Of a stretch of DNA of 64,000 bases, positions 1-64,000 are shown one piece after another; positions within the stretch are counted from its first letter, which is position 1, and each line of letters starts with the position of its first letter. Below the pieces are notes generated by a model. It was not told where the DNA came from, made no database searches, and was given only the letters and a program-made list of their open reading frames with translations. Both the position numbers and the translations under genes were made by a program. This DNA is from an uncultured Candidatus Saccharibacteria bacterium. GTDB lineage: Bacteria > Patescibacteriota > UBA1384 > JAMDBS01 > DAOVQR01. Location: NCBI GenBank assembly GCA_964481135.1, contig CAYZSW010000001.1, positions 7,963 through 71,962 of the forward strand, given 5' to 3'.

Positions 1-483
1 CTTTTCAGAATAATCATGGCCTGATGGGATGAAGCCAACAGTTGTAATCTTATTTAAAATTTCTTTAGGAAGATTGTAATGACCGCCATTTTCTTTTAAT
101 CCAGCTTGAAAAACTTTTTTAGGCATTACTGTAACATAACTACTAACAAATTCAATAACAGGAAATGGGCTTTTTTCTGGAACAAATAGCCAGTTTGAAT
201 CTAAAGTTAAAATATTATCAGCTTTAGGTTTTTTGGTTATTAAATCATAAACTGTTTTAGAATTGCATAAAAATAAATAGCTAGGATTAATTTTACTGAT
301 TATTTCATCAGCGTTATTTTCTATTAACTGATAATTAAAATTATCTGATTTAACTGCTTTTTCTAATTGAGTAGGAACAATAAATAAACTCTCAATCTTT
401 TGTTTTTCAAGGTACAAAGCAAATGAACTTGCCTGAGCATATTCACCCATACCACTTACCAAAAATAATACTGGTTTTTTCAA
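1..483 (-). CDS. hypothetical protein, 5' part only (runs off the window). Glycine-rich N-terminal loop is reminiscent of GT-B glycosyltransferases such as MurG.
   Basis: Minus-strand reading from an ATG near 483 gives MKKPVLFLVSGMGEYAQASSFALYLEKQ..., open to the window edge. No ORF-track entry because it is truncated. Confidence 0.3.
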   Translation of the reverse strand, partial: MKKPVLFLVSGMGEYAQASSFALYLEKQKIESLFIVPTQLEKAVKSDNFNYQLIENNADEIISKINPSYLFLCNSKTVYDLITKKPKADNILTLDSNWLFVPEKSPFPVIEFVSSYVTVMPKKVFQAGLKENGGHYNLPKEILNKITTVGFIPSGHDYSEK

Positions 484-516
484 GATTAAGTCCTCCTCTT
501 AATAATATTTTACCTA

Positions 517-1533
517 TTATTTTTCCTGTCCTTCCCAAACTTTGGTTTTCTTGGTTTTATCTTTCAAATAATAAGCTGTTTGTTCTGGACTAACTACATT
601 AATAACATTGCCTGAACCCATTTCATAACCACCATAACCTGTAACTCTAGGGGCAATTTCAATATGCCAATGGTAATAATCTGAATTAGTAATAGTATTT
701 GGCGTAGTATGAAAAAAGAAATTTACAGGTGGATCATTTAAAGTTGAATCTAGCTTACCAAAAACATCTATTAGGCATTCTGAAAGACTCAGATATAAAC
801 TTTTAGTTTCATTTTCAAATTTTGAAGCATGGTTTTTTGGCAATATCCAGATCTCAAAAGGAAAACGGGCCGCATAAAATGTAAAAGCAATAAAATTTGA
901 ATTTTCAAAAATAATTCTTTTTTTAAATTTTTGTTCATGTTTAATGAGATCGCAAAAAGCACAACTTCCATTGTGTTCAAAATATTTCTCCGTATGGTGA
1001 ACTTCTTTTGAAATTAAATTGGGAATTATATTTGAGGCAAAAATTTGAGCATGTGGATGCTCAATAGATGCACCTGCCGCCTGATTGTGATTGTAAATTG
1101 GCATTGTATATGCAACATTACAATTTTCATCAAAATATTTATATCTAGCACTAAATGTAAGTAAAAGCTCATACCAGATTTGTCTAGTAAATTTTGGCAT
1201 ATCTATATCGTGATCTTTTATAACAACTACATCATGACCACCCGTAGAAGGACGAGCTCTATAAAAATCATTCTCGACTTTATAAGACCTAATAATATCT
1301 TTTGCCGCAACTTCAATAAATGCTGGGTATTTATTTTCAATAACCCAAATATTTTTTGTATCGAATCGCTTGATTCTTCTTTTGTATTCACTTTTATCAA
1401 TACAGAATGGGCAAGTGCCTTTGTTTTGAGTTTTAATAGTATCTGAAGTAATAAAATCGCTTGGTCGCTTCGCGCGCTCTGGAGCAATAACCACCCAATC
1501 ACCAGTTATTATATTTTGTCTTAGTTCAGGCAC
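517..1533 (-). CDS. galT: galactose-1-phosphate uridylyltransferase family protein (GalT-like, HIT superfamily)
   Basis: ORF 517..1617 has CPFC zinc-ligand and HPHAQIF (HxHxQ) active-site motifs in two half-domains. The likely true start is GTG at ~1533, preceded by GGAGG, giving MPELRQNIITGDWVV and an N-terminus length like E. coli GalT. The upstream extension only translates a repeat. Confidence 0.7.
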   Translation of the reverse strand: MPELRQNIITGDWVVIAPERAKRPSDFITSDTIKTQNKGTCPFCIDKSEYKRRIKRFDTKNIWVIENKYPAFIEVAAKDIIRSYKVENDFYRARPSTGGHDVVVIKDHDIDMPKFTRQIWYELLLTFSARYKYFDENCNVAYTMPIYNHNQAAGASIEHPHAQIFASNIIPNLISKEVHHTEKYFEHNGSCAFCDLIKHEQKFKKRIIFENSNFIAFTFYAARFPFEIWILPKNHASKFENETKSLYLSLSECLIDVFGKLDSTLNDPPVNFFFHTTPNTITNSDYYHWHIEIAPRVTGYGGYEMGSGNVINVVSPEQTAYYLKDKTKKTKVWEGQEK

Positions 1534-1544
1534 AATTTCCTCCA

Positions 1545-1654
1545 AAATTTCGAATTTCGAATATCGAAGTTCGAAACAATTTTCAAAAATTAAATAATTT
1601 ATTATTTGACCATTCAAATTTGTTTCGGTTTTCGGATTTCGTTTTTTCGAATTT
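1545..1654. repeat. two RPE-like repeat units between galT and ruvC
   Basis: 1545-1580 is a degenerate TTTCGAA heptamer array. 1611-1654 CATTCAAATTTGTTTCGGTTTTCGGATTTCG is ~29/31 identical to 2150-2180 inside ruvC. Confidence 0.7.
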
Positions 1655-2369
1655 AATACTTATTTGTTTGTAAGTGGGTAAGGCCTATAGCTATAGCATC
1701 TGTCGTATCGTCTTGTTTGGAAAAATGTCCGCACGGTAAATGAAACTTGACCATTTTTTGAATTTGATCTTTTGTCGCTTTACCATATCCTACCACTGCC
1801 TGTTTTACTTGTAAAGGAGTATATTCTGATACTCCTAATTTATGATTTTTTGCACAAACAATAATTACTCCACGAGCTTGTGAAACATTCATGGCAGTTT
1901 TCTGATTTTTAAACCAAAAAAGAGACTCTATTGCAAGTTCTGTAGGTTTATACTTTTTAATTAAATATTCAACTGCTTTATAAATTTCTGTTAATCTGTC
2001 TGGCAAATTTTTTCTTTTTTCTGTTTCAATTAAACCACAATCTCTTAGTTCAATCTCAAAATTCGAGTCTCGATATTCAAAACAATAATCTAAATCCAAA
2101 TTTTTTAATTTTTTAAACTGTTTTTTGTTTTTGTCATTATAATTTTGAACATTCGAATTTGTTTCGTGCTTCGGATTTCGCCCCTCGACCGACTCGGGAC
2201 GATCTGAACCTGTTGAAGATCGGGCTTTAGATTTTACTGGCTTTACAAGGATTGCCCAACCGCATCTTCCATAACCCGGATCTATTGCAAGAATGCGTTG
2301 AAGAGATGTTGAGCTATTCACCTTATTCGCTCGTTGAAGTTGTTGAAATTGTTTTTTTGTAATTTTCAT
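1653..2369 (-). CDS. ruvC: crossover junction endodeoxyribonuclease RuvC with a ~55-aa lineage-specific in-frame insertion
   Basis: N-terminal ILAIDPGYGRCGWAI and C-terminal DDTTDAIAIGLTH match RuvC. At 238 aa it is longer than the ~170-aa norm; the extra segment lies between the second beta-strand and the LPDRL helix. Confidence 0.7.
   Translation of the reverse strand: MKITKKQFQQLQRANKVNSSTSLQRILAIDPGYGRCGWAILVKPVKSKARSSTGSDRPESVEGRNPKHETNSNVQNYNDKNKKQFKKLKNLDLDYCFEYRDSNFEIELRDCGLIETEKRKNLPDRLTEIYKAVEYLIKKYKPTELAIESLFWFKNQKTAMNVSQARGVIIVCAKNHKLGVSEYTPLQVKQAVVGYGKATKDQIQKMVKFHLPCGHFSKQDDTTDAIAIGLTHLQTNKY
2150..2230. repeat. RPE-like repeat copy embedded in frame in ruvC, plus an adjacent GC-rich segment
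   Basis: CATTCGAATTTGTTTCGTGCTTCGGATTTCG followed by CCCCTCGACCGACTCGGGACGATCTGAACC, which encodes part of the RuvC extra segment. Confidence 0.7.
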
Positions 2370-2465
2370 AATTAAATTTCATTTTATTCTTAATATCTTT
2401 ACAATTTTAATAAACAAAGCGATCCAATAAGTTCAACAAACGGAGTGATTCAACATTTTCAACAT

Positions 2466-3170
2466 CTAAAGATCTGCATTTGTATAAACTTCACTAACAT
2501 CATCGAGTTCTTCTAAAGATGTAAGTAATTTAATTACACTTTCTTTTTTGTTTTCATCAAGATTTATATAACTTTTAGGACACATCTGTAATTTAGCAGA
2601 ATCAATTTTTAATGATTTGAATTCAAGTGCTTTTTTTATTTCTGACAATTTTTTAGGTTCTGTATAAACATAAATTATACCATCGTCGATTGAATAATTT
2701 TTGGCACCCGAGTCAATGATAATCATTTCTAAATCATCACCAGCAACAGTTTGACCATCTTTTTTAAATTGAACAACTCCTTCTTGGTCAAACAAATAAC
2801 TGACCGCTCCAGAACTAGCAAGTTTGCCATTATATTTATTTAAAACTGATTTAATTTCCGATAAAGATCTGTTTTTATTATCAGTTAAAACATCGATAAT
2901 TATTCCTATACCTCCAGGACCATATGACTCGTAACTCATTGAGTTTATTTCTTCACCGCCTAATTCTCCAAGACCTCTTTGAAGAGCTCTTTCAATATTT
3001 TCTTTAGGCATATTTGCTTTTTTCGCTTGTTCGATAGCCAAATCTAAATTTTTACTCTCTTTAGCGGCAATTGTTATTGCTCGAGCAAGTTTAGTAAATT
3101 GATTAGATCTTTTTGAGTCTGCAACACCTTTTTTGCGTTTAATTGTTGACCACTTACTATGTCCTGACAT
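2466..3170 (-). CDS. yebC: YebC/PmpR family DNA-binding transcriptional regulator
   Basis: MSGHSKWSTIKRKKGVADSKRSNQFTKLARAITIAAKE is the canonical YebC/TACO1 N-terminus. The gene is adjacent to ruvC, as in many bacteria. Confidence 0.85.
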   Translation of the reverse strand: MSGHSKWSTIKRKKGVADSKRSNQFTKLARAITIAAKESKNLDLAIEQAKKANMPKENIERALQRGLGELGGEEINSMSYESYGPGGIGIIIDVLTDNKNRSLSEIKSVLNKYNGKLASSGAVSYLFDQEGVVQFKKDGQTVAGDDLEMIIIDSGAKNYSIDDGIIYVYTEPKKLSEIKKALEFKSLKIDSAKLQMCPKSYINLDENKKESVIKLLTSLEELDDVSEVYTNADL

Positions 3171-3174
3171 AAAA

Positions 3175-3365
3175 TATCCTTATATATAAATTTTCTAATT
3201 GCACCCTGCCTCGACGGCAGGCGGGTAATTGACCTAATTATTCTAAATAAATTTCAATGACTTAAATCCTAATTAGACATTAGAACTCGGTTCTTGTTTA
3301 GGTTAATTAGAATAATTAGGAACTAATTAGGTTAATTAAGAGTATCTTTAGAATATATTATATTT
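3175..3365. repeat. repeated leader element (TAGGTTAATTA and AATTAG motifs plus a GC hairpin), copy A
   Basis: Shares TTAGAATAATTAGGTCAATTACC and a GC hairpin with 49120-49326. Confidence 0.5.
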
Positions 3366-4252
3366 TATTTTCGGGTTTTAGTCCAATATGATTGTCCGTC
3401 AGAAATAATTTTAATAGTTGAATTTGCATCGGTTCTTAAAATTTTACTTCCCTGTTTTGTTAAATTATCTAATAAAATTTGATGCGGGTGACCAAATCTA
3501 TTTTTATCACCTACGCAAATTATTGAAATTTCCGGATTTATAATGTTGATAAATTCTTCTAATACCCCATTTTTTGATCCATGATGTGCAACTTTGTAAA
3601 TTTCTGAATCTAATTCATCTTTAAAAAGTTCGATAATCTCTTTCTGTGCCTCATCTTCAGCGTCTCCCGAAAACAATACATCAAAATCGTAATAACTTAA
3701 TTTACCAACAATCGAAGTGTTATTCAAGTTAGTAACACTTTTATCTTTATATGACGAATTGGGCCAAAAAACTTTAAACTTGGTATGATTATCTAGGTGA
3801 ATTTCATCGCCACTTCTTACAATTTTTGTTGGGATATTTTTTTGGTTTATAATTGTTAGAAATTCTAAATAATCTTTAGATGAAGATGTTGCGTCTGTTA
3901 AAATTACTTGACCAACATCAAATCTTTTAATTACTTCTATCAGCCCACTTACATGGTCAGAATGAGGATGTGTTAATAAAATAAAATCAATTTTTCTATC
4001 ATAAAAAGGCATTGCGTTTGCTAGCTCATATATTACTTTCGAACCAGGTCCTCCGTCTATCAACATATCTATATTATTAATTGTACGAATGTATATTGAA
4101 TCTCCTTGTCCGACATCTAAAAAATAAATGTTTAAATTATTGTCCGGCTTTTCAAATACTAAAGCCCAAACCAAAATAGCAAAAATAAGTAAAAATCCTA
4201 ATATATATTTAGTAATAATATTTTTTTTATTTTTAAATTTATTTTTAATCAT
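3365..4252 (-). CDS. membrane-anchored MBL-fold metallo-hydrolase (ComEC C-terminal-domain-like)
   Basis: N-terminal TM helix, then LIDGGPGSKV, HPHSDHVSGL and AHHGSKNG metallo-beta-lactamase motifs. It overlaps the upstream ComEC membrane ORF by 8 nt. Confidence 0.7.
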   Translation of the reverse strand: MIKNKFKNKKNIITKYILGFLLIFAILVWALVFEKPDNNLNIYFLDVGQGDSIYIRTINNIDMLIDGGPGSKVIYELANAMPFYDRKIDFILLTHPHSDHVSGLIEVIKRFDVGQVILTDATSSSKDYLEFLTIINQKNIPTKIVRSGDEIHLDNHTKFKVFWPNSSYKDKSVTNLNNTSIVGKLSYYDFDVLFSGDAEDEAQKEIIELFKDELDSEIYKVAHHGSKNGVLEEFINIINPEISIICVGDKNRFGHPHQILLDNLTKQGSKILRTDANSTIKIISDGQSYWTKTRK

Positions 4253-5756
4253 ACAAATATTTTTGTTTTAATTTATATTTCTTTTGGAAAAAGTAAATAA
4301 TAAGTACTAAAATTATATAATAGAAACTAATTGCTTGCCACGATGAGAGCGCTATGTTTATTTTTGATATTTGCAACTTAGAAAATTCATTTGTTATATA
4401 TATAATATATTTTAATATAATCCAAACTAAGATTGATATACATTTTGCTATCGTGAAATTTATAAAAGAAAAAATAAGCATCAAAAAGCTCAAAGGAATT
4501 ACTATTGGTAAAGCAGGTAATATTAACAAATTTACAACAGGAGAGATAATACTTATTTGGCCAAAATTTAATATAATAATTGGCATTGTAGCAATCTGAG
4601 CTGAAAATGTAGCGGACAATATATCTCGTAATATTTTTGGAACAAAGTTTAAGTACTTATTAAATAATAAATTAAATAATGGGCTTAGATAAACAATACC
4701 AAGAACTGCTAAAAATGAGAGTTGAAAACCAATATCATAGTGCAAGATAAGTGGATTTTGTAAGACCATCAAAAAAGCAATAAAAACTAAGACATTGACA
4801 ACGCTAGCTTTTCTACCAATTTGTCTTGCAAAAAGAAAAGAACCGGCCAAAATTGAAGCCCTAACAACTGAAGACCTTAACCCAGTCAGAATACAATAAA
4901 AAGATAATCCAGCAATACCTAAAATAAAAACCATTTTTTGGGGCCATCTTTTTGTAAAAATTTGATAATATTTCACTAAAATCGCAATATGTAATCCAGA
5001 AATTGCAATAATATGGGAAGTACCGGTAGCATTAAATGCATCAAGAATATTTTGCGGGATACCTCGTCTTAAACCCAAAATTAAACCATTTAAAAATGAA
5101 GCAAATGGTTCTGGAAGCAATCTCCTAATATTATTCGCAGACCTCGCCTTTATCTTATATATATTATTTAGTAATAAATTACCTCTGTTAATATCTATTA
5201 AGCTGGCTTTTGCATTTTTGACAATATAAAAAATATTATATCTGCTTAAATAATTTTTATAGTCGAAATCTTCAAATTTTTGAGGTTCCTCTATTTCCCC
5301 CTTAAATTGGATTATGTCACCATACTTATATTGAGGATATTTTTCTAAAGTTACTAAAACATTTCTACTAATAATATTATCATTCGCCTCAATTGCATTT
5401 GTGATATTAACTTTTAATTGCGTTTTTGTCTCTTTTTCGTCTGGCTCTTCATAGATAATACCTTCTAATTCAACTTCGCTACCTAACTCAATTTTTGGCG
5501 GTGTAATTTTTATTCTAAACCAATTGTAATATAACAAGCCACTAAAAAAAATTATCCCGCACACAAAAATTATTGTTAGTTCCTTTTGATAAAACGAAAA
5601 TATTAAAAAAACAAATATTAAAATTATACTAAAGACGTAAATTACATCAGTATTATCAATTATTATATATTTACCAAAAAATATTCCTGCAATTAAAATT
5701 AATTCAAAAACAATAAATATTTGCGATTTTGTTATTTTTGATAATTGCTTAAACAT
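4245..5756 (-). CDS. comEC: ComEC/Rec2-family competence membrane channel (N-terminal and core membrane part only)
   Basis: 503-aa polytopic membrane protein with the DUF4131-like N-terminal region and the competence domain. The MBL domain is encoded by the next ORF. Confidence 0.65.
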   Translation of the reverse strand: MFKQLSKITKSQIFIVFELILIAGIFFGKYIIIDNTDVIYVFSIILIFVFLIFSFYQKELTIIFVCGIIFFSGLLYYNWFRIKITPPKIELGSEVELEGIIYEEPDEKETKTQLKVNITNAIEANDNIISRNVLVTLEKYPQYKYGDIIQFKGEIEEPQKFEDFDYKNYLSRYNIFYIVKNAKASLIDINRGNLLLNNIYKIKARSANNIRRLLPEPFASFLNGLILGLRRGIPQNILDAFNATGTSHIIAISGLHIAILVKYYQIFTKRWPQKMVFILGIAGLSFYCILTGLRSSVVRASILAGSFLFARQIGRKASVVNVLVFIAFLMVLQNPLILHYDIGFQLSFLAVLGIVYLSPLFNLLFNKYLNFVPKILRDILSATFSAQIATMPIIILNFGQISIISPVVNLLILPALPIVIPLSFLMLIFSFINFTIAKCISILVWIILKYIIYITNEFSKLQISKINIALSSWQAISFYYIILVLIIYFFQKKYKLKQKYLYD

Positions 5757-5962
5757 TGATTTTATTGTATCATATGATTGATTTTGTCAAATAAATCAAA
5801 GACATTTAATCTAGAGTAATCTCTAGAGTTAAGATCGTGCAACTTGCTACAAGCAATTCAACCAAACAATCTTGCCCAATAAAACTTTAGTAAAAAGAAA
5901 TAAAACAATATTTACGAAAAATAAAGATATTTAATCATTTATTAAAAATTAAAGAGGATTTT

Positions 5963-6451
5963 ATGAAAAAGAAAAATCAAATAAATCATAGTGACGAAGA
6001 ATTAAAAAAACTGAATATGAGAATCGAAGAACTTGAAAACGGATGGAAAAGAACTCAAGCTGATTTTGTAAATTTTCAAAAAAGAACCGAAAAAGAAAAA
6101 ATGGGTTTAATTAAATATGCAAATAAAGAATTGATTTTAGAGCTTTTACCTATCTTAGATAATTTTTCGCGTGCTTTAAATTCTACAAAAATACAAAAGT
6201 CAGACGAATTAAACACATACTCTGAAGGAATAAAACAGATAAAAGAGCAGCTCGAAAGAGTATTGCAAAATAATGGACTAAAAGAAATTCCAGTAAACAC
6301 TGGAGATGAATTTAACCCAGAAATTCATGAAGCTGTAATGACTGAGGAATCTGATAAATTTGAAACTGATAAAATAATTGAAATTATGGAGAACGGCTAC
6401 AAGCTTGGCGATGAGCTAATAAGACCTGTTAAAGTTAAAGTTGCCAAATAA
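5963..6451 (+). CDS. grpE: nucleotide exchange factor GrpE
   Basis: 162-aa coiled-coil N-terminus and GrpE C-terminal fold (ILDNFSRAL, GDEFNPEIHEAV). Lies upstream of dnaK. Confidence 0.85.
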   Translation: MKKKNQINHSDEELKKLNMRIEELENGWKRTQADFVNFQKRTEKEKMGLIKYANKELILELLPILDNFSRALNSTKIQKSDELNTYSEGIKQIKEQLERVLQNNGLKEIPVNTGDEFNPEIHEAVMTEESDKFETDKIIEIMENGYKLGDELIRPVKVKVAK

Positions 6452-6548
6452 ATCAGCCATTGAACAACAGGTCTCGCAATATTAATTAAAATAGTTAAAA
6501 AATACTATCTATTTGTATTTAGTAAATTGAAAGATTAATAAACCTTTA

Positions 6549-6689
6549 ATAAACTACCTCCCAGCAAGCTACGAGATATAAATTGAAATAATTTATACGA
6601 AGCAACCTGCCTGCCTGTCTGCTGATAAGGCAGGCAAGGCAGGGCTTCGGGGAATTCACCCACTTGTCCGCCTTTGGCGGATTAAATTT
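6549..6689 (+). promoter_or_regulatory. conserved upstream element, copy 1: ATAAACTACCTC..GCAAGCT (6549-6575) and GGAATTCACCCACTTGTCCGCCTTTGGCGGATTAAATTT (6651-6689), split by a GC-rich hairpin insert
   Basis: A near-identical ~65-nt sequence recurs at 16143-16206. Both copies end ~30 bp before a sigma70-like promoter. Confidence 0.4.
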
Positions 6690-6718
6690 ATTTTTTATAA
6701 ACACAATGTAAAGTTAAC

Positions 6719-6747
6719 TTGACATTTTTTTTACAGTATTTTATAAT
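6719..6747 (+). promoter_or_regulatory. sigma70-type promoter for dnaK (TTGACA, 17 bp, TATAAT)
   Basis: Perfect TTGACA and TATAAT hexamers with a 17-bp spacer, ~160 bp upstream of the dnaK start. Confidence 0.6.
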
Positions 6748-6904
6748 ACAATTACAAATAAAAATATTAATGATGCTAGTCTGCAAATTATACATAAATG
6801 ATCTGAACAAATGATCACAACACGGATATAAAAAATATGATTTAAATATATTCGTGGCAATCAAATAATAATTAGCAGCTTTCGCATTATATTAAGGAGT
6901 TTTT

Positions 6905-8800
6905 ATGTCTAAAGTTATTGGAATTGATTTAGGAACAACTAATTCAGTTGTAGCCGTCATGGAAGGTGGAAAGGCTAAAGTAATCCCAACTGCAGAAGGA
7001 GCTAACACTTGTCCTTCTATTGTTGCAGTTAATAAAAAAGGTGAAAGATTGGTTGGACAGGTAGCAAAAAGGCAATCTATAACAAACCCGGAAAATACAA
7101 TCTTTTCAGTTAAAAGATTTATCGGGCGAAAATTTGATGATGCTGAGTCAAAAAAAGATGAAGAACTTATGCCGTATAAGATGGTAGAGGCTAATGATGG
7201 TTCAATTAAAGTTAAAATGGGAGAAAAAGATTATACTCCACAAGAAATATCTGCTTTTATCTTACAAAAACTTAAAACTGACGCTGAAAGCTATTTAGGA
7301 GAAACGATTACCGATGCAGTTATCACAGTTCCTGCATATTTTAATGATTCTCAAAGAAAAGCTACAAAAGATGCTGGAAAAATTGCCGGACTTGAAGTTA
7401 AAAGAATTATTAATGAACCAACTGCAGCAGCACTTGCTTATGGGCTTGATAAGAAAAAAGAAGGTAAAATTGCAGTGTTCGACTTAGGTGGTGGAACATT
7501 TGATATTACAATTTTAGAAATTGGCGACGGAGTTTTTGAGGTTAAATCAACAAACGGAGACACTCACCTTGGAGGTGATGATTTTGATCAAAAAATTATG
7601 GACTATATTATTGATGAATTTAAAAAATCCGAAGCTATTGATTTAAAGAATGATAAAATGGCAATACAAAGAGTTAAAGAAGCAGCAGAAAAAGCAAAAG
7701 TAGAACTTTCAAGCGCACAAGAAACTGATATTAATTTACCATTTATTACAGCTGATGCGAATGGTCCAAAACATCTAAATATTAAATTAACTCGTCCAAA
7801 GTTGGAACAGCTTGTTGAAGATTTAGTCCAAAAAACCCGTAAACCGTGCGAAAAAGCAATTGATGATGCAAAAATTGATAAAAATGAAATTGTGGAAGTA
7901 ATACTGGTAGGCGGGATGACAAGGATGCCTTTAGTACAACAAACCGTTAAAGACATCTTTGGAAAAGAACCTTCTAAAGGAGTAAACCCTGATGAAGTCG
8001 TAGCGCTCGGTGCCGCAATTCAAGGTGGAGTTCTTTCAGGCGAAGTAAAAGATTTACTTTTACTTGATGTAACACCTTTGTCACTTGGTATTGAAACTCT
8101 TGGTGGAATTTGCACAAAATTAATTGAAAAAAATACAACAATTCCTGCAAATAAAAAACAAATTTTTTCCACAGCAGCAGATAACCAAACTTCGGTTGAA
8201 ATTCATGTTTTGCAGGGTGAAAGAGAAATGGCACAAGACAATAAAACTTTGGGTAGGTTTATGTTAGACGGAATACCTCCAGCTCCTAGAGGGGTACCGC
8301 AAATTGAAGTAAGTTTTGATATAGATGCAAACGGAATATTAAATGTTAAAGCTCAAGATAAAGCCACAGGCAAAGAACAAAAAATTACTATTACTGCATC
8401 AAGCGGACTGTCAGATGAAGAAGTTGAAAAAATGAAAAAAGATGCTGACGCACATCAAGAAGAAGATAAAAAGAAAAAAGAACAAATTGAAACTAAGAAT
8501 AAAGCTGAAAACTTAATTTATACTGCACAAAAAACTTTAAAAGATGCTGGTGATAAAGCTAATCCTGAAGACAAAAGAAAAGTTGAAGATATTATTATGC
8601 AACTGAAAAATGAAATGGAAAAAGACAATATTGAAGAAATCACGAAAAAAACTGACGAGCTTTCAACTGCAATACAAGAAATTGGAACTAAAATGTATCA
8701 ATCTGCAAATAAAGATAAAAAAGAAAACAACAAAAAAGAAAATGAATCAGAAAATAAGGAAAAAGAAAAAGAAGAAAAAAAAGATAGTGAAAAAAAATAA
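6905..8800 (+). CDS. dnaK: molecular chaperone DnaK (Hsp70)
   Basis: [18 protein letters not shown] and a GGMTRMP-type motif; 631 aa with a K/E-rich C-terminal tail. Confidence 0.97.
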
Positions 8801-8956
8801 TTCAAGAATTAACTAATATTAAATTTTGAATTGTATAAAATACTAAATTTGTGATATAGTAATAGTAGCATAAAAAATTTGCTGCTATTACTTTATTATT
8901 AGGGATTTGTTTTAATAATACTGATAAAAACCAATTAAATAATGTAGGGAGGAACT

Positions 8957-9703
8957 GTGGATAAAAAATTTTTGTTAATTGGAATTATAATAAGTTTATT
9001 TTTAATTGTTCCTGGGTGTAATAAAAAAACTGACGAACCAGAACCAATTCCAGCTGAAGAAGCAGTGATAAATCCTGATTTAAATCTAGCAGTATCTAAT
9101 TTAACTATAATTGATCCGGTAACTATTGATACTGTTACTAAACAAAATTATAATTTAGCCCAAGTAAAAGCTCAAGAATGGCAACCAGATGCTGTTTTAG
9201 TTTCCTTTTCAATTAAATTTCCTCAAAATTTAGCTGTTGGACAATCAGACGAAACATTTATTTTTGGATCAGCAAATGATACAAAAAACTGGTGGAGTTT
9301 TTCTATATCGGAAGAAACATCGCGCTACATTAGGGCAATTATTCCTAAAGAAGATTATTTAGGAGTAGATATTAAACCAATTGATAAAAAATTCTGGCAA
9401 CTAAATTATGCTCAAGCATTTCAATTGGCAGAATTAAATGGAGGACAACAATTTAGACAAACTAATCCTAATACATCAATTACGGCTACTTTACATAACA
9501 CTCAACCAAGAGAATGGTTATGGTGGGTTATTGAATACAAATCAGGTGTTAACAAATATGTAATAAAGGTTAATCCATTTGATTCCCAAGTTGTAGATGA
9601 AAGTGGCAACCCTCTTTCTGCAGGAACAACAACTCAAGATTTTAATACTAGCACAACAGATATGCAACAACCGCAAACATATCAAGGACAAACTACCTAT
9701 TAG
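8957..9703 (+). CDS. hypothetical secreted protein or lipoprotein
   Basis: GTG start after GGAGG. Signal peptide ends in VPGC (lipobox-like). No recognisable domain. Confidence 0.5.
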   Translation: MDKKFLLIGIIISLFLIVPGCNKKTDEPEPIPAEEAVINPDLNLAVSNLTIIDPVTIDTVTKQNYNLAQVKAQEWQPDAVLVSFSIKFPQNLAVGQSDETFIFGSANDTKNWWSFSISEETSRYIRAIIPKEDYLGVDIKPIDKKFWQLNYAQAFQLAELNGGQQFRQTNPNTSITATLHNTQPREWLWWVIEYKSGVNKYVIKVNPFDSQVVDESGNPLSAGTTTQDFNTSTTDMQQPQTYQGQTTY

Positions 9704-9744
9704 TTTTTTCTATAAATATTATTCGTTCTAAATTATTAAAAAAC

Positions 9745-9773
9745 TTGTCAAAGTAACTATTTTAAGGTATAAT
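9745..9773 (+). promoter_or_regulatory. sigma70-type promoter (TTGTCA, 17 bp, TATAAT) for the J-domain gene
   Basis: Hexamers and spacing read directly from the sequence. Confidence 0.5.
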
Positions 9774-9796
9774 ACTATTAAAAATTTAAGGAATTA

Positions 9797-10429
9797 ATGA
9801 GCAAAGATTATTATCAAATTTTAGGCGTAAATAAAAACTCGTCTGCCGAAGAAATTAAAAAAGCTTATCGAAAACTTGCTTTAAAACATCACCCTGATAA
9901 AGGTGGGAATCAAGAAAAATTTAAAGAAATTAACGAAGCATATCAAATACTTTCTAATACTCAAAAACGCGCGCAATACGATCAATTCGGATCAGCTGGA
10001 TTTGAACAAGGTGCGGGTTCTCAAGGCAGTGGTTTTCATCAAGGTTATTATTCTGGCAACATGGATGATATTTTTAGTAATTTTGGAGGTTTTGGCAGAA
10101 CTAGTGATATTTTTGAAGATTTTTTTGGACAAGCTTTTTCGCAAATTCAAGTAGAAATTCCTATTAAACTAACTCAAGCAATATTAGGTACTAAAATACA
10201 ATTTCAGATAGAAAATGGTGAAACAATTGTTCTTGAAATTCCTCCAGGAACCCAAGATGGACAATCATTTAAAATGAGGGGCAAAGGTAGAAAACATCGA
10301 AAAGGAAAAGGAGATTTAATCGCAACCATAAGAGTTGAAATTCCAAAAAAAATTACTCAAGAAGAAAAAAAATTATACGAAAAAATTCGTGAAATTGAAG
10401 AAAAGAAAAAATCTTGGAAATTTTGGTAA
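9797..10429 (+). CDS. dnaJ: J-domain co-chaperone (DnaJ-like, no zinc-finger domain)
   Basis: YYQILGV...HPDK J-domain, G/F-rich linker, truncated C-terminal domain; 210 aa, with no CxxCxGxG repeats. Confidence 0.8.
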
Positions 10430-10467
10430 AAATAATACAATTATTATATTCATATAAATGCACTTAA

Positions 10468-10500
10468 TTGTTTTTATGTTTAATCGACATGTGATATAAT
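10468..10500 (+). promoter_or_regulatory. extended -10 promoter (TGTGATATAAT)
   Basis: TGnTATAAT ~50 bp upstream of the 10546 start. The same TGATATAAT form recurs near 19410 and 44680. Confidence 0.4.
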
Positions 10501-10545
10501 ATAAATGTTTTAAAAAAATAAACAAATTTCTAATTAGGGAGGGAT

Positions 10546-11058
10546 ATGACTGTTTTACCAACATGGGACCTTTTTATAACATTATTTTTTGTTATAGGTA
10601 TCGCTTACGGGCTAATACTTCAAAAAGATAAAACAATTTTAACAATTATATCAACTTATGCTGCTCTTATAGTAGTAAATGCAATTGCTCCAACAATTCA
10701 AAGCTATATGGTAGGCGAACAAAATATCATGGGGCAAGTATTTATAAAAAGTAATACTAATCTATTTACCATTAAGTCAGTAATATTTATCCTAATAATT
10801 GCACTAGTTTCCACAAAAAGTGGACTTTCTGGTAAAGACACTGGCGGCGTACTCTCTCCAATAGAGCTTTTTGCTTATAGTTTTTTTAGTACAATGCTAG
10901 TAATTGCCTCTATCTTCAGTTTTATGACTGTTGAAACGCGTACTGGTTTTGCTGCAAGTTCGAAAATTGCTTCGCTTATTATGCAGTACGAAGTCTGGTG
11001 GGTTGTACTACCCGTAGTCTTGCTGATAATCACAGGATTTATGCATAAAAGTGAATAA
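10546..11058 (+). CDS. hypothetical integral membrane protein
   Basis: 170 aa, ~5 predicted TM helices, preceded by an AGGGAGGG RBS. Confidence 0.55.
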   Translation: MTVLPTWDLFITLFFVIGIAYGLILQKDKTILTIISTYAALIVVNAIAPTIQSYMVGEQNIMGQVFIKSNTNLFTIKSVIFILIIALVSTKSGLSGKDTGGVLSPIELFAYSFFSTMLVIASIFSFMTVETRTGFAASSKIASLIMQYEVWWVVLPVVLLIITGFMHKSE

Positions 11059-11080
11059 TTAATTTTTAAATTAATAAAAT

Positions 11081-11110
11081 AAAAAACTTGAGATAATCTC
11101 AAGTTTTTTA
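11081..11110. terminator. bidirectional rho-independent terminator
   Basis: AAAAAACTTGAGATAATCTCAAGTTTTTT hairpin flanked by A and T runs, between convergent genes. Confidence 0.75.
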
Positions 11111-11130
11111 TATAAATAAGTAATAATATT

Positions 11131-11892
11131 TTATCTTAATTGATTAAATTCTGCTTGGATATCAGATTCTAATTTATTGAATGTTTCTAATTCTTGCTGA
11201 GAAATAATTTTTTCTTGCAAAGAATCCATCTCTTTTTGAAATGTATCGTTTGCTTTATTGATTTTATCTTCAAATTCTTTTTCTTTAATTACATCTGATT
11301 TTTTAACATCAATGGCAGTAATAACTGAATTTAAAAATTCAATATAAAAAGTTGACATATCTATTAATGCTTGTTTTGATTTAGTAAACATAGCATCCAT
11401 ATCTTTTTCTTTTAAATCATCTAAAATTTTTTGTTGTTCATTTTTTGCATTTTCAAATTTAACTTTTGTTGCAGATAAATCTTTAGAAAAATCAGTTGGC
11501 AAAGATTTAGTTGAATCCTCTAAACTTTTTGCGATTTTTTCAGTTATATCAATAAATTCAAATAAATTATTAATTTTAATAATTAACTCACCAATTTTAG
11601 CGTAATAATCAAGTAAATTCTGATTTAAATTCTGTGCTTTTTGTGGAGCTTTTAGAGATTCTAATTCTAGTTTTGCATTTTTCGCTTTAGTTGATAGATC
11701 TGATCCATTTTGAATTTTTTGAGAAGCAGAGACAGCCTCATTATTTAAAATATTGCCATAACTATCTGCCAAACTATAAACCTCGTTAAATTTTGGTTCA
11801 GTCTTTTGCACATAATTTTTAGCTGTCATTGAAAAACAACCACTTAAAAACACAATTAGCAAAAAAGCAATAGATAATTTTATTTTATGCAT
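11131..11892 (-). CDS. hypothetical coiled-coil lipoprotein
   Basis: Signal peptide with LSGC lipobox; the rest is a K/E/Q-rich predicted coiled coil. Confidence 0.55.
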   Translation of the reverse strand: MHKIKLSIAFLLIVFLSGCFSMTAKNYVQKTEPKFNEVYSLADSYGNILNNEAVSASQKIQNGSDLSTKAKNAKLELESLKAPQKAQNLNQNLLDYYAKIGELIIKINNLFEFIDITEKIAKSLEDSTKSLPTDFSKDLSATKVKFENAKNEQQKILDDLKEKDMDAMFTKSKQALIDMSTFYIEFLNSVITAIDVKKSDVIKEKEFEDKINKANDTFQKEMDSLQEKIISQQELETFNKLESDIQAEFNQLR

Positions 11893-11915
11893 TTTATCTT
11901 CTCCTTTATTTTTTA

Positions 11916-12041
11916 TTTAAATACTAATTAAGTTTAATGCAAATAGAATTAAAACAGTTAAAATTACTATTAATAAACTAACAACAAATATTATTATTTG
12001 GGTAAAATCGCTTGGTGGTTTATTAATATTTTTTTTCATAG
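11916..12041 (-). CDS. possible 41-aa small membrane protein
   Basis: MKKNINKPPSDFTQIIIFVVSLLIVILTVLILFALNLISI read on the minus strand. Single TM helix, weak RBS. Below the ORF-track size cut-off. Confidence 0.2.
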
Positions 12042-12046
12042 ATATT

Positions 12047-12577
12047 TTACTTTTTAATTTGAAAACTAAACATTGTAAGTGAAATTCCAAATATTAAAGC
12101 ATAAACGCCAATCACCCAAACAATAAATTCTAAACTAATAATTGGGAAAAATAAAATTGTTATACCAACAATTAAAGATATCGCTCCGACAGTACTTAAA
12201 AGCCATTTGCCGATAACCTCTCCTTTTGTGGAAAAACCAACTATTAATTCCATAATTCCTGCAATAACTGCCCATATTGCAACAAAATAAATTAGTGTTA
12301 ATACTGTAATAGCTGGCCAAACAAAAATTAATACTCCAATTATAATCCCTAAAATACCATTTAATAAGTAAATCCACCACTTTTCATGATGATCCTTTGC
12401 TGAAAAAGATCCGATGATCATAATGATACCACTTAAAGAAGCATAGATTGCAAACAATACTACAATTGTTTTAATAGTAAGTCCTGTCCAAAAAAGTGCT
12501 ATTAATCCAAATAAAATCGCTAAAATTCCCCTAAATAAAATTACTCCAGAATACTTTGACAAATAATTTTTATTCAT
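12047..12577 (-). CDS. DUF308/HdeD-like membrane protein
   Basis: 176 aa, six short TM helices with the repeated small-residue pattern typical of the HdeD family. Confidence 0.5.
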   Translation of the reverse strand: MNKNYLSKYSGVILFRGILAILFGLIALFWTGLTIKTIVVLFAIYASLSGIIMIIGSFSAKDHHEKWWIYLLNGILGIIIGVLIFVWPAITVLTLIYFVAIWAVIAGIMELIVGFSTKGEVIGKWLLSTVGAISLIVGITILFFPIISLEFIVWVIGVYALIFGISLTMFSFQIKK

Positions 12578-12631
12578 ATTAATCCTTTCATAATTTTAAT
12601 TATAACAAAAATTATAAAAGTTGTATAATTA

Positions 12632-12660
12632 TTGACCAAAAAAAATATATCTGTTATAAT
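12632..12660 (+). promoter_or_regulatory. sigma70-type promoter (TTGACC, 17 bp, TATAAT) upstream of tRNA-Lys
   Basis: Hexamers and spacing read directly; ~55 nt upstream of the tRNA. Confidence 0.5.
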
Positions 12661-12715
12661 CATTTTTGACCTCATCAAATTGTAAAAAGAAAATTATTAA
12701 TCATGCACTCAGGAA

Positions 12716-12790
12716 GGGCCTGTAGCTCAGTGGTAGAGCAGGAGCCTTTTAAGCTCTGTGTCATGGGTTCAATCCCCATCAGGCCCTCCA
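12716..12790 (+). tRNA. tRNA-Lys (anticodon UUU), CCA encoded
   Basis: GGGCCTG/TA/GCTC-AGTGGTA-GAGC/A/GGAGC-CTTTTAA-GCTCT/GTGTC/ATGGG-TTCAATC-CCCAT/CAGGCCC/T/CCA. Complete cloverleaf with a TTCAATC T-loop and anticodon TTT. Confidence 0.9.
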
Positions 12791-12829
12791 GATACAAGCC
12801 CTTCCTGAGTGCATATATAAATAAATTAA

Positions 12830-13072
12830 GCCTTTTAAAGTCCGGCGGGGATAACTGTGCCAATCTGTATCATAGTTTCGACCTCGTGCCGTATACCACG
12901 ATTCTGTAATAACAGGATGTAATCCGTTTTACAGAAAGCTGTGCCCAGTATACGACGATTCTGTCATATTAGAACATAATTCAATTGACAGAAAGGAGTT
13001 TTACCGGGGAGTTATGCTGGTATTCCCATATGACCCTCCAAAAAATCACCAGAAATTTGGTGATTTTTTTAT
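12830..13072 (+). ncRNA. candidate small structured RNA: two tandem hairpin modules plus an intrinsic terminator
   Basis: Repeated units GTATAC(C/G)ACGATTCTGT(A/C)A..loop..T(T/G)ACAGAAAG, then CCGGGG..CCC, then the terminator at 13043-13072. No ORF, in a large noncoding gap. Confidence 0.3.
13043..13072 (+). terminator. rho-independent terminator
   Basis: AAAATCACCAGAAATTTGGTGATTTTTTTATT: 8-bp stem and a T run. Confidence 0.7.
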
Positions 13073-13223
13073 TGTATATATTGCCATATAAAAAATATAA
13101 TTAACATTTTGTCTAGTATTCTTCAACAGCTTTTCAAGCTCTTTCATATGCGATTTCAAAATCTACTTGCACTTTTTTAACTTCTTCTTTTGAGATTTTA
13201 TTTCTTTCATTCCATTGATTACC

Positions 13224-13295
13224 TTTTACTAACCTCCGGGGTTAGTAAAAGGTTTGAACCTGCAAATCTTTTGCAAACCCCGGAGGTTAGTAAAA
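13224..13295. repeat. 18-bp perfect inverted repeat (TTTTACTAACCTCCGGGG / CCCCGGAGGTTAGTAAAA) enclosing a 36-nt sub-hairpin
   Basis: Read directly. It sits in a ~400-bp stretch free of ORFs. Confidence 0.5.
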
Positions 13296-13473
13296 TCAGG
13301 TGATAATTTTAGTATTAGCAAATTTTTGAAGTAACTCATAGCATATTAGGTTTTTGCAAAAAAATATAATTACAAAAAAAATAAAAGACAGAATTTACTG
13401 TCTCTTTTTTTATAACCTATTTTAAAAAGTAATGTATAATATACTTAATAATAAAAATCAAAGGAGGTAAATT

Positions 13474-13788
13474 ATGGATAAGTGTTTTTGCAAAACATGG
13501 TGGGGAATTTTGTTAATGATAATAATTACAGGATTATTGATTTATTTTTTTATGAACATATCAAAAAATAAAAATAGTGATGATAATATTGATGCAAATG
13601 TATTACCGCCTAAATATTTGTCTCAAATGGAAAAATGCGAAATTTTTGGCGGAACAATTGAAAAACAAGATGAAAGCGTGGACTCGTGGCAACAACTAAA
13701 TAAGTGGCGATGTGTTTGCCAAGAAGAAAAAATATTCGATACACAAAGCCAATTGATGTGTAACAAGTGGTACGAACCAGAAATATAA
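13474..13788 (+). CDS. hypothetical small Cys-containing membrane-anchored protein
   Basis: GGAGG RBS, N-terminal TM helix, 6 Cys in the ectodomain. Confidence 0.45.
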   Translation: MDKCFCKTWWGILLMIIITGLLIYFFMNISKNKNSDDNIDANVLPPKYLSQMEKCEIFGGTIEKQDESVDSWQQLNKWRCVCQEEKIFDTQSQLMCNKWYEPEI

Positions 13789-13811
13789 TATCAAAAAATT
13801 ATCAAAATATT

Positions 13812-15086
13812 TTAGGTACCTTGTTGCCAAGAATTAAGATATTTAATTTGTTCTTGAGTTAGTTTATCTATTTTTATATCCAAAGCTTTAAGTTGAAGTT
13901 TAGAGATTTTTTCATCAAACTCATCCGGTAAAAGATAAACTTTATTTTCTAATTTATTTTGATTATCAACCAAATATTTACAAGCAAAAAATTGATTACA
14001 AAAACTCATTGCCATAATAGTTGAAGGGTGGCCTTCCGCAGCTGCTAAATTACATAATCTGCCCTGTGCAACTAAATATAAACTTTTTTTACCTGTAGTG
14101 TATTTGTCTAAATAAGGACGAATAAATTCTTTTCTATTAGAAATTTTTTCTAAACCATTAACATTAATTTCCACATCAAAATGTCCAGAATTTGCTAAAA
14201 TTGCTCCATCTTTCATAATTTTCATATGAGGAGCGTCAATAACATGAATATTACCAGTCAGTGTAATAAATATATCCCCTATTTTTGCTGCTTGGTTTAA
14301 AGGCATAACTCTATAACCTTCCATTATCGCTTGTAAAGCACAAAAAGGATCAACTTCAGTAACAATTACATTGGCTCCGAGTCCACTGGCTCTGCGGGCA
14401 ACACCTTTGCCGCAATTTCCAAATCCAATAATTACAACTACTTTACCAGCAAATAAAGTATTTGTTGCGCGCAAGATACCGTCAATAGTAGATTGACCAG
14501 TTCCAATATAATTATCCATTAAATGTTTAGTTTTAGAATCATTTACAGCAATAACTGGGTATTGCAGAGCTTTTTCTTTTTCCATTGATTTAAGTCGAAT
14601 AATACCTGTTGTAGTTTCTTCTGCGCCTCCAATTATATACTTAAGCAATTCTCTGTGTCGTGTATGAATTTCAAACACCAGATCACAGCCATCATCAATT
14701 GTAATTAATTTCATCTTTTTTTGTGCCATATCTTTCATAAAATTAATTACAGATTTAATATTTTGATAATATTCTTTTTTACTTTCACCTTTATGCGCAA
14801 AAACTGCAACACCTTCTTTGGCTAAAGCAGCAGCTACATCATCTTGAGATGAAAGCGGATTACAGCTAGCAATTGCAACTTGAGCCCCTGCATGTTTTAA
14901 AGTTCTTACTAAAACTGCGGTTTCTTTTGTAACATGTAATGCCATACCAATCGCAATGTTTTTTAGTGGTTTGGTTTTTTTAAATTCTTGTTGAACTTCA
15001 ATTAAAGCACCCATTTGATTTTCTGCCCAAGTAATATTTTTTTGTCCTTGCGGGGCAAGTTTAATGTCTTTTACAGAATATTTCAT
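13812..15086 (-). CDS. ahcY: adenosylhomocysteinase (S-adenosyl-L-homocysteine hydrolase)
   Basis: NAD-binding GFGNCGKG and catalytic-domain motifs; 424 aa. Confidence 0.9.
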   Translation of the reverse strand: MKYSVKDIKLAPQGQKNITWAENQMGALIEVQQEFKKTKPLKNIAIGMALHVTKETAVLVRTLKHAGAQVAIASCNPLSSQDDVAAALAKEGVAVFAHKGESKKEYYQNIKSVINFMKDMAQKKMKLITIDDGCDLVFEIHTRHRELLKYIIGGAEETTTGIIRLKSMEKEKALQYPVIAVNDSKTKHLMDNYIGTGQSTIDGILRATNTLFAGKVVVIIGFGNCGKGVARRASGLGANVIVTEVDPFCALQAIMEGYRVMPLNQAAKIGDIFITLTGNIHVIDAPHMKIMKDGAILANSGHFDVEINVNGLEKISNRKEFIRPYLDKYTTGKKSLYLVAQGRLCNLAAAEGHPSTIMAMSFCNQFFACKYLVDNQNKLENKVYLLPDEFDEKISKLQLKALDIKIDKLTQEQIKYLNSWQQGT

Positions 15087-15995
15087 TTAAAACTCCCTTA
15101 TTTTATTAAATATATTATATCTTTCTTGAATATCTTTAAAGCTAATATTTGTTAATTTATTAATAGAAAAATCTTCTGTACAAAAAGAAGCAATCGAAGA
15201 TCCATAAATAATTGCTCTTCTAATGTTTGATTCTGACGCATCGGAAGTTTTTGCTAAATAACCAATAAGAGAACCTGCAAAAGAATCACCTGCTCCAGTA
15301 GGATCAACCAAATCTTCTAAAGGATAAGCTGGTGCAGAAAAAAAACCGCGGTGAGAAAAAAGTAAAGACCCATGTTCTCCTTTTTTTATAATTACAAATT
15401 CTGGACCCATTTGTAAAGCTAAATGACCAGCTTTAATTAGATTTGGTGTTTTGTAAAGTTGTCTGGCCTCTTGCTCATTTAAAAGTAAAATATTACTTTT
15501 ATTAATAACCTTTACAAGCGAAGTATATTTTTTATCAATCCAATAGTTCATCGTGTCAATTAAAACAACTTTAGGTAAGGTGAATTGTTTTAATACTTTT
15601 AATTGCAAATCTGGATCGTTGTTGGCTAAAAATACATATTCTGAGTTTTTATGTTGCTCTGAAATATTTGGATTAAATGCTTCTAAACAATTTAAACAAG
15701 TTTTAATGGTCTGTGCCTCGTTCATATCATATTTATACTCACCCTGCCAACGAAAAGTTTTACCATTTTTTGTTAAATTGGAAATATCAATATTTTTTTT
15801 CTTAAGTGTTTGAAAATATTTTTCAGGAAAATCTTCACCAACCGCACTAACTAAAGCAATTGAAAAATTACTTGCAAAATATGATGCGCAAATTGATGCA
15901 TAAATAGCACTTCCGCCTAAAACATTTTTTTGTCTACCAAAAGGTGTTTTAATATCATCAATACCAATTGATCCAAAAATTACTAACTTTTTCAT
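15087..15995 (-). CDS. PfkB-family carbohydrate/nucleoside kinase (possible adenosine kinase given the ahcY neighbour)
   Basis: DPTGAGDSFAGSLIGYLA anion-hole motif of the ribokinase/PfkB family. Confidence 0.7.
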   Translation of the reverse strand: MKKLVIFGSIGIDDIKTPFGRQKNVLGGSAIYASICASYFASNFSIALVSAVGEDFPEKYFQTLKKKNIDISNLTKNGKTFRWQGEYKYDMNEAQTIKTCLNCLEAFNPNISEQHKNSEYVFLANNDPDLQLKVLKQFTLPKVVLIDTMNYWIDKKYTSLVKVINKSNILLLNEQEARQLYKTPNLIKAGHLALQMGPEFVIIKKGEHGSLLFSHRGFFSAPAYPLEDLVDPTGAGDSFAGSLIGYLAKTSDASESNIRRAIIYGSSIASFCTEDFSINKLTNISFKDIQERYNIFNKIREF

Positions 15996-16142
15996 AATAA
16001 TGATTAATACCTAATATTATCTGTTTTATTATAGCACTACTCTGTATTTTTCCAAACTTTTAATGAACTTCCCTGTGGCTTAAAGACCACAGGGTTTTCC
16101 CCGGCCTCGCTCCGCGAAGCGGGGCGGGCTGGCGAAGGGTGA

Positions 16143-16206
16143 TAAACTACCTCACGGCAAGCTTCGCGGAATTCATCCACTTGTCCGCCTTGAGCAAATT
16201 AAATTT
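16143..16206 (+). promoter_or_regulatory. conserved upstream element, copy 2 (ATAAACTACCTCACGGCAAGCTTCGCGGAATTCATCCACTTGTCCGCCTTGAGCAAATTAAATTT)
   Basis: Matches the dnaK-upstream element. Followed ~20 bp later by TTTACA, 17 bp, ATAATA, and then the 16295 start. Confidence 0.4.
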
Positions 16207-16294
16207 TTAAAAGTTACTCTTTACAAATCACAAAAAAAACAGATAATATAAATAACATCTAATTGTATTTTAAAAATTAAAAGGAGGAAGTGTT

Positions 16295-17374
16295 ATGAAA
16301 AAGCTAGAACCGCTTTATATTGGAGATTTGGAGATAAAAACACCTATCATCCAAGGAGCAATGGGAGTGCAAATCTCAACTGCGCCACTTGCGGGTGCAG
16401 TCGCTGATTGTGGCGGAGCAGGCACTATTGCCAGTGTGGGTTTGGGGTATGGAACTAAAGAAAATGAAATGAATTTTGTTCAAGCTTCAAGAGATGGATT
16501 GATAAATCAATATCATAATGTAAGATTGATCACAAAAGGAATCGTTGGTGTTAATATAATGGTTGCTTTAAGTAATTATCGCGACTTAATACAAACTGCA
16601 GATTCTTTAGGATTTGATTTTATTGTTTCAGGAGCAGGATTACCTCTAGATTTACCAAGTATTGCTAAAAATACAAAAACATTAATACCCATAGTTTCTT
16701 CTGCACGAGCTGCGAAAATAATAATCCAAAAATGGATGAAACAAAATCATCCACCTGATGCGATAATCGTAGAAGGTCCCCTGGCAGGCGGACATCTGGG
16801 TTTCAAATCTGAATTTCTCAGGACCGATCTTAACGATGTTCTGGAGGAAATTGTCGGTGAGATCATAAAAGTTGCTCATCAGGCAGAGGAAGAAAACGGA
16901 ATTCATCTTCCGGTTATCGCTGCAGGCGGAGTTTTTGACGGCAAAGACATAGCCCGTTTTATAAAAATGGGAGCCAGCGGGGTACAGATTGCTACCCGGT
17001 TTGTTGCTACACGCGAATGCTCAGTGGCTGATGAGTTCAAACAGATATACCTTTCCGCATCCAACAGTGATGTTTTAATTATCGACAGCCCTGTGGGCAT
17101 GCCGGGAAGAGCTATCAGAACATCTTTCATCGATAAAGTTACAGGCGGTGAAAGAATTCCCTTCAAATGTAATTACAGATGCCTGAAAACCTGCAACCCT
17201 CATACAGCTCCATATTGCATTGCAAAGGCGCTTTTCGCTGCTGTTCGTGGCGACATGAACAATGCAGTGGTCTTTGCAGGAAGCAATGTCTCAAGGATAG
17301 ATAAAATTGTATCTGTAAAAGAGCTGATGAATGAACTCATTCAGGAAGCTAACAAAGAGTTATCAGCTGGTTAA
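16295..17374 (+). CDS. nitronate monooxygenase / FabK-like FMN-dependent oxidoreductase (NMO family)
   Basis: PIIQGAMG...ST and GGAGTIAS at the N-terminus, TIM-barrel FMN-binding pattern; 359 aa. The 3' two-thirds is visibly GC-richer than its surroundings. Confidence 0.6.
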   Translation: MKKLEPLYIGDLEIKTPIIQGAMGVQISTAPLAGAVADCGGAGTIASVGLGYGTKENEMNFVQASRDGLINQYHNVRLITKGIVGVNIMVALSNYRDLIQTADSLGFDFIVSGAGLPLDLPSIAKNTKTLIPIVSSARAAKIIIQKWMKQNHPPDAIIVEGPLAGGHLGFKSEFLRTDLNDVLEEIVGEIIKVAHQAEEENGIHLPVIAAGGVFDGKDIARFIKMGASGVQIATRFVATRECSVADEFKQIYLSASNSDVLIIDSPVGMPGRAIRTSFIDKVTGGERIPFKCNYRCLKTCNPHTAPYCIAKALFAAVRGDMNNAVVFAGSNVSRIDKIVSVKELMNELIQEANKELSAG

Positions 17375-17379
17375 AAATC

Positions 17380-17420
17380 CAAACCACTTAAATAAAAATT
17401 AAGTGGTTTTTTATTTTTGC
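17380..17420 (+). terminator. rho-independent terminator
   Basis: AACCACTTAAATAAAAATTAAGTGGTT followed by a T run. Confidence 0.7.
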
Positions 17421-17457
17421 ACTAAACAAACCTATTAAATTGTAGTAATATATAAGC

Positions 17458-18000
17458 ATGTCGAAAAAAATTTCTGATCAGGAATTAGCTGAAAAATGTT
17501 TGAAAAATTCTGAGTATTTTAATCAATTAGTAGATAGATATGCAGACAAGATTCGTAGATATATTGCTAGAATTACAGGAAACTGGACGGAATCAGAAGA
17601 TATCACCCAAGATGTTTTTTTCAAAGCATATAAAAACATTGCCTCGTTTAATCCCCAAATGAGTTTTTCAGCATGGCTGTATAGAATCGCCCATAATGAA
17701 TCTGTTAATTTTATAAAAAAACATTATAGATTTAAAAATGTAGAATTCAATGATGAAATTAAAAATAAATTAACAGAAGACAACGAGGCACTTAAAAAAA
17801 TATTTTCTCTTGAAAATGTTGAAACAGTACAAAACGGACTGAAAAAATTAAATCAAAAGGATAGAGAAATATTGGAATTAGTTTTCTTTGAAGAAAAATC
17901 TTATATTGAAATTGCAGATATTTTACAAATGCATATTAATTCAGTTGGGCCAACAATAAAAAGAGCAAAAAATAAATTAAAAACAATAATTAAACAATAA
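17458..18000 (+). CDS. RNA polymerase ECF-type sigma factor (sigma-70 regions 2 and 4)
   Basis: Region 2 DITQDVFFKAY...WLYRIAHN; region 4 EILELVFFEEKSYIEIADIL; 180 aa. Confidence 0.8.
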   Translation: MSKKISDQELAEKCLKNSEYFNQLVDRYADKIRRYIARITGNWTESEDITQDVFFKAYKNIASFNPQMSFSAWLYRIAHNESVNFIKKHYRFKNVEFNDEIKNKLTEDNEALKKIFSLENVETVQNGLKKLNQKDREILELVFFEEKSYIEIADILQMHINSVGPTIKRAKNKLKTIIKQ

Positions 18001-18010
18001 TTTTAATAAA

Positions 18011-18736
18011 ATGAAAAATTTAAAAGATAAAATTAAAGAAAAAATTAAAAAAGAAAAGCCAAATCCAAAATGGCAATATACCACTAATGAAATTTTAAAA
18101 AATTTAATTTTAATAATACTCTGGATATCAATTGTCATAGGCATTGGAGCATTTACTTACATATTAATCCATTACAACCCGTGGACTAAAGTTCCATACG
18201 CTTTCAAATATTTTTGGAATAATTTGTTCGGATTGCCGTGGGAATTTATGATAATTCTAGGTATTTTAATAATTATTTCCTACTATTTAGTTAAAAAAAT
18301 TCATTTTATATATCGATTAAACAGATGGTTAATTGTAGGAATTATTCTTTTATCATTAATACTCGGTTACTTTATCGCAGAAAAAATTGGAATAAATCAA
18401 AAAATTGCCAATATTGAGCTAATCAGAAAAATATATCAAAGTCAAGGCAAATTAATTCAAACAAAGAGAACTGCAATTGTAATCGGATTAATTACGGAAA
18501 TTGATAAAGAGAAATTAACCATCAAAGACACCGCTGGATACAATTGGAGCGTAGTAATTGATAAAAACACAATTTTTCCACAAGGTAGTAAATTTTTCCT
18601 AGGAGAAATAGTTAAAATTCAAGGAATAACCAACAAAAATTCAATAAATGCAATTATTATGCAACCACTCAATATTAAGTTAAGAGGTTATCGCAAGATA
18701 AATTATAACCCAAACTGTAATGATTTAAAATTATAA
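18011..18736 (+). CDS. hypothetical membrane protein (positionally a candidate anti-sigma factor)
   Basis: Starts 11 nt after the sigma-factor stop. Short cytoplasmic N-terminus, 3-4 TM helices, extracytoplasmic C-terminal domain. Confidence 0.4.
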   Translation: MKNLKDKIKEKIKKEKPNPKWQYTTNEILKNLILIILWISIVIGIGAFTYILIHYNPWTKVPYAFKYFWNNLFGLPWEFMIILGILIIISYYLVKKIHFIYRLNRWLIVGIILLSLILGYFIAEKIGINQKIANIELIRKIYQSQGKLIQTKRTAIVIGLITEIDKEKLTIKDTAGYNWSVVIDKNTIFPQGSKFFLGEIVKIQGITNKNSINAIIMQPLNIKLRGYRKINYNPNCNDLKL

Positions 18737-18823
18737 TGTACGAAAATTTTTATAATGTTGTAGTATTTTATGCAAGTCTGGGCAACAATGTTTAAAAATT
18801 AATAAAAAAACAAAAGGATTTTT

Positions 18824-19225
18824 ATGTCTAAAACAAGTACAATTATTACAGGAGCAGTTATTGCTGTAGTATTGACCGCTGGCGTATCTGCGTATGTAAA
18901 AGCAGAAAACAATAATACACTCGCAAATCGTCAAGAAATAATACAAGAAGCTGTAGATGAAGGAATTATTGATCAAAAGTCAGCTAATAAATTATCAGAA
19001 TACACTCGGGCAAAAAGAAACCAAATGACGAAAGAAAGAATACAAGAAAAAATTAATAACGCATTAGAAAACGGAACAATTACACAAGAAGAAGCACAGC
19101 AAATTATTGATTGGCATAATTCAAAACCAGAAGCTATGAAAAAAATTGGTGGTAGAAAAATGAATAGAGAAAATAGAATGAACAATCATACAACCTGCCC
19201 GTACGAGGAAACAGAACAAAACTAA
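18824..19225 (+). CDS. hypothetical secreted or membrane-anchored coiled-coil protein
   Basis: N-terminal hydrophobic helix then a charged helical region. Confidence 0.45.
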   Translation: MSKTSTIITGAVIAVVLTAGVSAYVKAENNNTLANRQEIIQEAVDEGIIDQKSANKLSEYTRAKRNQMTKERIQEKINNALENGTITQEEAQQIIDWHNSKPEAMKKIGGRKMNRENRMNNHTTCPYEETEQN

Positions 19226-19312
19226 TATACAAAATTTACATGTACTAAAATAAAAAATACGATGTAACACTATATGAAGATAAAGATTGAAAAATTAATT
19301 AACTTACAAAAA

Positions 19313-19345
19313 AACAGCCATTTCCCTCCAATGGCTGTTTTTTAA
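19313..19345 (+). terminator. rho-independent terminator
   Basis: CAGCCATTTCCCTCCAATGGCTG followed by TTTTTT. Confidence 0.7.
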
Positions 19346-19499
19346 TTGATCTATCTTAAACTATTTAAAGTTATCCACTAGCGTTATTAATTATTTGTAT
19401 GATATAATACTAATTGAGGTGAATATTAATTAATAAGTAAGTTAATTATTTCCTATTTTAAAATAGGAAATCCCATAATTATGGGATACGGAGGAAAAA

Positions 19500-19952
19500 A
19501 TGGATTACGATTACACGACTACCTATTCGGGCGATTTAAGTCCAGCAGCAGCATTAGGTATTTTCAGCGCAATTATGATTCCGCTTTTGATAGTTGGACT
19601 TGTGCTGTATATTTATTCTTCGTGGGCACTGATGACAATTGCTAAAAAAACTAATACTCCAAATGCATGGCTTGCATGGATTCCAATTGCAAATTTGTAT
19701 CTTATGACACAAATTGCCCAGGTTCCATGGTGGACATTTTTGTTAGTATTTTTAGCTTGGATTCCTGTCGTAGGTTCATTGGGAATACTTGCTCTAATGA
19801 TTTGGTGGTGGTGGAAAATCTGTGAGAGAAGAAACAGACCTGGTTGGTGGAGTTTATTAATCGGTTTAGTCCCGATTCTAAATTTAGTTATGATTGGATT
19901 ATTGGCATGGACCGAAGCTGAATCTTCTTCAAAACCAGCAAAACAAGCATAA
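19500..19952 (+). CDS. hypothetical Trp-rich integral membrane protein
   Basis: 150 aa, 4 TM helices, WWWWK motif. Preceded by two adjacent palindromes (19448-19487) and a GGAGG RBS. Confidence 0.5.
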   Translation: MDYDYTTTYSGDLSPAAALGIFSAIMIPLLIVGLVLYIYSSWALMTIAKKTNTPNAWLAWIPIANLYLMTQIAQVPWWTFLLVFLAWIPVVGSLGILALMIWWWWKICERRNRPGWWSLLIGLVPILNLVMIGLLAWTEAESSSKPAKQA

Positions 19953-19969
19953 AAATATTATCAATTATA

Positions 19970-20008
19970 AAAAACAATCCTTTGACTCAGGTCAGGATTG
20001 TTTTTTAA
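19970..20008. terminator. bidirectional rho-independent terminator
   Basis: AAAAACAATCCT...AGGATTGTTTTTT between convergent genes. Confidence 0.7.
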
Positions 20009-20049
20009 TATCATTTTTATTTCCTATGTACAACCTAAAAATGAAAATT

Positions 20050-21819
20050 TTAATATTTCAATAACTTAATAAAAACATCGGAAGGAATATCTACTTTCCC
20101 GAGCTTTTTCATTTTCTGCTTACCTTTTGCCTGTTTTTCCCAAAGCTTTCTTTTACGAGTAATATCCCCACCATAAAGATGACCAGTAACATCTTTTTTC
20201 ATAGCAGAAATATCTTCTCTGGCTAAAATTTTTCCTCCAACTGCTGCTTGGACTGTTATCTGAAACATTTGTTTTGGAATTAAATCTTTTAATCTTTTAG
20301 TGATTTCATGTGCTTTTGAATTTAATTCTAATCTATGTACTATTTGAGAAAGAACATCGATTTTTTCACCAGCAATTAGAATATCCATTTTTACTAGGTC
20401 TTCGTAGCGATAGTCTATGAGCTCATAATTCATTGAGGCATATCCACTAGAAATACTTTTGAGTTTATCATAAAAATTAATAATTATTGATGCAAGCGGA
20501 GCCTCGTATTTCAAAATTACTCTATCTGAAATATATTCTGTAGAAATATATTTTGCACGCGATTTTTGGGCTAAATCCATTACAGACCCAATAAATTGCC
20601 CAGGACAAACTATTTCAAGCGCGACCCATGGTTCTTTATAACTCAATTTCCCATCTAAATTTTGAACTATATAATCAACTTGTGGGGTAGTCACAATTAA
20701 ATCTAAATCATATTCTCTTTCTAAACGCTCCTTCACTATCTCCATATGAAGTAAACCCAAAAAACCACATTTAAATCCAAAACCAAACGCTCTAGAGCTT
20801 TCTGGCTCAAAAGATAGGGAAGAATCATTTAATTTTAATTTATTTAATGCTTCGCGAAGCTTATTAATATTTCCTTCCTGAGAATAAAGACTCGCAAAAA
20901 TCATTGGTCTAATTTTTTTATAACCTGGCAGGGGAGAGAGTCCGATTTGATTTTTCAAATCGTTAATTTTCGAATTTCGAATTTCGAATTTCGAATTATC
21001 TACAGTAAGAGTATCTCCAACTTGACACAAAGAAATATTTTTTAATCCTGTCACAACATATCCAATATCCCCTACTTCTAGTTTTTCTTTTTTAGTATAA
21101 TTTGGAGAAAAAATACCAACGTCTAACGCATCGTCTTCGGCGCGGGTTTGCATGAGGCTAATCTTATCTCCAGAATAAATCTGACCATCAACAACTCGAA
21201 TATATGCTATTACCCCCCTATATGAATCATAAACTGAATCAAAAATTAAAGCTCTTGTTGGACTTAAATCTCCTTTTGGAGGCTTAACTCTTTTAATTAC
21301 CGCTTCCAAAATTTGCTCTACACCTTCTCCTGTCTTTGCTGATGTATATAAAATTTGAGATCTGTCAATTTTTAGTAATTCGACAATTTCACTGACAACT
21401 TTTTCTTTGTCTGCCGCCGGAAGATCAATTTTATTTATTACTGGAATAATATCTAAATTTTGTTTTTGAGCATAATAAAGATTTGCAAGAGTTTGTGCTT
21501 GAATTCCTTGGGTTGCATCAATTAACAATATTGCGCCTTCTACAGCAGCAAGAGATCGAGAAACTTCATACGAAAAATCTACATGGCCGGGAGTATCAAT
21601 TAAATTTAACTGGTAGTTATTAAAATTAATTGTAACAGGTTGTAATTTGATTGTTATCCCTCGCTCTCTCTCAAGATCCATTTTATCTAAATACTGTTCT
21701 CGCATATTTCTATCTTCTACTGTTTTTGTAATTTCTAAAAAACGATCAGCGAGCGTTGATTTGCCGTGATCTACATGAGCAATAATGCAAAAATTGCGAA
21801 TATTTTCTTTTGTTACCAT
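20050..21819 (-). CDS. lepA: elongation factor 4 (LepA)
   Basis: IIAHVDHGKSTL G1 motif, DTPGH, NKID, and a LepA-specific C-terminal domain. The likely start is MVTKENIRNF, the second Met of the ORF. A 15-aa extra segment NSKFEIRNSKINDLK is encoded by a 7-nt tandem repeat. Confidence 0.9.
   Translation of the reverse strand: MVTKENIRNFCIIAHVDHGKSTLADRFLEITKTVEDRNMREQYLDKMDLERERGITIKLQPVTINFNNYQLNLIDTPGHVDFSYEVSRSLAAVEGAILLIDATQGIQAQTLANLYYAQKQNLDIIPVINKIDLPAADKEKVVSEIVELLKIDRSQILYTSAKTGEGVEQILEAVIKRVKPPKGDLSPTRALIFDSVYDSYRGVIAYIRVVDGQIYSGDKISLMQTRAEDDALDVGIFSPNYTKKEKLEVGDIGYVVTGLKNISLCQVGDTLTVDNSKFEIRNSKINDLKNQIGLSPLPGYKKIRPMIFASLYSQEGNINKLREALNKLKLNDSSLSFEPESSRAFGFGFKCGFLGLLHMEIVKERLEREYDLDLIVTTPQVDYIVQNLDGKLSYKEPWVALEIVCPGQFIGSVMDLAQKSRAKYISTEYISDRVILKYEAPLASIIINFYDKLKSISSGYASMNYELIDYRYEDLVKMDILIAGEKIDVLSQIVHRLELNSKAHEITKRLKDLIPKQMFQITVQAAVGGKILAREDISAMKKDVTGHLYGGDITRKRKLWEKQAKGKQKMKKLGKVDIPSDVFIKLLKY
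20968..20995. repeat. 4x tandem heptanucleotide repeat (TTTCGAA) in frame inside lepA
   Basis: TTTCGAATTTCGAATTTCGAATTTCGAA read directly. The same heptamer is repeated at 1545-1580. Confidence 0.85.
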
Positions 21820-21914
21820 ATTTGTTCCTATTTTATGTGATTTTAACACAAATAATAAATCATTTCCAGGTTGAAAGCTTAAAAAGATAATCGATTTAAG
21901 CTATAATATAATAA

Positions 21915-22982
21915 ATGAATAAACAAGAACAACAAAAACCAATAGACCAAACTTGGGGTGATGATAGTTTTGATCAAAATAAAACTATAGACACCCAGAC
22001 ACAAATTCCCATATCAACAAAACCGCAAAAAAAACAAAAAAGCGAACAAATTGTCGATATGTATAAAAATGACAAACCAGAAAATGAAAACAAAACAACT
22101 CTACCTCCAGAAGATCAACTAGATAAGCCCAAGAAAAAATCGATTTTTTTTCAGATACTAAAAGCAATTGGTATCTTTGTCGGGGTGTTTATTTTTGTAT
22201 ATCTGTTTTTAACCTTTCCTGCTCAATATGCAAAAATTAAATACTGGGTAGATAATTTAGGAAAAAAAGAAGAAGTTACAACAATTGAAGTCCCTCAGGT
22301 AATAGACGATTCTTCAGATTTATTTTTATCTACAATAAAAACTGCGTTAGAAAGTGAAAAACCAGACATACCACAAACACAAAGCTCTGTATCTCAAAGA
22401 CATTCCCTTGATTTATCAGATCTAAAAAATAATCATTTACTTATTCCAAAACTAAATATAAATGTTCCGATAATTTGGAATTCGCCACCAGATGAAGACA
22501 TTATGATGAAAAATTTGCAGAATGGTGTAGTACATTACAATGGAACAGGACTCCCAAACGAAACAACTGGAAATGTTTTTATATCTGGACACAGTTCTTA
22601 CTGGTGGTGGGACAAAGGAAAATATAAAACTGTATTTGCAAATTTAAATAAACTTGAAAATGATGATGAGTTTGCTATTGCTTATGAAGAAAAGGTATAT
22701 ATTTATAAAGTTTATGAAAAATTTGAAGTTAAACCTGAAGAAGTTGGAGTTTTGGATTCAGTGGGAAAACCAATAGTGAGCTTAATGACATGTGTACCAG
22801 TTGGTACTAATCTAAGGAGATTAATAGTTCGAGCCGAAAGAATAGTCAGTGGTGCAAACCAAGACCAAACCAAGCAACAAGAACCAGAAATCAAAGACGA
22901 CACTGAGCCATCGCCACTACCCACAAAATTACCCGAGTTAAATCCAATAAATATAATTAATTTACTACCCTGGAGAAGATAA
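21915..22982 (+). CDS. sortase-family transpeptidase
   Basis: N-terminal TM anchor. Sortase fold signatures: LLIPKLNINVPI, GNVFISGHSS (His), LENDDEFAIAYEEKVYIYKV, LMTCVP (Cys) and RRLIVRA (Arg). Confidence 0.75.
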   Translation: MNKQEQQKPIDQTWGDDSFDQNKTIDTQTQIPISTKPQKKQKSEQIVDMYKNDKPENENKTTLPPEDQLDKPKKKSIFFQILKAIGIFVGVFIFVYLFLTFPAQYAKIKYWVDNLGKKEEVTTIEVPQVIDDSSDLFLSTIKTALESEKPDIPQTQSSVSQRHSLDLSDLKNNHLLIPKLNINVPIIWNSPPDEDIMMKNLQNGVVHYNGTGLPNETTGNVFISGHSSYWWWDKGKYKTVFANLNKLENDDEFAIAYEEKVYIYKVYEKFEVKPEEVGVLDSVGKPIVSLMTCVPVGTNLRRLIVRAERIVSGANQDQTKQQEPEIKDDTEPSPLPTKLPELNPINIINLLPWRR

Positions 22983-23084
22983 TCAACTTCTTGAAAAATA
23001 AAATTTATTCGATAATTTTTCTTTGGCTAAATTTATTTTTACAATATTTCAGAATCTAAAAACAATATAAATAAGGATAAAACC

Positions 23085-23903
23085 GTGAATCAATTACTAA
23101 ACAATCAAAAAGAAAAATATCCACAAGATTCTAAGTATCAAAATGAATCTCAAAATAATTTTATTTTACAAATTGAAAAAAATATTGAAGATGGAAATTT
23201 GAATGAAATAAAAAAAATTATTGATGATTTTAAAAAAGAGAAAAAAAATTTAGATTTTAAAAAAATATTTTTGGATTTTTTTGTAAAACATATAAAACAA
23301 CAATCCCATCAAACAATTGACCAATTAAAAAATATTTCTAATATTGTTAATGAAATAAAAATTGATGTTGATTTAAAACCTTTTTATATAAGTGCTTTGT
23401 TAGTAAATATTGGTTCAGCTTCTACGGGGACAATCATTAGTATTATCGCACTTGCCAAAGAAAATAATCTAGACGATATTTTAAATTCAGATATTATCAA
23501 AAAAGCTTTTATGGAAAAAATATCTTGGATGCTAAAGGACAATCAAACCAATAAAGCCGAAGAATTAATAGACATTATTATAAAATATAACATTTTAAAT
23601 AAAAAAGAGATCCAAACATCATTTTACACGGGAATATCTAAAGCGCTCGCAAATAATAATTTAAAAAAGATTGCAGATGTATTAAACTTAACAAAATTAA
23701 ACGATTTAGAACTATATGATTTTTTTACAAGTCAAGAATTTAAAAACGAAATGCAAAATAATAGTTTTTTAAATAATTTTTTAATAATTAATGAAAAAAA
23801 TGATATTCGTACACTTCAGGGTTTAATTAATTTTATTAATAAAGCAGAAATTAAAAATGAACTAGGAAAATGCTTTAACGAAAAAAGGCAAATAAATTTT
23901 TAG
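23085..23903 (+). CDS. hypothetical N/K-rich protein
   Basis: 272-aa low-complexity ORF with no recognisable domain. Confidence 0.4.
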   Translation: MNQLLNNQKEKYPQDSKYQNESQNNFILQIEKNIEDGNLNEIKKIIDDFKKEKKNLDFKKIFLDFFVKHIKQQSHQTIDQLKNISNIVNEIKIDVDLKPFYISALLVNIGSASTGTIISIIALAKENNLDDILNSDIIKKAFMEKISWMLKDNQTNKAEELIDIIIKYNILNKKEIQTSFYTGISKALANNNLKKIADVLNLTKLNDLELYDFFTSQEFKNEMQNNSFLNNFLIINEKNDIRTLQGLINFINKAEIKNELGKCFNEKRQINF

Positions 23904-25531
23904 TGCTCATTGAAACCAGAAATATTATCATCTGGTTTATTTTTTGATGAAGATAATTTAAAACGAGTTAAAATAATTTTTTTAATTTCACTAAATTCCT
24001 CACATCTTAACAGCCAAGTCAATACAAAATAAACCAATGAACCCAAAAGCGAACTTATTAAAAGTTGCGAAAAAACTCCCCACCCGCGAGTCATATCAAT
24101 ATATGGTTCAATGTTTATTTTAGTAATTTGAATAACAAACGCCATAATTAAACTAGATAATAATACTTTTAAAAAAAATATTGTTCCTGAGTATTCAAAA
24201 CTTGTTAATATTTTTACTTGCTTTCTTAAAAATAAATACAAAAGTATTGCATTAACAAAGCTTCCTACAGAAAAAGAAATTGCAAGACCCAAAACTCCCC
24301 ATTTAGCAATCAAAAAATAGGCAGTTAAAATACTTATAATAATTGAAACAATACTAATTATTGTAGGTGTCTTAGTGTTATGTAGCGCGTAAAAAGATCT
24401 GGCAAAGAGTGGGATCATGCCTTGCACCACAAGAGAAATTGCAAAAAAACCAAGTGTGTTAGCAGTAGTTATGGTTTGCTCCCATCCAAAATAACCTGAT
24501 CCTAAAATTACTCTTACTATTTGGGCTCTTAATAAAATAATTAATACTGAAATTGGTATTAAAATATAAATTATAGTTCTAATACCTCGCCAGACATAAC
24601 TAGAAAAATCTGAAAACTTTTTAAGAGAAATTTGTTCTGATAAAGTTGGAAAAATTGCCGTAGCTATTGAAGTTGCAAAAACAACAGTTGGCATTGTCTG
24701 AATATTATCTGCTAAATTAAAAACTGCAACTGCGCCAGAGGAAACAGTTGAAGCTAGTGCAGTATAAATCATAAGCATTATTTGCATTGATCCTAGCCCA
24801 ACAGCTCTTGGCAACATCAGTAGACCAATTTTTCTTACAGCTTTATTATGCCAATCAAACAAAAAACAATATCTGTAACCTAATTTTAAAACAACTGGGA
24901 GTTGGATTATCATATGAAAAAATGCTCCGCAAATCACACCAATAGCAACACCATAAACACTAAAACGAGAGGTTAGAAATAAGGTAGCAAGAATAATTGA
25001 AAGGTTATAAATTAATGGCGCTAAAGAATAAACAAGAAATCTTTTAAATGAATTTAATATTCCGCCGAAAATATAAGAGATACTAAAAAAAATTGGTGAA
25101 ATTAAAAACATCCTTGCTAAATTAACAGTCATTTGCTGTTTTTCTAAATTAAAGTCAGGAACTAATTTCGAAATAGCCCAAGGCATAATAAAAAACAAGA
25201 TTATTAAAAAAACAATTAATAGTGTTAAGATTATATTTAAAAATGAATTAGTAACCTTCCAGGCCTCTTGAAGTTTATTTTTACTTATAAAGCCAGTAAA
25301 TACTGGAATAAAAGCAGCAGAAATTGCACCTAATACTAAAATATTAAAAACTAAATCAGGAATTCTAAAGGCCGCATAATAAGTATCTAATAAATCAGTT
25401 GGTATTCTTTGAGCTAAAAAACGATCTCTTAATAGACCTAAAAAATTTGAAGCAATTAGTGTTATTACCAAAATAAAAGTTGCAGACTTAACAGTATTTT
25501 GAGAATTAATGATTTTCTTTATTTTTTCCAT
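23900..25531 (-). CDS. murJ: lipid II flippase MurJ (MviN family)
   Basis: 543 aa, 14 TM helices. N-terminal LRDRFLAQRIP...YYAAFRIPDLVFN is characteristic of MurJ. Confidence 0.85.
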   Translation of the reverse strand: MEKIKKIINSQNTVKSATFILVITLIASNFLGLLRDRFLAQRIPTDLLDTYYAAFRIPDLVFNILVLGAISAAFIPVFTGFISKNKLQEAWKVTNSFLNIILTLLIVFLIILFFIMPWAISKLVPDFNLEKQQMTVNLARMFLISPIFFSISYIFGGILNSFKRFLVYSLAPLIYNLSIILATLFLTSRFSVYGVAIGVICGAFFHMIIQLPVVLKLGYRYCFLFDWHNKAVRKIGLLMLPRAVGLGSMQIMLMIYTALASTVSSGAVAVFNLADNIQTMPTVVFATSIATAIFPTLSEQISLKKFSDFSSYVWRGIRTIIYILIPISVLIILLRAQIVRVILGSGYFGWEQTITTANTLGFFAISLVVQGMIPLFARSFYALHNTKTPTIISIVSIIISILTAYFLIAKWGVLGLAISFSVGSFVNAILLYLFLRKQVKILTSFEYSGTIFFLKVLLSSLIMAFVIQITKINIEPYIDMTRGWGVFSQLLISSLLGSLVYFVLTWLLRCEEFSEIKKIILTRFKLSSSKNKPDDNISGFNEH

Positions 25532-25579
25532 AAAAAACTTTAGTTTTTGTTTTTAGAATGTTATTTGAAAATATAGTTT

Positions 25580-26311
25580 TTATTTTTTATTAAAAGAATT
25601 AACAGTTTTTTCCACTAAAGGTGAAAAATTATTTACAAATTTGTTAGGAATACGAGTTACAAATTGATAAAACTCATTTCCAGCATAAATATAATAATCT
25701 TTGCCCGAAATTAAGTCATATTCATCATAATCTTCTACAACAGTCCACTTGCCGTCGATTGCAGAACTCTTAGTGACATTTTTTAATTTATAATTTTTCG
25801 AAAGTTGTTCATGACTTACAAAATCATTGACTTTAGATTTAATGTAATCTAACCAATCATCTAAAGATTTAATTACAGAACTATCTTCTAAAACAAATCT
25901 AAGCAGTTTAATACTTGTAGTTGCTGTATTAGGATCGTCTTTGTTGATTTCAGAATTATTGATATAAAAAAATCCAATATTTTCACGCATGAGCGGTTCT
26001 GTAACTTTTTTTTCTCCTCCAAGATCTACTTGCTGCCAACTTGCGGGATATTGCATGCTGATATTATGATCTTTGTTGTAAAAATCTTTCATATCTGACA
26101 AATCATCGCTACTAGCAATTTCAGCAGGATCAATATTATCAATAGTTGCCTCAATAATATCTTTTTGCTCTTGTGAGCTAATTTCTGAAAATTTGTCAAT
26201 ATTATTTACGCTTTTGTTTTTATTTTGGTTAAAATAATAAAAACCTAGACCAGCCAAAACAATTACTAATACAACAATTAAAATATAAATTTGTTTTTTT
26301 TCGTTCGACAT
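25580..26311 (-). CDS. hypothetical membrane-anchored protein
   Basis: Single N-terminal TM helix and a 200-aa extracytoplasmic domain. Confidence 0.45.
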   Translation of the reverse strand: MSNEKKQIYILIVVLVIVLAGLGFYYFNQNKNKSVNNIDKFSEISSQEQKDIIEATIDNIDPAEIASSDDLSDMKDFYNKDHNISMQYPASWQQVDLGGEKKVTEPLMRENIGFFYINNSEINKDDPNTATTSIKLLRFVLEDSSVIKSLDDWLDYIKSKVNDFVSHEQLSKNYKLKNVTKSSAIDGKWTVVEDYDEYDLISGKDYYIYAGNEFYQFVTRIPNKFVNNFSPLVEKTVNSFNKK

Positions 26312-26322
26312 TATTCCTCCGC

Positions 26323-27663
26323 TTAAAAATTACTTAATTTTTTTATTGCTAAATTAATTCGTTTAATTGATTCTTCTTTTCCTAAAACCCAAAGTAATTC
26401 TTTGGGTGAAGGACTTTTTTCTAAACCAGAAAGTGCTACCCTTACCGGCCAAAAGACATCTCCATTGGATAGTTTTTCATGATTTACAACATCTATCAAA
26501 TTTTTATTAATACTTTCAATTTTTTTCCATTTTGAATTATCAATTTTATCTAAAGTTTCAAGTGTTGATTTTAGACCACGCAATGTAAGATTTCTATTTG
26601 ATTTTTTAAATATTAGCATGTTTGTTTTATATTTATCAAGACAATAAAAATAGCTAGTTGTAGCAAAAAAATCCTGCAAATTATTAGCACGACTTTTCGT
26701 AACTGAAATAATTTTTAATGTAAAAGATTTATTTTTTTTAATTTTTAAAAATGCATTTTTATCTTTATAATCAATTTTTTCATTTATTAACAAATCGTAA
26801 ATTTTTTTGTCTTGAAGTTGACGCAAATAATAATTATTGAACCAATTCAATTTTTCTACATCAAATATTGCTCCTGATCTATTTATTTTTGTCAAACTAA
26901 ATTCTTTTATTAACTCCTGGAGTGAAAAAATTTCTTTTTCAGTTTTTGAATTCCAACCTAAAAAAGCCATATAATTTAACATTGCTTCTGGTAGATAACC
27001 TTTTGAACGAAAATCATTACTAATAGAAACTGGGTTTTTGCGCTTACTCATTTTTGTTTTATCTTGATTCAAAATTAAGGGTATATGAGCGAATTTTGGC
27101 ATTCTAAACCCCAATAGTTTATACAACATAATTTGCTGAGGAGTACTATTTATATGGTCATCTCCTCTAATTATATGAGTTAGACCCATTTCATAATCAT
27201 CTACCACGGCAGCAAACATATAAAGAGGTACCCCATCAGATTTAATAATTACAAAATCATTAAAATTATCTCTCTTAAATGTTAGTTCGCCCATTATTAA
27301 ATCATTATATTTAATAATTGTTTGTGGATAGGAATTGATTTTAAACCATACAGCACCATCTTTTATGTAAGCATTTTTGTTTTGTATAAGTTTTTTGGCA
27401 TAGTTTGAATATATATTTTTTCTTTGACTTTGATAAAAAATTTTCCCGTCGTGTTTGATGCCAAGCCATTTCATTCCTTCAATGATATCTATCTCGTATT
27501 CCTTTTTAGATCTTTTTAAATCAGTATCTTCTATTCTTAGAATAAATTTACCTTGGTTTTTCTTTGCAAATAAATAATTAAAAAGAGCGGTACGCGCTGT
27601 ACCAATATGTAAAAAACCTGTCGGAGAAGGTGCTACCCGAGTTACAATTGTGTTTTTTTTCAT
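26323..27663 (-). CDS. gltX: glutamate--tRNA ligase
   Basis: Class I HIGH (HIGT) and KMSKR (KMSKRK) motifs; RVAPSPTGFLHIGTARTALFN N-terminus. Confidence 0.9.
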   Translation of the reverse strand: MKKNTIVTRVAPSPTGFLHIGTARTALFNYLFAKKNQGKFILRIEDTDLKRSKKEYEIDIIEGMKWLGIKHDGKIFYQSQRKNIYSNYAKKLIQNKNAYIKDGAVWFKINSYPQTIIKYNDLIMGELTFKRDNFNDFVIIKSDGVPLYMFAAVVDDYEMGLTHIIRGDDHINSTPQQIMLYKLLGFRMPKFAHIPLILNQDKTKMSKRKNPVSISNDFRSKGYLPEAMLNYMAFLGWNSKTEKEIFSLQELIKEFSLTKINRSGAIFDVEKLNWFNNYYLRQLQDKKIYDLLINEKIDYKDKNAFLKIKKNKSFTLKIISVTKSRANNLQDFFATTSYFYCLDKYKTNMLIFKKSNRNLTLRGLKSTLETLDKIDNSKWKKIESINKNLIDVVNHEKLSNGDVFWPVRVALSGLEKSPSPKELLWVLGKEESIKRINLAIKKLSNF

Positions 27664-27774
27664 ATGCTTATTGTAGCTTAATAAAACATGTTTGACAAAT
27701 CCTTTGCTCTAAAAAAAAGAGAAATTACACAACAACACATTCGTTAAATATAAATGGGTTATTTTGTAAGCTAT

Positions 27775-28137
27775 TTATGGATTTGGCAAATTGTCACTAC
27801 CGGTTGGGGTTACTGCAGGGCTTGCTACTGGACTAGTTGTTGTCTGTGCAGGAGTAGTTGGGGTTGCAACTGCTGTTGGAGAAGTAGTTGCCCTCTGAGT
27901 TGCGGTTGGAGTAACTTGGATATTAATTTCTTCTTGGACAAAAACAAAAGAAGAAGCGTAAAAATAACCACCAAAAGCGCCAAGTGCCAAACATACTACG
28001 GCGATTACTACAACCCAAACTGCCGGTAGACCAGCTTTTGTCTCTTGAGGTGCTTGTGAGGGTTGAGGCATTTGATTATTTGACATTTGTTGATTTTGCA
28101 TACCCTGACCCTGATCGGGCATCATTTGATCTTGCAT
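27775..28137 (-). CDS. hypothetical single-pass membrane protein with a Q-rich N-terminus and a Pro/Thr/Ala-rich C-terminal tail
   Basis: GC-richer low-complexity coding region. The opposite-strand ORF 27754..28029 is Cys/Trp-rich and judged spurious. Confidence 0.4.
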   Translation of the reverse strand: MQDQMMPDQGQGMQNQQMSNNQMPQPSQAPQETKAGLPAVWVVVIAVVCLALGAFGGYFYASSFVFVQEEINIQVTPTATQRATTSPTAVATPTTPAQTTTSPVASPAVTPTGSDNLPNP

Positions 28138-28317
28138 TTTCCTCCTAATTTTTCTGTGGTTATTTGTATAACAAAAATTTTTGTTATTAAAAAAACCACA
28201 GGGTTTATAAAATATTTTTATATCTTGTTATAGTTGATATTAATTAAAATAATCAATATTTTTTTTATTATATCACAATAATAAACAAAAATGTATTTAA
28301 AAAAATAATAAAACCAA

Positions 28318-28677
28318 TTATTTACCCTCAACTGCATTAACTAAATGATTAATTTTGAAATTATTATCAACAATATTAATTGCAATTACATCTATTCTAA
28401 TTGATTTATTTGGGTATTTTTGTTGTATAATTTGAGACAATAATCGAAGTTTTTTTTGTTTAAAAAAATCTACCATTTCTTCTGCACTACCTTGCGTAAA
28501 CTGTTTTTTTGTTTTAACCTCTATTAAAACAATATAATCGCCATCACTAGCGATTATATCAATTTCTCCAAATTTTAACTCGACATTTCTATCTAAAATT
28601 TTATAATTTTTTTTAATAAGATAACTAACCGCGATATCCTCCCCACTACTCCCCAGTTTTTTTCTCTGATGAATCAT
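28318..28677 (-). CDS. yraN: YraN-family (UPF0102) endonuclease
   Basis: GEDIAVSYL...GEIDIIA...VLIEVKTK motif pattern. Confidence 0.75.
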   Translation of the reverse strand: MIHQRKKLGSSGEDIAVSYLIKKNYKILDRNVELKFGEIDIIASDGDYIVLIEVKTKKQFTQGSAEEMVDFFKQKKLRLLSQIIQQKYPNKSIRIDVIAINIVDNNFKINHLVNAVEGK

Positions 28678-29209
28678 TTTCCTTCTTATTAAGATTAGTA
28701 TCTTTTTTTGATTCCTCTTTCCCTCTTACAGATTCGAATTTTTTCTCTAGTTCTTCCTGTTTCTTTATTTTTTCCTCTTCTTTAGCTTTTGCTTCTGCTT
28801 CTTTTCGTGCTTTTTCTTTTTCCTCTTCTTCTTTGCCTTTTGCCTCTTCCCAAACAATAAATTCTTTAAACTCACCTTTTCTTTTAATCTGTTTATCTGT
28901 CAATTCTCTTAAATAATATAATTTTGATTTTTGAACATTTATTCTTTTTGTTTTTTCAATTTTTACAATCAATGGAGAGTGTAAAGCAAAAGTAATTTCA
29001 ACTCCTACTCCGAAAGATTTTCTTCTAACTGTAAATGTAGCATCTAACGATTTGCCGCCCGATTTTTTAATAACTATTCCATCAAAAATTTGAATTCTGG
29101 ATTTATTACCTTCTTTAATTTTTTGATGAACTCTAATAACATCTCCTGTCATAAGGTCAGGAATATTTTTCTTAAGATATTTTTTTTGTGTTTGCTTAAT
29201 TAATTGCAT
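28646..29209 (-). CDS. rplS: 50S ribosomal protein L19 with a K/E-rich C-terminal extension
   Basis: GDVIRVHQKIKEGNKSRIQIFDGIVIK...SFGVGVEITF core; 187 aa. Confidence 0.85.
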   Translation of the reverse strand: MQLIKQTQKKYLKKNIPDLMTGDVIRVHQKIKEGNKSRIQIFDGIVIKKSGGKSLDATFTVRRKSFGVGVEITFALHSPLIVKIEKTKRINVQKSKLYYLRELTDKQIKRKGEFKEFIVWEEAKGKEEEEKEKARKEAEAKAKEEEKIKKQEELEKKFESVRGKEESKKDTNLNKKENDSSEKKTGE

Positions 29210-29212
29210 AGT

Positions 29213-29503
29213 TTATTTCACACTCCCAGAAGATTCAACTTCAACAAAAGTTGTGTTTACTAATTTACCATCATATTTTTTAATTTTTTTCTTATAAAAC
29301 CTAACTTTCCCATCGCAAGTAGCAAAAATCGTATAATCTTTGCCATATCTAACATTTTCACCAGCCCTAAACTTGCTACCTCTTTGCCGAATAATTATAT
29401 TACCCGACTTAACAATTTGACTTCCAAATTTTTTTACACCTAATCTTTTTGATTGCGATTCACGACCAAGCTTAGATGTTCCTTTCGCCTTTGTATGGGC
29501 CAT
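29213..29503 (-). CDS. rpmA: 50S ribosomal protein L27
   Basis: [27 protein letters not shown]...IIIRQRG. Confidence 0.9.
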
Positions 29504-29678
29504 ATTTTACTCCACGATATAAATTATAAATAAACATAAAAACAGAAAAACTAATGAGTTTATTGTTTTTACATATATTATTTCTTATGCTCTTAAGCAA
29601 ATATACCTAAAATTTTTCTTTTTGTCAATTCTTAGTTTATAATAGGTTTAGAAATTAGTAATTAGGAATTAGTATTTT

Positions 29679-32600
29679 ATGAGTAAAACAAAATTTATCC
29701 ACTTGCATGTTCATAGTCATTATTCATTATTAGACGGCTTGTCAAAAATTCCTGAACTTGTATCAAAAGCAAAAGAATTTAACATGCCTGCCCTGGCATT
29801 AACTGATCACGGTAATATGTATGGAGCGATAGAATTTTATGAAGAGTGCCAAAAACAAGCAATAAAACCAATTATTGGTTGTGAAGTCTATATTGCTCCT
29901 AGAAATATGCAAGACAAACAAGCCAAAATTGACACACGACCTTACCACCTAGTATTACTGGCAAAAAACCTAGAAGGATATAAAAATTTAATTTATTTGG
30001 TGAGCCAAGCACATCTAACCGGATATTATTATAAACCAAGAATAGACAAAAAAATATTAAAAGAACACACTAAAGGGTTAATTGCTACTAGCGCTTGTCT
30101 TAATGGTGAAATTCCTCGATTAATTTTATCTGATAAACCAGATGTTGCTGAACAAACAATTAAATTTTATAAAAATATTTTTGGTGATGATAATTTTTAT
30201 TTAGAAATTCAATATCACCCCAAACTCATTGAACAAAATATTGTTAATAAAAAAATATTAGAATTATCAAAAAAAACTAAAACAAAAGTAATTTTAACAA
30301 ACGATTCACACTATTTAGAAAAAGAAGACCAAAAAGCCCATGAGGTGCTACTTTCAGTACAAACAGGTAAAGATTTTGACGACAAAGCGCGTCTTTCAAT
30401 GGTTGATATTGATGCTTCTTTTTACTCGCCAGAATATGCACAAAAAATCTTATCCGACCATCCAGAAGTTATTGAAAACACTTTAGAAATTGCACAAAAA
30501 TGTAATCTAAAATTAGATTTGGGAAAAAATATTTTACCTGAATTTGAAATACCAAAAAACGAACAAGATTCTTTTTCATATTTAAAAAAACTTACCCTAA
30601 ATGGATTTAAATATAAATACCTACAAAAAGACAATGTAGCAAAAAAAAGATTAGATTACGAACTACAAATAATCAAGAAAACTGGATTTGCTGATTATTT
30701 TTTAATTGTGTCTGATTTTATAAACTGGGCTAAAAATCAAGGCATTATTGTTGGCCCTGGTCGTGGTTCAGCTGCGGGATCTATTGTGTCTTATTGCCTT
30801 GGAATCACTGATCTTGAGCCACTGTCACAAAACTTAATTTTTGAAAGATTTCTAAACCCAGAAAGAATATCTATGCCTGATATCGATATTGATTTTGCAG
30901 ACGACAGGCGTGGAGAGGTTATTAAATATGTTCAAAATAAATACGGTGAAAACCATGTAGCACAAATAATCACTTTTGGAACCATGGCTGCAAGAGGATC
31001 TATAAGAGATACTGCGAGATCTTTAGGATTTTCTTATGATCAAGGAGATAAAATCGCAAAACTAGTTCCTTTTGGTATGAGTTTAAACCAATCTATGCAG
31101 GAGGTTGCCGAATTAAAAGATTTATACAATCAAGATGTTAATACTAAAGAAATTATTGATTACGCAAAAAAATTAGAAGGAGTAGCAAGGCATGCTGGAA
31201 CACATGCCTGTGGAGTAGTAATTTCGAAAAAACCTCTTATTGAATATTGCCCATTACAAACTGCCGCAAAAGGTGAAACAAATATTACTACTCAGTATTC
31301 AATGAAATATATTGAAGATATCGGATTATTAAAAATTGATTTTCTAGGATTATCTAATCTTACAGTAATTAAAAATGCTTTAAAAATTATTAATAAAATT
31401 CACAATACTAAAATTGAGATTGATAAAATCCCAATAAATGATAAACCTACATTTACATTGCTTTCCAGGGCACAAACTACGGGCATATTTCAATTGGAAT
31501 CAAACGGTATGAAAAGATATCTTAAACAACTAAAACCAAACTGTTTTGATGATATTATTGCCATGGTTGCACTTTACAGGCCAGGACCAATAGAACTAAT
31601 TCCAGACTTTATCGATAGAAAACACGGCAAAAAACAAATTAAATACTTACATCCAAAATTAGAACCGATCTTAAAAAATACTTATGGTATAGCTGTATAT
31701 CAAGAACAAATCATGCAAACTGCAAGAGAATTGGCAGGTTTTAGTATGAGTGAGGCAGATGTTTTAAGAAAAGCTGTAGGTAAAAAAATTAAATCCTTAC
31801 TTCAAAAACAAAAGTCAAAACTAATAAATGGTATGGTAAAAAATAAAATACCTCAATCGGTAGCAATAAAAATTTGGCAATACATTGAGCCTTTTGCAAA
31901 ATACGGTTTTAATAAATCACATGCCGCCTGCTATGCATTAATTGCATATCAAACCGCATATTTAAAAGCCCATTATCCAAAAGAATTTATGGCGGCACTT
32001 CTAACTTCTGATTTTGGCAATTTAGATAGGGTGGCTATTGAAATCGAAGAATGCACCAGATTAGGAATTCAAGTAATCCCGCCTGATGTTAACACCTCGT
32101 TTGAAAAATTTGGAGTAATTCCAGATAAAAATAATATATCATTTGGGTTAGAAGCAATTAAAGGAGTTGGTCAAAAAGTAGCACAGTTAATCGTGGAAGA
32201 AAGAAAGAAAAATGGAAAATACGAATCATTAGAAGATTTTTGTTCTAGATTAGGCCCTGAAGTAATTAATAAAAAAACTATTGAATCTTTGGCAAAATCA
32301 GGTGCATTAGATAAAATTGGTGAAAGAAACCAAATAATAGGTTCTGTTGACATAATTTGTAAATTTGCCAACCAATTATCTAAAAATAAAATTGCCAATC
32401 AAGCAAGTTTATTTGCTGACAACACTCAAAAAAATCAATTAATTAAGCTTTCTTTGAACTCAATTGACAAAGCATCAAAAAACCAAAGATTGTCTTGGGA
32501 AAGAGAATTTTTAGGAATATACTTAAGTGATCATCCACTTTTAGAATATAAAGAAATAATGCGACAATTTAACAGTAAAGATATTAATTTACTTAGATCC

Positions 32601-33101
32601 AATGAACAAAATATTAGAATTGCTGGAGTTATTACTTCTATAAAGAAAATTACTACCAAAAAGGGTGAACCTATGATATTTGCTAATATTGAAGATTTTA
32701 GCGGGAAAATTGAAGCTTTAGTTTTTCCGAAAATTCTTAAAGACAATGATTTAATATGGAAAGTTGATAATATTTTAGCAATTAAAGGTAAGGTTAATAG
32801 TAAAGATGGAAACTTAAAATTAATTGTTGAAAAATGCAAAGAATTAACTGAAATAAAAAAACAACACACTGTTAATAAAGAAAGAAAACTTGTCATATCT
32901 TTATTACAAAATGCCAACCTTAAAACACTTCAAGAAATTAAAAATATTCTAAAAGAATTTCCCGGAAAAGAAACTGTAATTTTAAAAATTATTCAAAATC
33001 ATGAGGAAAAAATTGTCATTCCAAAAATTAAGATAAATATTACAAAACAATTAATTAGCGAGCTTGATAAAATTCAAAATATTAAAAGTAATCAATTGTA
33101 A
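29679..33101 (+). CDS. dnaE: DNA polymerase III alpha subunit
   Basis: PHP domain (HLHVHSHYSLLDG), polymerase core and OB-fold; 1140 aa. Leader carries AATTAG repeats. Confidence 0.95.
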   Translation: MSKTKFIHLHVHSHYSLLDGLSKIPELVSKAKEFNMPALALTDHGNMYGAIEFYEECQKQAIKPIIGCEVYIAPRNMQDKQAKIDTRPYHLVLLAKNLEGYKNLIYLVSQAHLTGYYYKPRIDKKILKEHTKGLIATSACLNGEIPRLILSDKPDVAEQTIKFYKNIFGDDNFYLEIQYHPKLIEQNIVNKKILELSKKTKTKVILTNDSHYLEKEDQKAHEVLLSVQTGKDFDDKARLSMVDIDASFYSPEYAQKILSDHPEVIENTLEIAQKCNLKLDLGKNILPEFEIPKNEQDSFSYLKKLTLNGFKYKYLQKDNVAKKRLDYELQIIKKTGFADYFLIVSDFINWAKNQGIIVGPGRGSAAGSIVSYCLGITDLEPLSQNLIFERFLNPERISMPDIDIDFADDRRGEVIKYVQNKYGENHVAQIITFGTMAARGSIRDTARSLGFSYDQGDKIAKLVPFGMSLNQSMQEVAELKDLYNQDVNTKEIIDYAKKLEGVARHAGTHACGVVISKKPLIEYCPLQTAAKGETNITTQYSMKYIEDIGLLKIDFLGLSNLTVIKNALKIINKIHNTKIEIDKIPINDKPTFTLLSRAQTTGIFQLESNGMKRYLKQLKPNCFDDIIAMVALYRPGPIELIPDFIDRKHGKKQIKYLHPKLEPILKNTYGIAVYQEQIMQTARELAGFSMSEADVLRKAVGKKIKSLLQKQKSKLINGMVKNKIPQSVAIKIWQYIEPFAKYGFNKSHAACYALIAYQTAYLKAHYPKEFMAALLTSDFGNLDRVAIEIEECTRLGIQVIPPDVNTSFEKFGVIPDKNNISFGLEAIKGVGQKVAQLIVEERKKNGKYESLEDFCSRLGPEVINKKTIESLAKSGALDKIGERNQIIGSVDIICKFANQLSKNKIANQASLFADNTQKNQLIKLSLNSIDKASKNQRLSWEREFLGIYLSDHPLLEYKEIMRQFNSKDINLLRSNEQNIRIAGVITSIKKITTKKGEPMIFANIEDFSGKIEALVFPKILKDNDLIWKVDNILAIKGKVNSKDGNLKLIVEKCKELTEIKKQHTVNKERKLVISLLQNANLKTLQEIKNILKEFPGKETVILKIIQNHEEKIVIPKIKINITKQLISELDKIQNIKSNQL

Positions 33102-33210
33102 TAATTTGTTTTTTTGCAAAAAAAAATTTTTTTGTAGTTTGGATTAGTAATAAGCATATCTGGCAACAGATAAGCAAACACTTACGAAATGAAACTAGAT
33201 GATTTGTTAA

Positions 33211-33759
33211 CTATCTAATTAAATAATTTTTTGATTTTTTGGGTGCATTTTTGGACGGATTTTTTTTCTGATTTTTTAGCTTGATAATATATTCCTGAAT
33301 TTTATATGGATCTGAAATATTTTTAAGTAATATTTCTTGAGAAGAATCTGCTATTCTTAACCCCACATTACCAAAATTTAGCATATGCTGTATAAAACCT
33401 TTTATTTCGTAATCGGTGCTTAAGATTTTATTAAAATTTAACTCTGTAACTTTTCTATCAAAAAAATTTTTTTGGTATATACAAATTACTCTTTTATTGG
33501 TAATTAGATAAACTCTATTTTTCCAAATAAAATATTCTTTATAAATAACATAGATTGCAACTGATAAGCATAATATAAATATAATTATTGATAAATTTCC
33601 AAATCCAAAAATCAAAATAAAAATTATTAAAAACAGCAAGATTACTAAAACCTTGGAAAATGGCATAAAAAAATAAGAAAAATGAGTTCTTATTGCGATT
33701 TTAATAAACTCGTCTTTGTCTTCTGCAGGTAAGTCAAAATCTTGTAGCTCATCTTGCAT
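33211..33759 (-). CDS. membrane protein with a bacterial PH-like (YdbS/DUF304-type) domain
   Basis: Two TM helices then a beta-rich C-terminal domain. Confidence 0.4.
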   Translation of the reverse strand: MQDELQDFDLPAEDKDEFIKIAIRTHFSYFFMPFSKVLVILLFLIIFILIFGFGNLSIIIFILCLSVAIYVIYKEYFIWKNRVYLITNKRVICIYQKNFFDRKVTELNFNKILSTDYEIKGFIQHMLNFGNVGLRIADSSQEILLKNISDPYKIQEYIIKLKNQKKNPSKNAPKKSKNYLIR

Positions 33760-33771
33760 TAATACCTCCCT

Positions 33772-33870
33772 TTATCTAAGCAAGGCAAAAGGAACTATCA
33801 TGCCTATCACAAAAACAACAAGTATAATAATAAAAACAATTTTAACCCACTTTGGTTTTTCTTCACCCAT
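33772..33870 (-). CDS. possible 32-aa small membrane protein
   Basis: MGEEKPKWVKIVFIIILVVFVIGMIVPFALLR, with AAAAGG upstream. Below the ORF-track size cut-off. Confidence 0.2.
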   Translation of the reverse strand: MGEEKPKWVKIVFIIILVVFVIGMIVPFALLR

Positions 33871-33999
33871 AATTTACCTTTTGAATTTAGTCTATAGATT
33901 AAGGTTAGGATACCGGTTTGGTTTAGAGGTTAGGTTATAGGTTTTTGCTACTTCTAACTTTACCCTTTAACCATACTGGCTTCATTACCTTTACCAAAA

Positions 34000-35040
34000 T
34001 TACCTATTATTTTGCTTATATTTTTTGATAAATAAAACTATACTTAAAATAATCATAGCTATTAAAAGCCACACTAAAGCTTTAACTTTTCCTTGTGTTT
34101 CGCTTTCTAGTGCTATTATACCAAAACCAGCGCAAATCGCATAAATAATAATTACGGTTTGTTTTGTTGTAAACCCAGCTTCCAAAAACTTATGATGAAG
34201 GTGATTTTTATCTGCATAAAAAGGAGATTTTTTACTTAATATCCTCCTAATAATAACCCAACAAGCGTCGATAATTGGAACTCCTAAAACTAGGGCAGCT
34301 GTCGCAAGTTTTGCCCCAGAAATTATTGAAAAAACACCAATCATAAGTCCTAAAAACATACTACCAGAATCACCTAAAAATATTTTTGCTGGCGACCAAT
34401 TGTAAGGTAAAAAACCTAAAACTGAACCTGCCAAAATTATACAAAGCAATGCTGTAGCAGGCTGATTGACTTGTGGATTTATTGAAAGAATAAATAAAAT
34501 TATTAATGCTATTGTTGATACTCCTGGCGTCAAACCATCAATGCCATCAAACCAATTTAAAGCATTCATAATAAGCACAATCCAAACTGGTACTAAAAAA
34601 TAATTCCAATCACCAATTATAAAAGCTCCGCCTGTAATAGGATTTGAAAGCCACCAAATTTTTATTCCGAAAATGACAATAATTAAACCGCAAATAAATT
34701 GCCAAAAAAGTTTACTAAAAGGATTCATGCCCTTTAAATCATCGTATAATCCTACTACTATCCAAACCAAACCAGCCGAAAGAAGTCCAAAAAGATTTTC
34801 ATCAATACCGAGAATTTTATAATCTACAAAACTTAATTTTTCTGGGCTGATTAAATATAAAATTAAAACATTAAAATAAAAAACAATAAAAAGGACAACA
34901 CCGCCTAAACGAGGAATTGGTTTTACTTTCTTTTCTCTAGACCGTAAACCGATATTATGTTTTAGAGCATAATTTCTAACCAAAGGAGTACAGATTAAAG
35001 ATAAAATAAATGATGATAAAAAAAGAATAATATAATTCAT
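34000..35040 (-). CDS. glycosyltransferase family 4 (WecA/MraY-type polyprenyl-phosphate N-acetylhexosamine-1-phosphate transferase)
   Basis: NALNWFDGIDGL and IPRLGG motifs in a 10-11 TM architecture. The likely start is MNYIILF; the ORF-track N-terminal extension only translates a GC-rich leader. Confidence 0.65.
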   Translation of the reverse strand: MNYIILFLSSFILSLICTPLVRNYALKHNIGLRSREKKVKPIPRLGGVVLFIVFYFNVLILYLISPEKLSFVDYKILGIDENLFGLLSAGLVWIVVGLYDDLKGMNPFSKLFWQFICGLIIVIFGIKIWWLSNPITGGAFIIGDWNYFLVPVWIVLIMNALNWFDGIDGLTPGVSTIALIILFILSINPQVNQPATALLCIILAGSVLGFLPYNWSPAKIFLGDSGSMFLGLMIGVFSIISGAKLATAALVLGVPIIDACWVIIRRILSKKSPFYADKNHLHHKFLEAGFTTKQTVIIIYAICAGFGIIALESETQGKVKALVWLLIAMIILSIVLFIKKYKQNNR

Positions 35041-35044
35041 AATT

Positions 35045-35290
35045 AAAATCCGAAATACTAAACCCGAAATTTCTGCCCGCCGCTCAATCTCATCGAGAAA
35101 TAGGTGATTATTCCCCTTCTCGATATATGTTTCACCTCGGCAGGTGGGCAAAACAATATTGAAGCTCCGCGGGTTAAAAACCGCGGATTCCACTTAGGCG
35201 GAGCTGAAATCCGCCGTAGCGAAATCTTACCTTGCTTCATCCCCGGGCTAAAGCCCTGGAATTTCGCGAAGGCTGGATTAAAATTCTAAT
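35045..35290 (-). promoter_or_regulatory. GC-rich structured leader or candidate cis-regulatory RNA upstream of the GT4 gene
   Basis: ~250-nt island of much higher GC with nested perfect hairpins (CCGCGGTTTTTAACCCGCGG, GCTCCGC...GCGGAGC). No credible ORF. Confidence 0.3.
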
Positions 35291-35382
35291 ATACAATGTT
35301 CAAAACAAATGTTTAGGATTTTGTATTTTGTTCATTGAAATTTGTTTAAGATTTCAAAATTCGAAATTCAGATTTGAATGAT

Positions 35383-35856
35383 TTACAATCGTTCGTCTAC
35401 TGCGTAAATTGCTTCCCAATCAATTTTCTTGTAAGAAAAGATTTCTGCGGATTTAAAAAATCTTTTTATTTCAATTTTTGCTTGTTTTGCATCCTCTGAA
35501 GCATGAACAACATTATGAGAAATACTAGAAGAATAGTCGCCTCTTATGGTTCCAGGAGGAGCAGTATAACCACTGGTTGGCCCCGCCATAGCTCTTACAA
35601 CACTAACAGCGTGATTACCCTCCAAAATCATAATTACAGTTGGAGAAAGTTGCATAAAATCTTTTAGATCTTTAAAAAACGGCTTATCTTTATGGTGAAA
35701 ATAATGCTCTTCTAAAATTTTATCATCTAATTTAACCATCTTTAAAGCAGCCAATTTTAAACCCTTTCTTTCAAATCTATGAATTATTTCACCAATTATA
35801 CCTCTATTGATTCCGTCTGGCTTAATTAAAACTAAAGTTTGTTCTTGTTGTGCCAT
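35383..35856 (-). CDS. ndk: nucleoside diphosphate kinase
   Basis: LVLIKPDG, catalytic-His region NVVHASE. Confidence 0.9.
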   Translation of the reverse strand: MAQQEQTLVLIKPDGINRGIIGEIIHRFERKGLKLAALKMVKLDDKILEEHYFHHKDKPFFKDLKDFMQLSPTVIMILEGNHAVSVVRAMAGPTSGYTAPPGTIRGDYSSSISHNVVHASEDAKQAKIEIKRFFKSAEIFSYKKIDWEAIYAVDERL

Positions 35857-35955
35857 AATGACTCCAAAATATTATCCTACTGGATTTTTTATTAGTAATT
35901 TAATTTATTTTTAATAATAACTTATAAAAATATATTAACTTTTTACATACCCATA

Positions 35956-37230
35956 TTACCAAGCATTGACAATTTTTTCAAACCTATTGTTATCTTTAAA
36001 TGGACCTAGAATTGTTAAATTTAATGAATTTAATTTTATAAATTCATTTGCGAGTTTTTTAAGATCTTGATTTTGTAAAGAAAAAATTTTCTTTAAATGT
36101 TCTTCTGGCTGTGTAATCTCATCATACAACAATTCCTGTTCTGCTAAATAATCTGCTATCGAAGAAGAACTTTCTAAATCAATGTATGTCCTGCCTTTAA
36201 TATTGTCTTTAGATCTTTTTATTTCTTCTTGCAGTAGACCTTTAGAAATTATTTTTTGATATTCTGAAAGAATAACTTTTATCGCTTCGTCAATTCTTTT
36301 GTTATCAACTCCTGCATAAGCAAAATGCATACCTGTATCTGCAAACTCTGCAATACTAGAACCAATATAATAAGCTAAACCTCTTTTTTCTCTTATTTCG
36401 GTGAATAATCTCGAACTCATATTTGCTCCAAAAATATTATTAAGTAATTTAAGAGGATATCTTCTCTTGTCTAATCTCGAAAAAGTAGGAAAACCTAGAA
36501 CAAGATGTGACTGATCGGTTTTTTTATAATAGGTATTTATCACCGGGCTATTTTGTATTTTAATATTTTTTTGTGGCTTTGCAACTTCACCTTGAGTAAT
36601 TTTTGATAATTTCTGTTTAATTGCAGATTCCCAGTTTAATTTTTCTTGATTACCGGCTACAACAACCAAAGTATTTTTAGCACAATAATTTTTTTTAAAA
36701 ACATCAATAAAATCTTTTCTACTAAAACTAGAAACAGTTTGAGATGTTCCTAAAGTTGATCTACCCAAAGGAGTATTGCCAAACATTTGCTTTTTGGCTA
36801 ACTCCATCACATATCTTTGAGGCAAATCCTTATACATATTTATTTCCTCTAAAATAACTCCTTTTTCTTTTTCAATTTCTGGGCTGGGAAACATAGAATT
36901 TAAAAAAATATCAGACAATATATCTAAAGATAAATTAAATTTGTCTGATGCTGATGTAATATAAAATCCGGTATATTCTTCGGAAGTAAAAGCATTAAAA
37001 TCTGCACCGATTCCGTCTAACTGACGAGATATATCTATAGCTCTAGGTCTTTTTTTGGTGCCTTTAAAAATCATATGTTCCATAAAATGAAAAATGCCAT
37101 TTTGTTTCTGGCTTTCATGTCTACTGCCCGCTTTAACTAAAAATAAAATTGTAACTGCTTTAGTTTCCTTCATCGGCGCAGTAATAATTCTTAAGCCACT
37201 ATCTAAAACCGTTTTATAAAAATTAATCAT
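35956..37230 (-). CDS. M16-family zinc peptidase (pitrilysin/insulinase-like)
   Basis: HFMEH inverted zinc motif (HxxEH). Confidence 0.8.
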   Translation of the reverse strand: MINFYKTVLDSGLRIITAPMKETKAVTILFLVKAGSRHESQKQNGIFHFMEHMIFKGTKKRPRAIDISRQLDGIGADFNAFTSEEYTGFYITSASDKFNLSLDILSDIFLNSMFPSPEIEKEKGVILEEINMYKDLPQRYVMELAKKQMFGNTPLGRSTLGTSQTVSSFSRKDFIDVFKKNYCAKNTLVVVAGNQEKLNWESAIKQKLSKITQGEVAKPQKNIKIQNSPVINTYYKKTDQSHLVLGFPTFSRLDKRRYPLKLLNNIFGANMSSRLFTEIREKRGLAYYIGSSIAEFADTGMHFAYAGVDNKRIDEAIKVILSEYQKIISKGLLQEEIKRSKDNIKGRTYIDLESSSSIADYLAEQELLYDEITQPEEHLKKIFSLQNQDLKKLANEFIKLNSLNLTILGPFKDNNRFEKIVNAW

Positions 37231-37243
37231 AATAAAAAATTAA

Positions 37244-37717
37244 TTAATGTTTAATAAAAATTGAAACATTTAACACTCCGACACTGACCAATGTAACAAC
37301 AGCTCCCGCAATTAGAACTCCAAGGAAAATTAAAGGTAATGCTTTTTTATAAGGTATTCCAAATAAAAATGCTGCTAAACTTCCTGTCCATGCACCTGTT
37401 AACGGAAGAGGAATTGCTACTAAAATAACTAGTGCCAATTCTCGATATATTTCCATTTTTTTAGCATGTCTTTTTCTATTATAATCAAATAGCCAAGTAA
37501 AAAACTTATTAAAAAATTTAAAGTTTTTCATAAGCCATTTTGAAACTGGATCTAAAAACCATAAAATAAAAAAAACAGGAATCATATTTCCAACAACAGC
37601 GATAACAAATGCCTGCCACCATGGCATATTATAGATACCAATAGCAACAGGAATCGCTCCACGAAGTTCAGAGATAGGCATTGCAGAAAGTAAAAGTGTT
37701 TGTATTATTCCATTCAT
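37244..37717 (-). CDS. small membrane protein (COG2426-like putative small multidrug export protein)
   Basis: 157 aa, 4 TM helices, overlaps the PAP2 gene by 4 nt. Confidence 0.35.
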   Translation of the reverse strand: MNGIIQTLLLSAMPISELRGAIPVAIGIYNMPWWQAFVIAVVGNMIPVFFILWFLDPVSKWLMKNFKFFNKFFTWLFDYNRKRHAKKMEIYRELALVILVAIPLPLTGAWTGSLAAFLFGIPYKKALPLIFLGVLIAGAVVTLVSVGVLNVSIFIKH

Positions 37718-38301
37718 GCTAACCTTATAAATTTGGCTATTTTTAAAATTGGTTCTGCCAAATATAACTGTATGTATTTATCTAAATAATGCAATAAGTA
37801 TGCGCCCAGAAAACCAAGCATCAAACCACACACTACATCTAGTGGATAATGAATCCCAGAGATTACTCTAGAAAATCCTACTAAAAACGAACCGATAATA
37901 ATTAAAATACCAATTTTTTTGTATTTAAGCAAATAAAAGTATGTTCCTAGCGCCATTAAAAAAGTAGCATGATCTGAAGGAAAAGAATAGCTTGGTAAAT
38001 GGAAAAATAATTCTTTTGTTTGACCCAATTCGACAAATGGTCGCGGTCTATACCAAAAATAAGCTATGATTCTTGTTGGAACCTGCCAAACAAAAACTGA
38101 AACTAATGTTGTTTTAATCATAGCTATTCTGTCTTGATTAGAATTATAGATGAACCAAGATACAAGCAATCCAATAGGAACAAAATATACAAGATATTTG
38201 CCAATAAATAGAATTATGTAATCAAGTATTTGATTAAATCCTAAAATTGAATGGAACCAATAAAAAAGAGATTGATCGAATTGTAATAATTGATTAATCA
38301 T
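37714..38301 (-). CDS. PAP2-family phosphatase (undecaprenyl-diphosphatase-like)
   Basis: KX6RP (RPRPF), PSDHA (PSGH) and SRVISGIHYPLD (SRX5HX3D) motifs. Confidence 0.8.
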   Translation of the reverse strand: MINQLLQFDQSLFYWFHSILGFNQILDYIILFIGKYLVYFVPIGLLVSWFIYNSNQDRIAMIKTTLVSVFVWQVPTRIIAYFWYRPRPFVELGQTKELFFHLPSYSFPSDHATFLMALGTYFYLLKYKKIGILIIIGSFLVGFSRVISGIHYPLDVVCGLMLGFLGAYLLHYLDKYIQLYLAEPILKIAKFIRLA

Positions 38302-38371
38302 AAGCTAATTTTAGCATATTAACAAATGGAATAAAAGTTAAAAATGTCGTACAATATAAATAGAATACTAA

Positions 38372-38788
38372 TTGCTAATTCAACAAATTACAAATAATAT
38401 TAAAAACATTATGGATAATTTAATATATCCAGAATTAAGCTATAAGATAGTGGGTTTGCTTTTTGAAGTATATAATAAATTAGGATATGGTTTGAGAGAA
38501 AAAGATTATCAAAAAGCGATATCAATTTTCTTGAGTGAAAATAATATTATATTTCAAGAACAAGTATCCGCAAATCTTAAAATTAATAATCAGAATATAA
38601 GAAAATATTATTTGGATTTTATAATTGATAATAAAATTGTTTTGGGATTAAAAACTGAAAATAGATTTAATAAAAATAATATTGCTCAAATATACAGTTA
38701 TTTAAAATCAACTAACAAAAAATTAGGAATTATAGCAAACTTTTCAAAATATGGAGTTAAATTTAAAAGAATTGTAAATATTAAATAA
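38372..38788 (+). CDS. GxxExxY family protein (PD-(D/E)XK-like)
   Basis: IVGLLFEVYNKLGYGLREKDYQKAI matches the family signature; 138 aa. Confidence 0.75.
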   Translation: MLIQQITNNIKNIMDNLIYPELSYKIVGLLFEVYNKLGYGLREKDYQKAISIFLSENNIIFQEQVSANLKINNQNIRKYYLDFIIDNKIVLGLKTENRFNKNNIAQIYSYLKSTNKKLGIIANFSKYGVKFKRIVNIK

Positions 38789-38824
38789 TATTAGCAACCA
38801 GTTGAATTCGTAATAGGTATTAAT

Positions 38825-39835
38825 ATGGATAAGTATATTAAAGATTTTTTAGGTTATTGTGAAATAGAAAAAGGACACTCTGACCATACAATTAAAAATT
38901 ATGATCATTATTTAACACGCTTTAATAATTGGGCAAGAGCTAATAAAATTATTAAACCAGAACAAATTGATCTTGAAGTTTTAAAAAAATACCGCTTATA
39001 TTTAAATCGCTTAAAAGTTTTGAATAAAAAAACTCAGGGCTTTCATATTATTGCACTCCGTTCATTTTTAAAGTATTTAGCACAACACGATGTAAAAACT
39101 CTGGCAGCTGAAAAAATCGAGTTACCAGATATTCCAGATAGACAAATAACATTTATGGAAGAAAATGAATTAGATAAATTACTTTCCCAACCCCATACTA
39201 CAAAAATCACCGACTTAAGAGACAAAGCGATTTTAGAAGTTTTATTCTCCACTGGATTGCGTGTTTCAGAACTTGTTAAATTAAACCGTGATGAAATTAA
39301 CTTAAATAAAAATGAATTTTCAGTTGTTGGTAAAGGTGGTAAAAACAGAATAGTGTTTTTGTCAAAAAGTGCGCTTGATGCGTTAAAAAACTATTTAGCA
39401 AAAAGATTTGATAAAGATAAAGCGCTATTTATTTCACATCAAAATATTGGAAGAGACTTCAAAACTAAAGAACTTAAGAACCAAGAAACAAAAGAAAAAC
39501 AAAATAATAATAAATCAGACGACAATATTGAAAAAAGAACAAAAGAAAATTCGCAATTGCGCTTAACGACGCGCTCGGTTCAAAGAATCGTAAAAAAATA
39601 CGCAATCGCTGCAGGATTAAATAAAAAAATTACACCCCATACTTTACGGCACTCTTTTGGTACTGATTTGCTGCGTTCTGGTGCAGATTTGCGTGCTGTT
39701 CAACAGCTTCTGGGACATTCTTCAATAACTACTACTCAGATATACACACATGTCACTGACGAGCATCTAAAAGAAGTACACGATGCCTTTCATGGACAAA
39801 GAAGAGAAGATCTAAACACTAAAAAAAATAAATAG
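38825..39835 (+). CDS. tyrosine site-specific recombinase (XerC/XerD-like integrase family)
   Basis: SAM-like N-domain, catalytic R...HxxR...Y region (LRHSFGTDLL...LGHSSITTTQIYTHV) and a K/N-rich insertion. Confidence 0.8.
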   Translation: MDKYIKDFLGYCEIEKGHSDHTIKNYDHYLTRFNNWARANKIIKPEQIDLEVLKKYRLYLNRLKVLNKKTQGFHIIALRSFLKYLAQHDVKTLAAEKIELPDIPDRQITFMEENELDKLLSQPHTTKITDLRDKAILEVLFSTGLRVSELVKLNRDEINLNKNEFSVVGKGGKNRIVFLSKSALDALKNYLAKRFDKDKALFISHQNIGRDFKTKELKNQETKEKQNNNKSDDNIEKRTKENSQLRLTTRSVQRIVKKYAIAAGLNKKITPHTLRHSFGTDLLRSGADLRAVQQLLGHSSITTTQIYTHVTDEHLKEVHDAFHGQRREDLNTKKNK

Positions 39836-39855
39836 TAAGTTATCGTTTTTTCCTA

Positions 39856-39884
39856 CCATATTCCACTTACGGAGTGGAATATGG
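39856..39884. repeat. perfect palindrome CCATATTCCAC-TTACGGA-GTGGAATATGG, 20 bp after the recombinase stop
   Basis: 11-bp perfect arms with a 7-nt spacer and no T-run. A separate classic terminator follows at 39929-39966. Confidence 0.6.
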
Positions 39885-39928
39885 TTGGTGAATGTCAATA
39901 ATATAACGCTTAAAAAAATCGGGTATTA

Positions 39929-39966
39929 AAAAACTGCCCTAAGTTCTAAGGCAGTTTTTTATTTTC
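39929..39966 (+). terminator. rho-independent terminator
   Basis: ACTGCCCTAAGTTCTAAGGCAGT followed by a T run. Confidence 0.7.
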
Positions 39967-40031
39967 ATTTAGGTAGATTCAAGAATAATTGGGTTTGGCT
40001 TCATTCTCCCTCCGTTAAATAATTGATTAGG

Positions 40032-42230
40032 TTATTTTTTCTCCCAAATATCTTTTCTAAATATTAAGTATGCAAATCCGCCAGTCAATAAAATCGCAAG
40101 TAAAATATTAAACCAAAGCGCTGACCCCGTAGAAACTAAAGTACCTAAGCTAGAGCCATCTTTAATGCTTGTTGTAATTGAACAAGATTCTGTTGATACT
40201 TTTACTTCATCAGACTTCATAGATTTTTCACCTGCAGCATTATGAGCAATCACATAATAGCAGATTTCTACATCACAATTTAAACCAGTAAATACATAAC
40301 CGGTATCAGATGTTGATGTAATATATTTTCCAGTACAATCGAAAATATCATATCCTACGGCACCATCTACAGCATCCCATGTTAAAGTAGCCATACCTCC
40401 ACCGTTATAAACAAGCTCAATGTTTTCAGGTTTTTTGTCAGAAATATCCTGACCAGTTGAACACTTACCAGTGTTAACACTGGCTGTATTGCTAGGATTA
40501 GATTCCAATTCCTCATAACCAGCTGTTACATAATAACCGTAATTTGTTTCACAATTAAGTCCATCGATTACAAAACTCAAAGTATTCATATCAACTTGTG
40601 CTATCAACACTCCGCTTTCCGCGTTATAAATTCTATAATAACCAACACTGCTTCCTTCTAGTTTGTTCCATGCCAATTTTATTGAACTATTGGAAATCGG
40701 GGTGGCGGTTAGATTAATAGGTGATGGAGGGGGTGTCGGTGATACAGTTGGACTGGCCGTTGGACTAGATGTTGGGGTTAAAGTTGGAGAAGGTGTTGGG
40801 GTTATGCCACAATAAGTTTGCATACATTCTGTTCCATCTCCATATTGCGTACAATCAATTCTATATGCCCATTTAAAATAAACTGGTCCACCTGGAGTAT
40901 CAGTAGTCGCATCACACCCATAAACCTTTGTTCCTTCACATTTAAATTGACCTGATTCACATTCTGAGGGTGGAGTAACTGTTGGTGTCGGTGTTGGTGA
41001 CGAAGTTGGTGTCTCTGCTGGACAATTTAAATTTTGTGCTATCATTTCATTTGAATCGGCATATCTACCAGCACCAGTAGAGTTAACATATTTTGTCTGA
41101 ATTTTATAGGAAACATTATCATAACTTGGATAAAATTCTTCATGGGTTAGTGTAGATTCTTTATAAATAGTTGAATTGGTCGCAGACCACTGATTATTAG
41201 TTACAGATGATTTTACATAAGGCTGATAATAGTAAAAAGTGTATCCAGAGTAAGGAGTACCTTTTTGCCAACTGAGAGTATTTCTTTGTCTTCCAACTGT
41301 TGGATATCCACTAACACAAGTGGATTGAATTTTATTTAGAACAGGACTTTCATTGGCAGGAGTAGGAACTGGCGTAACACTTCCACATGAATTAGCGTAA
41401 GTTTCATAACTTCTATATGTTTTTCCATCGGCTTTATTTTTTACATATACTCGATAAGTGTAATTTGTAGATCCATCACTAAATGTATCTGTATGAGAAC
41501 ATTGTCCAGAAGAATTACATGGCCAAGTGGAAGTAATCGGTCTTTGATTAATTTGTGGACTACCAAGTGTAAATGTGCCACTCCCTGTTCTTCTCTGAAC
41601 TGTTACCCATTCGTATTTATCCCAAGGATTTGATCCTAAATTCCAAGTAAGTTGATTAGTTTTATTATTACAATTTTGATTTAAATTTAATGTAAAAGCA
41701 TTTATACATACATTTGGGTCAGTTGATGAAGTTGTACAGGTTGTACTTGGAGTTGTAGTAGGAGCGGGAGAAGTTGTAGGACTAACAGAACAAGATGCGA
41801 CCTGAACTGGACCATGTCTTTGACCTCCAGTACAATTACATTGAGCTGAAAAACTTCTTGAAAGAGAGTCTGCTGGTCCCCAGACACATTGTTGATCTCT
41901 TAATAAATTTTGGCATTGACTAATAGTTGACCATTCTGCGGAATTACCTAAACGAGTATAATAAGTACACTTACAGGCAGAAATCCCAATACCGGGGTTA
42001 ACTCTTAATGTGTCTGTTTGCATTCCGTTTGCACAAGTCGTTACAGCAGTCAAATTATTATTAGTAACAGTTCTAGTGGTACTCGCCCATAAACTAATTT
42101 TTCCTGTTTGATTGGCCCAAACTAGCGTTGCAAGTGAAAGAAAAAATATTCCTAAAACTATTACTAAGTAAGTCTTGCTCTTTTTAGTAGCAAATAATGG
42201 CTGATGCCAAATTGATTTTTTTTCTGACAT
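40032..42230 (-). CDS. large Cys-rich surface protein with Ser/Thr/Pro linkers and a C-terminal LVSTG-type cell-wall sorting signal
   Basis: Signal peptide, many Cys, TPTSSPTPTPT linkers, Ig/FN3-like repeats. C-terminus is LGTLVSTGSALWFNILLAILL...FRKDIWEKK. GC-richer than the backbone. Confidence 0.6.
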   Translation of the reverse strand: MSEKKSIWHQPLFATKKSKTYLVIVLGIFFLSLATLVWANQTGKISLWASTTRTVTNNNLTAVTTCANGMQTDTLRVNPGIGISACKCTYYTRLGNSAEWSTISQCQNLLRDQQCVWGPADSLSRSFSAQCNCTGGQRHGPVQVASCSVSPTTSPAPTTTPSTTCTTSSTDPNVCINAFTLNLNQNCNNKTNQLTWNLGSNPWDKYEWVTVQRRTGSGTFTLGSPQINQRPITSTWPCNSSGQCSHTDTFSDGSTNYTYRVYVKNKADGKTYRSYETYANSCGSVTPVPTPANESPVLNKIQSTCVSGYPTVGRQRNTLSWQKGTPYSGYTFYYYQPYVKSSVTNNQWSATNSTIYKESTLTHEEFYPSYDNVSYKIQTKYVNSTGAGRYADSNEMIAQNLNCPAETPTSSPTPTPTVTPPSECESGQFKCEGTKVYGCDATTDTPGGPVYFKWAYRIDCTQYGDGTECMQTYCGITPTPSPTLTPTSSPTASPTVSPTPPPSPINLTATPISNSSIKLAWNKLEGSSVGYYRIYNAESGVLIAQVDMNTLSFVIDGLNCETNYGYYVTAGYEELESNPSNTASVNTGKCSTGQDISDKKPENIELVYNGGGMATLTWDAVDGAVGYDIFDCTGKYITSTSDTGYVFTGLNCDVEICYYVIAHNAAGEKSMKSDEVKVSTESCSITTSIKDGSSLGTLVSTGSALWFNILLAILLTGGFAYLIFRKDIWEKK

Positions 42231-42259
42231 TTTATCCCTCCCTATTGATAGAAGCAGAA

Positions 42260-42697
42260 TTACGCAGATAGTGACGCAGAAGTACGCGGAACTTTACTGC
42301 GAGCTTTATCATAAACTCTGCGTATTATTTCTAACTTTTCCGCTCCAAAATTTATTAATAATCCTAATTTATATTTTGAACCTTTTAAATATAACCAAAA
42401 TTGTCGCTTATCTTCTTTAGTTATAAATGGTTTGCATTTAAGTTCTAAAAGAATTTTATCATTTATTATTTTATCTGGTTGATATATTCCAACCTTTTTA
42501 TTATTGAAATAAATATTAATTTTTACTTGATTTTTTACTTTAAGATTTTTGTTTTCTAGAGCAATAGTTAATGCCCTGTCAACAATTTTTTCTTTAAATG
42601 CTCCACCAAAGCATTTCCATACTTCAAAACATGCTCCTCTGACCTTGTAAGTTATATCTTTATAAAGTAATTTGTCTTGATTCATATGCTTCTGCAT
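42260..42697 (-). CDS. GxxExxY family protein
   Basis: GACFEVWKCFGGAFKEKIVDRAL signature. Flanked by imperfect inverted repeats rich in CTGCGTAATT and ACGCAGATA. Confidence 0.7.
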   Translation of the reverse strand: MQKHMNQDKLLYKDITYKVRGACFEVWKCFGGAFKEKIVDRALTIALENKNLKVKNQVKINIYFNNKKVGIYQPDKIINDKILLELKCKPFITKEDKRQFWLYLKGSKYKLGLLINFGAEKLEIIRRVYDKARSKVPRTSASLSA

Positions 42698-42775
42698 TAT
42701 TCTGCGTAATTATCTGCGTTTATCGGCTTCTACAATTTATTAAATCAAAAATATTAATATTTCACAAGTGGATAA

Positions 42776-43876
42776 CTATTTATTTTTTTTCCAAATATCA
42801 TCTCTAAACATTAAATAACCTATAGCCGAGGCCAGTAAAACTGCAAGTATAAGATTAAACCATAAAGAAGAACCTGTAGAAACTAGGGTTTTTAAATTAT
42901 TTAAACCAATCTCGCCTGAACTTATAGCATTAATATCGTCTTCGTTGTTGCTTTGATTCACACTAGTAATAACCTTTCCACCTGCCATATAAGTTCCGTC
43001 ATCTAAAAAACTATCATCCGACGAACCTTCTTTGCTCGTTTCAAAACCTAAATTATCCATAACCTTGTAATTAACTCTAATATCACAACCATTTAAAAAT
43101 GGAGTTAACCTGTTCGGAGAAAGGGTTTGTCCTAGCATGATTCCATCAAAATAATCTATTGGAGTAAATTCAATCACCGAATATGCTCCGGGCTGATTAG
43201 TACCTGCGTAATAAATATCACCATATTGTTGACAGTGTGCGTCGAGATCTAAATCTGGAATTTGATCAAAATCAAAACCTCTAGGTTTATTTTGAATTAC
43301 TCCATAATATGTATCGTATCTACCAGCATTATCTTGTTTATCCCCTTCTTTAGGAGTTGGAGCGTTGTGATAATTTACATCTGGCAAACGCCGATTCCCG
43401 ATTTTTGTTTTTATATTTTTAAAGTTTTTTGGATCATAAAAGTTTGGACTAATTCCTGCAAATATAAAATTCGGCAAGACATCAAGAGATGCGTTAATAT
43501 AATCCCATTTTCCGTTTTGTATACATTTTAAATATGGCGCCTTATAAACTAAATCCCCATCTATTTGGTGATAATCGAAATCTCCCATAGTGTAAGTAAC
43601 GGTATATGGTTGATTTTTTTCTAAATAAACAATTTCAGGTATTTCGACTACATCTTTTGCTAAATCAAAAAAACATTTTTCTGTAATCTTTTTGTTGTCT
43701 ACTATCATCTTTCCACTAATACATAAAGTACCTGGTGATTTATTTAAGCTAGCACTAATTTGTAGCAAATTTTTATGATTTAAATAAATTAAAACTGCAA
43801 AAAAAATTAATATTATTGATATCAAAACAAAACTAATAGTTTTAATTTTTTTATTTATTGGATTACTCACAATCAA
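42776..43876 (-). CDS. surface protein, paralogous C-terminal sorting signal
   Basis: Signal peptide. C-terminus is LKTLVSTGSSLWFNLILAVLL...FRDDIWKKNK. Confidence 0.55.
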   Translation of the reverse strand: MIVSNPINKKIKTISFVLISIILIFFAVLIYLNHKNLLQISASLNKSPGTLCISGKMIVDNKKITEKCFFDLAKDVVEIPEIVYLEKNQPYTVTYTMGDFDYHQIDGDLVYKAPYLKCIQNGKWDYINASLDVLPNFIFAGISPNFYDPKNFKNIKTKIGNRRLPDVNYHNAPTPKEGDKQDNAGRYDTYYGVIQNKPRGFDFDQIPDLDLDAHCQQYGDIYYAGTNQPGAYSVIEFTPIDYFDGIMLGQTLSPNRLTPFLNGCDIRVNYKVMDNLGFETSKEGSSDDSFLDDGTYMAGGKVITSVNQSNNEDDINAISSGEIGLNNLKTLVSTGSSLWFNLILAVLLASAIGYLMFRDDIWKKNK

Positions 43877-43915
43877 TCCTCCTGAATTATAAACCTCAAA
43901 ATAATTATTATATTA

Positions 43916-44494
43916 TTACTTTTTTCTTTTTTTCCAAATATCTTCTCTAAACATCAAATAGCCAATTGCCAGAGCAAGTAACACCGCAAGTACAAGATTA
44001 AACCACAAAGATGCGCCTGTAGAAATTAAAACAGCTGGATTTTTATGATAATCTGTTGGAAAATACAACTCTTCGTTTTCTAAATCCATTGGATCTGAGT
44101 ATATGGTTGGATAAGATATTGGGGAAATCTGTAGACAACAACAAGATTTACCCGCACCAAGAATTTGATCGTCTAAATAGCAATCTTCTGTTTGCCCAAT
44201 AGATATTTCCCCTTCTAGACAAATTTGCGGATCTTCTATAATTGGGTATTCTCTGCAAATTCCTGTTTCGTATCCCCTACTTAGACATTTTTCTTGACAA
44301 GTGTCGATAATAACAGTTGGCTGTGGAACTGGTGGGCTTGGGGTTGGAGTTTCCATAATAGGCACATACACATCAGCGGCAATTTTTAACTTTTGATTTG
44401 ACCCATACCAAATAATTACAGCTAAAAAAATTAAAAAAACACCTATTATAAAAAGCCAGGTCGTTTTAGTGTTATTTGAAAGTTTATTTTTCAA
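43916..44494 (-). CDS. small Pro/Cys-rich surface protein, paralogous C-terminal sorting signal
   Basis: TTG start after GGGAGGGG. C-terminus is AVLISTGASLWFNLVLAVLL...FREDIWKKRKK. Confidence 0.55.
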   Translation of the reverse strand: MKNKLSNNTKTTWLFIIGVFLIFLAVIIWYGSNQKLKIAADVYVPIMETPTPSPPVPQPTVIIDTCQEKCLSRGYETGICREYPIIEDPQICLEGEISIGQTEDCYLDDQILGAGKSCCCLQISPISYPTIYSDPMDLENEELYFPTDYHKNPAVLISTGASLWFNLVLAVLLALAIGYLMFREDIWKKRKK

Positions 44495-44787
44495 TTTTCC
44501 CCTCCCAGGTAGTAGAAATTTGATCGCTTTCTTAAAAATTTTCTATTCCTAATATTAATATTATAATATATTTATTCTTTGATGTTTTAATTTTATTATC
44601 AGATGCCAGAAAGCTTAAATTTTTATCAAATTTTCACTATCTGGCTCCGCTTGATCAATAATTGATACCATTTATATTATCTGATATTATTAATTTGATG
44701 TCAAATATATTATTATCAAAGTTTTATTTATTTTTGTAAAAAATTTATGCTAGCAAATATTAAATATTGTATTAATGCGGAGGAATT

Positions 44788-45309
44788 ATGAAATATCAAG
44801 AACATCGGGTAGGCATTTTTATTGATGTGCAAAATGTTTTTTATTCTGCAAAAAACTTATACGGTGCGTATCCTGATTATGGAAAAATATTAAATAAAGT
44901 TGTTGAAGGTAGAAAGCTGATTTGTGCATTTGCTTATGCCGTAAGAGCATATTTGCCAAAACAAGAAGATTTTTTTTCAGCACTAGAAAGTGTTGGATTT
45001 GAGGTCAAAACCAAAGATTTGCAGGTTTTCCCGGGTGGTATTAAAAAAGGAAATTGGGATGTTGGAATTGCAGTTGACATACTCCGTTTTTCTAAAAGAG
45101 TTGATGCAATAATTTTAGTTTCAGGTGATGGTGATTTCGCAGATCTTTTAAATTTTTTAAAACACGAGGGAGTTAAAACAGAAGTTGCTGCTTTTGGTAA
45201 AACATGTAGCGCAAAATTAAAAGAAGAAGCAGATGAATTTTTAGATTTAGACGAAAATCCAAAAAATTATTTAATAAAAAAATATTCAAAGTATAAATTT
45301 AAAAAATAA
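44788..45309 (+). CDS. NYN-domain (LabA-like) protein
   Basis: VGIFIDVQNV...ILVSGDGDFADLL pattern of the NYN/LabA PIN-like fold. Confidence 0.75.
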   Translation: MKYQEHRVGIFIDVQNVFYSAKNLYGAYPDYGKILNKVVEGRKLICAFAYAVRAYLPKQEDFFSALESVGFEVKTKDLQVFPGGIKKGNWDVGIAVDILRFSKRVDAIILVSGDGDFADLLNFLKHEGVKTEVAAFGKTCSAKLKEEADEFLDLDENPKNYLIKKYSKYKFKK

Positions 45310-45325
45310 ATTATTTTTGTCAAAT

Positions 45326-45364
45326 TAAAAAACGCTTTAGTTAAATATAAGCGTTTTTTAATTT
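45326..45364. terminator. bidirectional rho-independent terminator
   Basis: AAAAAACGCTTTAGTTAAATATAAGCGTTTTTT between convergent genes. Confidence 0.7.
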
Positions 45365-45369
45365 TAGAT

Positions 45370-45795
45370 TTATCTAGTTACTGAAATTGTAACGCCTAAT
45401 TCTGCTCCGGGAGCGTTTACAGTAAGACGACCATTACCGTCTTGACAGACAGTATAGTCGGTTCCACTTGGATCAGATGGCATCGAAGAAACATAAGTTG
45501 GCACTGTGGCATTTGACATATTTGCTGCGGCAGTTGTTGCAGGACAAGTAGCTATAGCATTGCCCGCATTGTCAGTTGGCAAGTTACCATTATTGTCAAC
45601 AGCATTTTGATGAATAGCATTTAAAATAGTATTTGTGTCATTGCTGCGTTGAGAATTTCTTGATTGAGCAAATTGTCTTGCTGGATTAACTGCAATTAAA
45701 ACTATTACAGCTAATATTGCAATAATTCCAATTACAACTAAAAGTTCGATTAGTGTGAACCCTTTTGTTTGAACAAAAGACAGATTTTTTTTCAT
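45370..45795 (-). CDS. pilA: type IV pilin (candidate major pilin)
   Basis: MKKNLSFVQTKG / FTLIELLVVIGIIAILA class III signal with Glu at +5, and a C-terminal Cys pair. Start taken at the second Met, after GGAGGGAAA. Confidence 0.75.
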   Translation of the reverse strand: MKKNLSFVQTKGFTLIELLVVIGIIAILAVIVLIAVNPARQFAQSRNSQRSNDTNTILNAIHQNAVDNNGNLPTDNAGNAIATCPATTAAANMSNATVPTYVSSMPSDPSGTDYTVCQDGNGRLTVNAPGAELGVTISVTR

Positions 45796-45849
45796 TTTCC
45801 CTCCTAAATACGCAAATCGTATAACACGAAAATGCATAAATTATTTTTA

Positions 45850-46059
45850 CTATTGTTTATCTAATTTTAATTTTACTTCATCTAATCCTTTTATGTCAAT
45901 GAAAGAATCTGAGCCGATGTTTTCTGGCGCTTTATTATATTTACTAACAAACATACTTAAAGAATATAAAAAATACATAAAAATAAAAAGTCCCGATAAT
46001 ATTGTTATTACCAAAATTAATTTTACCTTTCGCTGATCTTTATCTGAATTATCAATCAA
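45850..46059 (-). CDS. hypothetical small single-TM protein in the pilus cluster
   Basis: 69 aa, overlaps pilO by 8 nt. Confidence 0.4.
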   Translation of the reverse strand: MIDNSDKDQRKVKLILVITILSGLFIFMYFLYSLSMFVSKYNKAPENIGSDSFIDIKGLDEVKLKLDKQ

Positions 46060-46582
46060 AATATACCTCCGTTAAAATCTCCGCTTTGACATTATCTTTT
46101 ATATTACCCGAATCGCTAATTTTTATTGCCTTTATCGTAACTAGAATATTTCTGTGATTAGATAAATTATTAATGAAACTCATAACATTTTCGGTATAAC
46201 CAGAAACAGTAAACCTAGCAGTAATTTTGTGACCTGAAATCTCGGATTCAAATTTTGTTGATAAATCAACTTTGTTATCTTTCGCCATAGCTTCGATTCT
46301 TGAAATAATATTTATTGCTTCATCCTGATTTGGCAATAATTGATTAATATATTCCACATCGTTAGATATTTCTTGATAATCTTTTTGAAGTTTGTCTAAG
46401 TTTGCTATTCTGTCCCTAAGGGCAATTTCTTGTTTTTGTTTTTCTTTATAATTTTCTATCTGCTGATTAACCATTAAATTTCCTTGCATAAGAAGAAGGG
46501 TTGTAATTAATATAAAGAACACTAACAATAAAATTGATTGGCTGAATTTGATTGAAATTTTTTTGAATTTGTATTTTGGCAT
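46052..46582 (-). CDS. pilO: PilO-like pilus assembly protein
   Basis: N-terminal TM helix, coiled coil and a ferredoxin-like C-terminal region; sits after the PilM/N gene. Confidence 0.5.
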   Translation of the reverse strand: MPKYKFKKISIKFSQSILLLVFFILITTLLLMQGNLMVNQQIENYKEKQKQEIALRDRIANLDKLQKDYQEISNDVEYINQLLPNQDEAINIISRIEAMAKDNKVDLSTKFESEISGHKITARFTVSGYTENVMSFINNLSNHRNILVTIKAIKISDSGNIKDNVKAEILTEVYFD

Positions 46583-46609
46583 AAGTATTAATAATTATTT
46601 TTATAAAAA

Positions 46610-48001
46610 CTATTTTAATGTTGTGGATAACTCAAAATCTACATCCTCATTTTTTTCTAAAGCAGTGATGGGTAAATTAATTTGGTTCATGAAATTTAAT
46701 TTGTTTAAATTATCTTTGAAAATAATTAGATCATTTCTACTTTTAGCGACACCTTTAATTTTTACATTTTTGTTACTTTCAATATTTATTTCTTTTAATG
46801 AAATATTTGAATCTGCGGAATCCATAATTTCTTCAATAAAATTTGGGTTGAGTGAATTTTCTAAAGGAATTGATTTGATTGTTGCAATTTTTGAATTAAA
46901 TTTTTTTATTTGCGCCTCAAGCTCTTCTTGTTTTGAACTGGTCTCAATATTTTGCAATTGAGCATATTCTTTACTTAAATTTAAATTATCGTAATAAATT
47001 TTTCCCCAGATAAACACATACGACAAAGCCAAAAAAATTACAAACAATATAAAATAATTTACAATACTAGAAAGTTTATAATTAATATTTTCATTTTTTG
47101 CATTTTCGCGAACTTCTGTTGGAGATAAACTAAGGTCTTCTAGCGAGAGGTTGAGTCCTAGATTGTCTATATAAGAAATATATTCCTGTTTAATATTTCT
47201 AATAATTTTAATATCGCTAGAATCACCTATCTTAATATTTTTTCCAATAGTGCTAATAATTTTTTGTTCAATATCAGAAAGATTTGGCGGACCAAAAATT
47301 AAAATTTGTGCAATATCTTCATTAAGATATTTTTTATTGTAATAATTAACTGTTTCTCCTATTATTCTCTCTAATCCTTTATAATTTGAGTCAATATAGC
47401 GTGATGTACTAAAATGAACATCTTTATTTTTTGCAATAACTATTGAAATATTGTTTGTTCTTGATAAATCAACTATTGCTATCAATTTATCTGAACTAGA
47501 CAGCAAACCAGCAAGTCCAGCAGAAGGGAAGGTAATAACCAAAGGTTTACATTTAGCTAAAACCAATGATTCAAAAAAACTATCTACAATCTTTTTTTCA
47601 CAAGCTGCGATAAGAACTATTAGTGCATTAGCTTTAGTGCCAATTATTTTCCAGTTGAAATATACTTCTTGAAGTTTAAAAGGAATTACTGATTCAATTT
47701 GATAAGTAATGGCAGAATCTACCTTGCTTACAGGCATCTTTGGAATCTCAATTGTTTTCAAAAAAACTTTTTCTTCTGGCAGTGCAGCAATAACTTCTGA
47801 TTGAGTGATTTTTTTAGGTTTAGCTTTTGATTTTAATTCAACAATAAGATCAGAAAAAATTTTAATTCTTTCGATTTTTCCTGCATTAACAACCCCTGCC
47901 GGTATATTGGCAGAAGCCACAGAATCAATATTTTTGCCAGTAATTTTACACAAACGAATCACATTGTTTGAATATGTTAGTGTAAAAAAATTGCGTTTCA
48001 T
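46610..48001 (-). CDS. pilM: PilM (actin-like ATPase) fused to a PilN-like TM and coiled-coil region
   Basis: Actin/HSP70-fold N-terminal 330 aa, then a TM helix (IVNYFILFVIFLALSYVFI) and a coiled coil. Confidence 0.6.
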   Translation of the reverse strand: MKRNFFTLTYSNNVIRLCKITGKNIDSVASANIPAGVVNAGKIERIKIFSDLIVELKSKAKPKKITQSEVIAALPEEKVFLKTIEIPKMPVSKVDSAITYQIESVIPFKLQEVYFNWKIIGTKANALIVLIAACEKKIVDSFFESLVLAKCKPLVITFPSAGLAGLLSSSDKLIAIVDLSRTNNISIVIAKNKDVHFSTSRYIDSNYKGLERIIGETVNYYNKKYLNEDIAQILIFGPPNLSDIEQKIISTIGKNIKIGDSSDIKIIRNIKQEYISYIDNLGLNLSLEDLSLSPTEVRENAKNENINYKLSSIVNYFILFVIFLALSYVFIWGKIYYDNLNLSKEYAQLQNIETSSKQEELEAQIKKFNSKIATIKSIPLENSLNPNFIEEIMDSADSNISLKEINIESNKNVKIKGVAKSRNDLIIFKDNLNKLNFMNQINLPITALEKNEDVDFELSTTLK

Positions 48002-48134
48002 TGTCGGATGCCCCTCCCTGCACAGAACTACACAAATATGAACACGGATTATACACTAAAATTGATAGTTTCATCACAAGAGCAACTAATCAGTGTATTA
48101 TTTTGTGTTCCCGCCTGTGTGAATTTTGTGTGTT

Positions 48135-48596
48135 CTAATATATTTCTTCGATATTATTAATAATCAGAATTCCGCTTGCATTAAAAGTAGCTAAAGCTTC
48201 AACTTTACAGATGTATCTATTGTTATTAACACGGCTTACAATGTTTATGTTTTTTGGGTTATCCCCAGTTATATCTATTATAACACTTCCGTCATCAAAA
48301 ATTAAGTTTGTGCCAGCAAAAGATGGATCCCGCATAATTCTCAAAATGGATTCATCTATTGCTGATATTGCATTGTTGTAGGCCTCGTCAGATTTTTTTA
48401 AATTAAAACTCATATCAGTATCAATTAAAACATTTTGTAAAACAACAGTTACTGCCAACAAAGCAACGGCTAAAATTACCATAACAGCTACCATGGCAGA
48501 ACCCTTTTCACATACAGAACCACACAAAAATGAACACATATTTACACTCTTCTTATGTAACTTTAATTTATTTATTGATGGTAATTGATGTGTCAT
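48135..48596 (-). CDS. hypothetical membrane protein, possible minor pilin (PilX-like), start uncertain
   Basis: N-terminal hydrophobic helix but no canonical GFTLIE. An alternative start ~48494 (MVAVMVIL) follows an AAAAGGG RBS. The annotated start sits inside a CA-rich repeat. Confidence 0.35.
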   Translation of the reverse strand: MTHQLPSINKLKLHKKSVNMCSFLCGSVCEKGSAMVAVMVILAVALLAVTVVLQNVLIDTDMSFNLKKSDEAYNNAISAIDESILRIMRDPSFAGTNLIFDDGSVIIDITGDNPKNINIVSRVNNNRYICKVEALATFNASGILIINNIEEIY

Positions 48597-48624
48597 TTTG
48601 TGTTCCTATTTGTGTTGATTTGTG

Positions 48625-49119
48625 TTACTTAAGGTAGTATGTTGTTTCAAATTCCTGCGAAATATCACGCTTACCCTCAACCTCTCCAATAAAATTAATA
48701 TTTATTTTAATTTGTATACTAGGCCTGCCTCCGACATTGGCAATTTTACGAAATTCTAAACTTTCTACTTTAACTTGGTTTGAGGTAACATTATCAAAAT
48801 CACCGCTTTCTGATCGAATTAATGTACCCGATATCAAACCATAACTCACATCTCCAGCTATTAAATTATTTGTTGGGTTGTTATCGTTTGGCACATCGAC
48901 ACTACTTGCATTTTGCAAATCACGAATAATTAACTCTGTGACAAACCTACCATTTTTTTGAATTTCAAGTCGTGCAGTTTCTTCTTGAGAAAAATAACTG
49001 GCAGTAATTAATAAGTTTGTAATTATTAAAAGAATTATCGATAAAAGCCCCATATATATAATGGTTTCTATGAGGGTGAAACCACCTTCAAATTTTTTTC
49101 CACTTTTATATTTTTTCAT
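48625..49119 (-). CDS. pilin-like protein with prepilin-type N-terminal cleavage/methylation domain
   Basis: KFEGG / FTLIETIIYMGLLSIILLI. Confidence 0.65.
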   Translation of the reverse strand: MKKYKSGKKFEGGFTLIETIIYMGLLSIILLIITNLLITASYFSQEETARLEIQKNGRFVTELIIRDLQNASSVDVPNDNNPTNNLIAGDVSYGLISGTLIRSESGDFDNVTSNQVKVESLEFRKIANVGGRPSIQIKININFIGEVEGKRDISQEFETTYYLK

Positions 49120-49326
49120 AATTAAATAAAATTTCTAATTTTTCTAATTGATCTAATTATTCTAAACAAATACCAAACTATAATTTCTAATGTCTAAATG
49201 TATTTTCTCTTTTTTGTTATTGGTGTTTGGGTCATTTTTTAGGTTAATTACCTGCCCGCCATTAGCTATCGCTTCAAGCGATTAGCAGGCGGGGAAATTA
49301 GGTTAATTAGGTTAATTTCTACTCGC
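49120..49326. repeat. repeated leader element, copy B
   Basis: GAAATTAGGTTAATTAGGTTAATTTC, a CCTGCCCGCC...GGCGGG hairpin and TTAGAATAATTAGATCAATTAG, ending in CAATTAGAAAAATTAGAAATTT before an ATG. Confidence 0.5.
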
Positions 49327-51251
49327 TATGGTGAATAATTCACCGACACATCGTAAACAACCGGTGTTTTGCTATTCTCAAGTGTTGTTAAATATATTTT
49401 ATATTTTATATATCTTCCTAAAGAATGTGAAAGAGGAATTGCTTCTCCATCTGGATTGGTAAATCGCGTTGCTTCTGTTCCGTCTGGTCCTACAAAATTC
49501 CATGTTGCATTATCAGTATTAGTAGCAATTTGGAATTCTACATTTGTTACTCCGGGATCGATCAATTCTGTCCAAAAAATCCGATTAAATGAAACTTCAT
49601 CACCTGCATCAAAAGTACTTGATATATATTGCCCAGACGGAAAGTAACCAGTTTCTGCGATAGCTGAAAGTCGAAACATTGTATCTTGATTATTAAATAC
49701 ATTCCAATTTGTACCGGCATTATTGCTTTCTGTATATCTTGCATCTAAACCCAGATAATTAATATCATTGTCTGGGCTTCGGTCTAAATTTTCTGCGTGT
49801 TCTATGTGATATGATCGATTATGTGCAGTTCCAGGTGATTTTAGATAAAATCTATATTGCCTTCCTTCTATAAAAGCAATTTTTGGGTCAAGTGAAATTT
49901 CATGTAGTTGATAATCCATAGTAATATCTGTTCTTGTAACAAAAATTTCGTTAAATAAAATAGTATTGGTTGTCATATCTTCAATAACTAAATATAAATC
50001 ATCTTGAGGCTGAGCACCAACACTTTTTTTAACATAAATTGCCATTCTATTAAAAAACTCTGTACCCTCTTTGTAAGTAAAAATTTCTCCTTTATAAAAA
50101 TTTCCGTAAACATCTTTGTCTCGTGCTTCATGATATGGATTTCCTTCGGCTTCTGGGTTGCTATCAGTAAATAATAAAATATAAACAGGCGTATTATTAA
50201 CATCTGACCAGTTTGCGCCACCATTACTAGTCCAGCGGATCATAAGATTTAAATCATCTGCACTAGTTAAAGGCACAACCAAGTTTAAAGGATTTAAAGT
50301 TCTAAATATAATTGATCTTCCGGCATTTATTTGACCTGAATTATGCTCTATTACTAGGTGATAAATATTACCAGCTGTAATAGAAACATTTTCATTTAAA
50401 TTAAGTTCATGCCAGCCAGTGTTATTAGTTTGAAAATCTTTATAACCCTCATTATTACCTCCCAACCAATTACCACTTGGACTACCGTTATTATCTGATT
50501 GCAGTCCATATCTATATGTAGGAGTTTGATTTTGATGAGTAGAAGAAATGTAAATTCTAAGCGCTCTTACCTCTTTTGTATTTTGAGCAGTAAAACGAAA
50601 AGAAACTTTTTTACTTGAATTATCTAATGCATCTGTTTGGCTAGTACCAAAAACAGAGAATCTGTTACCAACTTGCTTGCCTTCACCTTGTCCATAAGCA
50701 AGCTTAATTTCACCACCTTGATCGTTTGTAACTTCTGTATCATTTACAGTCCCATCTATAAAATCATTATAAGTTGTTTCAATCCAATTAGCATTGTTTT
50801 GATAACGAGTCAGATATATTTCCTTAGATATAGATAAATTACGGGGTTTTTGCCAAGAAACAGAAATAATAAATTTTTTTGTCGATGGGTCCTCAATTCC
50901 ACTTTCTGATATTTCTCCGCTAACCGCATTACGGTAAACTGATTCGATAGAGATGCTTCTAGTAAAATTATCATCGATATTTTCTACACCATCTGCTAAA
51001 TTCCACACTCCGTTATTATTTATAATACGAGCGGGATATGTATGATAAACTAAGTCATTCCACGACCGCTCGTGTATTGAATAAAGAGCATTAACTGCTT
51101 CTTGAACATATTCTTCTGCTTGAGTTTGTTTTAATGAATTAAACTGAGCTTGTGAAATATCTACAAAAAGACCAATAACTGAACTAATTATTACACTAGC
51201 AATAGCAGTAGCAATAATAAGCTCAATTAGAATTTGACCTTTATTTGACAC
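49326..51251 (-). CDS. large (~640 aa) pilin-like protein, candidate tip or PilY1/PilV-like adhesin subunit
   Basis: The ORF-track N-terminal extension translates a CA-rich leader. A GTG ~51251 gives MSNKG / QILIELIIATAIASVII, a classic short prepilin leader, followed by 600 aa of beta-rich sequence. Confidence 0.5.
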   Translation of the reverse strand: MSNKGQILIELIIATAIASVIISSVIGLFVDISQAQFNSLKQTQAEEYVQEAVNALYSIHERSWNDLVYHTYPARIINNNGVWNLADGVENIDDNFTRSISIESVYRNAVSGEISESGIEDPSTKKFIISVSWQKPRNLSISKEIYLTRYQNNANWIETTYNDFIDGTVNDTEVTNDQGGEIKLAYGQGEGKQVGNRFSVFGTSQTDALDNSSKKVSFRFTAQNTKEVRALRIYISSTHQNQTPTYRYGLQSDNNGSPSGNWLGGNNEGYKDFQTNNTGWHELNLNENVSITAGNIYHLVIEHNSGQINAGRSIIFRTLNPLNLVVPLTSADDLNLMIRWTSNGGANWSDVNNTPVYILLFTDSNPEAEGNPYHEARDKDVYGNFYKGEIFTYKEGTEFFNRMAIYVKKSVGAQPQDDLYLVIEDMTTNTILFNEIFVTRTDITMDYQLHEISLDPKIAFIEGRQYRFYLKSPGTAHNRSYHIEHAENLDRSPDNDINYLGLDARYTESNNAGTNWNVFNNQDTMFRLSAIAETGYFPSGQYISSTFDAGDEVSFNRIFWTELIDPGVTNVEFQIATNTDNATWNFVGPDGTEATRFTNPDGEAIPLSHSLGRYIKYKIYLTTLENSKTPVVYDVSVNYSP

Positions 51252-51333
51252 AGAATTACACAAATTGGAACACAAATTACCACACCTATTAAGTTGATGT
51301 GTATTTCTGTGTTCTGTTTTGTGTTTTTCTGTG

Positions 51334-51858
51334 TTAATTAACATCAATTACTCCCAACTTATTAATTGTAAAATTTCTAGTTTCGCCGGAGCTTAACTCA
51401 GATAATGAAAAATTTTTATTTTGCTCATCGTAATTCCTTACATTACCAAAAACTTTCTCAAAGACAATTGTCGAATTATCTGGTAAATTTGAATCTAATG
51501 ATAAATTGTCTGGTAAATTTACATTGATATTATAATTATCACTCGGGTTATAAATAATTCCCCGATATAAAACAATTTTATTTTCAACTGAATCAAAATA
51601 TATGCTAAAATTTTCGCCCGACTCAGCTGTATCGCAATTTTGGGTACACATTCTACTCATTGCCTGATTCTGTGCCTGATATATAGTAGATAATATTTGA
51701 GTCGAAAAAGAATCCAAACTGTTGGTTCGTTGAAAATTTAAATAAGAAACCCACGATCCAGCTAAAATAATACCAAAAATTCCTATCGTCACTAATAGTT
51801 CAATTAAAGTAAAACCTTTTTTAACTTGTAGCTGGTAGCTTTTTAGCTTATTAGACAA
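51334..51858 (-). CDS. pilin-like protein (prepilin-type N-terminal domain)
   Basis: TTG start after GGAGGGGC. KKG / FTLIELLVTIGIFGIILA. Confidence 0.65.
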   Translation of the reverse strand: MSNKLKSYQLQVKKGFTLIELLVTIGIFGIILAGSWVSYLNFQRTNSLDSFSTQILSTIYQAQNQAMSRMCTQNCDTAESGENFSIYFDSVENKIVLYRGIIYNPSDNYNINVNLPDNLSLDSNLPDNSTIVFEKVFGNVRNYDEQNKNFSLSELSSGETRNFTINKLGVIDVN

Positions 51859-51948
51859 TGCCCCTCCGTTTACTAGCTTATTAGTTTGTAGCCTTTTAAC
51901 TTATTAGAGAAAAATATCTAAGAAGCTAATTAGCTAATTCCTAAGAAG

Positions 51949-52407
51949 CTATTTTAAATGCTCTTTAATCTTTTCTACAACTTGATTTGGTGTAAGGTTT
52001 GCTTTTACTAAATAATCATTTGCGCCAAGTTTTTTTGCTCTATCAATATCAGTTTGCTGGCCAAGATTAGAAAATACTACTACTGGTTTTTTGGCGTTCG
52101 GCCAACTACTGGCACGAAGTTTTTCTAATATTTCAAATCCATCTACTTTTGGAAGCATCAGGTCTAAAAGTATAATACTATAATCATTTTTCTCTAATTT
52201 TTCTAAAGCTTGTTGTCCATCAAGAGCATTATCAACTTCAAAACCTTCCATTGAACATTTTGTTGAATACATTTTTACTAGTAATTCATCGTCTTCTATA
52301 ATTAATAATTTACCACCATTTTTTTCCAATTGTGCTGATTGATTAGCTGTATTGTCTGCTGGCTGTGGTTGACCCTGAGGTTGAACTGGTATTTGTTGAT
52401 TTTGCAT
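51949..52407 (-). CDS. single-domain response regulator (CheY-like receiver only) with a Q/P-rich N-terminal tail
   Basis: REC-domain motifs (LLIIEDD, DLMLP, receiver lysine region). Start chosen at MQNQQ after GAAAGGAG. Confidence 0.7.
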   Translation of the reverse strand: MQNQQIPVQPQGQPQPADNTANQSAQLEKNGGKLLIIEDDELLVKMYSTKCSMEGFEVDNALDGQQALEKLEKNDYSIILLDLMLPKVDGFEILEKLRASSWPNAKKPVVVFSNLGQQTDIDRAKKLGANDYLVKANLTPNQVVEKIKEHLK

Positions 52408-52456
52408 AATTATACTCCTTTCTTTCACACAGAACTACACAAATAGGAATACAAAT

Positions 52457-52882
52457 TTACACTTTAGTTAAAAACGGTTTTCTATCATTGGTGTAAATGA
52501 TTCTTTTGACATATAGTTTTAGTGTAGAAAAATTTACTAAATAACCTATTTCATATTTACTATTTCTTAAATAATGATAAAGTTGTATTTCGTCTTGTTT
52601 AGTAGTGAATCTTGACGATTTCAATTCTATAATAATTTTATTATCGATAATTACATCTGGTTTATAACTTCCTACTTTTTTACCAGTCTGATTAGAATAA
52701 ATACTAATTAATTTTTCTTTTTCAATTTTTATTTGTTTATTTGTTAAATATTCAATCAATAAATTCTGATAAATTGATTCTTTGTGACCAGGTCCGTATT
52801 CCTTTCTTATTTCGAAAAAACATCCTTGAACAATATAGCTTAATTCCTTGTAAAGGAACAGCTTCTTATCTGGTGCGTTCAT
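52457..52882 (-). CDS. GxxExxY family protein
   Basis: [29 protein letters not shown]. Start MNAPDKK follows AGGAACACAA. Flanked by ~20-bp imperfect inverted repeats at 52425-52465 and 52870-52920. Confidence 0.7.
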
Positions 52883-53023
52883 TTGTGTTCCTGTTTGTGT
52901 TGTTTTGTGTTGTAACCAACGGTAATGTAAAGCTAAAATTGGAGCCATGCCCTTCGCGACTCTCTACCCATATTTTACCACCACATCCTTCAACTATCAA
53001 TCGGGAAATGTAAAGGCCTAAAC

Positions 53024-55201
53024 CTAATCCTGACCCTGACCTTCGATAACTTTTTTAGTTCCACCAGATACTTGATAATACTTAGTAAATAATGCCTCTT
53101 GTTTTTCTTCGGAAATACCTTGTCCAGAATCAGAAATAGAAAACTGGGCGAATTTATCTTTTAATTGTATATCAAATTTAACCCAACCACTTTTAGTATA
53201 TTTTATAGCGTTATCTATTAGATTAGTAAGAACTTGCTGAATTTTATCAGAATCAGTATAAACAAAAAGTTGCTCAGGAATTTCCTCAAGCTTAAATTCA
53301 AGACCTTTTTTCTCGGCTATTGGAGATATCTGTTTAATTAAAGTTTTTACAATGGGAATAATATCTATATTTTTTGGCTGAATAGTAATTTTCCCTTTTT
53401 CTATACGAGATGAAGTTAAAAAATCATTAACCATGCGAATTAATCTTTCGGAAGCAGATTGAGTTTCTTTAAGTGGTTCGCGTAAAGTTTCTGGAATTTG
53501 CCCAAAGTCACCATTTAAAATCATATCATTATATCCCTTAATGGCTGTCATTGGAGTTCTTAGATCGTGTGCGGCAATATTTAAAAATTCATCTTTCATT
53601 TTTGCAAGTTCTCTTTCTTTTGAAACATCATGAAACACTACCACGCAACCTATAATTTTATTGTTATTATCTCGTAGAGGAGAAGCACTATCTGCAACTG
53701 GAATTTTTTTATTATATTTTGTAAGTAGGTAAGTATGATTTGTCATATAGGTAATCGTGCCACTAGTCATAGCGTCTCGGACAAATTTATCATTTATTGA
53801 ATTGTCTTTTTCTAAATAAAATTTAAGTATATCTTTGTATACTTTGCCAACTGCTTCTTCTTTAGTATATCCAGAAATTTTTTCTGCAATAGAGTTAAAC
53901 ATAATTATCTTTTCATCTAGTCCAATTACAAATACAGCATCTCCAATAGAAGAAAGTATTGCTTGAATTTTATTTCGTTCGTGTTCAGTTTTTAGTTTTT
54001 CCTCATTTACATCTTCTAAAATATTTAAAATTGCCTTTTGTTGATTTTGCATTTTTTGATCGTTTAGTTTAATCTCTTTTGTTTGCTCTTCTACTTTTTT
54101 ATCAATTTCGGCACGAGATACTTTAATAGCACTAGTTAAATTATCAATTTCTCTTGATAGGTCTCCGATTTCATCTTTAGAATTATTACCAACCTTGTAA
54201 TCCAAATCTCCTTTTTGAATAATTTTTATGCCTTTATGCAAATTTTCAATTGGTTTAGAAAGAATGCGAGCAACAAATAGAGCTACCGCAAAAGAAAATA
54301 ATAAATAAACTAAACTAATAACTATCAAAATATTTATTTCATGATTAATTGGCGCAAAAACTTCCTTTTGATCAATCTTAACAACTAGTCCCCAGCCGGT
54401 GTGGTCAATATAACGAGACGCAGAAAAAACTTTTTCGTTACGATAATCAGCTAAATCTGTAAAGTAATCTTCGTTATTTAAAAGTGCCTGAACAAGTGGT
54501 ATGTGTGTATCTAATTTAGTTACTTTTACACCGGGTGGATAAGGATGTCTGGTTTCTAAAAAATACTCAACATCATTGTTTTCATCTAACCTAGCAATTA
54601 TTGTTTCTCCTGTTTCACCCAACCCAGAGTAATCATTCATAATATTAATTATTTCTTCTGGACTTGTTTGAACAATAGACACACCTAACACATTTTCATC
54701 TTTTTGTATTGGGCCGGCAAGATAAAACCAATTTTCTTTATTTTCTTCGTCTTTTACAAATGTAATATAATTTTTTTCCTTGCCAAATTCAAAATATTCT
54801 TCGCTAGAAAAATTTTTGTTTTCTTGATCTTTTTCACTTGAAGCAATAACTTTACCATCTTTATCTGTTATCCAAAGAGCGTTATAATCTGTACTTGATT
54901 TTTTAGCATCTTCTAATCGTCGCGAGAGGTCATCTTTGTCTATTGAATCAGGATTGTTATAATAATCCTGCATTAAATCAATAACCCCCACTCTTGAAGT
55001 AAAAATTTTAATTCGTTCTAAATTAATATTAATAAGATTTTCAACTCTTGATTCTTGTAAATCTGCTATTACATTTAATTTTTCCTCGGTATTATCTAAA
55101 GCATTTTTTCGCATCTCAAAATAACCATAAAAAATGGATATCAAAAAAGAGAAAAATGCTATACAAACTATGCTAATAATAATTCTTGTTCTGATTTTCA
55201 T
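53024..55201 (-). CDS. sensor histidine kinase (TM, extracytoplasmic domain, HAMP, PAS, HisKA, HATPase_c); 3' end frameshifted in an A6 run
   Basis: [14 protein letters not shown]-box and [10 protein letters not shown]1 box. The ORF stops at GQGQD, but the G2 box [41 protein letters not shown] continues in another frame down to ~52876. Confidence 0.75.
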
Positions 55202-55252
55202 AATAATTATATTGGTAACGCGTAATGGGTAATAAGTAACGCGTAATTAATA

Positions 55253-55789
55253 TTATCTAATATTTTTTCTTGCCGCATACATTCTTTCAGCTAAACCACC
55301 ATTTTGTAAAAAATCTTTTTCTAAACTCTGAAGCTGGCGATCTAATAGATAGTTAGCTTGGTGAATTAAACAAATTATTGAATTTGCTGCAGATTCTGGA
55401 TCTGACATATAGGTCATATAAGTCTCATAAGACCTATTCGACCTATAAGATAATTTTCTAATTTCCTGAATTCGTGAATCTTCTTTGTTCCAAAGTTTTA
55501 ATTTTTTCTGACGCAAAAAATCCAAATAATCTTCTAAAAGTTCTTCTAAACTTGCCCTAGCCACACCAATAAGTTTTATTTCAGATTTTTTTGATGTACC
55601 TGAAACTTGACTTCCTTCAACAATATTTTGCTTTCCACTTCTTGCGGCTTGGACCATTTGATCACGCGTCCTAGAAAATTTACTAACATATTTATTACAA
55701 AATTGGTCTGTCAAATCGTAAACTATAACCGAATTTTGATAGGATTTTAACTTTTTGTATCCTCCATGAATAGATATAAAATTTGACAT
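55253..55789 (-). CDS. four-helix-bundle protein (TIGR02436 / 23S rRNA intervening-sequence protein family)
   Basis: KSYQNSVIVYDL...GKQNIVEGS pattern; 178 aa. Confidence 0.65.
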   Translation of the reverse strand: MSNFISIHGGYKKLKSYQNSVIVYDLTDQFCNKYVSKFSRTRDQMVQAARSGKQNIVEGSQVSGTSKKSEIKLIGVARASLEELLEDYLDFLRQKKLKLWNKEDSRIQEIRKLSYRSNRSYETYMTYMSDPESAANSIICLIHQANYLLDRQLQSLEKDFLQNGGLAERMYAARKNIR

Positions 55790-55887
55790 TTAATTTTTCC
55801 TTAAATTTTATTTATTCTACTATCTTACCTACTTGCCTACAGGTCTTACTATTTATCTACCATCCTACTGGCCTACTTTCTACTAGC

Positions 55888-56208
55888 CTACTTGTCTAAT
55901 TTCTCCACTAACTTCATAATTTCTTCTTGGTGTTTTTTTACTACTTCCTGATTTCTAAATTTTTTGGCAAACTGGGCTAATTCTCTTAGGGAATTTATGA
56001 TTGATTCTTTGGTTGGATTTTCAAAATCCCCTCCGGAATCAACGAATGCTTTTTTAACAATTTCTACACAGTATTCTTTTTCCATAGATTCCTGATTAGA
56101 AACTCCTGCATCGCTACAATGTGCCTGGCTAAAACATTCGCTTATTGCATCGCGCACCATAAGTGGTGTAATTTTTTCATTTAAATCAACTCCGTAAATT
56201 TTTGTCAT
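55888..56208 (-). CDS. hypothetical protein
   Basis: 106-aa acidic ORF. Leader has (A)GTAGG repeats. Confidence 0.4.
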   Translation of the reverse strand: MTKIYGVDLNEKITPLMVRDAISECFSQAHCSDAGVSNQESMEKEYCVEIVKKAFVDSGGDFENPTKESIINSLRELAQFAKKFRNQEVVKKHQEEIMKLVEKLDK

Positions 56209-56259
56209 AATTTTCCTTTCTAATGGCCTACTAGCCTATCTTTCTACTAATCCAAAGGC

Positions 56260-56472
56260 CTAGCGTTTATCTAAATTAATTATTCTTAAAATTTCCTCGC
56301 AAATTTTCATATGTTCAATTTCTTCGTCACGGATTTTTTCCACAACTTCTCTTTTTTGAGGATCTTTTAAAGTAAGCAAATAATTAGAATACAAATCCTT
56401 TGCTTGTTTTTCTATAAAATACAAATCATAAAACATTTCCCTTAATGTATCGTGACTATTTTCCTTGTTCAT
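56260..56472 (-). CDS. hypothetical small protein
   Basis: 70 aa. DEEIEHM is faintly ferritin-like. Overlaps the upstream gene by 17 nt. Confidence 0.3.
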   Translation of the reverse strand: MNKENSHDTLREMFYDLYFIEKQAKDLYSNYLLTLKDPQKREVVEKIRDEEIEHMKICEEILRIINLDKR

Positions 56473-57631
56473 ATTTTATAAGCTCCTTAAATTTATTTTC
56501 ATGATCTATACTCTCCTCGACTAAGTGATTTAATCTGTTAATTATTTGCTGTTTTTTTTCATTATCTAAATCAGAATGCTCTACTTTTAGTAAATAATAT
56601 GATTTTAATTTTTGAATTACACTTTCTTCGACATCTATTGCTATTTGAAATTTTTCTTCCCAGGTTTCTGAATCTTCTGTTTTATATTCTTTATTTTTTC
56701 TTAATTTGCTAATTTGTTCTTTCAGTTCAATCATTCTGATTTCTCTGCCGACTAACACTTCATTAATTTTTTCTAATTCCTTAGTTCTTTGGGCAACTTT
56801 TCCTTCAATATTTGTTTTTTCTTCTTTAAGCTTGTTAGTCATTTGATTGATATTTTCACTAAGTAATCCTATTTCATCTCGTGATTTAATTTCTAATTTT
56901 TTATCTAAATCTCCATCAATAATCTTTTGTGAAATATCCTGAATCTGTCTAACTGGGTTTAAAATTGATCTAATAAAGATAAAATAAATTATTATTAGAA
57001 AAATAATAAAAATTATTATAAAAACAATATACAAATAAATTTGATAGTTGATTGATTTTTTTAAATTTTCATTTGATTGACTTAATTTTTTGGTGGATAA
57101 ATCTATAGCTTCATCGTATGCCGTATTGCGTTTAGTTAAATATTGATCTAGACCAGATTTATAAATTTCTTTTTGTTTCCAATACTCACTGCTTTCCAAT
57201 ATTTTTTGCGCCTCATCTTTATTGCCTTCATCAACTAATTTTATTGCCTCTTCTTCCATTGCAACAAGTGCAAGATTGGCTTCATCTACATTGGAAAATG
57301 CTTGTTTATCTTCATCGTCTCCTTTTTCTATAGCTTGATTTATTCTTAGCTCGAGTTTAGGCACAAATTCTTCATATCTAGTTTTCCACTTTTTATCTCC
57401 TGTAAAAGCATAATTTCTAGCCGATTGGGTTAATACTTCATCGTCATAGCGAATAAGCTCAGCTATACCATCAAGATATGAAGTTTCATTTAAATCATTA
57501 ACTAATTCGGTAAAATCAGTTTCTAAATAATTAATATTTTTACTTTCTTCAGAAATAATAAAATACCCGACTGAAATTGTCAGCATCATTAACGCAATCA
57601 AGATTAATAATATTTTTGTTCTGATTTTCAC
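56456..57631 (-). CDS. HAMP-domain membrane protein (MCP-like sensor module with no output domain)
   Basis: TM, 170-aa periplasmic domain, TM, HAMP (DEIGLLSENINQMTNKLK), coiled coil ending LVGREIRMIELKEQISKL. N-terminus MKIRTKI is paralogous to the kinase MKIRTRI. Confidence 0.6.
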   Translation of the reverse strand: MKIRTKILLILIALMMLTISVGYFIISEESKNINYLETDFTELVNDLNETSYLDGIAELIRYDDEVLTQSARNYAFTGDKKWKTRYEEFVPKLELRINQAIEKGDDEDKQAFSNVDEANLALVAMEEEAIKLVDEGNKDEAQKILESSEYWKQKEIYKSGLDQYLTKRNTAYDEAIDLSTKKLSQSNENLKKSINYQIYLYIVFIIIFIIFLIIIYFIFIRSILNPVRQIQDISQKIIDGDLDKKLEIKSRDEIGLLSENINQMTNKLKEEKTNIEGKVAQRTKELEKINEVLVGREIRMIELKEQISKLRKNKEYKTEDSETWEEKFQIAIDVEESVIQKLKSYYLLKVEHSDLDNEKKQQIINRLNHLVEESIDHENKFKELIKYEQGK

Positions 57632-57694
57632 ATTTGCTCCGCAAAACTTATAACTAATATTTCATAACTCATAACCATATCTAATAACTTAAAA

Positions 57695-58084
57695 CTATTT
57701 TTTGCCTTTTAAAGTCAATAAACTAGAAGCAAGCATTTTGGTTATTTGTTGACATTCGTCTAATAACGGTTCTGCCTCTTTTTTCTGAATTAATTTTGAA
57801 TCTTTCAATAAACTTAGCCAATACAATGTTTCATTGGCAGATTTTAAAGAAATATCATAATATTTAATAAATTCTTTTTTTGAACTAGATGATTTTGCTT
57901 CTACAATATTTGCTCCAATAGATGTTGATGATCTTAAAAGTTGATCTGAAACTATCCAATACATTTTTTTATTAGGCAAGCTATTTATAAACTTGATAAT
58001 GGATAATGAAAAATTATACGCTCTAATTTTTACATTAGAAGATTTAACATTTGAGTTATGATTATGAGTTATGAGTTTTAACAT
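57695..58084 (-). CDS. four-helix-bundle protein (TIGR02436 family)
   Basis: YNFSLSIIKFINSL...RSSTSIGANIVEAKS. Its ATG lies 3 nt after the PAS gene stop. ATAACTCAT-type inverted repeats occur at both ends. Confidence 0.65.
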   Translation of the reverse strand: MLKLITHNHNSNVKSSNVKIRAYNFSLSIIKFINSLPNKKMYWIVSDQLLRSSTSIGANIVEAKSSSSKKEFIKYYDISLKSANETLYWLSLLKDSKLIQKKEAEPLLDECQQITKMLASSLLTLKGKK

Positions 58085-58089
58085 ATGAA

Positions 58090-59337
58090 TTATTTTCCTT
58101 TCAACCTTTCAATCTCTTTTTTAAGCTCTATCATTTTAAGTTCGCGACCCACCATAAGATTATTCATTTTTTCTGTAAATTGCGTTTGTTTTTTTAATTT
58201 TTCTTGCGCTTCCATTTCTTTTGAAATATCAAAAATAAATCCTTCTAGGTGTTTAATATTTCCCTTATTATCTTTTATTGCAAGTCCCTTTTCATGAACC
58301 CAAATATTTTTTTCATCTTTACTTATGATACGATAATCAATTTCCCAGTATCTATTTTCTTTTACTGCCTTGGAAATTCCTTCTGATACTAGACTTCTAT
58401 CTTGTTTGTAAATTACACTTTCATAAGTTCTAATTTTATTTTCTACAAAATCACTTGCCTTATATCCACACAACTGCTCAATATAATTACTTACAAACAT
58501 CATGGTCCAATTTTTATCAAACTTACATTTGTAAATAATTCCCGGGATATTATTAACTAAATTTGAAAATTCTTTTTGAAACTGCTCAAGCTTAATTTTA
58601 TTTAGCTTATTTTCATTAATATCTCTATCTATTCCTCTATATCCGGTGGATCCATCTTGTTTTTTTACTGGTAGACCATAACTTAAAATCCAAAATATTT
58701 TTCCATTTTTATCTAAAAGACGATTTTCTAAATTGATTGTCTTTTTACCTTCTTTAATAAAAGCTAAGCCAATTTTTTTAATTTCTTCTTTGTCTGGAGA
58801 CAAATCATAAAAATGTTTTTTGCCAATGACCTCTTCTGGCTTATATCCCAAAACTTGTTCTATAGAAGGACTTACATATGTATACAAACCATTTTCATCA
58901 ACTTCCCAAATAAAAGATTTGCTTTCACTAACTAAACTTTCGTATGCCTTATTTAATTCAAGAATTTTTTGTTCGTTTTTAATTCTATTGGTAATATCGT
59001 GAGCTAAACTTAAAATTGCTTTTTTGCCATGAAAGTCAATAACTTGGGAATTAATTTCTACTGGAATTTCCCTGCCATTACTTGTAACATGAGCCGAACG
59101 AAATACTAACTTTCCTTTGGATTTTAACTCCTGGATTCTTTGGGGCACCATTTTAGCATATTTAGGTGAATCAATTTTCTGTGGGCCAATTTCTAATAAC
59201 TGTTCTTTGGTGTATCCTAACCGACTGCAAGCTTCTTTATTGACATCTAAAAAATTACCCTCTAAGTCGTGGATAAATACAGCTTCATTTAAATTTTCGA
59301 ATATTATTTGATATTTATCATCCATTTTTGCTTTCAT
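58090..59337 (-). CDS. multi-PAS sensor protein lacking a kinase domain
   Basis: Three PAS/PAC-like repeats, then a coiled coil ending MVGRELKMIELKKEIERLKGK. Confidence 0.6.
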   Translation of the reverse strand: MKAKMDDKYQIIFENLNEAVFIHDLEGNFLDVNKEACSRLGYTKEQLLEIGPQKIDSPKYAKMVPQRIQELKSKGKLVFRSAHVTSNGREIPVEINSQVIDFHGKKAILSLAHDITNRIKNEQKILELNKAYESLVSESKSFIWEVDENGLYTYVSPSIEQVLGYKPEEVIGKKHFYDLSPDKEEIKKIGLAFIKEGKKTINLENRLLDKNGKIFWILSYGLPVKKQDGSTGYRGIDRDINENKLNKIKLEQFQKEFSNLVNNIPGIIYKCKFDKNWTMMFVSNYIEQLCGYKASDFVENKIRTYESVIYKQDRSLVSEGISKAVKENRYWEIDYRIISKDEKNIWVHEKGLAIKDNKGNIKHLEGFIFDISKEMEAQEKLKKQTQFTEKMNNLMVGRELKMIELKKEIERLKGK

Positions 59338-59366
59338 TTTTGAAAAAAATTTTAATTTTCTTAATG

Positions 59367-60596
59367 TTATCTGTTGGAAAAATTACCAACTAAACCATAT
59401 ATCGGGCTAATAATTGTTAAAACTAAAGCAGCTACAATTATTCCCACTATTAACATTAATACTGGTTCAATAAGATCAGACAGTGTTTTCAGCATAATAT
59501 CAACCTGCTCGTCATAATACTCCCCTAGTTCACTCAAAACCTCATCCATCTTGCCTGATTTCTCACCAACTTTAGTAATTTTAATCAACATATTTGGAAT
59601 TACTTTTGAATGAGACGCAAAAGATTGAGACAATGATTTACCACCCCTGACTAATTTTTCTGAATCAATAATTGCATTTTTTAAATTTATATCAAAAATA
59701 CCTTCTGAAACGATTTTCAAAGAATCTGTCATTGGAACACCTGCATGTAATAAAAGTGATAAAGTAGAAGTTATTCTAGACATATCGTATGCCTGAGTAA
59801 GTTTTGAAACATAAGGAATCTTTCTTAAAAAAAAGGAATTGGTATTTTTTCCTGCAGAAGAACGAAAAAAAACAATAACAAAAATAATAATTATAAAAAG
59901 AATTGGAAAACTTAAATACCAAAAATTTATAAAAATCGTTGTTAGAAACTGTAGAATTTTTAAAGTAAAAGGTAAATCTATTTGCATTCTGGCAAAAACT
60001 TCTAATATTTTTGGCACAACTAAAATTAACATTACAAAACCCATAATAGCTAAAGCAACAAGCACAACAATTGGATAAGTAAAAGCAGAAACTACTTTTG
60101 TTTTCATACGAACAGTTTTTGAAAGTTGTTTATAAATACTAGCCAAAACTTCTGAAATTTTTCCACTAACTTCTCCTGCCGAAACCAAAGAAATAAAGGT
60201 TTTGTCAAAAATTTCAGGATATTTTGCTAATGCTTGGGAAAGTGGACGGCCACTTTCAATATCATATTTTATTTCAATTAGAATTTTATTAAATTTTTTT
60301 GATTTTGTATCTTGAGATATCACTTCAATAGAATCGGCAATTGGCATACCAGATTTAAGCATTGTAGAAAGATTTCTAGCAAATGTTGCCTTGTCATTAA
60401 TACTTACTCCGCCAGAAAACATCTCGGCAATCGAAAATTTGGAAAATGCAGAATCTTCTTTTTTTTGAATTGTAATTATCGTATATTTTTGAAGTTTTAA
60501 AAAACTAGCGATTTCATCTTCGCTTGAAGCGACTTTTTCGCCTTTGATTATTTCATTATTTGAACCCATTGCTTCATAATAAAAATTCATTATCAA
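59367..60596 (-). CDS. pilC: type IV pilus assembly platform protein PilC (GspF family)
   Basis: Two T2SSF repeats and 3 TM segments; 409 aa. Confidence 0.85.
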   Translation of the reverse strand: MIMNFYYEAMGSNNEIIKGEKVASSEDEIASFLKLQKYTIITIQKKEDSAFSKFSIAEMFSGGVSINDKATFARNLSTMLKSGMPIADSIEVISQDTKSKKFNKILIEIKYDIESGRPLSQALAKYPEIFDKTFISLVSAGEVSGKISEVLASIYKQLSKTVRMKTKVVSAFTYPIVVLVALAIMGFVMLILVVPKILEVFARMQIDLPFTLKILQFLTTIFINFWYLSFPILFIIIIFVIVFFRSSAGKNTNSFFLRKIPYVSKLTQAYDMSRITSTLSLLLHAGVPMTDSLKIVSEGIFDINLKNAIIDSEKLVRGGKSLSQSFASHSKVIPNMLIKITKVGEKSGKMDEVLSELGEYYDEQVDIMLKTLSDLIEPVLMLIVGIIVAALVLTIISPIYGLVGNFSNR

Positions 60597-60688
60597 CCGT
60601 TCTAAATGTTGAATATGTTCTATCTCTTTATTTGTTCAAATTGCTACAATTACAACACTTTGAACAATTAGAACATTTTGAACATTTT

Positions 60689-62377
60689 TTAAGCTTTTGT
60701 TACCCTCAGAACTTCTTCAATTGTTGTTACTCCTTCTCTAACTTTTTTAATCCCATCTTGATGAATAAAAACCATACCTTCTTTTTGTGCTTGTTTTTTA
60801 ACTTCTTCTATTGTTGGGTTTTTATTAATGATTTCTGAAATAGTTGGAGTAACATCTAAAATTTCATAAATTCCAATCCTACCTTTATACCCTGAATTAT
60901 TACATTGTTTACAACCTTTGCCTCGATAAAATTTAATATTTTCTGTTTCTTTCATTCCCAAAGAATCTAAAATACTTTTACTCGGTTCATAGCTTTCAAT
61001 ACAATTAGCACAAATTTTTCTAACTAGTCGCTGAGCAATAATCACATTTAGTGTTGAAGCTAAAAGAAAAGGTTGTATTTTTAAATCAATAAATCTAAAA
61101 ATAGCAGAAATAGAATCATTAGTATGAAGTGTAGAAAGCATAAGGTGTCCAGTTAGAGCAGAATGAACAGCAATTTCTGCAGTTTCAGTATCTCGAATTT
61201 CACCCACCATAATTATGTCTGGGTCATGACGCAAAAAAGCTCTAAGCCCGGATGCGAAAGTAAGTTTAATCTCTGGTTTTACTTGAGTTTGCTCTATACC
61301 TTCAATGCCATATTCTATAGGATCTTCAATAGTACAAATTTTAATATTTGAGGTATTTAAAATATTTAAAATCGAATACAAAGTAGTTGTTTTACCCGAA
61401 CCTGTTGGACCTGTTACTAAAATCATTCCAAAAGGTTTAGCAATAGATTTTTTTACCAGTTCTAAATTTTTGCCATCAAGGCCTAGCTCGTTCAAAGTTA
61501 AAACTCTTTGTGATTCTTTTAAAATTCTCAACACAACATCTTCACCATAAAACGAAGGCACGATTGAAACTCTAAGAGAAACAAATTCTTTTTTTCCTTT
61601 AGAAAATTTAAAACGACCATCTTGAGGCAGACGAGTTTCATCTATTTTTAAGCGTGCCAAAATTTTTATTCTAGCCACTAGTGCATCATCGATTTCTTTT
61701 GGAAGATCAATAACATTTTGTAGTACACCATCAACTCTAAATCTAATTCTTGTTTTATCTTCCCATTTTTCAATATGTATATCTGAAGCATCTTGCGATA
61801 GCGCATGGTCTAAAATTGTATCAATAATTTTTACAACCGGTACATCTTGAGCAACTTTTTGAATACCTTGAATTTCTTCTTCAGGTACTGAAACCTTTGA
61901 TTTTTCAACATTTTCATTAATAATTTTTGCAAAATCTTTTTGAATATCTGCTTTGTATTTACCCAGTGCTTCATCTATATCTCTTGCGCTTGCTAGATAC
62001 GGTTTAACACTATACCCAGTTTTTTTTCGAATAAAGTCAATTACTTCAAAATCAGAAGGATTCTCCATTGCCAAGTGAATTAAACTATTCTCTTTATTGA
62101 ATGCTACGATTCTGTATTCTCTTGCTGTTTCTTCTGGAATAAGACTTAAAACTTGCTCTGAAATTTTTTGGGAACTTAAATCAATATAATCAACACCCAA
62201 AACTTCTGCAATAGTTTTAGTTAGATATTCTTCGGAAATTAAACCTTCTTCTACTAAAATATTGCCCAGACTTTTATCTTGGCCTTTTGTTTTTTCAAAT
62301 GCTTTTTCTAAATCTTCTAGTTTAACTAAGTTTGATTTAGCAACTATTTCTTTTAATTGATCATCAGAAATTTGCAT
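60689..62377 (-). CDS. pilB: type IV pilus assembly ATPase PilB (GspE family)
   Basis: Walker A GPTGSGKTTTL, Asp box, His box and a CxxC-type tetracysteine. Start MQISDD follows CAGGGAGGGGC. Confidence 0.9.
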   Translation of the reverse strand: MQISDDQLKEIVAKSNLVKLEDLEKAFEKTKGQDKSLGNILVEEGLISEEYLTKTIAEVLGVDYIDLSSQKISEQVLSLIPEETAREYRIVAFNKENSLIHLAMENPSDFEVIDFIRKKTGYSVKPYLASARDIDEALGKYKADIQKDFAKIINENVEKSKVSVPEEEIQGIQKVAQDVPVVKIIDTILDHALSQDASDIHIEKWEDKTRIRFRVDGVLQNVIDLPKEIDDALVARIKILARLKIDETRLPQDGRFKFSKGKKEFVSLRVSIVPSFYGEDVVLRILKESQRVLTLNELGLDGKNLELVKKSIAKPFGMILVTGPTGSGKTTTLYSILNILNTSNIKICTIEDPIEYGIEGIEQTQVKPEIKLTFASGLRAFLRHDPDIIMVGEIRDTETAEIAVHSALTGHLMLSTLHTNDSISAIFRFIDLKIQPFLLASTLNVIIAQRLVRKICANCIESYEPSKSILDSLGMKETENIKFYRGKGCKQCNNSGYKGRIGIYEILDVTPTISEIINKNPTIEEVKKQAQKEGMVFIHQDGIKKVREGVTTIEEVLRVTKA

Positions 62378-62571
62378 GCCCCTCCCTGTAAACAAATATA
62401 CACAAATCAGAATACAAACCAACACGCTGAAATTGATATTTTGATCAGTAAAATAATATTACTAGTGTGTTATTTTATTTTCGCATCTGCGTATATTTGT
62501 ATTATAGAGTCTATTTCATTATATCAAAAATTAGGATATTTAGATATTGTTAATTGTCTAATAATATTATT

Positions 62572-63699
62572 TTATTTTAACTTTTTTACCGAATCTTGGG
62601 ATCCAAATGCTTTGATGAATTTTTTGGCACCGATATAGGACTTTTGTTTAAGAGCTTTTAGCGTGTCTGTTTTGAGATCTTTGTTTATTTCGTCATAAAA
62701 TTCTCTAATTGCATATTTTGAATTTTTGCCAAAAATTTCTTCTTTTGATTTCTTACTATCTTGATAATTTGTAAGTGTCCAATTATAAATTTTTTTATAA
62801 AGTTTTGGTTCAAATTTACGAAATACTTCCCAAACAATATTGCGCCAAAAAGTGCCGACATTACCTTTTAAAATATCACTCTTTGGAAATTTATTTTTAA
62901 TTATTGGAAGGGGAGTACCAGTAATTCCATGTTGCGCAATGCGAGTTTCAAATCCAGCATCTTTTATTGCCTTAGCTACTTTTTTTGTTTGTGCAATATT
63001 TATTGCAGATTGGGGAACTTCCTTGCCGTCTTTGTAAATGTTTCCATGAGCTGAGCCATTGGCAATTGCAAGCAAATGCGGGTTAATATTATTTTTATCT
63101 AATTCCTGTAAATATGTAACGGCTTCCTCTGGGGTGGTTAAGACCATTCCGTTTTCATCTTTTTTGCCAATCTCCCCCACTTCAACCTCTAAACCAAATT
63201 GATTATTTTTATAGTGTTTTTTAATAAAGTTTGCCAATCTTATAGTTATATCAGTATTATTTTTTAGTTTTTCTTTTTCTGTTTTTGCATTTAAATCGTA
63301 AAGAAAAGATGCATCAATAGCAAAAGAAGTATAGCCCACATCAATTTGAGCCTTAATTAATTTTTCTACAGCTCTAATTTTATCTTCTGATAATGATTTT
63401 ATTGTAAGATGGTCTGCATGTAAAACCCAATAATCAAACTTAACCTTACCGGCAGTTTCAAAACAAGCATTGGCAAAATCTTTTGGCATTAAACCAGTAT
63501 AACCACCCTCTAGATTACACTCAGATTTAGCAAGTTCTAAAATAATTGGACTTTGTAAATCTTTTGCTGCTTGCATAATTCCTTCTAAAATTCCAGGGAT
63601 TATTTGTACATTAGCAGCCATAATAATCAGTTTCTCATCACGCAAGGCATTATACATTTTAGCACCATCCATAGGAACAAAATGCTGTTTTTGATTCAT
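62572..63699 (-). CDS. fba: class II ketose-bisphosphate aldolase (fructose-bisphosphate aldolase family)
   Basis: Class II aldolase TIM-barrel His/Asp pattern. Start taken at MNQKQHFVPMDGAKMY after AAAAGGA. Confidence 0.6.
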   Translation of the reverse strand: MNQKQHFVPMDGAKMYNALRDEKLIIMAANVQIIPGILEGIMQAAKDLQSPIILELAKSECNLEGGYTGLMPKDFANACFETAGKVKFDYWVLHADHLTIKSLSEDKIRAVEKLIKAQIDVGYTSFAIDASFLYDLNAKTEKEKLKNNTDITIRLANFIKKHYKNNQFGLEVEVGEIGKKDENGMVLTTPEEAVTYLQELDKNNINPHLLAIANGSAHGNIYKDGKEVPQSAINIAQTKKVAKAIKDAGFETRIAQHGITGTPLPIIKNKFPKSDILKGNVGTFWRNIVWEVFRKFEPKLYKKIYNWTLTNYQDSKKSKEEIFGKNSKYAIREFYDEINKDLKTDTLKALKQKSYIGAKKFIKAFGSQDSVKKLK

Positions 63700-63787
63700 A
63701 AATATCCTTTTGTTTAAATTCAAATTACAAATTCTAAATTTCAAACAATATTTTGATATTTGATTATTGATAATTATTTGTATTTTG

Positions 63788-64000
63788 TTATTTGTGATTT
63801 TGCAATCTGTGTTCTGCTTCAATAAATCTAATTGTTTTAGATGTATTTCTCATAACAACAGAGTGGGTAATTACTTTATTTTTTGATTTGTAACGAACCC
63901 CGCGAAGCATCGGGCCATCAATGATTCCTGTTGCTACAAAAGAAACTTGATCGCCTTTAATAAAATCATTCATTTTTAAAAGTTTATCAATCTTTTTAAT
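63788..64000 (-). CDS. glpX: fructose-1,6-bisphosphatase class II (GlpX), 3' end only; the gene continues beyond the window
   Basis: C-terminal ...VSFVATGIIDGPMLRGVRY... matches the GlpX C-terminus. The open frame reaches the window edge. Confidence 0.5.
   Translation of the reverse strand: MKKIDKLLKMNDFIKGDQVSFVATGIIDGPMLRGVRYKSKNKVITHSVVMRNTSKTIRFIEAEHRLQNHK

Follow-up and report, generated by a model that had tools for sequence, protein, structure and literature searches.

Cassette D, a segment of ~491 bp lying between a histidine kinase gene and a response regulator gene, is probably a mobile insertion cassette of the intervening-sequence (IVS) type, accompanied by gene-less, MITE-like derivatives. 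It was found in a stretch of 64,000 nucleotides, referred to here as the window. Four observations carry this reading, namely the insertion itself, the occurrence of one arm type with related ORFs at unrelated loci, the presence of cargo-less copies in the window, and the existence of relatives inserted in frame in other genes. The label D is used for the gene-bearing cassette at 52426..52916, and A, B, C, and E for the cargo-less hairpins in the window.

Structure of the cassette

The limits of cassette D were set by comparing the kinase–regulator junction with that of the cassette-free orthologous locus L063. All genes around the cassette lie on the minus strand, and the region is composed of the following features:

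52426..52916 (-), whole cassette D, ~491 bp, composed of the 5' arm, the GxxExxY ORF, and the 3' arm
52872..52910 (-), 5' arm of D (sense), four heptamers whose 10/12/10-nt spacing is visible in the sequence itself
52427..52465 (-), 3' arm of D, complements of the 5' heptamers, again at 10/12/10 nt
52457..52885 (-), gene for a GxxExxY protein of 142 aa with a PD-(D/E)XK nuclease fold, E36, D77, E87, and K89 invariant
53024..55201 (-), histidine kinase (dCache-HAMP-PAS-HisKA-HATPase), truncated because 1 nt is missing in the region of the G2 box
52866..53000 (-), displaced kinase C-terminus, last 44 codons, running through the right (5') arm
51949..52407 (-), single-domain response regulator, 70% identical to the L063 regulator

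A preliminary description of this DNA had placed an inverted repeat at the two ends of the GxxExxY gene, and this placement was borne out. The arm core ACACAAATAGGAATACAAA is located at 52437-52455 (+) and the opposite core ACACAAACAGGAACACAAA at 52882-52900 (-), with 17/19 positions in agreement, and the core written as ACACAAAYAGGAAYACAAA has its two sites at these same positions. When the 3' flank was reverse-complemented and aligned with the 5' flank, the score stood at z = 9.1 relative to 200 shuffles. When extended, the arms cover 52427-52474 and 52863-52910, that is, 48 nt with 75% complementarity. Each arm is an array of four ACACAAA-like heptamers and not a plain palindrome: the 5' arm, in the sense direction, carries ACACAAA at 52904-10, 52894-900, and 52882-88 and ACGCACC at 52872-78, and the complements in the 3' arm are situated at 52427-33, 52437-43, 52449-55, and 52459-65. 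The claim that the arms enclose only the 142-aa GxxExxY gene also held, with a single ORF (52457-52885) inside. Both its start and its stop codon fall within the arms. The ATG (52883-52885) shares nucleotides with the last part of the third heptamer and has a Shine-Dalgarno-like AGGA 6 nt ahead of it in the 5' arm, and the TAA (52457-52459) is found inside the innermost unit of the 3' arm.

The Rfam comparison provided no meaningful family for the arms, the only match being a sub-threshold one of hairpin C to a plant microRNA precursor; over the window, the sole Rfam match was one tRNA, and no intron family was found. Promoter and terminator scans gave signals at chance level.

The encoded GxxExxY protein

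Genes of the GxxExxY family are also present in rRNA IVSs. The ORF of D corresponds to PF13366 and not to the IVS protein family PF05635. The 142-aa protein matched TIGR04256 with 96.1 bits (cutoff 35) and PF13366 (PDDEXK_3) with 94.6 bits (cutoff 22), and its motif residues (G33-E36-Y39, P76-D77, and E87-L88-K89) were invariant or nearly invariant across 30 homologues. The predicted structure has the nuclease fold with the catalytic residues intact. Membership in a defense system or phage family was considered and rejected, as the PADLOC and PHROGs families gave only marginal Cas4-like matches (E >= 0.0013) and no PHROG match; the Cas4-like matches appear because the nuclease fold is common to both. 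The function of the GxxExxY family was listed as unknown in a 2012 survey (PMC3424549).

Exact-protein look-up provided no match for the 142-aa ORF or for the kinase, and did match a 163-aa gene call. Going by a G+C content of 30% and by the few named relatives, which are mostly Microgenomates or Parcubacteria, the DNA probably comes from a Patescibacteria (CPR) bacterium.

Insertion into the kinase–regulator operon

Three orthologous operons were available for comparison, and all of them lack the hairpins. The kinase is 52% identical in L001, where it overlaps the regulator gene by 35 nt, 61% identical in L063, with a gap of 14 nt to the regulator, and 39% identical in L064, with a gap of 9 nt. 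At the cassette-free junction of L063, the kinase ends in ...LPLIKNK* and the regulator ATG follows 14 nt on. L001 resembles the window further downstream, with a 174-aa pilin-like gene and a ~675-aa gene. Judged from these comparisons, cassette D is an insertion between the kinase and regulator genes. In the window, the Shine-Dalgarno site of the regulator, GAAAGGAG (52415-52422), begins 4 nt past the 3' arm of D.

The search for empty sites that had been proposed along with the preliminary description was successful in one respect: empty orthologous sites exist, but no filled/empty polymorphism was present among six identical assemblies. The locus of D is 100% identical in these six independent assemblies, without such polymorphism within the population, and the empty sites are orthologous, not allelic. 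By inspection, none of the five window copies A–E shows a target-site duplication flanking its outer ends.

The right arm had been described as overlapping the frameshifted 3' end of the kinase, and the kinase fragment at 52866-53000 indeed crosses it. This fragment is 81% identical to the last 36 residues of the L063 kinase, after which it gains a tail of 16 residues encoded by the 5' arm of D. The frameshift corresponds to a 1-nt deletion located ~130 nt upstream of the arm and shows no visible tie to it. Since the sequence is identical in six independent assemblies, the frameshift is considered real. A programmed frameshift was rejected, given that there is no slippery site and that a 1-nt deletion relative to the orthologues suffices. 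The deletion (53024-53045) affects the codon preceding GLGLGLY (G2 box) and leaves the ATP-lid and the C-terminal part out of frame. The kinase is probably a real pseudogene, which leaves an orphan receiver protein.

In the cassette-free operon L001, two intergenic spacers (8378-8407 and 10437-10476) consist of tandem heptamer-like repeats (TTTAAGA x4; AGAGTAAG-type) situated right before start codons. These spacers may be solo arm remnants.

Cargo-less hairpins of the same arm family

At <=3 mismatches, the arm core of D had 8 sites in the window versus 0.21 expected. The sites corresponded to four cargo-less hairpins, each of which fills an intergenic junction of co-directional genes:

48017..48138 (-), hairpin A, cargo-less, between two genes, 103.9 bits, arms 76% and 81% identical to those of D
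48509..48630 (-), hairpin B, cargo-less, 111.7 bits, arms 91% and 79% identical to those of D
51245..51339 (-), hairpin C, cargo-less, between two pilin-like genes, 90.9 bits
62387..62507 (-), hairpin E, cargo-less, most diverged copy, 109.9 bits

In the alignment of the five elements A–E, the mean column identity was 67% and a structure of 28 pairs was common to all. A covariance model run over the 64-kb window detected no further copies beyond A–E. Further copies of the arms, which the preliminary description had proposed to look for, were in this way found without cargo at four other junctions of the window, but not at most junctions. The outcome named there as a refutation did not arise. 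Hairpin B retains AGGAACACAAAATG and GTGTAAAT, the counterparts of the start and stop regions of D, as would be expected had the ORF been lost through an internal deletion. On account of such start- and stop-region remnants, the cargo-less hairpins look like internally deleted, MITE-like derivatives.

Outside the window, locus L065 bears two cargo-less hairpins of the D arm family beside a related cassette. One of them, complete, is situated at 841-938, directly 3' of the related GxxExxY ORF, a layout that suggests nested or adjacent insertion. In the window, the ORFs of two pilin-like genes (48135-48596 and 49326-51347) continue upstream, in frame and without a stop, across hairpins B and C. 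Automated gene calls consequently make the N-termini too long, and the true starts of these two genes are likely to lie at or past the 3' arm.

Other cassettes in the window

Three more units with arms or arm-like flanks were identified in the window:

42249..42732 (-), second GxxExxY cassette with ACGCAGA-type arms, ORF 42260-42697, 44% identical to D, z = 6.1
57645..58091 (-), four-helix-bundle cassette (PF05635, 23S rRNA IVS protein), z = 4.4
55205..55890 (-), four-helix-bundle plus suffix-domain gene upstream of the kinase, gene 55253-55789, flanked by repeat arrays

The ORF of the second GxxExxY cassette is built like the in-frame embedded modules described below, with the addition of its own start and stop. 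The arms of the four-helix-bundle cassette are composed of tandem CATAACT/AGTTATG heptamers, and its PF05635 ORF is located at 57695-58084; PF05635 itself is thus carried at two neighboring units, this one and 55253-55789. The latter was not counted as a hairpin cassette, as the complementarity of its arm-like flanking arrays was not significant (z = 0.8), and the gene is missing from the orthologous loci L001 and L063. In L063, a different four-helix-bundle gene of the IVS protein family (4114-4394) is situated right after the response regulator and is preceded by five tandem nAGATTT heptamers; it occupies a different junction of the same operon as the window cassette. A scan of viral contigs with the four-helix-bundle protein identified no relatives.

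Relatives in other genomes

A search for the D subfamily yielded 351 clusters (E <= 1e-5), of which the top 120 were without exception free-standing proteins of 123-186 aa. At L090, L092, and L065, nuclease relatives with 72-83% protein identity are located between unrelated genes, and their arms are of the ACACAAA type and 64-82% identical to those of D. The arms and the ORF therefore occur together at unrelated loci in other organisms. Inverted arms were found with z ~2 to 9 in 19/20 cassettes.

In metagenome loci, relatives of the two GxxExxY proteins of the window also form modules inside other genes, in frame, without their own start or stop and with ACGCGGA/ACGCAGA arms. Such modules were identified in LepA (L066, L068, L069, L077, and L079), RecG (L067, L070, L075, and L076), and GatB (L071 and L073), and protein searches added GT4/GT1 glycosyltransferases, RtcB, LeuRS, asparagine synthase (AsnB), and a Wzy-type ligase, where intact host domains flank the module on either side. 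The embedded modules keep the catalytic motifs. Approximately 62 of the best 150 cluster representatives reach at least 240 aa, a count that is biased by clustering and is not a frequency. The occupied sites in LepA, RecG, and GatB are conserved, and empty versions exist among the orthologues. Searches of the embedded relatives detected PDDEXK_3 and host domains only, with no intein (Hint) domain or self-splicing intron. The in-frame insertions found at the same site of LepA, RecG, and GatB may be ancient and passed on by vertical descent instead of reflecting repeated homing.

Two individual LepA cases deserve mention. The LepA fragment P0242, which has an embedded module, contains two copies of the host segment VEGVILNLID, one on each side of a solo 3'-arm-like peptide; a second insertion, or an imprecise repair, at this LepA site may have left the duplication as a scar. 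Between the near-identical module-bearing LepA loci L077 and L079, the latter has a stop codon inside the module that would truncate LepA.

Proposed mechanism and alternative explanations

The favored explanation starts from a promoter-less GxxExxY nuclease gene with an array of four heptamers on each side, the two arrays being inverted relative to each other; this unit would have landed in the ~15-nt junction between the kinase stop and the ribosome-binding site of the regulator. The heptamer arrays at the two termini would be recognized by the protein that the element itself encodes, and through homing or transposition the nuclease could bring about the spread of the element as DNA. Expression of the cassette would come from read-through of the host operon. 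In the transcript, the arms are predicted to pair in an imperfect stem of 30-40 bp that would bury the Shine-Dalgarno sequence and the AUG of the nuclease, and the same stem would leave the ribosome-binding site of the regulator free. Against this explanation stand the absence of target-site duplications at A–E, the uniform sequence of the six assemblies, the lack of a significant inverted repeat around 55253-55789, the possible vertical inheritance of the LepA, RecG, and GatB modules, and the fact that no member of the nuclease family is known to be active.

The role as recognition sites is suggested by the design of the arms. In GxxExxY cassettes, a spacing of 10/11-12/10 nt is kept in both arms whatever the heptamer, and 73/113 spacings measure 10-12 nt. 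Four-helix-bundle cassettes have tandem heptamers with a period of 7, namely CATAACT in the window, nAGATTT x5 in L063, and GTCAAAT in L083, and the Coxiella IVS likewise has tandem GACAGAT heptamers with a period of 7 (PMC4990558). Because the arm design co-varies with the encoded protein, the best explanation would be that the protein recognizes its own arms.

The main alternative, which follows the preliminary description, is that the arms form an RNA stem cut by RNase III, which would separate the kinase and regulator mRNAs and release the cassette RNA, so that the element would be mainly an RNA-processing site. The folding check of 52400-52950 proposed in the preliminary description did predict a long-range stem, on both strands, and the energy of the arm duplex (z = -3.4 sense and -7.0 antisense) was equaled by none of 300 dinucleotide shuffles, with eight ordinary small genes of the window as a control giving z between -1.1 and +0.2. 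In the family A–E, 91% of the cells pair, and the Coxiella IVS, which has the same build, is cut in mid-stem by RNase III (PMC4990558). Moreover, 12/13 free-standing cassettes are co-oriented with both neighbors, a bias which an RNA-level constraint fits at least as well as a DNA-level one and which, together with the absent promoter and terminator signal, favors a transcription-linked constraint. Four sequence tests nevertheless argue against selection for pairing of the sense-strand RNA. Among the arm mismatches of 20 cassettes, transitions that keep a G-U pair on the sense strand were not enriched (79, versus 109 antisense-only transitions and 132 transversions); the antisense duplex of D is far stronger than the sense duplex (-58 versus -38.8 kcal/mol); covariation in the five-copy family was weak, as 34/500 shuffles reached the observed score; and in CGCRGA-type arms, the variable heptamer position did not covary between presumed partners, in a register that is crude. 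In addition, the spacers between heptamers in ACGCGGA-type relatives are mostly non-complementary, which leaves helices of 7-8 bp broken by internal loops, and cleavage would destroy the LepA, RecG, and GatB mRNAs that contain in-frame relatives. We consider RNase III processing as the main role to be unlikely, though it deserves more credit than the two explanations that follow.

The hairpins could also belong to the host, as REP-like intergenic elements that stabilize mRNA or couple translation, the nuclease gene having been captured once in one loop. Such an origin would suit the fact that 4/5 window copies are gene-less and all of them sit exactly between co-directional genes, as well as the absence of the arms from ~185,000 representative genomes (source genome outside the set), where a scan with the arm core gave 60 matches, all isolated and attributable to chance, and none in clusters. 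It is difficult to reconcile with the nuclease relatives that carry the same arm type at unrelated loci elsewhere, with the other GxxExxY subfamilies that have arms of their own in the same 10/12/10 layout, with the remnants of the ORF start and stop kept in cargo-less copies, and with orthologous operons free of such hairpins, and we regard it as improbable. An integron-type gene cassette, in which the hairpins would be attC-like recombination sites, is suggested by promoter-less co-directional genes separated by imperfect palindromes of 90-120 nt. However, the arms are present on both sides of the ORF and not at the 3' end only, the order of the flanking genes is kept in relatives without hairpins, and the arm ends read AACACA.../...TTCTGTGT instead of the RYYYAAC/GTTRRRY of attC core sites; this origin is very improbable indeed.

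A broader version of the mobile-cassette explanation may be proposed tentatively, as a possibility that we hold to be less probable than the mobility of D itself. Hairpin-armed GxxExxY and four-helix-bundle cassettes might constitute one unrecognized class of mobile elements, in which the nuclease and the bundle protein would each recognize arrays of their own, with 10-12-nt spacing and with tandem 7-nt units, respectively. Such elements would settle in rRNA genes, at operon junctions, and, in frame, within essential protein genes, and the 23S rRNA IVSs of the classical type would then be only those members that reside in rRNA.

Comparison with known elements

The closest counterparts of D are the 23S rRNA IVSs of Coxiella, Leptospira, and others. 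The likeness to ORF-bearing IVSs put forward in the preliminary description holds for the architecture, as both have terminal inverted repeats around a small ORF in ~430-490 nt. In the Coxiella IVS, repeated heptamers extend up to the start codon and a weak ribosome-binding site lies inside the stem (PMC4990558), and D has both traits in common with it. In contrast, D is situated between protein-coding genes (kinase and regulator) and not in a 23S rRNA helix, its cargo is a PD-(D/E)XK nuclease and not a four-helix-bundle protein, and its heptamers are 10-12 nt apart instead of tandem. rRNA insertions of CPR bacteria carry PF05635 ORFs (PMC11270868). In rRNA, a stem of this kind is excised by RNase III.

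The D family also resembles MITEs with an autonomous partner, which are short intergenic hairpins of 90-120 nt inside operons whose inverted repeats are common to a gene-bearing copy. It differs in that target-site duplications are absent, the gene is not a recognized transposase, and the copies so far number a handful. The Correia elements of Neisseria, an example of MITEs, are co-transcribed and cut by RNase III. Rickettsia palindromic elements, reportedly described by Ogata et al. in 2000 as selfish DNA tolerated between genes and in frame in protein-coding genes, are similar to the relatives of D in being inserted in frame in host proteins (here LepA, RecG, and GatB); the Rickettsia elements are gene-less, whereas the relatives of D carry ~130 codons of intact nuclease. 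With homing endonucleases and inteins, these relatives have in common a nuclease gene in frame at conserved sites of essential genes, but there is no Hint domain or self-splicing intron, and the window copy is intergenic. Inverted heptamer arms are not known as a feature of homing elements. Finally, in IS10 and IS50, translation of the transposase is inhibited by fold-back, and D is comparable in that, in read-through transcripts, the outer end of the element is predicted to bury the ribosome-binding site and the start codon of its own gene (AGGA and AUG in the predicted stem of D).

Significance and annotation

ORF-bearing IVSs are known in rRNA, including that of CPR bacteria (PMC4990558; PMC11270868), and the origin, mobility, and ORF function of rRNA IVSs were called unclear in a 2016 study of Coxiella (PMC4990558). 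In the full-text literature searched, which covers few subscription journals or curators' notes, no description of hairpin-armed operon cassettes, of cargo-less derivatives, or of in-frame insertion was found. The locus offers a tractable handle on the origin of IVSs, with one gene-bearing and four gene-less copies that have the same arms in one genome, and it adds clean empty sites in orthologous operons and in-frame relatives in LepA, RecG, GatB, and others. If the existence of one unrecognized class is true, it would account for the source of IVSs and the purpose of their ORFs. If the nuclease recognizes its own heptamer arrays, a new mechanism for the spread of gene cassettes in reduced-genome bacteria would be at hand, and it would also make sense of numerous proteins in metagenome-assembled genomes that seem too large or fused, and of the partial entries labeled 'GxxExxY protein' there. 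For annotation purposes, hairpin-armed cassettes should not be taken as members of the operon. ORFs that run through the arms also lead to inflated gene calls, in this case a 163-aa call over the 142-aa gene and a kinase tail of 16 residues.

Other repeats in the window

Additional repeats were observed in the window. A GC-rich block of ~45 nt (CTTCGsGGAATTCAyCCACTTGTCCGCCTT..ATTAAATTT) is present at ~6645-6690 and ~16165-16210 (+), without an Rfam match; both blocks belong to GC-rich islands that fold strongly and precede the plus-strand genes at 6905 and 16295, and there may be a weaker third copy near 35185-35275. Between two pilin-like genes, the segment 49120-49325 contains a GC-rich hairpin (CCCCGCCTGC...GCGGGCAGG) with direct TAATTAACCTAA repeats on either side, and its TAACCTAA motif is found again at 3298, 3327, 33930, 38849, and 40027; this hairpin may represent another family of intergenic elements. 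An intergenic inverted repeat of 33 nt, 91% complementary and with a 6-nt loop, is located at 13224-13295. Lastly, an inverted repeat of 25 nt with 92% complementarity (12703-12814) encloses the tRNA-Lys gene (12716-12790) and extends into part of it.

What the first reader, a model, noticed from the sequence alone, without database searches (positions are those of the whole stretch)
55201..58090. Two four-helix-bundle (23S-IVS-type) genes placed directly after sensor modules that lack kinase domains
The PAS-only protein (58090-59337) and the HAMP-only protein (56456-57631) both end in the same coiled-coil motif, VGRE(L/I)(K/R)MIELK, where a HisKA domain would normally follow. Each is followed by small unrelated genes including a four-helix-bundle gene (57695-58084 and 55253-55789); the first starts 3 nt after the PAS gene stop. 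The 57695-58084 gene is bracketed by inverted ATAACTCATAAC repeats (57640-57680 and 58030-58075); the 55253-55789 gene is flanked by short repeated motifs (direct TAACGCGTAAT at 55201-55253; (A)GTAGG-type repeats in its leader at 55789-55890). One reading is that insertions of these selfish-looking cassettes broke an ancestral multi-sensor kinase into stand-alone sensor modules. Alternatively they are genuine modular partners of the intact kinase at 53024-55201.
Basis: inference. Interest (0 to 1): 0.65.

Follow-up and report, generated by a model that had tools for sequence, protein, structure and literature searches.

The report
Selfish cassettes inside an intact sensor operon
The two sensor proteins without kinase domains are normal members of a large, conserved family that works beside a separate kinase, and the small four-helix-bundle genes are selfish inserts of the type known from ribosomal RNA genes, wedged between the operon's genes rather than the cause of a broken kinase.

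Summary
The genes and repeats are real, with corrections. The HAMP protein carries the motif at residues 294-304 of 391, not at its end. The "intact" kinase is frameshifted. The 70-aa gene is a conserved partner, not unrelated.

Relatives with no four-helix-bundle genes encode the same order: PAS-coil sensor, HAMP-coil sensor, di-iron protein, dCache kinase, response regulator(s). Their gene junctions overlap or are at most 27 nt.

The motif is the last part of a long helix that ends the protein. A profile search found 10,596 cluster representatives. In 132 of the 135 new top hits the motif lies within 40 residues of the C-terminus, and none has a kinase H-box.

The gene at 57695-58084 belongs to the S23p family (TIGR02436) and sits between 52-nt inverted arms made of 7-nt repeats. 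Sixty-four metagenomic relatives show the same layout, mostly wedged between co-directional genes. The Coxiella 23S rRNA intervening sequence has an S23p gene preceded by heptameric repeats. GxxExxY nuclease genes in the window (52457-52882, 42260-42697) show it more strongly.

Mechanisms are inferred only: RNase III processing of the arms, and docking of the sensor coil onto the kinase.

The parts
58090..59337 (-). Kinase-less cytoplasmic sensor: three PAS domains plus the C-terminal coiled-coil module. The motif is at residues 398-406 of 415.
   Evidence: Pfam PAS_8, PAS_9 and PAS_3 hits. The motif lies 9 residues from the C-terminus. PAS-coil genes occupy the same position in L002, L005 and L006.
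57645..58091 (-). IVS-type cassette. The S23p/four-helix-bundle ORF (57695-58084) is enclosed by inverted heptamer-array arms: 5' arm 58040-58091, overlapping the ORF start, and 3' arm 57645-57696.
   Evidence: PF05635 at 1.2e-27 and TIGR02436 at 106 bits. PDB 2RLD at 7.9e-20. Inverted repeat I1 of 52 nt. Period-7 arrays. The same layout occurs in 64 metagenomic relatives.
56456..57631 (-). Kinase-less membrane sensor: membrane helix, periplasmic helical bundle, membrane helix, HAMP, a 61-residue helix carrying the motif (294-304), a disordered linker, then an 87-residue two-helix extension (EXT).
   Evidence: HAMP is the only signalling domain found. AF2 model with pLDDT 84: helix 253-313, then helices 324-351 and 357-390. 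A family of about 315 aa ends just after the motif. The same coil-EXT form occurs in L044.
56260..56472 (-). 70-aa protein resembling an encapsulated-ferritin half-ferritin. It is the conserved partner of the EXT module and a probable metal-binding co-sensor.
   Evidence: Weak EncFtn-like hits: PF22277 at 6.7e-4 and TIGR04535 at 3.7e-7, both below cut-off. A homologous 63-83-aa gene directly follows every coil-EXT gene in 8 of 8 loci. Alignment.
55888..56208 (-). Orphan 106-aa gene, flanked on both sides by direct AGTAGG-type arrays (plus-strand CTAC arrays at 55829-55900 and 56210-56246). Probably a further insert.
   Evidence: No Pfam, NCBIfam, PHROGs or PADLOC hit. No homolog in 86 sensor loci or 80 four-helix-bundle loci. 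AF2 pLDDT 79.8 with no PDB fold match. Arrays.
55253..55789 (-). Second four-helix-bundle gene: a divergent TIGR02436 domain plus the TIGR04258 suffix domain. Its two flanks are not complementary to each other.
   Evidence: TIGR02436 at 33 bits (cut-off 24) and TIGR04258 at 78.6 bits. Pfam 30.9 bits, below GA 33.8. Flank duplex only -23.5 kcal/mol.
55215..55256 (.). Two 21-nt direct repeats containing GTAACGCGTAAT, in the spacer between the 178-aa gene and the kinase start; the second copy runs 4 nt into the 3' end of the 178-aa gene (55253-55256).
   Evidence: Repeat family D5. Two exact copies against 0.02 expected.
52866..55201 (-). dCache-HAMP-PAS-HisKA-HATPase histidine kinase with a frameshift in the G2-box codons (about 53024-53041). 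The open frame stops at 53024. The rest of the ATP-binding domain continues in another frame to 52866, and its last codons are encoded by the 5' arm of the next cassette.
   Evidence: Domains, with the HATPase_c match ending at profile position 72 of 111. Three-frame translation. Same 725-aa product in a second assembly that differs by 4 of 11,876 nt. Full-length homologs of 776-782 aa.
52425..52915 (-). Cassette carrying a GxxExxY (PD-(D/E)XK-like) gene (52457-52882), enclosed by ACACAAA / TTTGTGT heptamer-array arms (5' arm about 52881-52915, 3' arm about 52425-52457).
   Evidence: PF13366 at 1e-26 and TIGR04256 at 96 bits. Flank duplex of -42 kcal/mol, second strongest of 62 genes.
51949..52407 (-). 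Single-domain response regulator, the conserved last gene of the sensor module. Type IV pilus genes follow it.
   Evidence: PF00072 at 1.5e-22. Conserved position in relatives.
42225..42745 (-). Second GxxExxY cassette (ORF 42260-42697) with ACGCAGA / TCTGCGT arms. It has the strongest flank complementarity in the window.
   Evidence: TIGR04256 at 95 bits. Duplex of -46.6 kcal/mol against a non-cognate mean of -16.5, sd 5.5.

Best explanation
The region is a conserved multi-component two-component operon of a Patescibacteria-like bacterium, and small selfish cassettes have settled in its intercistronic junctions.

The native system, in transcription order on the minus strand:
1. A cytoplasmic PAS sensor.
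2. A membrane HAMP sensor.
3. A small di-iron-type co-sensor. Here it is split between an 87-residue extension of the HAMP protein and a 70-aa EncFtn-like protein.
4. A dCache-HAMP-PAS histidine kinase.
5. A single-domain response regulator.
The operon lies next to type IV pilus genes.

Neither sensor ever had a kinase domain. Each ends in a family-specific, positively charged helix with consensus ERTxELEKxNxxMVGRELKMIELKKEI. Inferred: this helix is the output element and docks onto the partner kinase. The likely docking site is the acidic AILNILEDV helix that lies at the equivalent position after the kinase's own HAMP domain. In this way several sensors would feed one kinase.

Four genes are additions in this genome: the S23p gene 57695-58084, the orphan 55888-56208, the second four-helix-bundle gene 55253-55789, and the GxxExxY gene 52457-52882. 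The S23p gene and the GxxExxY gene each sit in the loop between two inverted arms made of 7-nt repeats. Inferred by analogy with Coxiella: in the read-through operon transcript the arms pair into a long stem that RNase III cuts. That would release the cassette and let it sit between genes without destroying them. The system may nevertheless be decaying here, because the kinase is frameshifted and has lost its usual C-terminal tail.
For: Shown:
1. The operon order without any cassette is seen in L002, L005 and L006, with junctions of -11 to +27 nt. In the window the junctions touching inserted genes are mostly 49-141 nt (5 nt before the S23p gene). The same order is seen in further loci.
2. The motif is C-terminal. 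In 90 of 90 ORFs from the genome scan the tail is 8-35 aa or an extension of about 80-93 aa. The profile search gave 10,596 representatives. Of 135 new top hits, 132 have the motif within 40 residues of the C-terminus, 3 have the extension, and none has an H-box.
3. A kinase starts within 2.5 kb downstream on the same strand in 41 of 61 loci. An A[IL]LN[IL]LED helix is present in 25 of 45 of these kinases against 2 of 34 other kinases in the same loci. Net charge over 18 residues is +2.2 for the sensor coil and -3.4 for the kinase helix.
4. The AF2 model shows an unbroken helix 253-313 running from HAMP through the motif.
5. No S23p, GxxExxY or o106 homolog occurs in 1.05 Mb of homologous sensor loci.
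6. Cassette layout. Cognate flank duplexes are -46.6 and -42.1 kcal/mol (GxxExxY genes) and -26.9 (S23p gene), against a non-cognate mean of -16.5, sd 5.5. In 64 metagenomic S23p relatives the mean is -40.3 against -22.8 for shuffles. Both arms show period-7 autocorrelation of 0.55 and 0.53 against 0.33. The elements are co-oriented with the downstream gene 47:8 and the upstream gene 38:11, with a median of 59 nt to the next start.
7. Precedent: the Coxiella IVS is a stem-loop with the S23p ORF in its loop, has tandem heptameric repeats before the ORF, and is cut by RNase III at the first repeat (PMC4990558). 23S_rRNA_IVP ORFs occur in CPR rRNA insertions (PMC11270868).
Against: - No near-identical strain with an empty site was found. 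Insertion is inferred from relatives that share at most 54% identity in the HAMP protein.
- The arms of different loci pair with each other almost as well as cognate arms do: -30.9 against -34.7 kcal/mol, median cognate rank 26 of 62.
- Sense and antisense duplexes are equally stable (p = 0.14).
- Nothing therefore shows selection on an RNA stem rather than on DNA-level terminal repeats.
- The flanks of 55253-55789 are not complementary.
- Heptamer arrays also fill spacers that hold no gene, and one lies inside lepA. Some arrays may be a genome-wide habit rather than cassette parts.
- Coil-kinase docking rests only on co-occurrence and opposite charge. Twenty of 45 downstream kinases lack the acidic motif as I defined it.
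- The frameshift could still be an assembly error shared by two assemblies of one population.
Confidence: 0.7

Rival explanations
1. One reading: insertion of the cassettes split one ancestral multi-sensor kinase into a PAS piece, a HAMP piece and the remaining kinase.
For: A MAFFT alignment places GRELKMIE opposite the H-box SHELRSPM of kinases in which HisKA follows HAMP directly. A cassette does touch the 3' end of the kinase gene.
Against: - Cassette-free relatives have the same separate genes with the same ends.
- The motif ends the protein in 225 proteins examined, and none has an H-box.
- Profile comparison of the coil with the H-box region finds nothing: probability 0.5%. Pfam finds no HisKA in ten coil fragments at E up to 10.
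- The HAMP protein and the kinase each have their own N-terminal membrane and sensor part.
Confidence: 0.03
2. The four-helix-bundle proteins are functional partners of the coil-ended sensors, for example adaptors that bind the C-terminal helix.
For: Both four-helix-bundle genes lie within the sensor operon and on the same strand. The first starts 5 nt after the PAS gene.
Against: - No S23p-type gene occurs in 83 other sensor loci, 1.05 Mb in all.
- The 80 closest relatives of the 129-aa gene sit between many different genes.
- The family is known from rRNA insertions.
Confidence: 0.04
3. The inverted arms act at the DNA level. They would be terminal inverted repeats of a mobile element, moved in trans or homed by the PD-(D/E)XK-type nuclease, or hot spots for recombination or slippage. 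They would not be RNA stems.
For: - Arms are conserved as a family across loci, with no cognate specificity.
- There is no sense/antisense asymmetry.
- ORF-less hairpins with the same ACACAAA/TTTGTGT arms as one GxxExxY cassette recur at 48002-48134, 51230-51340 and 62378-62571, like non-autonomous copies.
- Many homologs lie on contigs of about 1 kb, as multi-copy repeats do.
Against: - No transposase or integrase lies in or beside the elements.
- No target-site duplication was seen.
- The strong orientation bias relative to flanking genes (47:8) fits dependence on host transcription.
- The only characterised relative, the Coxiella IVS, is processed as RNA.
Confidence: 0.3
4. The 129-aa protein is the Avd accessory protein of a diversity-generating retroelement.
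For: Same fold family. A weak hit to NF033474 DivGenRetAVD at 2.9e-5.
Against: - The score is 24.3 bits against a cut-off of 80.
- None of the ten large ORFs tested elsewhere in the window is a reverse transcriptase.
- The neighbours of the gene are sensor and pilus genes.
Confidence: 0.02

Closest known systems
23S rRNA intervening sequences that carry an S23p ORF (Coxiella burnetii, Leptospira; PMC4990558)
   Same: An S23p/four-helix-bundle ORF lies in the loop of a stem-loop. Tandem heptameric repeats lie at the 5' side next to the ORF start. The element is about 430-500 nt. ORF-less versions also exist.
   Different: Here the element lies between protein-coding genes of an operon, not in rRNA; Rfam finds no rRNA in the window. 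The 5' arm overlaps the ORF and encodes a conserved N-terminal peptide, KTQNHNSNLKS. Excision has not been shown. After cleavage an mRNA would not be held together the way a ribosome holds its rRNA pieces.
Accessory (auxiliary) sensors of two-component systems, and 'short' PAS/LOV proteins that end in a helix (comparison from my own knowledge)
   Same: Sensor domains without an enzymatic output, encoded next to a histidine kinase. The C-terminal helix is the only candidate output.
   Different: These proteins share one specific C-terminal helix motif across PAS-type and HAMP-type sensors and across bacterial and archaeal phyla. No Pfam model covers it, and my full-text search for the motif found no relevant paper.
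DGR accessory protein Avd
   Same: Same Pfam family (PF05635).
   Different: Below the Avd model cut-off, at 24 against 80 bits. No reverse transcriptase or template/variable repeats were found.
MITE-like and IS-like elements with terminal inverted repeats
   Same: Short units bracketed by inverted repeats. Copies exist with and without an ORF. They insert in intergenic spacers.
   Different: No transposase and no target-site duplication were seen. The arms are degenerate heptamer arrays rather than unique terminal sequences. Orientation is strongly biased toward that of the flanking genes.
Encapsulated ferritin (EncFtn) half-ferritins and hemerythrin sensor partners
   Same: The 70-aa protein has Glu21, Tyr28, Glu51 and His54. 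That spacing matches the EncFtn metal site as I recall it. In other loci a hemerythrin gene occupies the same slot.
   Different: No encapsulin is present. Scores are below the family cut-offs. The partner half is fused to a sensor protein. The profile match between the two halves is weak: E 0.019, probability 2.5%.

Membership tests
S23p / four helix bundle protein (PF05635, TIGR02436), gene 57695-58084 | Score above the curated cut-offs of the family models | tested here: met
   PF05635 at 96.6 bits (GA 33.8) and TIGR02436 at 106.2 bits (cut-off 24).
S23p / four helix bundle protein (PF05635, TIGR02436), gene 57695-58084 | Sequence relative with a solved four-helix-bundle structure | tested here: met
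   PDB 2RLD at E 7.9e-20 over residues 12-126. That 2RLD is a four-helix bundle is from my memory of the entry.
S23p / four helix bundle protein, gene 55253-55789 | Score above the curated cut-offs | tested here: inconclusive
   Pfam 30.9 bits, below GA 33.8. TIGR02436 at 33 bits, above 24, and the suffix domain TIGR04258 at 78.6 bits, above 40.
rRNA intervening sequence (IVS) | Located within a 23S or 16S rRNA gene | tested here: not met
   Rfam at gathering threshold finds only one tRNA in the window. The neighbours are protein-coding genes.
rRNA intervening sequence (IVS) | ORF enclosed by inverted repeats able to form a stem, with tandem heptameric repeats next to the ORF start | tested here: met
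   Arms of 52 nt, 71% complementary. Period-7 arrays. Described for Coxiella in PMC4990558.
rRNA intervening sequence (IVS) | Excision from the transcript by RNase III | not testable with these tools
   Needs RNA end mapping or an in vitro cleavage assay.
Histidine kinase (applied to the PAS-only and HAMP-only proteins) | HisKA phospho-acceptor helix with the H-box, and a HATPase_c domain | tested here: not met
   No HisKA or HATPase_c hit. No H-box in 135 family members. No coil-to-H-box profile similarity. No HisKA hit in coil fragments at E up to 10.
Histidine kinase (gene 53024-55201) | Complete HATPase_c domain including the G2 box, in one reading frame | tested here: not met
   The HATPase_c match stops at profile position 72 of 111. 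The G2 box lies in another frame.
DGR accessory protein Avd (NF033474) | Score above the model cut-off, and an adjacent reverse transcriptase | tested here: not met
   24.3 bits against 80. No RT among the ORFs scanned.
GxxExxY protein (TIGR04256 / PF13366), genes 52457-52882, 42260-42697 and 38411-38788 | Score above the curated cut-offs | tested here: met
   TIGR04256 at 95-96 bits against a cut-off of 35 for all three genes. PF13366 at 94 bits against 22, tested for 52457-52948 only.
Encapsulated-ferritin-like half-ferritin (PF22277, TIGR04535), gene 56260-56472 | Score above cut-off, and the metal-site residues | tested here: inconclusive
   19.8 bits against 27, and 30.1 against 125. Glu21, Tyr28, Glu51 and His54 can be read from the sequence. 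The reference spacing is from memory.
Transposon / MITE | Transposase, target-site duplication, near-identical copies | tested here: inconclusive
   Inverted arms are present and there are ORF-less copies with similar arms. No transposase domain was found in the cassettes. No target duplication was seen by eye. Copy identity across the genome could not be measured from one window.

The most novel reading that the evidence does not exclude
Two linked readings are not excluded.

(a) The C-terminal helix ERTxELEKxNxxMVGRELKMIELKKEI defines an undescribed, very large class of trans-acting sensors, with more than 10,000 clusters at 50% identity in Patescibacteria, DPANN and other archaea, Planctomycetota, Omnitrophota and others. 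These sensors would plug their basic helix into the acidic AILNILEDV helix of a partner kinase, so that several sensor proteins plus a di-iron protein drive one kinase.

(b) S23p and GxxExxY cassettes are 'intervening sequences of messenger RNA': elements that live in operon junctions and are cut out of the polycistronic transcript by RNase III. That would extend a phenomenon so far known only from rRNA.
Probability: 0.3. Interest if true: 0.7.

Novelty: new variant of a known kind. Interest (0 to 1): 0.45.

Why it matters
1. For annotation: kinase-less HAMP and PAS proteins that end in this helix should not be called truncated kinases or pseudogenes. They form a family of more than 10,000 clusters with a conserved genomic partner.

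2. For signalling biology: if the helix docks onto the kinase, this is a simple and widespread way to wire several sensors into one two-component pathway in organisms with very small genomes. Here that would include an iron- or oxygen-binding module, next to the type IV pili these organisms are thought to use to attach to hosts.

3. For mobile-element biology: the S23p and GxxExxY proteins have had no known role since S23p ORFs were found in rRNA intervening sequences. Finding the same stem-plus-heptamer layout at operon junctions, strongly co-oriented with the flanking genes, gives a second and far more common habitat in which to test what the arms and the proteins do.

Tried and rejected
The profile search replaced it.
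- Pseudo-H-box idea. The MAFFT alignment was suggestive. hhalign of the coil profile against an H-box profile gave probability 0.5%. Pfam found only generic coiled-coil noise in ten coil fragments. Rejected as unsupported.
- Cognate specificity of the arms. The cognate partner ranks at median 26 of 62. No covariation signal.
- Strand test with G-U pairs. Sense -34.8 against antisense -36.3 kcal/mol, p = 0.14. Uninformative.
- The flanks of 55253-55789, and of the pair o106 plus 55253-55789, are not complementary: -23.5 and -14.3 kcal/mol.
- The orphan o106 has no family hit in four libraries. Its AF2 model matches no PDB fold at E 0.001 or better. The afdb50 library was unavailable.
- Defence-system reading: PADLOC gave only weak Cas4-like noise for one GxxExxY protein.
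- Organism name: the exact-cluster look-up returned no names.
- Promoter and terminator scan of 51800-59500 showed no excess over shuffles and no terminator-like site in any spacer between the genes (all three lie inside coding regions).
- The extension and the small protein as homologous halves: aligned in register, but the match is weak at E 0.019 and probability 2.5%.
- GxxExxY protein against the PDB by sequence: no hit.

Full report
**1. What is there**

The window is a chromosomal contig with 30% G+C. It carries dnaE, dnaK, lepA, murJ and comEC. It also carries a long minus-strand run of type IV pilus genes.

Between the pilus genes the minus strand encodes, in order:
- a PAS-only protein (58090-59337);
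- a 129-aa S23p/four-helix-bundle protein (57695-58084);
- a HAMP-only membrane protein (56456-57631);
- a 70-aa protein (56260-56472);
- an orphan 106-aa protein (55888-56208);
- a 178-aa four-helix-bundle protein with a suffix domain (55253-55789);
- a dCache-HAMP-PAS-HisKA-HATPase kinase (53024-55201);
- a GxxExxY (PD-(D/E)XK-like) protein (52457-52882);
- a single-domain response regulator (51949-52407).

A second public assembly (L001) holds the same arrangement and differs by 4 of 11,876 nt.

**2. Check of the observation**

The ORFs, the shared motif and the repeats are all real.
- The longest inverted repeat in 55150-58150 has arms at 57645-57696 and 58040-58091. The arms are 52 nt long and 71% complementary.
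- Both arms are period-7 arrays.
- TAACGCGTAAT occurs twice against 0.02 expected by chance.
- CTAC-type arrays flank the 106-aa gene on both sides.

Six points need correcting.
1. The HAMP protein has 87 residues after the motif.
2. The spacer after the PAS gene is 5 nt, not 3.
3. The 178-aa gene is below Pfam's cut-off but passes two NCBIfam models. Its two flanks do not pair with each other.
4. The kinase is frameshifted inside its G2 box. The sequence [26 protein letters not shown]... continues in another frame to 52866.
5. The 70-aa gene is a conserved partner, not an unrelated gene (section 4).
6. Heptamer arrays fill many spacers of this contig.

**3. The sensors are not broken kinases**

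*The HAMP-only family.* The HAMP-only protein has 227 relatives at E ≤ 0.001. Most are about 315 aa and end 6-22 residues after GRELKMIELKK.

*Relatives without cassettes.* Three relatives fetched with their neighbours show the same operon with no four-helix-bundle or GxxExxY gene. The order is PAS-coil, small protein or hemerythrin, HAMP-coil, dCache kinase of 776-782 aa, then one or two response regulators. Their junctions are -11 to +27 nt. In the window the junctions that touch an inserted gene are mostly 49-141 nt; the one before the S23p gene is 5 nt.

*Genome scan.* A scan of 185,579 species genomes returned 80 loci. They come from Patescibacteria, Omnitrophota, Planctomycetota, Elusimicrobia, DPANN and other archaea, and others. 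These loci hold 90 ORFs with the motif.
- In 80 ORFs the motif lies 8-35 residues from the C-terminus.
- In 10 ORFs an extension of about 80-93 residues follows it.
- In none does a kinase domain follow it.

*Profile search.* A search with only the 37-column coil profile against 1.84 billion representatives gave 10,596 hits at E ≤ 0.001. Of the 135 new top hits:
- 132 have the motif within 40 residues of the C-terminus;
- 3 have the extension;
- none has an H-box.

*No trace of HisKA.* The coil shows no profile similarity to the H-box region. No Pfam model covers it. A full-text search for the motif found no relevant paper.

*Structure.* The AF2 model of the HAMP protein has pLDDT 84. It shows one unbroken helix from HAMP through the motif (residues 253-313). 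A disordered linker follows, then a two-helix hairpin, which is the extension.

**4. What the native system looks like**

*Gene order.* A kinase starts within 2.5 kb downstream on the same strand in 41 of 61 loci, usually followed by response regulators.

*The di-iron slot.* Between sensor and kinase there is often one of two things. One is a hemerythrin gene. The other is the pair "coil-extension plus a small protein of 63-83 aa". Every coil-extension gene is followed by such a small gene, in 8 of 8 loci. One of these loci (L044) has the extension on the HAMP-type sensor, as in the window.

*The small protein.* It gives weak EncFtn-like hits. It has Glu21, Tyr28, Glu51 and His54. As I recall the encapsulated-ferritin metal site, that spacing matches it. 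The extension aligns with the small protein in register, with EE and DSxxH motifs, but the match is weak. I infer a split, metal-binding four-helix bundle that acts as a co-sensor.

*A candidate docking site.* Kinases directly downstream of coil-ended sensors often carry an acidic helix, A(I/L)LN(I/L)LED. It sits at the position after HAMP that the coil occupies in the sensors. It is present in 25 of 45 such kinases against 2 of 34 other kinases in the same loci. Over 18 residues the sensor coil has net charge +2.2 and the kinase helix -3.4. I therefore propose that the coil docks on this helix. This is an inference, not a result.

**5. What the four-helix-bundle genes are**

*Absent from sensor loci.* No S23p-type, GxxExxY or o106 homolog occurs in 1.05 Mb of homologous sensor loci.

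*A very large family.* The 129-aa gene has 2,302 hits at E ≤ 1e-5 among 2,319 candidates; the 119 closest listed relatives are 59-71% identical. Named members are Patescibacteria. Many sit on contigs of about 1 kb.

*The same bracketed layout elsewhere.* Eighty metagenomic loci were fetched; flank duplexes could be scored for 64 of them.
- The region around the start and the region after the stop are complementary. The mean duplex is -40.3 kcal/mol in 64 loci, against -22.8 for shuffled arms and -23.4 for displaced downstream sequence.
- Both arms show period-7 autocorrelation of 0.55 and 0.53, against 0.33 for shuffles.
- The conserved N-terminal peptide KTQNHNSNLKS is encoded by the 5' arm. 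In some loci the arm lies upstream of the start codon instead.
- The elements are wedged between co-directional genes in the same orientation. The counts are 47:8 for the downstream neighbour and 38:11 for the upstream one. The median distance to the next start is 59 nt.

*Other cassettes in the window.* The two strongest flank pairings among 62 genes belong to GxxExxY genes, at -46.6 and -42.1 kcal/mol. The non-cognate mean is -16.5 with sd 5.5. The 129-aa gene ranks fifth at -26.9.

*Hairpins without a gene.* Hairpins with the same kind of arms fill other junctions of the pilus operon. Examples are 51230-51340 (z = -7.9), 48002-48134 and 62378-62571.

*Precedent.* The Coxiella 23S rRNA intervening sequence has the same ingredients. 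It is a stem-loop with an S23p ORF in its loop. Tandem heptameric repeats precede the ORF. RNase III cuts at the first repeat (PMC4990558). 23S_rRNA_IVP ORFs also occur in insertions within rRNA genes of CPR bacteria (PMC11270868).

*Not rRNA, not a DGR.* Rfam finds no rRNA in the window. The Avd model is not met and no reverse transcriptase was found.

**6. What remains open**

Whether the arms act as an RNA stem or as DNA-level terminal repeats is undecided.
- Arms from different loci pair with each other almost as well as cognate arms do.
- Sense and antisense duplexes are equally stable.
- The orientation bias and the Coxiella precedent favour RNA.
- The ORF-less copies and the conserved arm families favour a mobile-DNA reading.

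No empty site in a near-identical strain was available. Insertion is inferred from distant synteny only.

The kinase frameshift, together with the replacement of the kinase's usual C-terminal tail by codons from the next cassette's arm, suggests the system may be decaying in this genome. A shared assembly error is not excluded.

**7. Verdict**

The finding points at real features, but its main interpretation is wrong. What is there is a conserved, intact-by-design multi-sensor operon into which selfish cassettes have inserted. The S23p and GxxExxY cassettes have the layout of an rRNA intervening sequence.

Two aspects go beyond routine annotation.
- The coil-ended sensor family is very large, and I found no description of it.
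- The intervening-sequence layout occurs at operon junctions rather than in rRNA.

Both are variants of known kinds, and their mechanisms remain inferred.

Noticed in passing
window 20968-20997 (inside lepA, 20050-21849, minus strand): A perfect TTTCGAA x4.3 heptamer array lies inside a roughly 15-residue in-frame insertion (NSKFEIRNSKINDLK) that the LepA of relative L002 lacks. Heptamer arrays therefore also occur inside an essential coding gene.
   Followed up: partly
window 51230-51340, 48002-48134, 62378-62571, 49120-49325, 3171-3364, 60591-60688, 51859-51948, 1500-1660: Intercistronic spacers fold into long imperfect hairpins built from inverted heptamer arrays with no ORF in the loop. 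Three of them (51230-51340, 48002-48134, 62378-62571) share the ACACAAA/TTTGTGT arms of the GxxExxY cassette at 52425-52915. In those at 48002-48134 and 62378-62571 the 3' arm is followed directly by a GGGAGGGG ribosome-binding site and the next gene.
   Followed up: partly
window 6651-6674 and 16168-16191: A G+C-rich element (GGAATTCAYCCACTTGTCCGCCTT, 0 copies expected by chance) with further shared upstream sequence lies ahead of dnaK and ahead of the gene at 16295. Similar G+C-rich palindromes sit in spacers at 3171-3364, 35241-35382 and 49120-49325. No Rfam family matches.
   Followed up: no
window 53024-53041: The histidine kinase is frameshifted within GGTCAGGGTCAGG, in its G2-box codons. 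A second assembly that differs by 4 SNPs shares the frameshift. The restored frame would end at 52866, overlapping the start of the GxxExxY gene, and it lacks the conserved C-terminal tail seen in homologs.
   Followed up: partly
window 38372-38788 (plus strand): A third GxxExxY gene sits directly upstream of a XerC/D-type tyrosine recombinase gene (38825-39835). Its flanks share inverted words (TTGCTAA/TTAGCAA, TTCAAC/GTTGAA) but in non-nested order, and they pair only weakly.
   Followed up: partly
L006 12709-15649; also L038, L040, L053, L084, L087: Many genomes carry two or three coil-ended sensors in tandem, or a second sensor-kinase pair next to the first. In L006 a 192-aa PAS-coil gene overlaps the start of a second kinase.
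   Followed up: no
window 55888-56208: The orphan 106-aa protein gets a confident single-sequence AF2 model (pLDDT 79.8: a beta-hairpin plus four helices). It has no family hit, no PDB fold match, and no homolog in 166 fetched loci. AGTAGG-type direct arrays lie on both sides of it.
   Followed up: yes

Follow-up and report, generated by a model that had tools for sequence, protein, structure and literature searches.

A probable one-base deletion in the G2 box of a sensor histidine kinase gene beside a GxxExxY cassette

The window, by which we mean the whole analysed stretch of 64,000 nucleotides, carries on its minus strand a truncated gene for a sensor histidine kinase, followed by a GxxExxY cassette and an intact single-domain response regulator (Table 1). 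The kinase ORF runs from an ATG at 55201 to a TAG at 53026-53024 and translates into 725 aa, with a transmembrane (TM) region and, by Pfam, dCache_1, HAMP, PAS and HisKA regions and the first two-thirds of HATPase_c. The H box is present (HisKA, 56.7 bits, residues 535-603, including the motif AAHDLRTP), and the part of HATPase_c retained in frame 0 comprises the N, G1 and F boxes, with profile positions 2-72 matched, according to both Pfam and an alignment to HK853; the F-box residues FTKYYQ are encoded in this frame. The remaining C-terminal elements of HATPase_c, its G2 box (GxGLGL) and the helix and strands behind it, are found in the -1 frame only, past the stop codon.

Table 1. Features at the kinase locus, in window coordinates.
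Feature	Position	Strand	Basis and remarks
Single-domain response regulator, intact	51949..52407	-	Pfam Response_reg; presumed partner of the kinase
GxxExxY cassette (PF13366, PDDEXK_3)	52427..52910	-	Pfam; inverted repeats; L001 and L006 lack it here
Kinase 3' remainder, -1 frame	52866..53032	-	Translation; Pfam on the repaired protein; third-position differences; HK853 alignment
Sensor histidine kinase ORF, truncated	53024..55201	-	ORF list; Pfam domains; identical to database protein P0001
Perfect tandem GGTCAG GGTCAG	53030..53041	-	Read from the sequence; exists only through the deletion
Frameshift site	53031..53035	-	Codon-by-codon DNA comparison with L001, L002 and L006; codon-position differences; homolog motif G-T-GLGL
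A6 run	53051..53056	-	AAA AAA, Lys-Lys of GGTKK, read in frame 0
Four-helix-bundle gene (weak PF05635, 23S_rRNA_IVP)	55253..55789	-	Pfam, 30.9 bits against a gathering score of 33.8

Translation of the -1-frame remainder yields the GLGLGL of the G2 box, then the final helix and final two strands of HATPase_c and a tail of 15 aa, and ends at a TAA at 52868-52866. That the 3' end of the kinase lies in another frame, as a sequence-only reading had held, is borne out by the domain matches and by the length of the open frame: as found, HATPase_c scored 51.9 bits (profile positions 2-72 of 111), and after repair by one base, which gives a protein of 778 aa, 99.9 bits (positions 2-109 of 111). The -1 frame is open over about 54 codons, and since the longest off-frame open runs elsewhere in the gene reach 45 and 29 codons, the remnant is not due to chance. 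The same reading had let the repaired frame terminate inside an arm of the GxxExxY cassette, which is correct, but at about 52876 and thus a little short of the actual stop. A split protein made by reinitiation was considered as well and rejected: the sole start codon in the -1 frame is a TTG at 53000, which lies after the G2 box and is not accompanied by a Shine-Dalgarno-like sequence.

The cassette measures about 480 nt (ORF at 52882-52457) and is framed by imperfect inverted arms of 48 nt each (52427-52474 and 52863-52910), with 75% complementarity. Its place of insertion, between kinase and response regulator, is immediately behind the conserved FTLPL that closes the kinase, and the repaired kinase frame takes its tail and its stop codon from the 5' arm (52863-52910). 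In the relatives L001 and L006 the regulator follows the kinase directly, either overlapping it or 14 nt apart, and the cassette is missing from this place. The regulator of the window comprises 152 aa when read from its ATG, or 159 aa from an upstream GTG at 52428; its REC domain differs from that of L001 in 15 of 114 residues, with nucleotide differences mainly at third positions.

Two further GxxExxY genes (PF13366) are found in the window besides the one within 52427-52910, namely within 42249-42732 and at 38372-38788. The former is likewise bracketed (arms at 42249-42291 and 42690-42732, 77% complementarity), and the two bracketed cassettes have the same layout, with imperfect inverted repeats of about 45 nt but different arm sequences. 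The only tRNA of the window, tRNA-Lys(UUU) at 12716-12790, sits inside its largest non-coding gap (12577-13474). The ORF pair 13812-15086 and 15087-15995, a candidate for a gene interrupted by an in-frame stop, was rejected as such, being two separate genes joined as TAAATG.

Upstream of the kinase, the four-helix-bundle gene listed in Table 1 and a second gene of this kind (PF05635, 57695-58084) flank the sensor gene cluster; in the gene tables of L001 and L006, no counterpart is called directly upstream of the kinase. Two to three genes upstream of the kinase, at 56456-57631, a membrane sensor-like protein of 391 aa is encoded, with HAMP only and no kinase domain. Its counterpart in L001 (3357-4655, 432 aa, dCache_1) keeps the synteny with the kinase, and the protein may be an accessory sensor of the kinase system. 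After the response regulator, both here (49326-51858) and in L001 (53%-identical), follow a pilin-like N_methyl protein (174 aa) and a protein of 673 aa, and this shared order places the two-component system in synteny with type IV pilin-like genes. The closest relative in genome_contigs, a 'Patescibacteria group bacterium' MAG, stands at 52% identity, so that only distant relatives are represented there; the match, which bears on taxonomy only, fits the low GC content and the pilin-like neighbours.

For locating the lesion, the repaired protein was used in a homology search, and the DNA was compared codon by codon with L001, L002 and L006. The search returned the truncated P0001 (725 aa), followed by the full-length proteins P0002 (61% identity), P0003 (53%), P0004 (62%) and P0010. 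At the junction, P0002 and P0003 read GGT(K/S)KVIEGQG-T-GLGLGL in a single frame, P0004 reads GGRDKVVEGQG-T-GLGLGL, and P0010 reads VVEGKG-T-GLGLGL; the G-T-GLGL motif was found in nearly all of the homologs listed. The frame-0 peptide of the window, TKKVIEGQG, matches these homologs through the A6 run and six further codons, and as the homologs keep V(I/V)EG(Q/K)G in frame 0 past the run, frame 0 is correct up to that point. In the DNA, the Gly codon GGT at 53035-53033 is then followed by only two bases, CA (53032-53031), where the relatives have ACT or ACA for Thr. The window reads GGT CAG GGT CA GGA TTA GGT TTA GGC, and the relatives have ACT or ACA followed by GGN TTG/CTT GGN TTA GGN. One base is thus absent between 53033 and 53032, in the Thr codon of the G2 box G-T-GLGL and in non-homopolymer sequence.

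The distribution of differences over the codon positions agrees with this placement. Over the 17 codons from KYYQV to GQG, read in frame 0, differences at positions 1, 2 and 3 amounted to 0, 0 and 8 against L001, to 1, 1 and 11 against L002, and to 2, 1 and 8 against L006; over the 38 codons past the site, read in the -1 frame, the corresponding counts were 2, 3 and 18 (L001), 1, 3 and 23 (L002), and 4, 1 and 17 (L006). Each homolog shared five to six more identical residues with the protein repaired at the Thr codon than with the one repaired in the A6 run. The sequence-only reading had put the shift inside this run, which is contradicted by P0002, P0003, P0004 and P0010, the missing base lying in the Thr codon about 20 nt downstream; its repaired peptide, which contained SYRRSGS, matches none of the four proteins, in which VIEGQGT is the expected sequence. 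It had also left open that homologs might share a truncation before the G2 box, and all close homologs turned out to be full length. The nearest homopolymer can therefore mislead the placement of a frameshift, and homolog alignment together with the codon-position pattern narrows the lesion to one codon.

The A6 run itself is present where it had been claimed, at 53056-53051. It falls within a zone of 34 nt that is open in both frames, and an additional A would lead into the open frame containing the G2 box; on this basis, replication slippage between A6 and A7 might flip the kinase off and on. We regard such phase variation as extremely improbable. The six codons past the run (VIEGQG) are conserved in frame 0 and differ at third positions only from L001, and mostly so from L002 and L006; an A7 'ON' form would exchange VIEGQGT for SYRRSGS, which no homolog backs. 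At the position of the run, the homologs have TKK, TSK or RDK, followed by V(I/V)EGQG in the same frame, and in L001, an intact relative, the corresponding position holds an A7 that is read in frame (ACA AAA AAA). Tract length was constant, with A6 in all eight contigs of the locus described below, and A6 is shorter than typical contingency tracts. In addition, A/T runs of at least six occur once per 146 nt in the window, which has 29.9% GC, and about 18-19% of random 34-nt windows hold one; because such runs are this common, finding one near the frame overlap is unremarkable. The earlier idea of a slippage-prone on/off run is thus not supported, the indel lying about 20 nt past an invariant tract that has an in-frame A7 equivalent in L001. 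Judged from these comparisons, the adjacency of the run to the zone of frame divergence is a coincidence, and the run a Lys-Lys coding stretch with no part in the lesion.

Reproducibility of the deletion was assessed in a set of contigs retrieved via the neighbouring genes, exact look-ups of the 725-aa protein and of P0001 in the contig index having given no hit. A core of 61 nt, which includes the A6 run and GGTCAGGGTCAGGATTAG, was recovered exactly in 8 of 8 contigs, with an overall identity to the window of 99.96-100%: L003 (ENA ERZ27252296, a 46.7-kb MEGAHIT contig), L007 (JGI 3300033170), L008 (ENA ERZ27252300), L009 (JGI 3300033177), L010 (JGI 3300033176), L011 (ENA ERZ27252301), L012 (Logan SRR10872648) and L013 (Logan SRR10872584). 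These originate from at least three samples and from the pipelines of JGI, MEGAHIT k141 (ENA) and Logan; what was compared are consensus sequences, behind which a minority of intact alleles may exist, and the eight contigs probably go back to some three read sets, from a single project, that were processed by three pipelines. The JGI samples are anaerobic-digester metagenomes from Wageningen (table, PMC10159854).

Several contig ends coincide. L008, L010 and L012 all begin at window position 53374, a coincidence that points to three assemblies of a single data set, and L005 and L009 end at 54348-54350, inside the kinase gene and at the same position across assemblies. The shared ends at 53374 and 54348-54350 suggest a graph branch, caused by a paralogous kinase or by a co-existing strain that shares part of the gene, and a common read origin for some of the eight contigs. 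In an 11-kb segment compared between L003 and the window, all four mismatches (4/4) crowd into a 45-nt span where the contig begins (window 58260-58304, L003 28-72); an artefact of the contig end or a locally variable stretch may account for this cluster.

Databases were searched for an intact allele from several sides. A look-up via the response regulator, which is independent of the kinase allele, returned the truncated arrangement only, and a look-up for the GxxExxY product of 141 aa that should be called beside an intact kinase found none on record. Among database proteins, the 725-aa form was the sole one with more than 61% identity to the repaired query (P0004 being listed at 62%), and the cluster table assigns three contigs to P0001. 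A search with the repaired C-terminal 140 aa listed only short proteins of at most 53% identity; P0001-P0004 and the known 116-aa contig-end fragments were likewise unlisted in it. Scanning genome_contigs and metagenome_contigs with a DNA pattern for either allele gave no match, and the known JGI contigs are also outside these collections, so that the scans do not bear on allele frequency.

These data bear on the first of the origins that the sequence-only reading had offered, a sequencing or assembly indel. Consensus errors classically show up as a lone single-base indel in a gene that is otherwise undamaged, and the genome might be intact and carry GGTCAGGGTNCAGGA, with one base dropped in the consensus GGTCAGGGTCAGGA. 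The lesion is, however, identical in the eight contigs, three pipelines and at least three samples; it lies outside any homopolymer; no intact version was found among the proteins searched; and the ORF map of the 64-kb window, 88.5% of which is coding, contains no other obviously split gene. As the same non-homopolymer lesion recurs across samples and assemblers, we consider an assembly error very unlikely, and the identity of the 61-nt core in eight contigs, with three JGI samples and three pipelines, contradicts this part of the earlier reading.

Provided that the deletion is real, recoding may still deliver some full-length kinase, through a -1 shift of the ribosome, either programmed or fortuitous, or through transcriptional slippage at A6. 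The required direction of the shift is -1, the downstream frame is still intact, and with a G preceding GGU, a GGG (53036-53034) is available in the -1 frame for a slip of tRNA-Gly; the product of this slip would read GQG-S-GLGL and thus contain a normal GSGLGL G2 box. Against this, frame 0 reads ACU AAA AAA GUU at the A6 run and CAG GGU CAG GAU UAG at the true site, and neither holds an X XXY YYZ heptamer in register, A AAA AAG being out of phase. Four folds around and downstream of the sites had z values of +0.18 to +1.01 relative to shuffled sequences and give no indication of a stimulatory RNA structure (pseudoknots lie outside the method), and an Rfam search of 51500-56500 returned no match. 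A6 is too short for efficient transcriptional slippage. Finally, P0002, P0003, P0004, P0010 and their loci are single-frame, and the frameshift is conserved in none of them. The slip of tRNA-Gly is conceivable at trace level, but no evidence for it was found. Recoding that restores the full-length kinase is a very improbable account.

For the protein, the consequences were deduced from the domain layout. Translation now ends in Gly-Gln-Asp-stop, and the product of 725 aa retains the sensor, HAMP, PAS and HisKA (DHp) regions with the N, G1 and F boxes. Of the ATP-binding domain, it lacks the G2 box, the final helix and the final two beta strands. In the Bergerat fold of HisKA-type kinases, the glycine loop of the G2 box contacts the nucleotide. 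The repaired C-terminal 236 aa aligned with the HK853 structures 4JAS, 3DGE and 2C2A over query positions 4-234 (E 1e-35 to 2e-34), and in this alignment the stop removes everything from GTGLGL on. Given the loss of the G2 box and of the C-terminal third of HATPase_c, we infer that the truncated kinase is kinase-dead, and it would not be expected to fold its ATP domain, to bind ATP or to autophosphorylate.

In its other parts the gene appears unimpaired: the kinase is otherwise lesion-free over 725 codons, its 3' remnant is open and highly conserved, and its branch length of 0.26-0.30, compared with 0.23-0.27 for the sister P0002, gives no sign of rate acceleration. The absence of a second lesion, the open and conserved 3' part and the unaccelerated branch together indicate that the deletion is recent. 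From the sequence comparisons, we therefore consider it likely that the G2-box Thr codon has recently lost one base, that this loss is fixed, and that it has left a truncated, kinase-dead sensor, that is, a young pseudogene. This agrees with the recent inactivating mutation proposed in the sequence-only reading, which is supported by the deletion relative to intact homologs, its identity in eight contigs and the lack of a second lesion. The deletion would be real in the population of the organism in the sampled anaerobic digester.

The deleted base would most likely be the A of an ACA Thr codon, between 53033 and 53032. With ACA assumed (the relatives having ACT or ACA), the ancestral sequence would have formed the quasi-repeat GGTCAG GGTACAG, the two halves of which the deletion turned into the perfect tandem of Table 1. 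Misalignment between GGTCAG and GGTACAG may have produced the deletion, and is a plausible origin of the mutation as far as it can be read from the repeat pattern.

An otherwise intact gene would look alike if the truncation were tolerated or functional, or if recoding took place at a low level. The truncated protein might be kept for a function: though kinase-dead, it could serve the intact response regulator as a phosphatase or as a scaffold, with another kinase phosphorylating that regulator. This is in keeping with the 725 codons free of a second lesion, with the branch that is not accelerated, and with the regulator that is intact and conserved; moreover, isolated DHp domains of some HisKA kinases, such as EnvZ, keep phosphatase activity. 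The same pattern is, however, predicted by a very recent pseudogene, no homolog stops before the G2 box, and half a HATPase_c domain would be likely to misfold. We rate retained function as unlikely, if clearly less so than recoding. Slightly less probable than retained function is the composite view that the truncated kinase persists as a sensor-phosphatase, or that a trace -1 slip (GGU to GGG, 53036-53033) gives a GSGLGL kinase. If true, the cassette insertion, which uncouples the kinase from the regulator, and the frameshift would together change the wiring of a two-component system within a reduced Patescibacteria genome. For the favoured reading, a recent inactivating deletion, the consequences hardly go beyond annotation. 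The gene is best recorded as that of a sensor kinase with a frameshift, placed at 53032/53033 rather than in A6, and as a probable pseudogene. The locus offers a snapshot of gene decay beside the poorly understood GxxExxY cassettes, with an operon interrupted and a kinase domain lost.

Among known systems, the closest solved structure is the HisKA-type (class I) kinase HK853 of Thermotoga maritima (PDB 2C2A, 3DGE, 4JAS). The repaired kinase has the H, N, G1, F and G2 boxes all in the same order and aligns end to end with it; unlike HK853, the kinase of the window has everything from the G2 box onward in another reading frame, and its product lacks this part. The architecture dCache-HAMP-PAS-HisKA-HATPase_c with an adjacent receiver-only regulator is the same in the relatives L001 and L006. 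The arms of the GxxExxY cassettes resemble the stems of 23S rRNA intervening sequences, but the cassettes of the window sit between protein genes. With the contingency loci of Neisseria, Haemophilus and Campylobacter, the sole likeness is the proximity of A6 to the point of frame divergence; in contrast to these loci, the indel of the kinase lies outside the tract, and the tract is constant in eight contigs and encodes a conserved in-frame Lys-Lys. Programmed -1 frameshifting of the dnaX and IS-element type is matched in the direction of the needed shift, but not in an in-register slippery heptamer, a stimulatory structure or conservation among homologs. Ordinary bacterial frameshift pseudogenes are resembled in the single one-base deletion relative to intact orthologs, in its reproducibility and in the loss of an essential motif; the kinase differs from them in that its lesion would be very young, with no second lesion, and in that it stands beside a newly inserted GxxExxY cassette.
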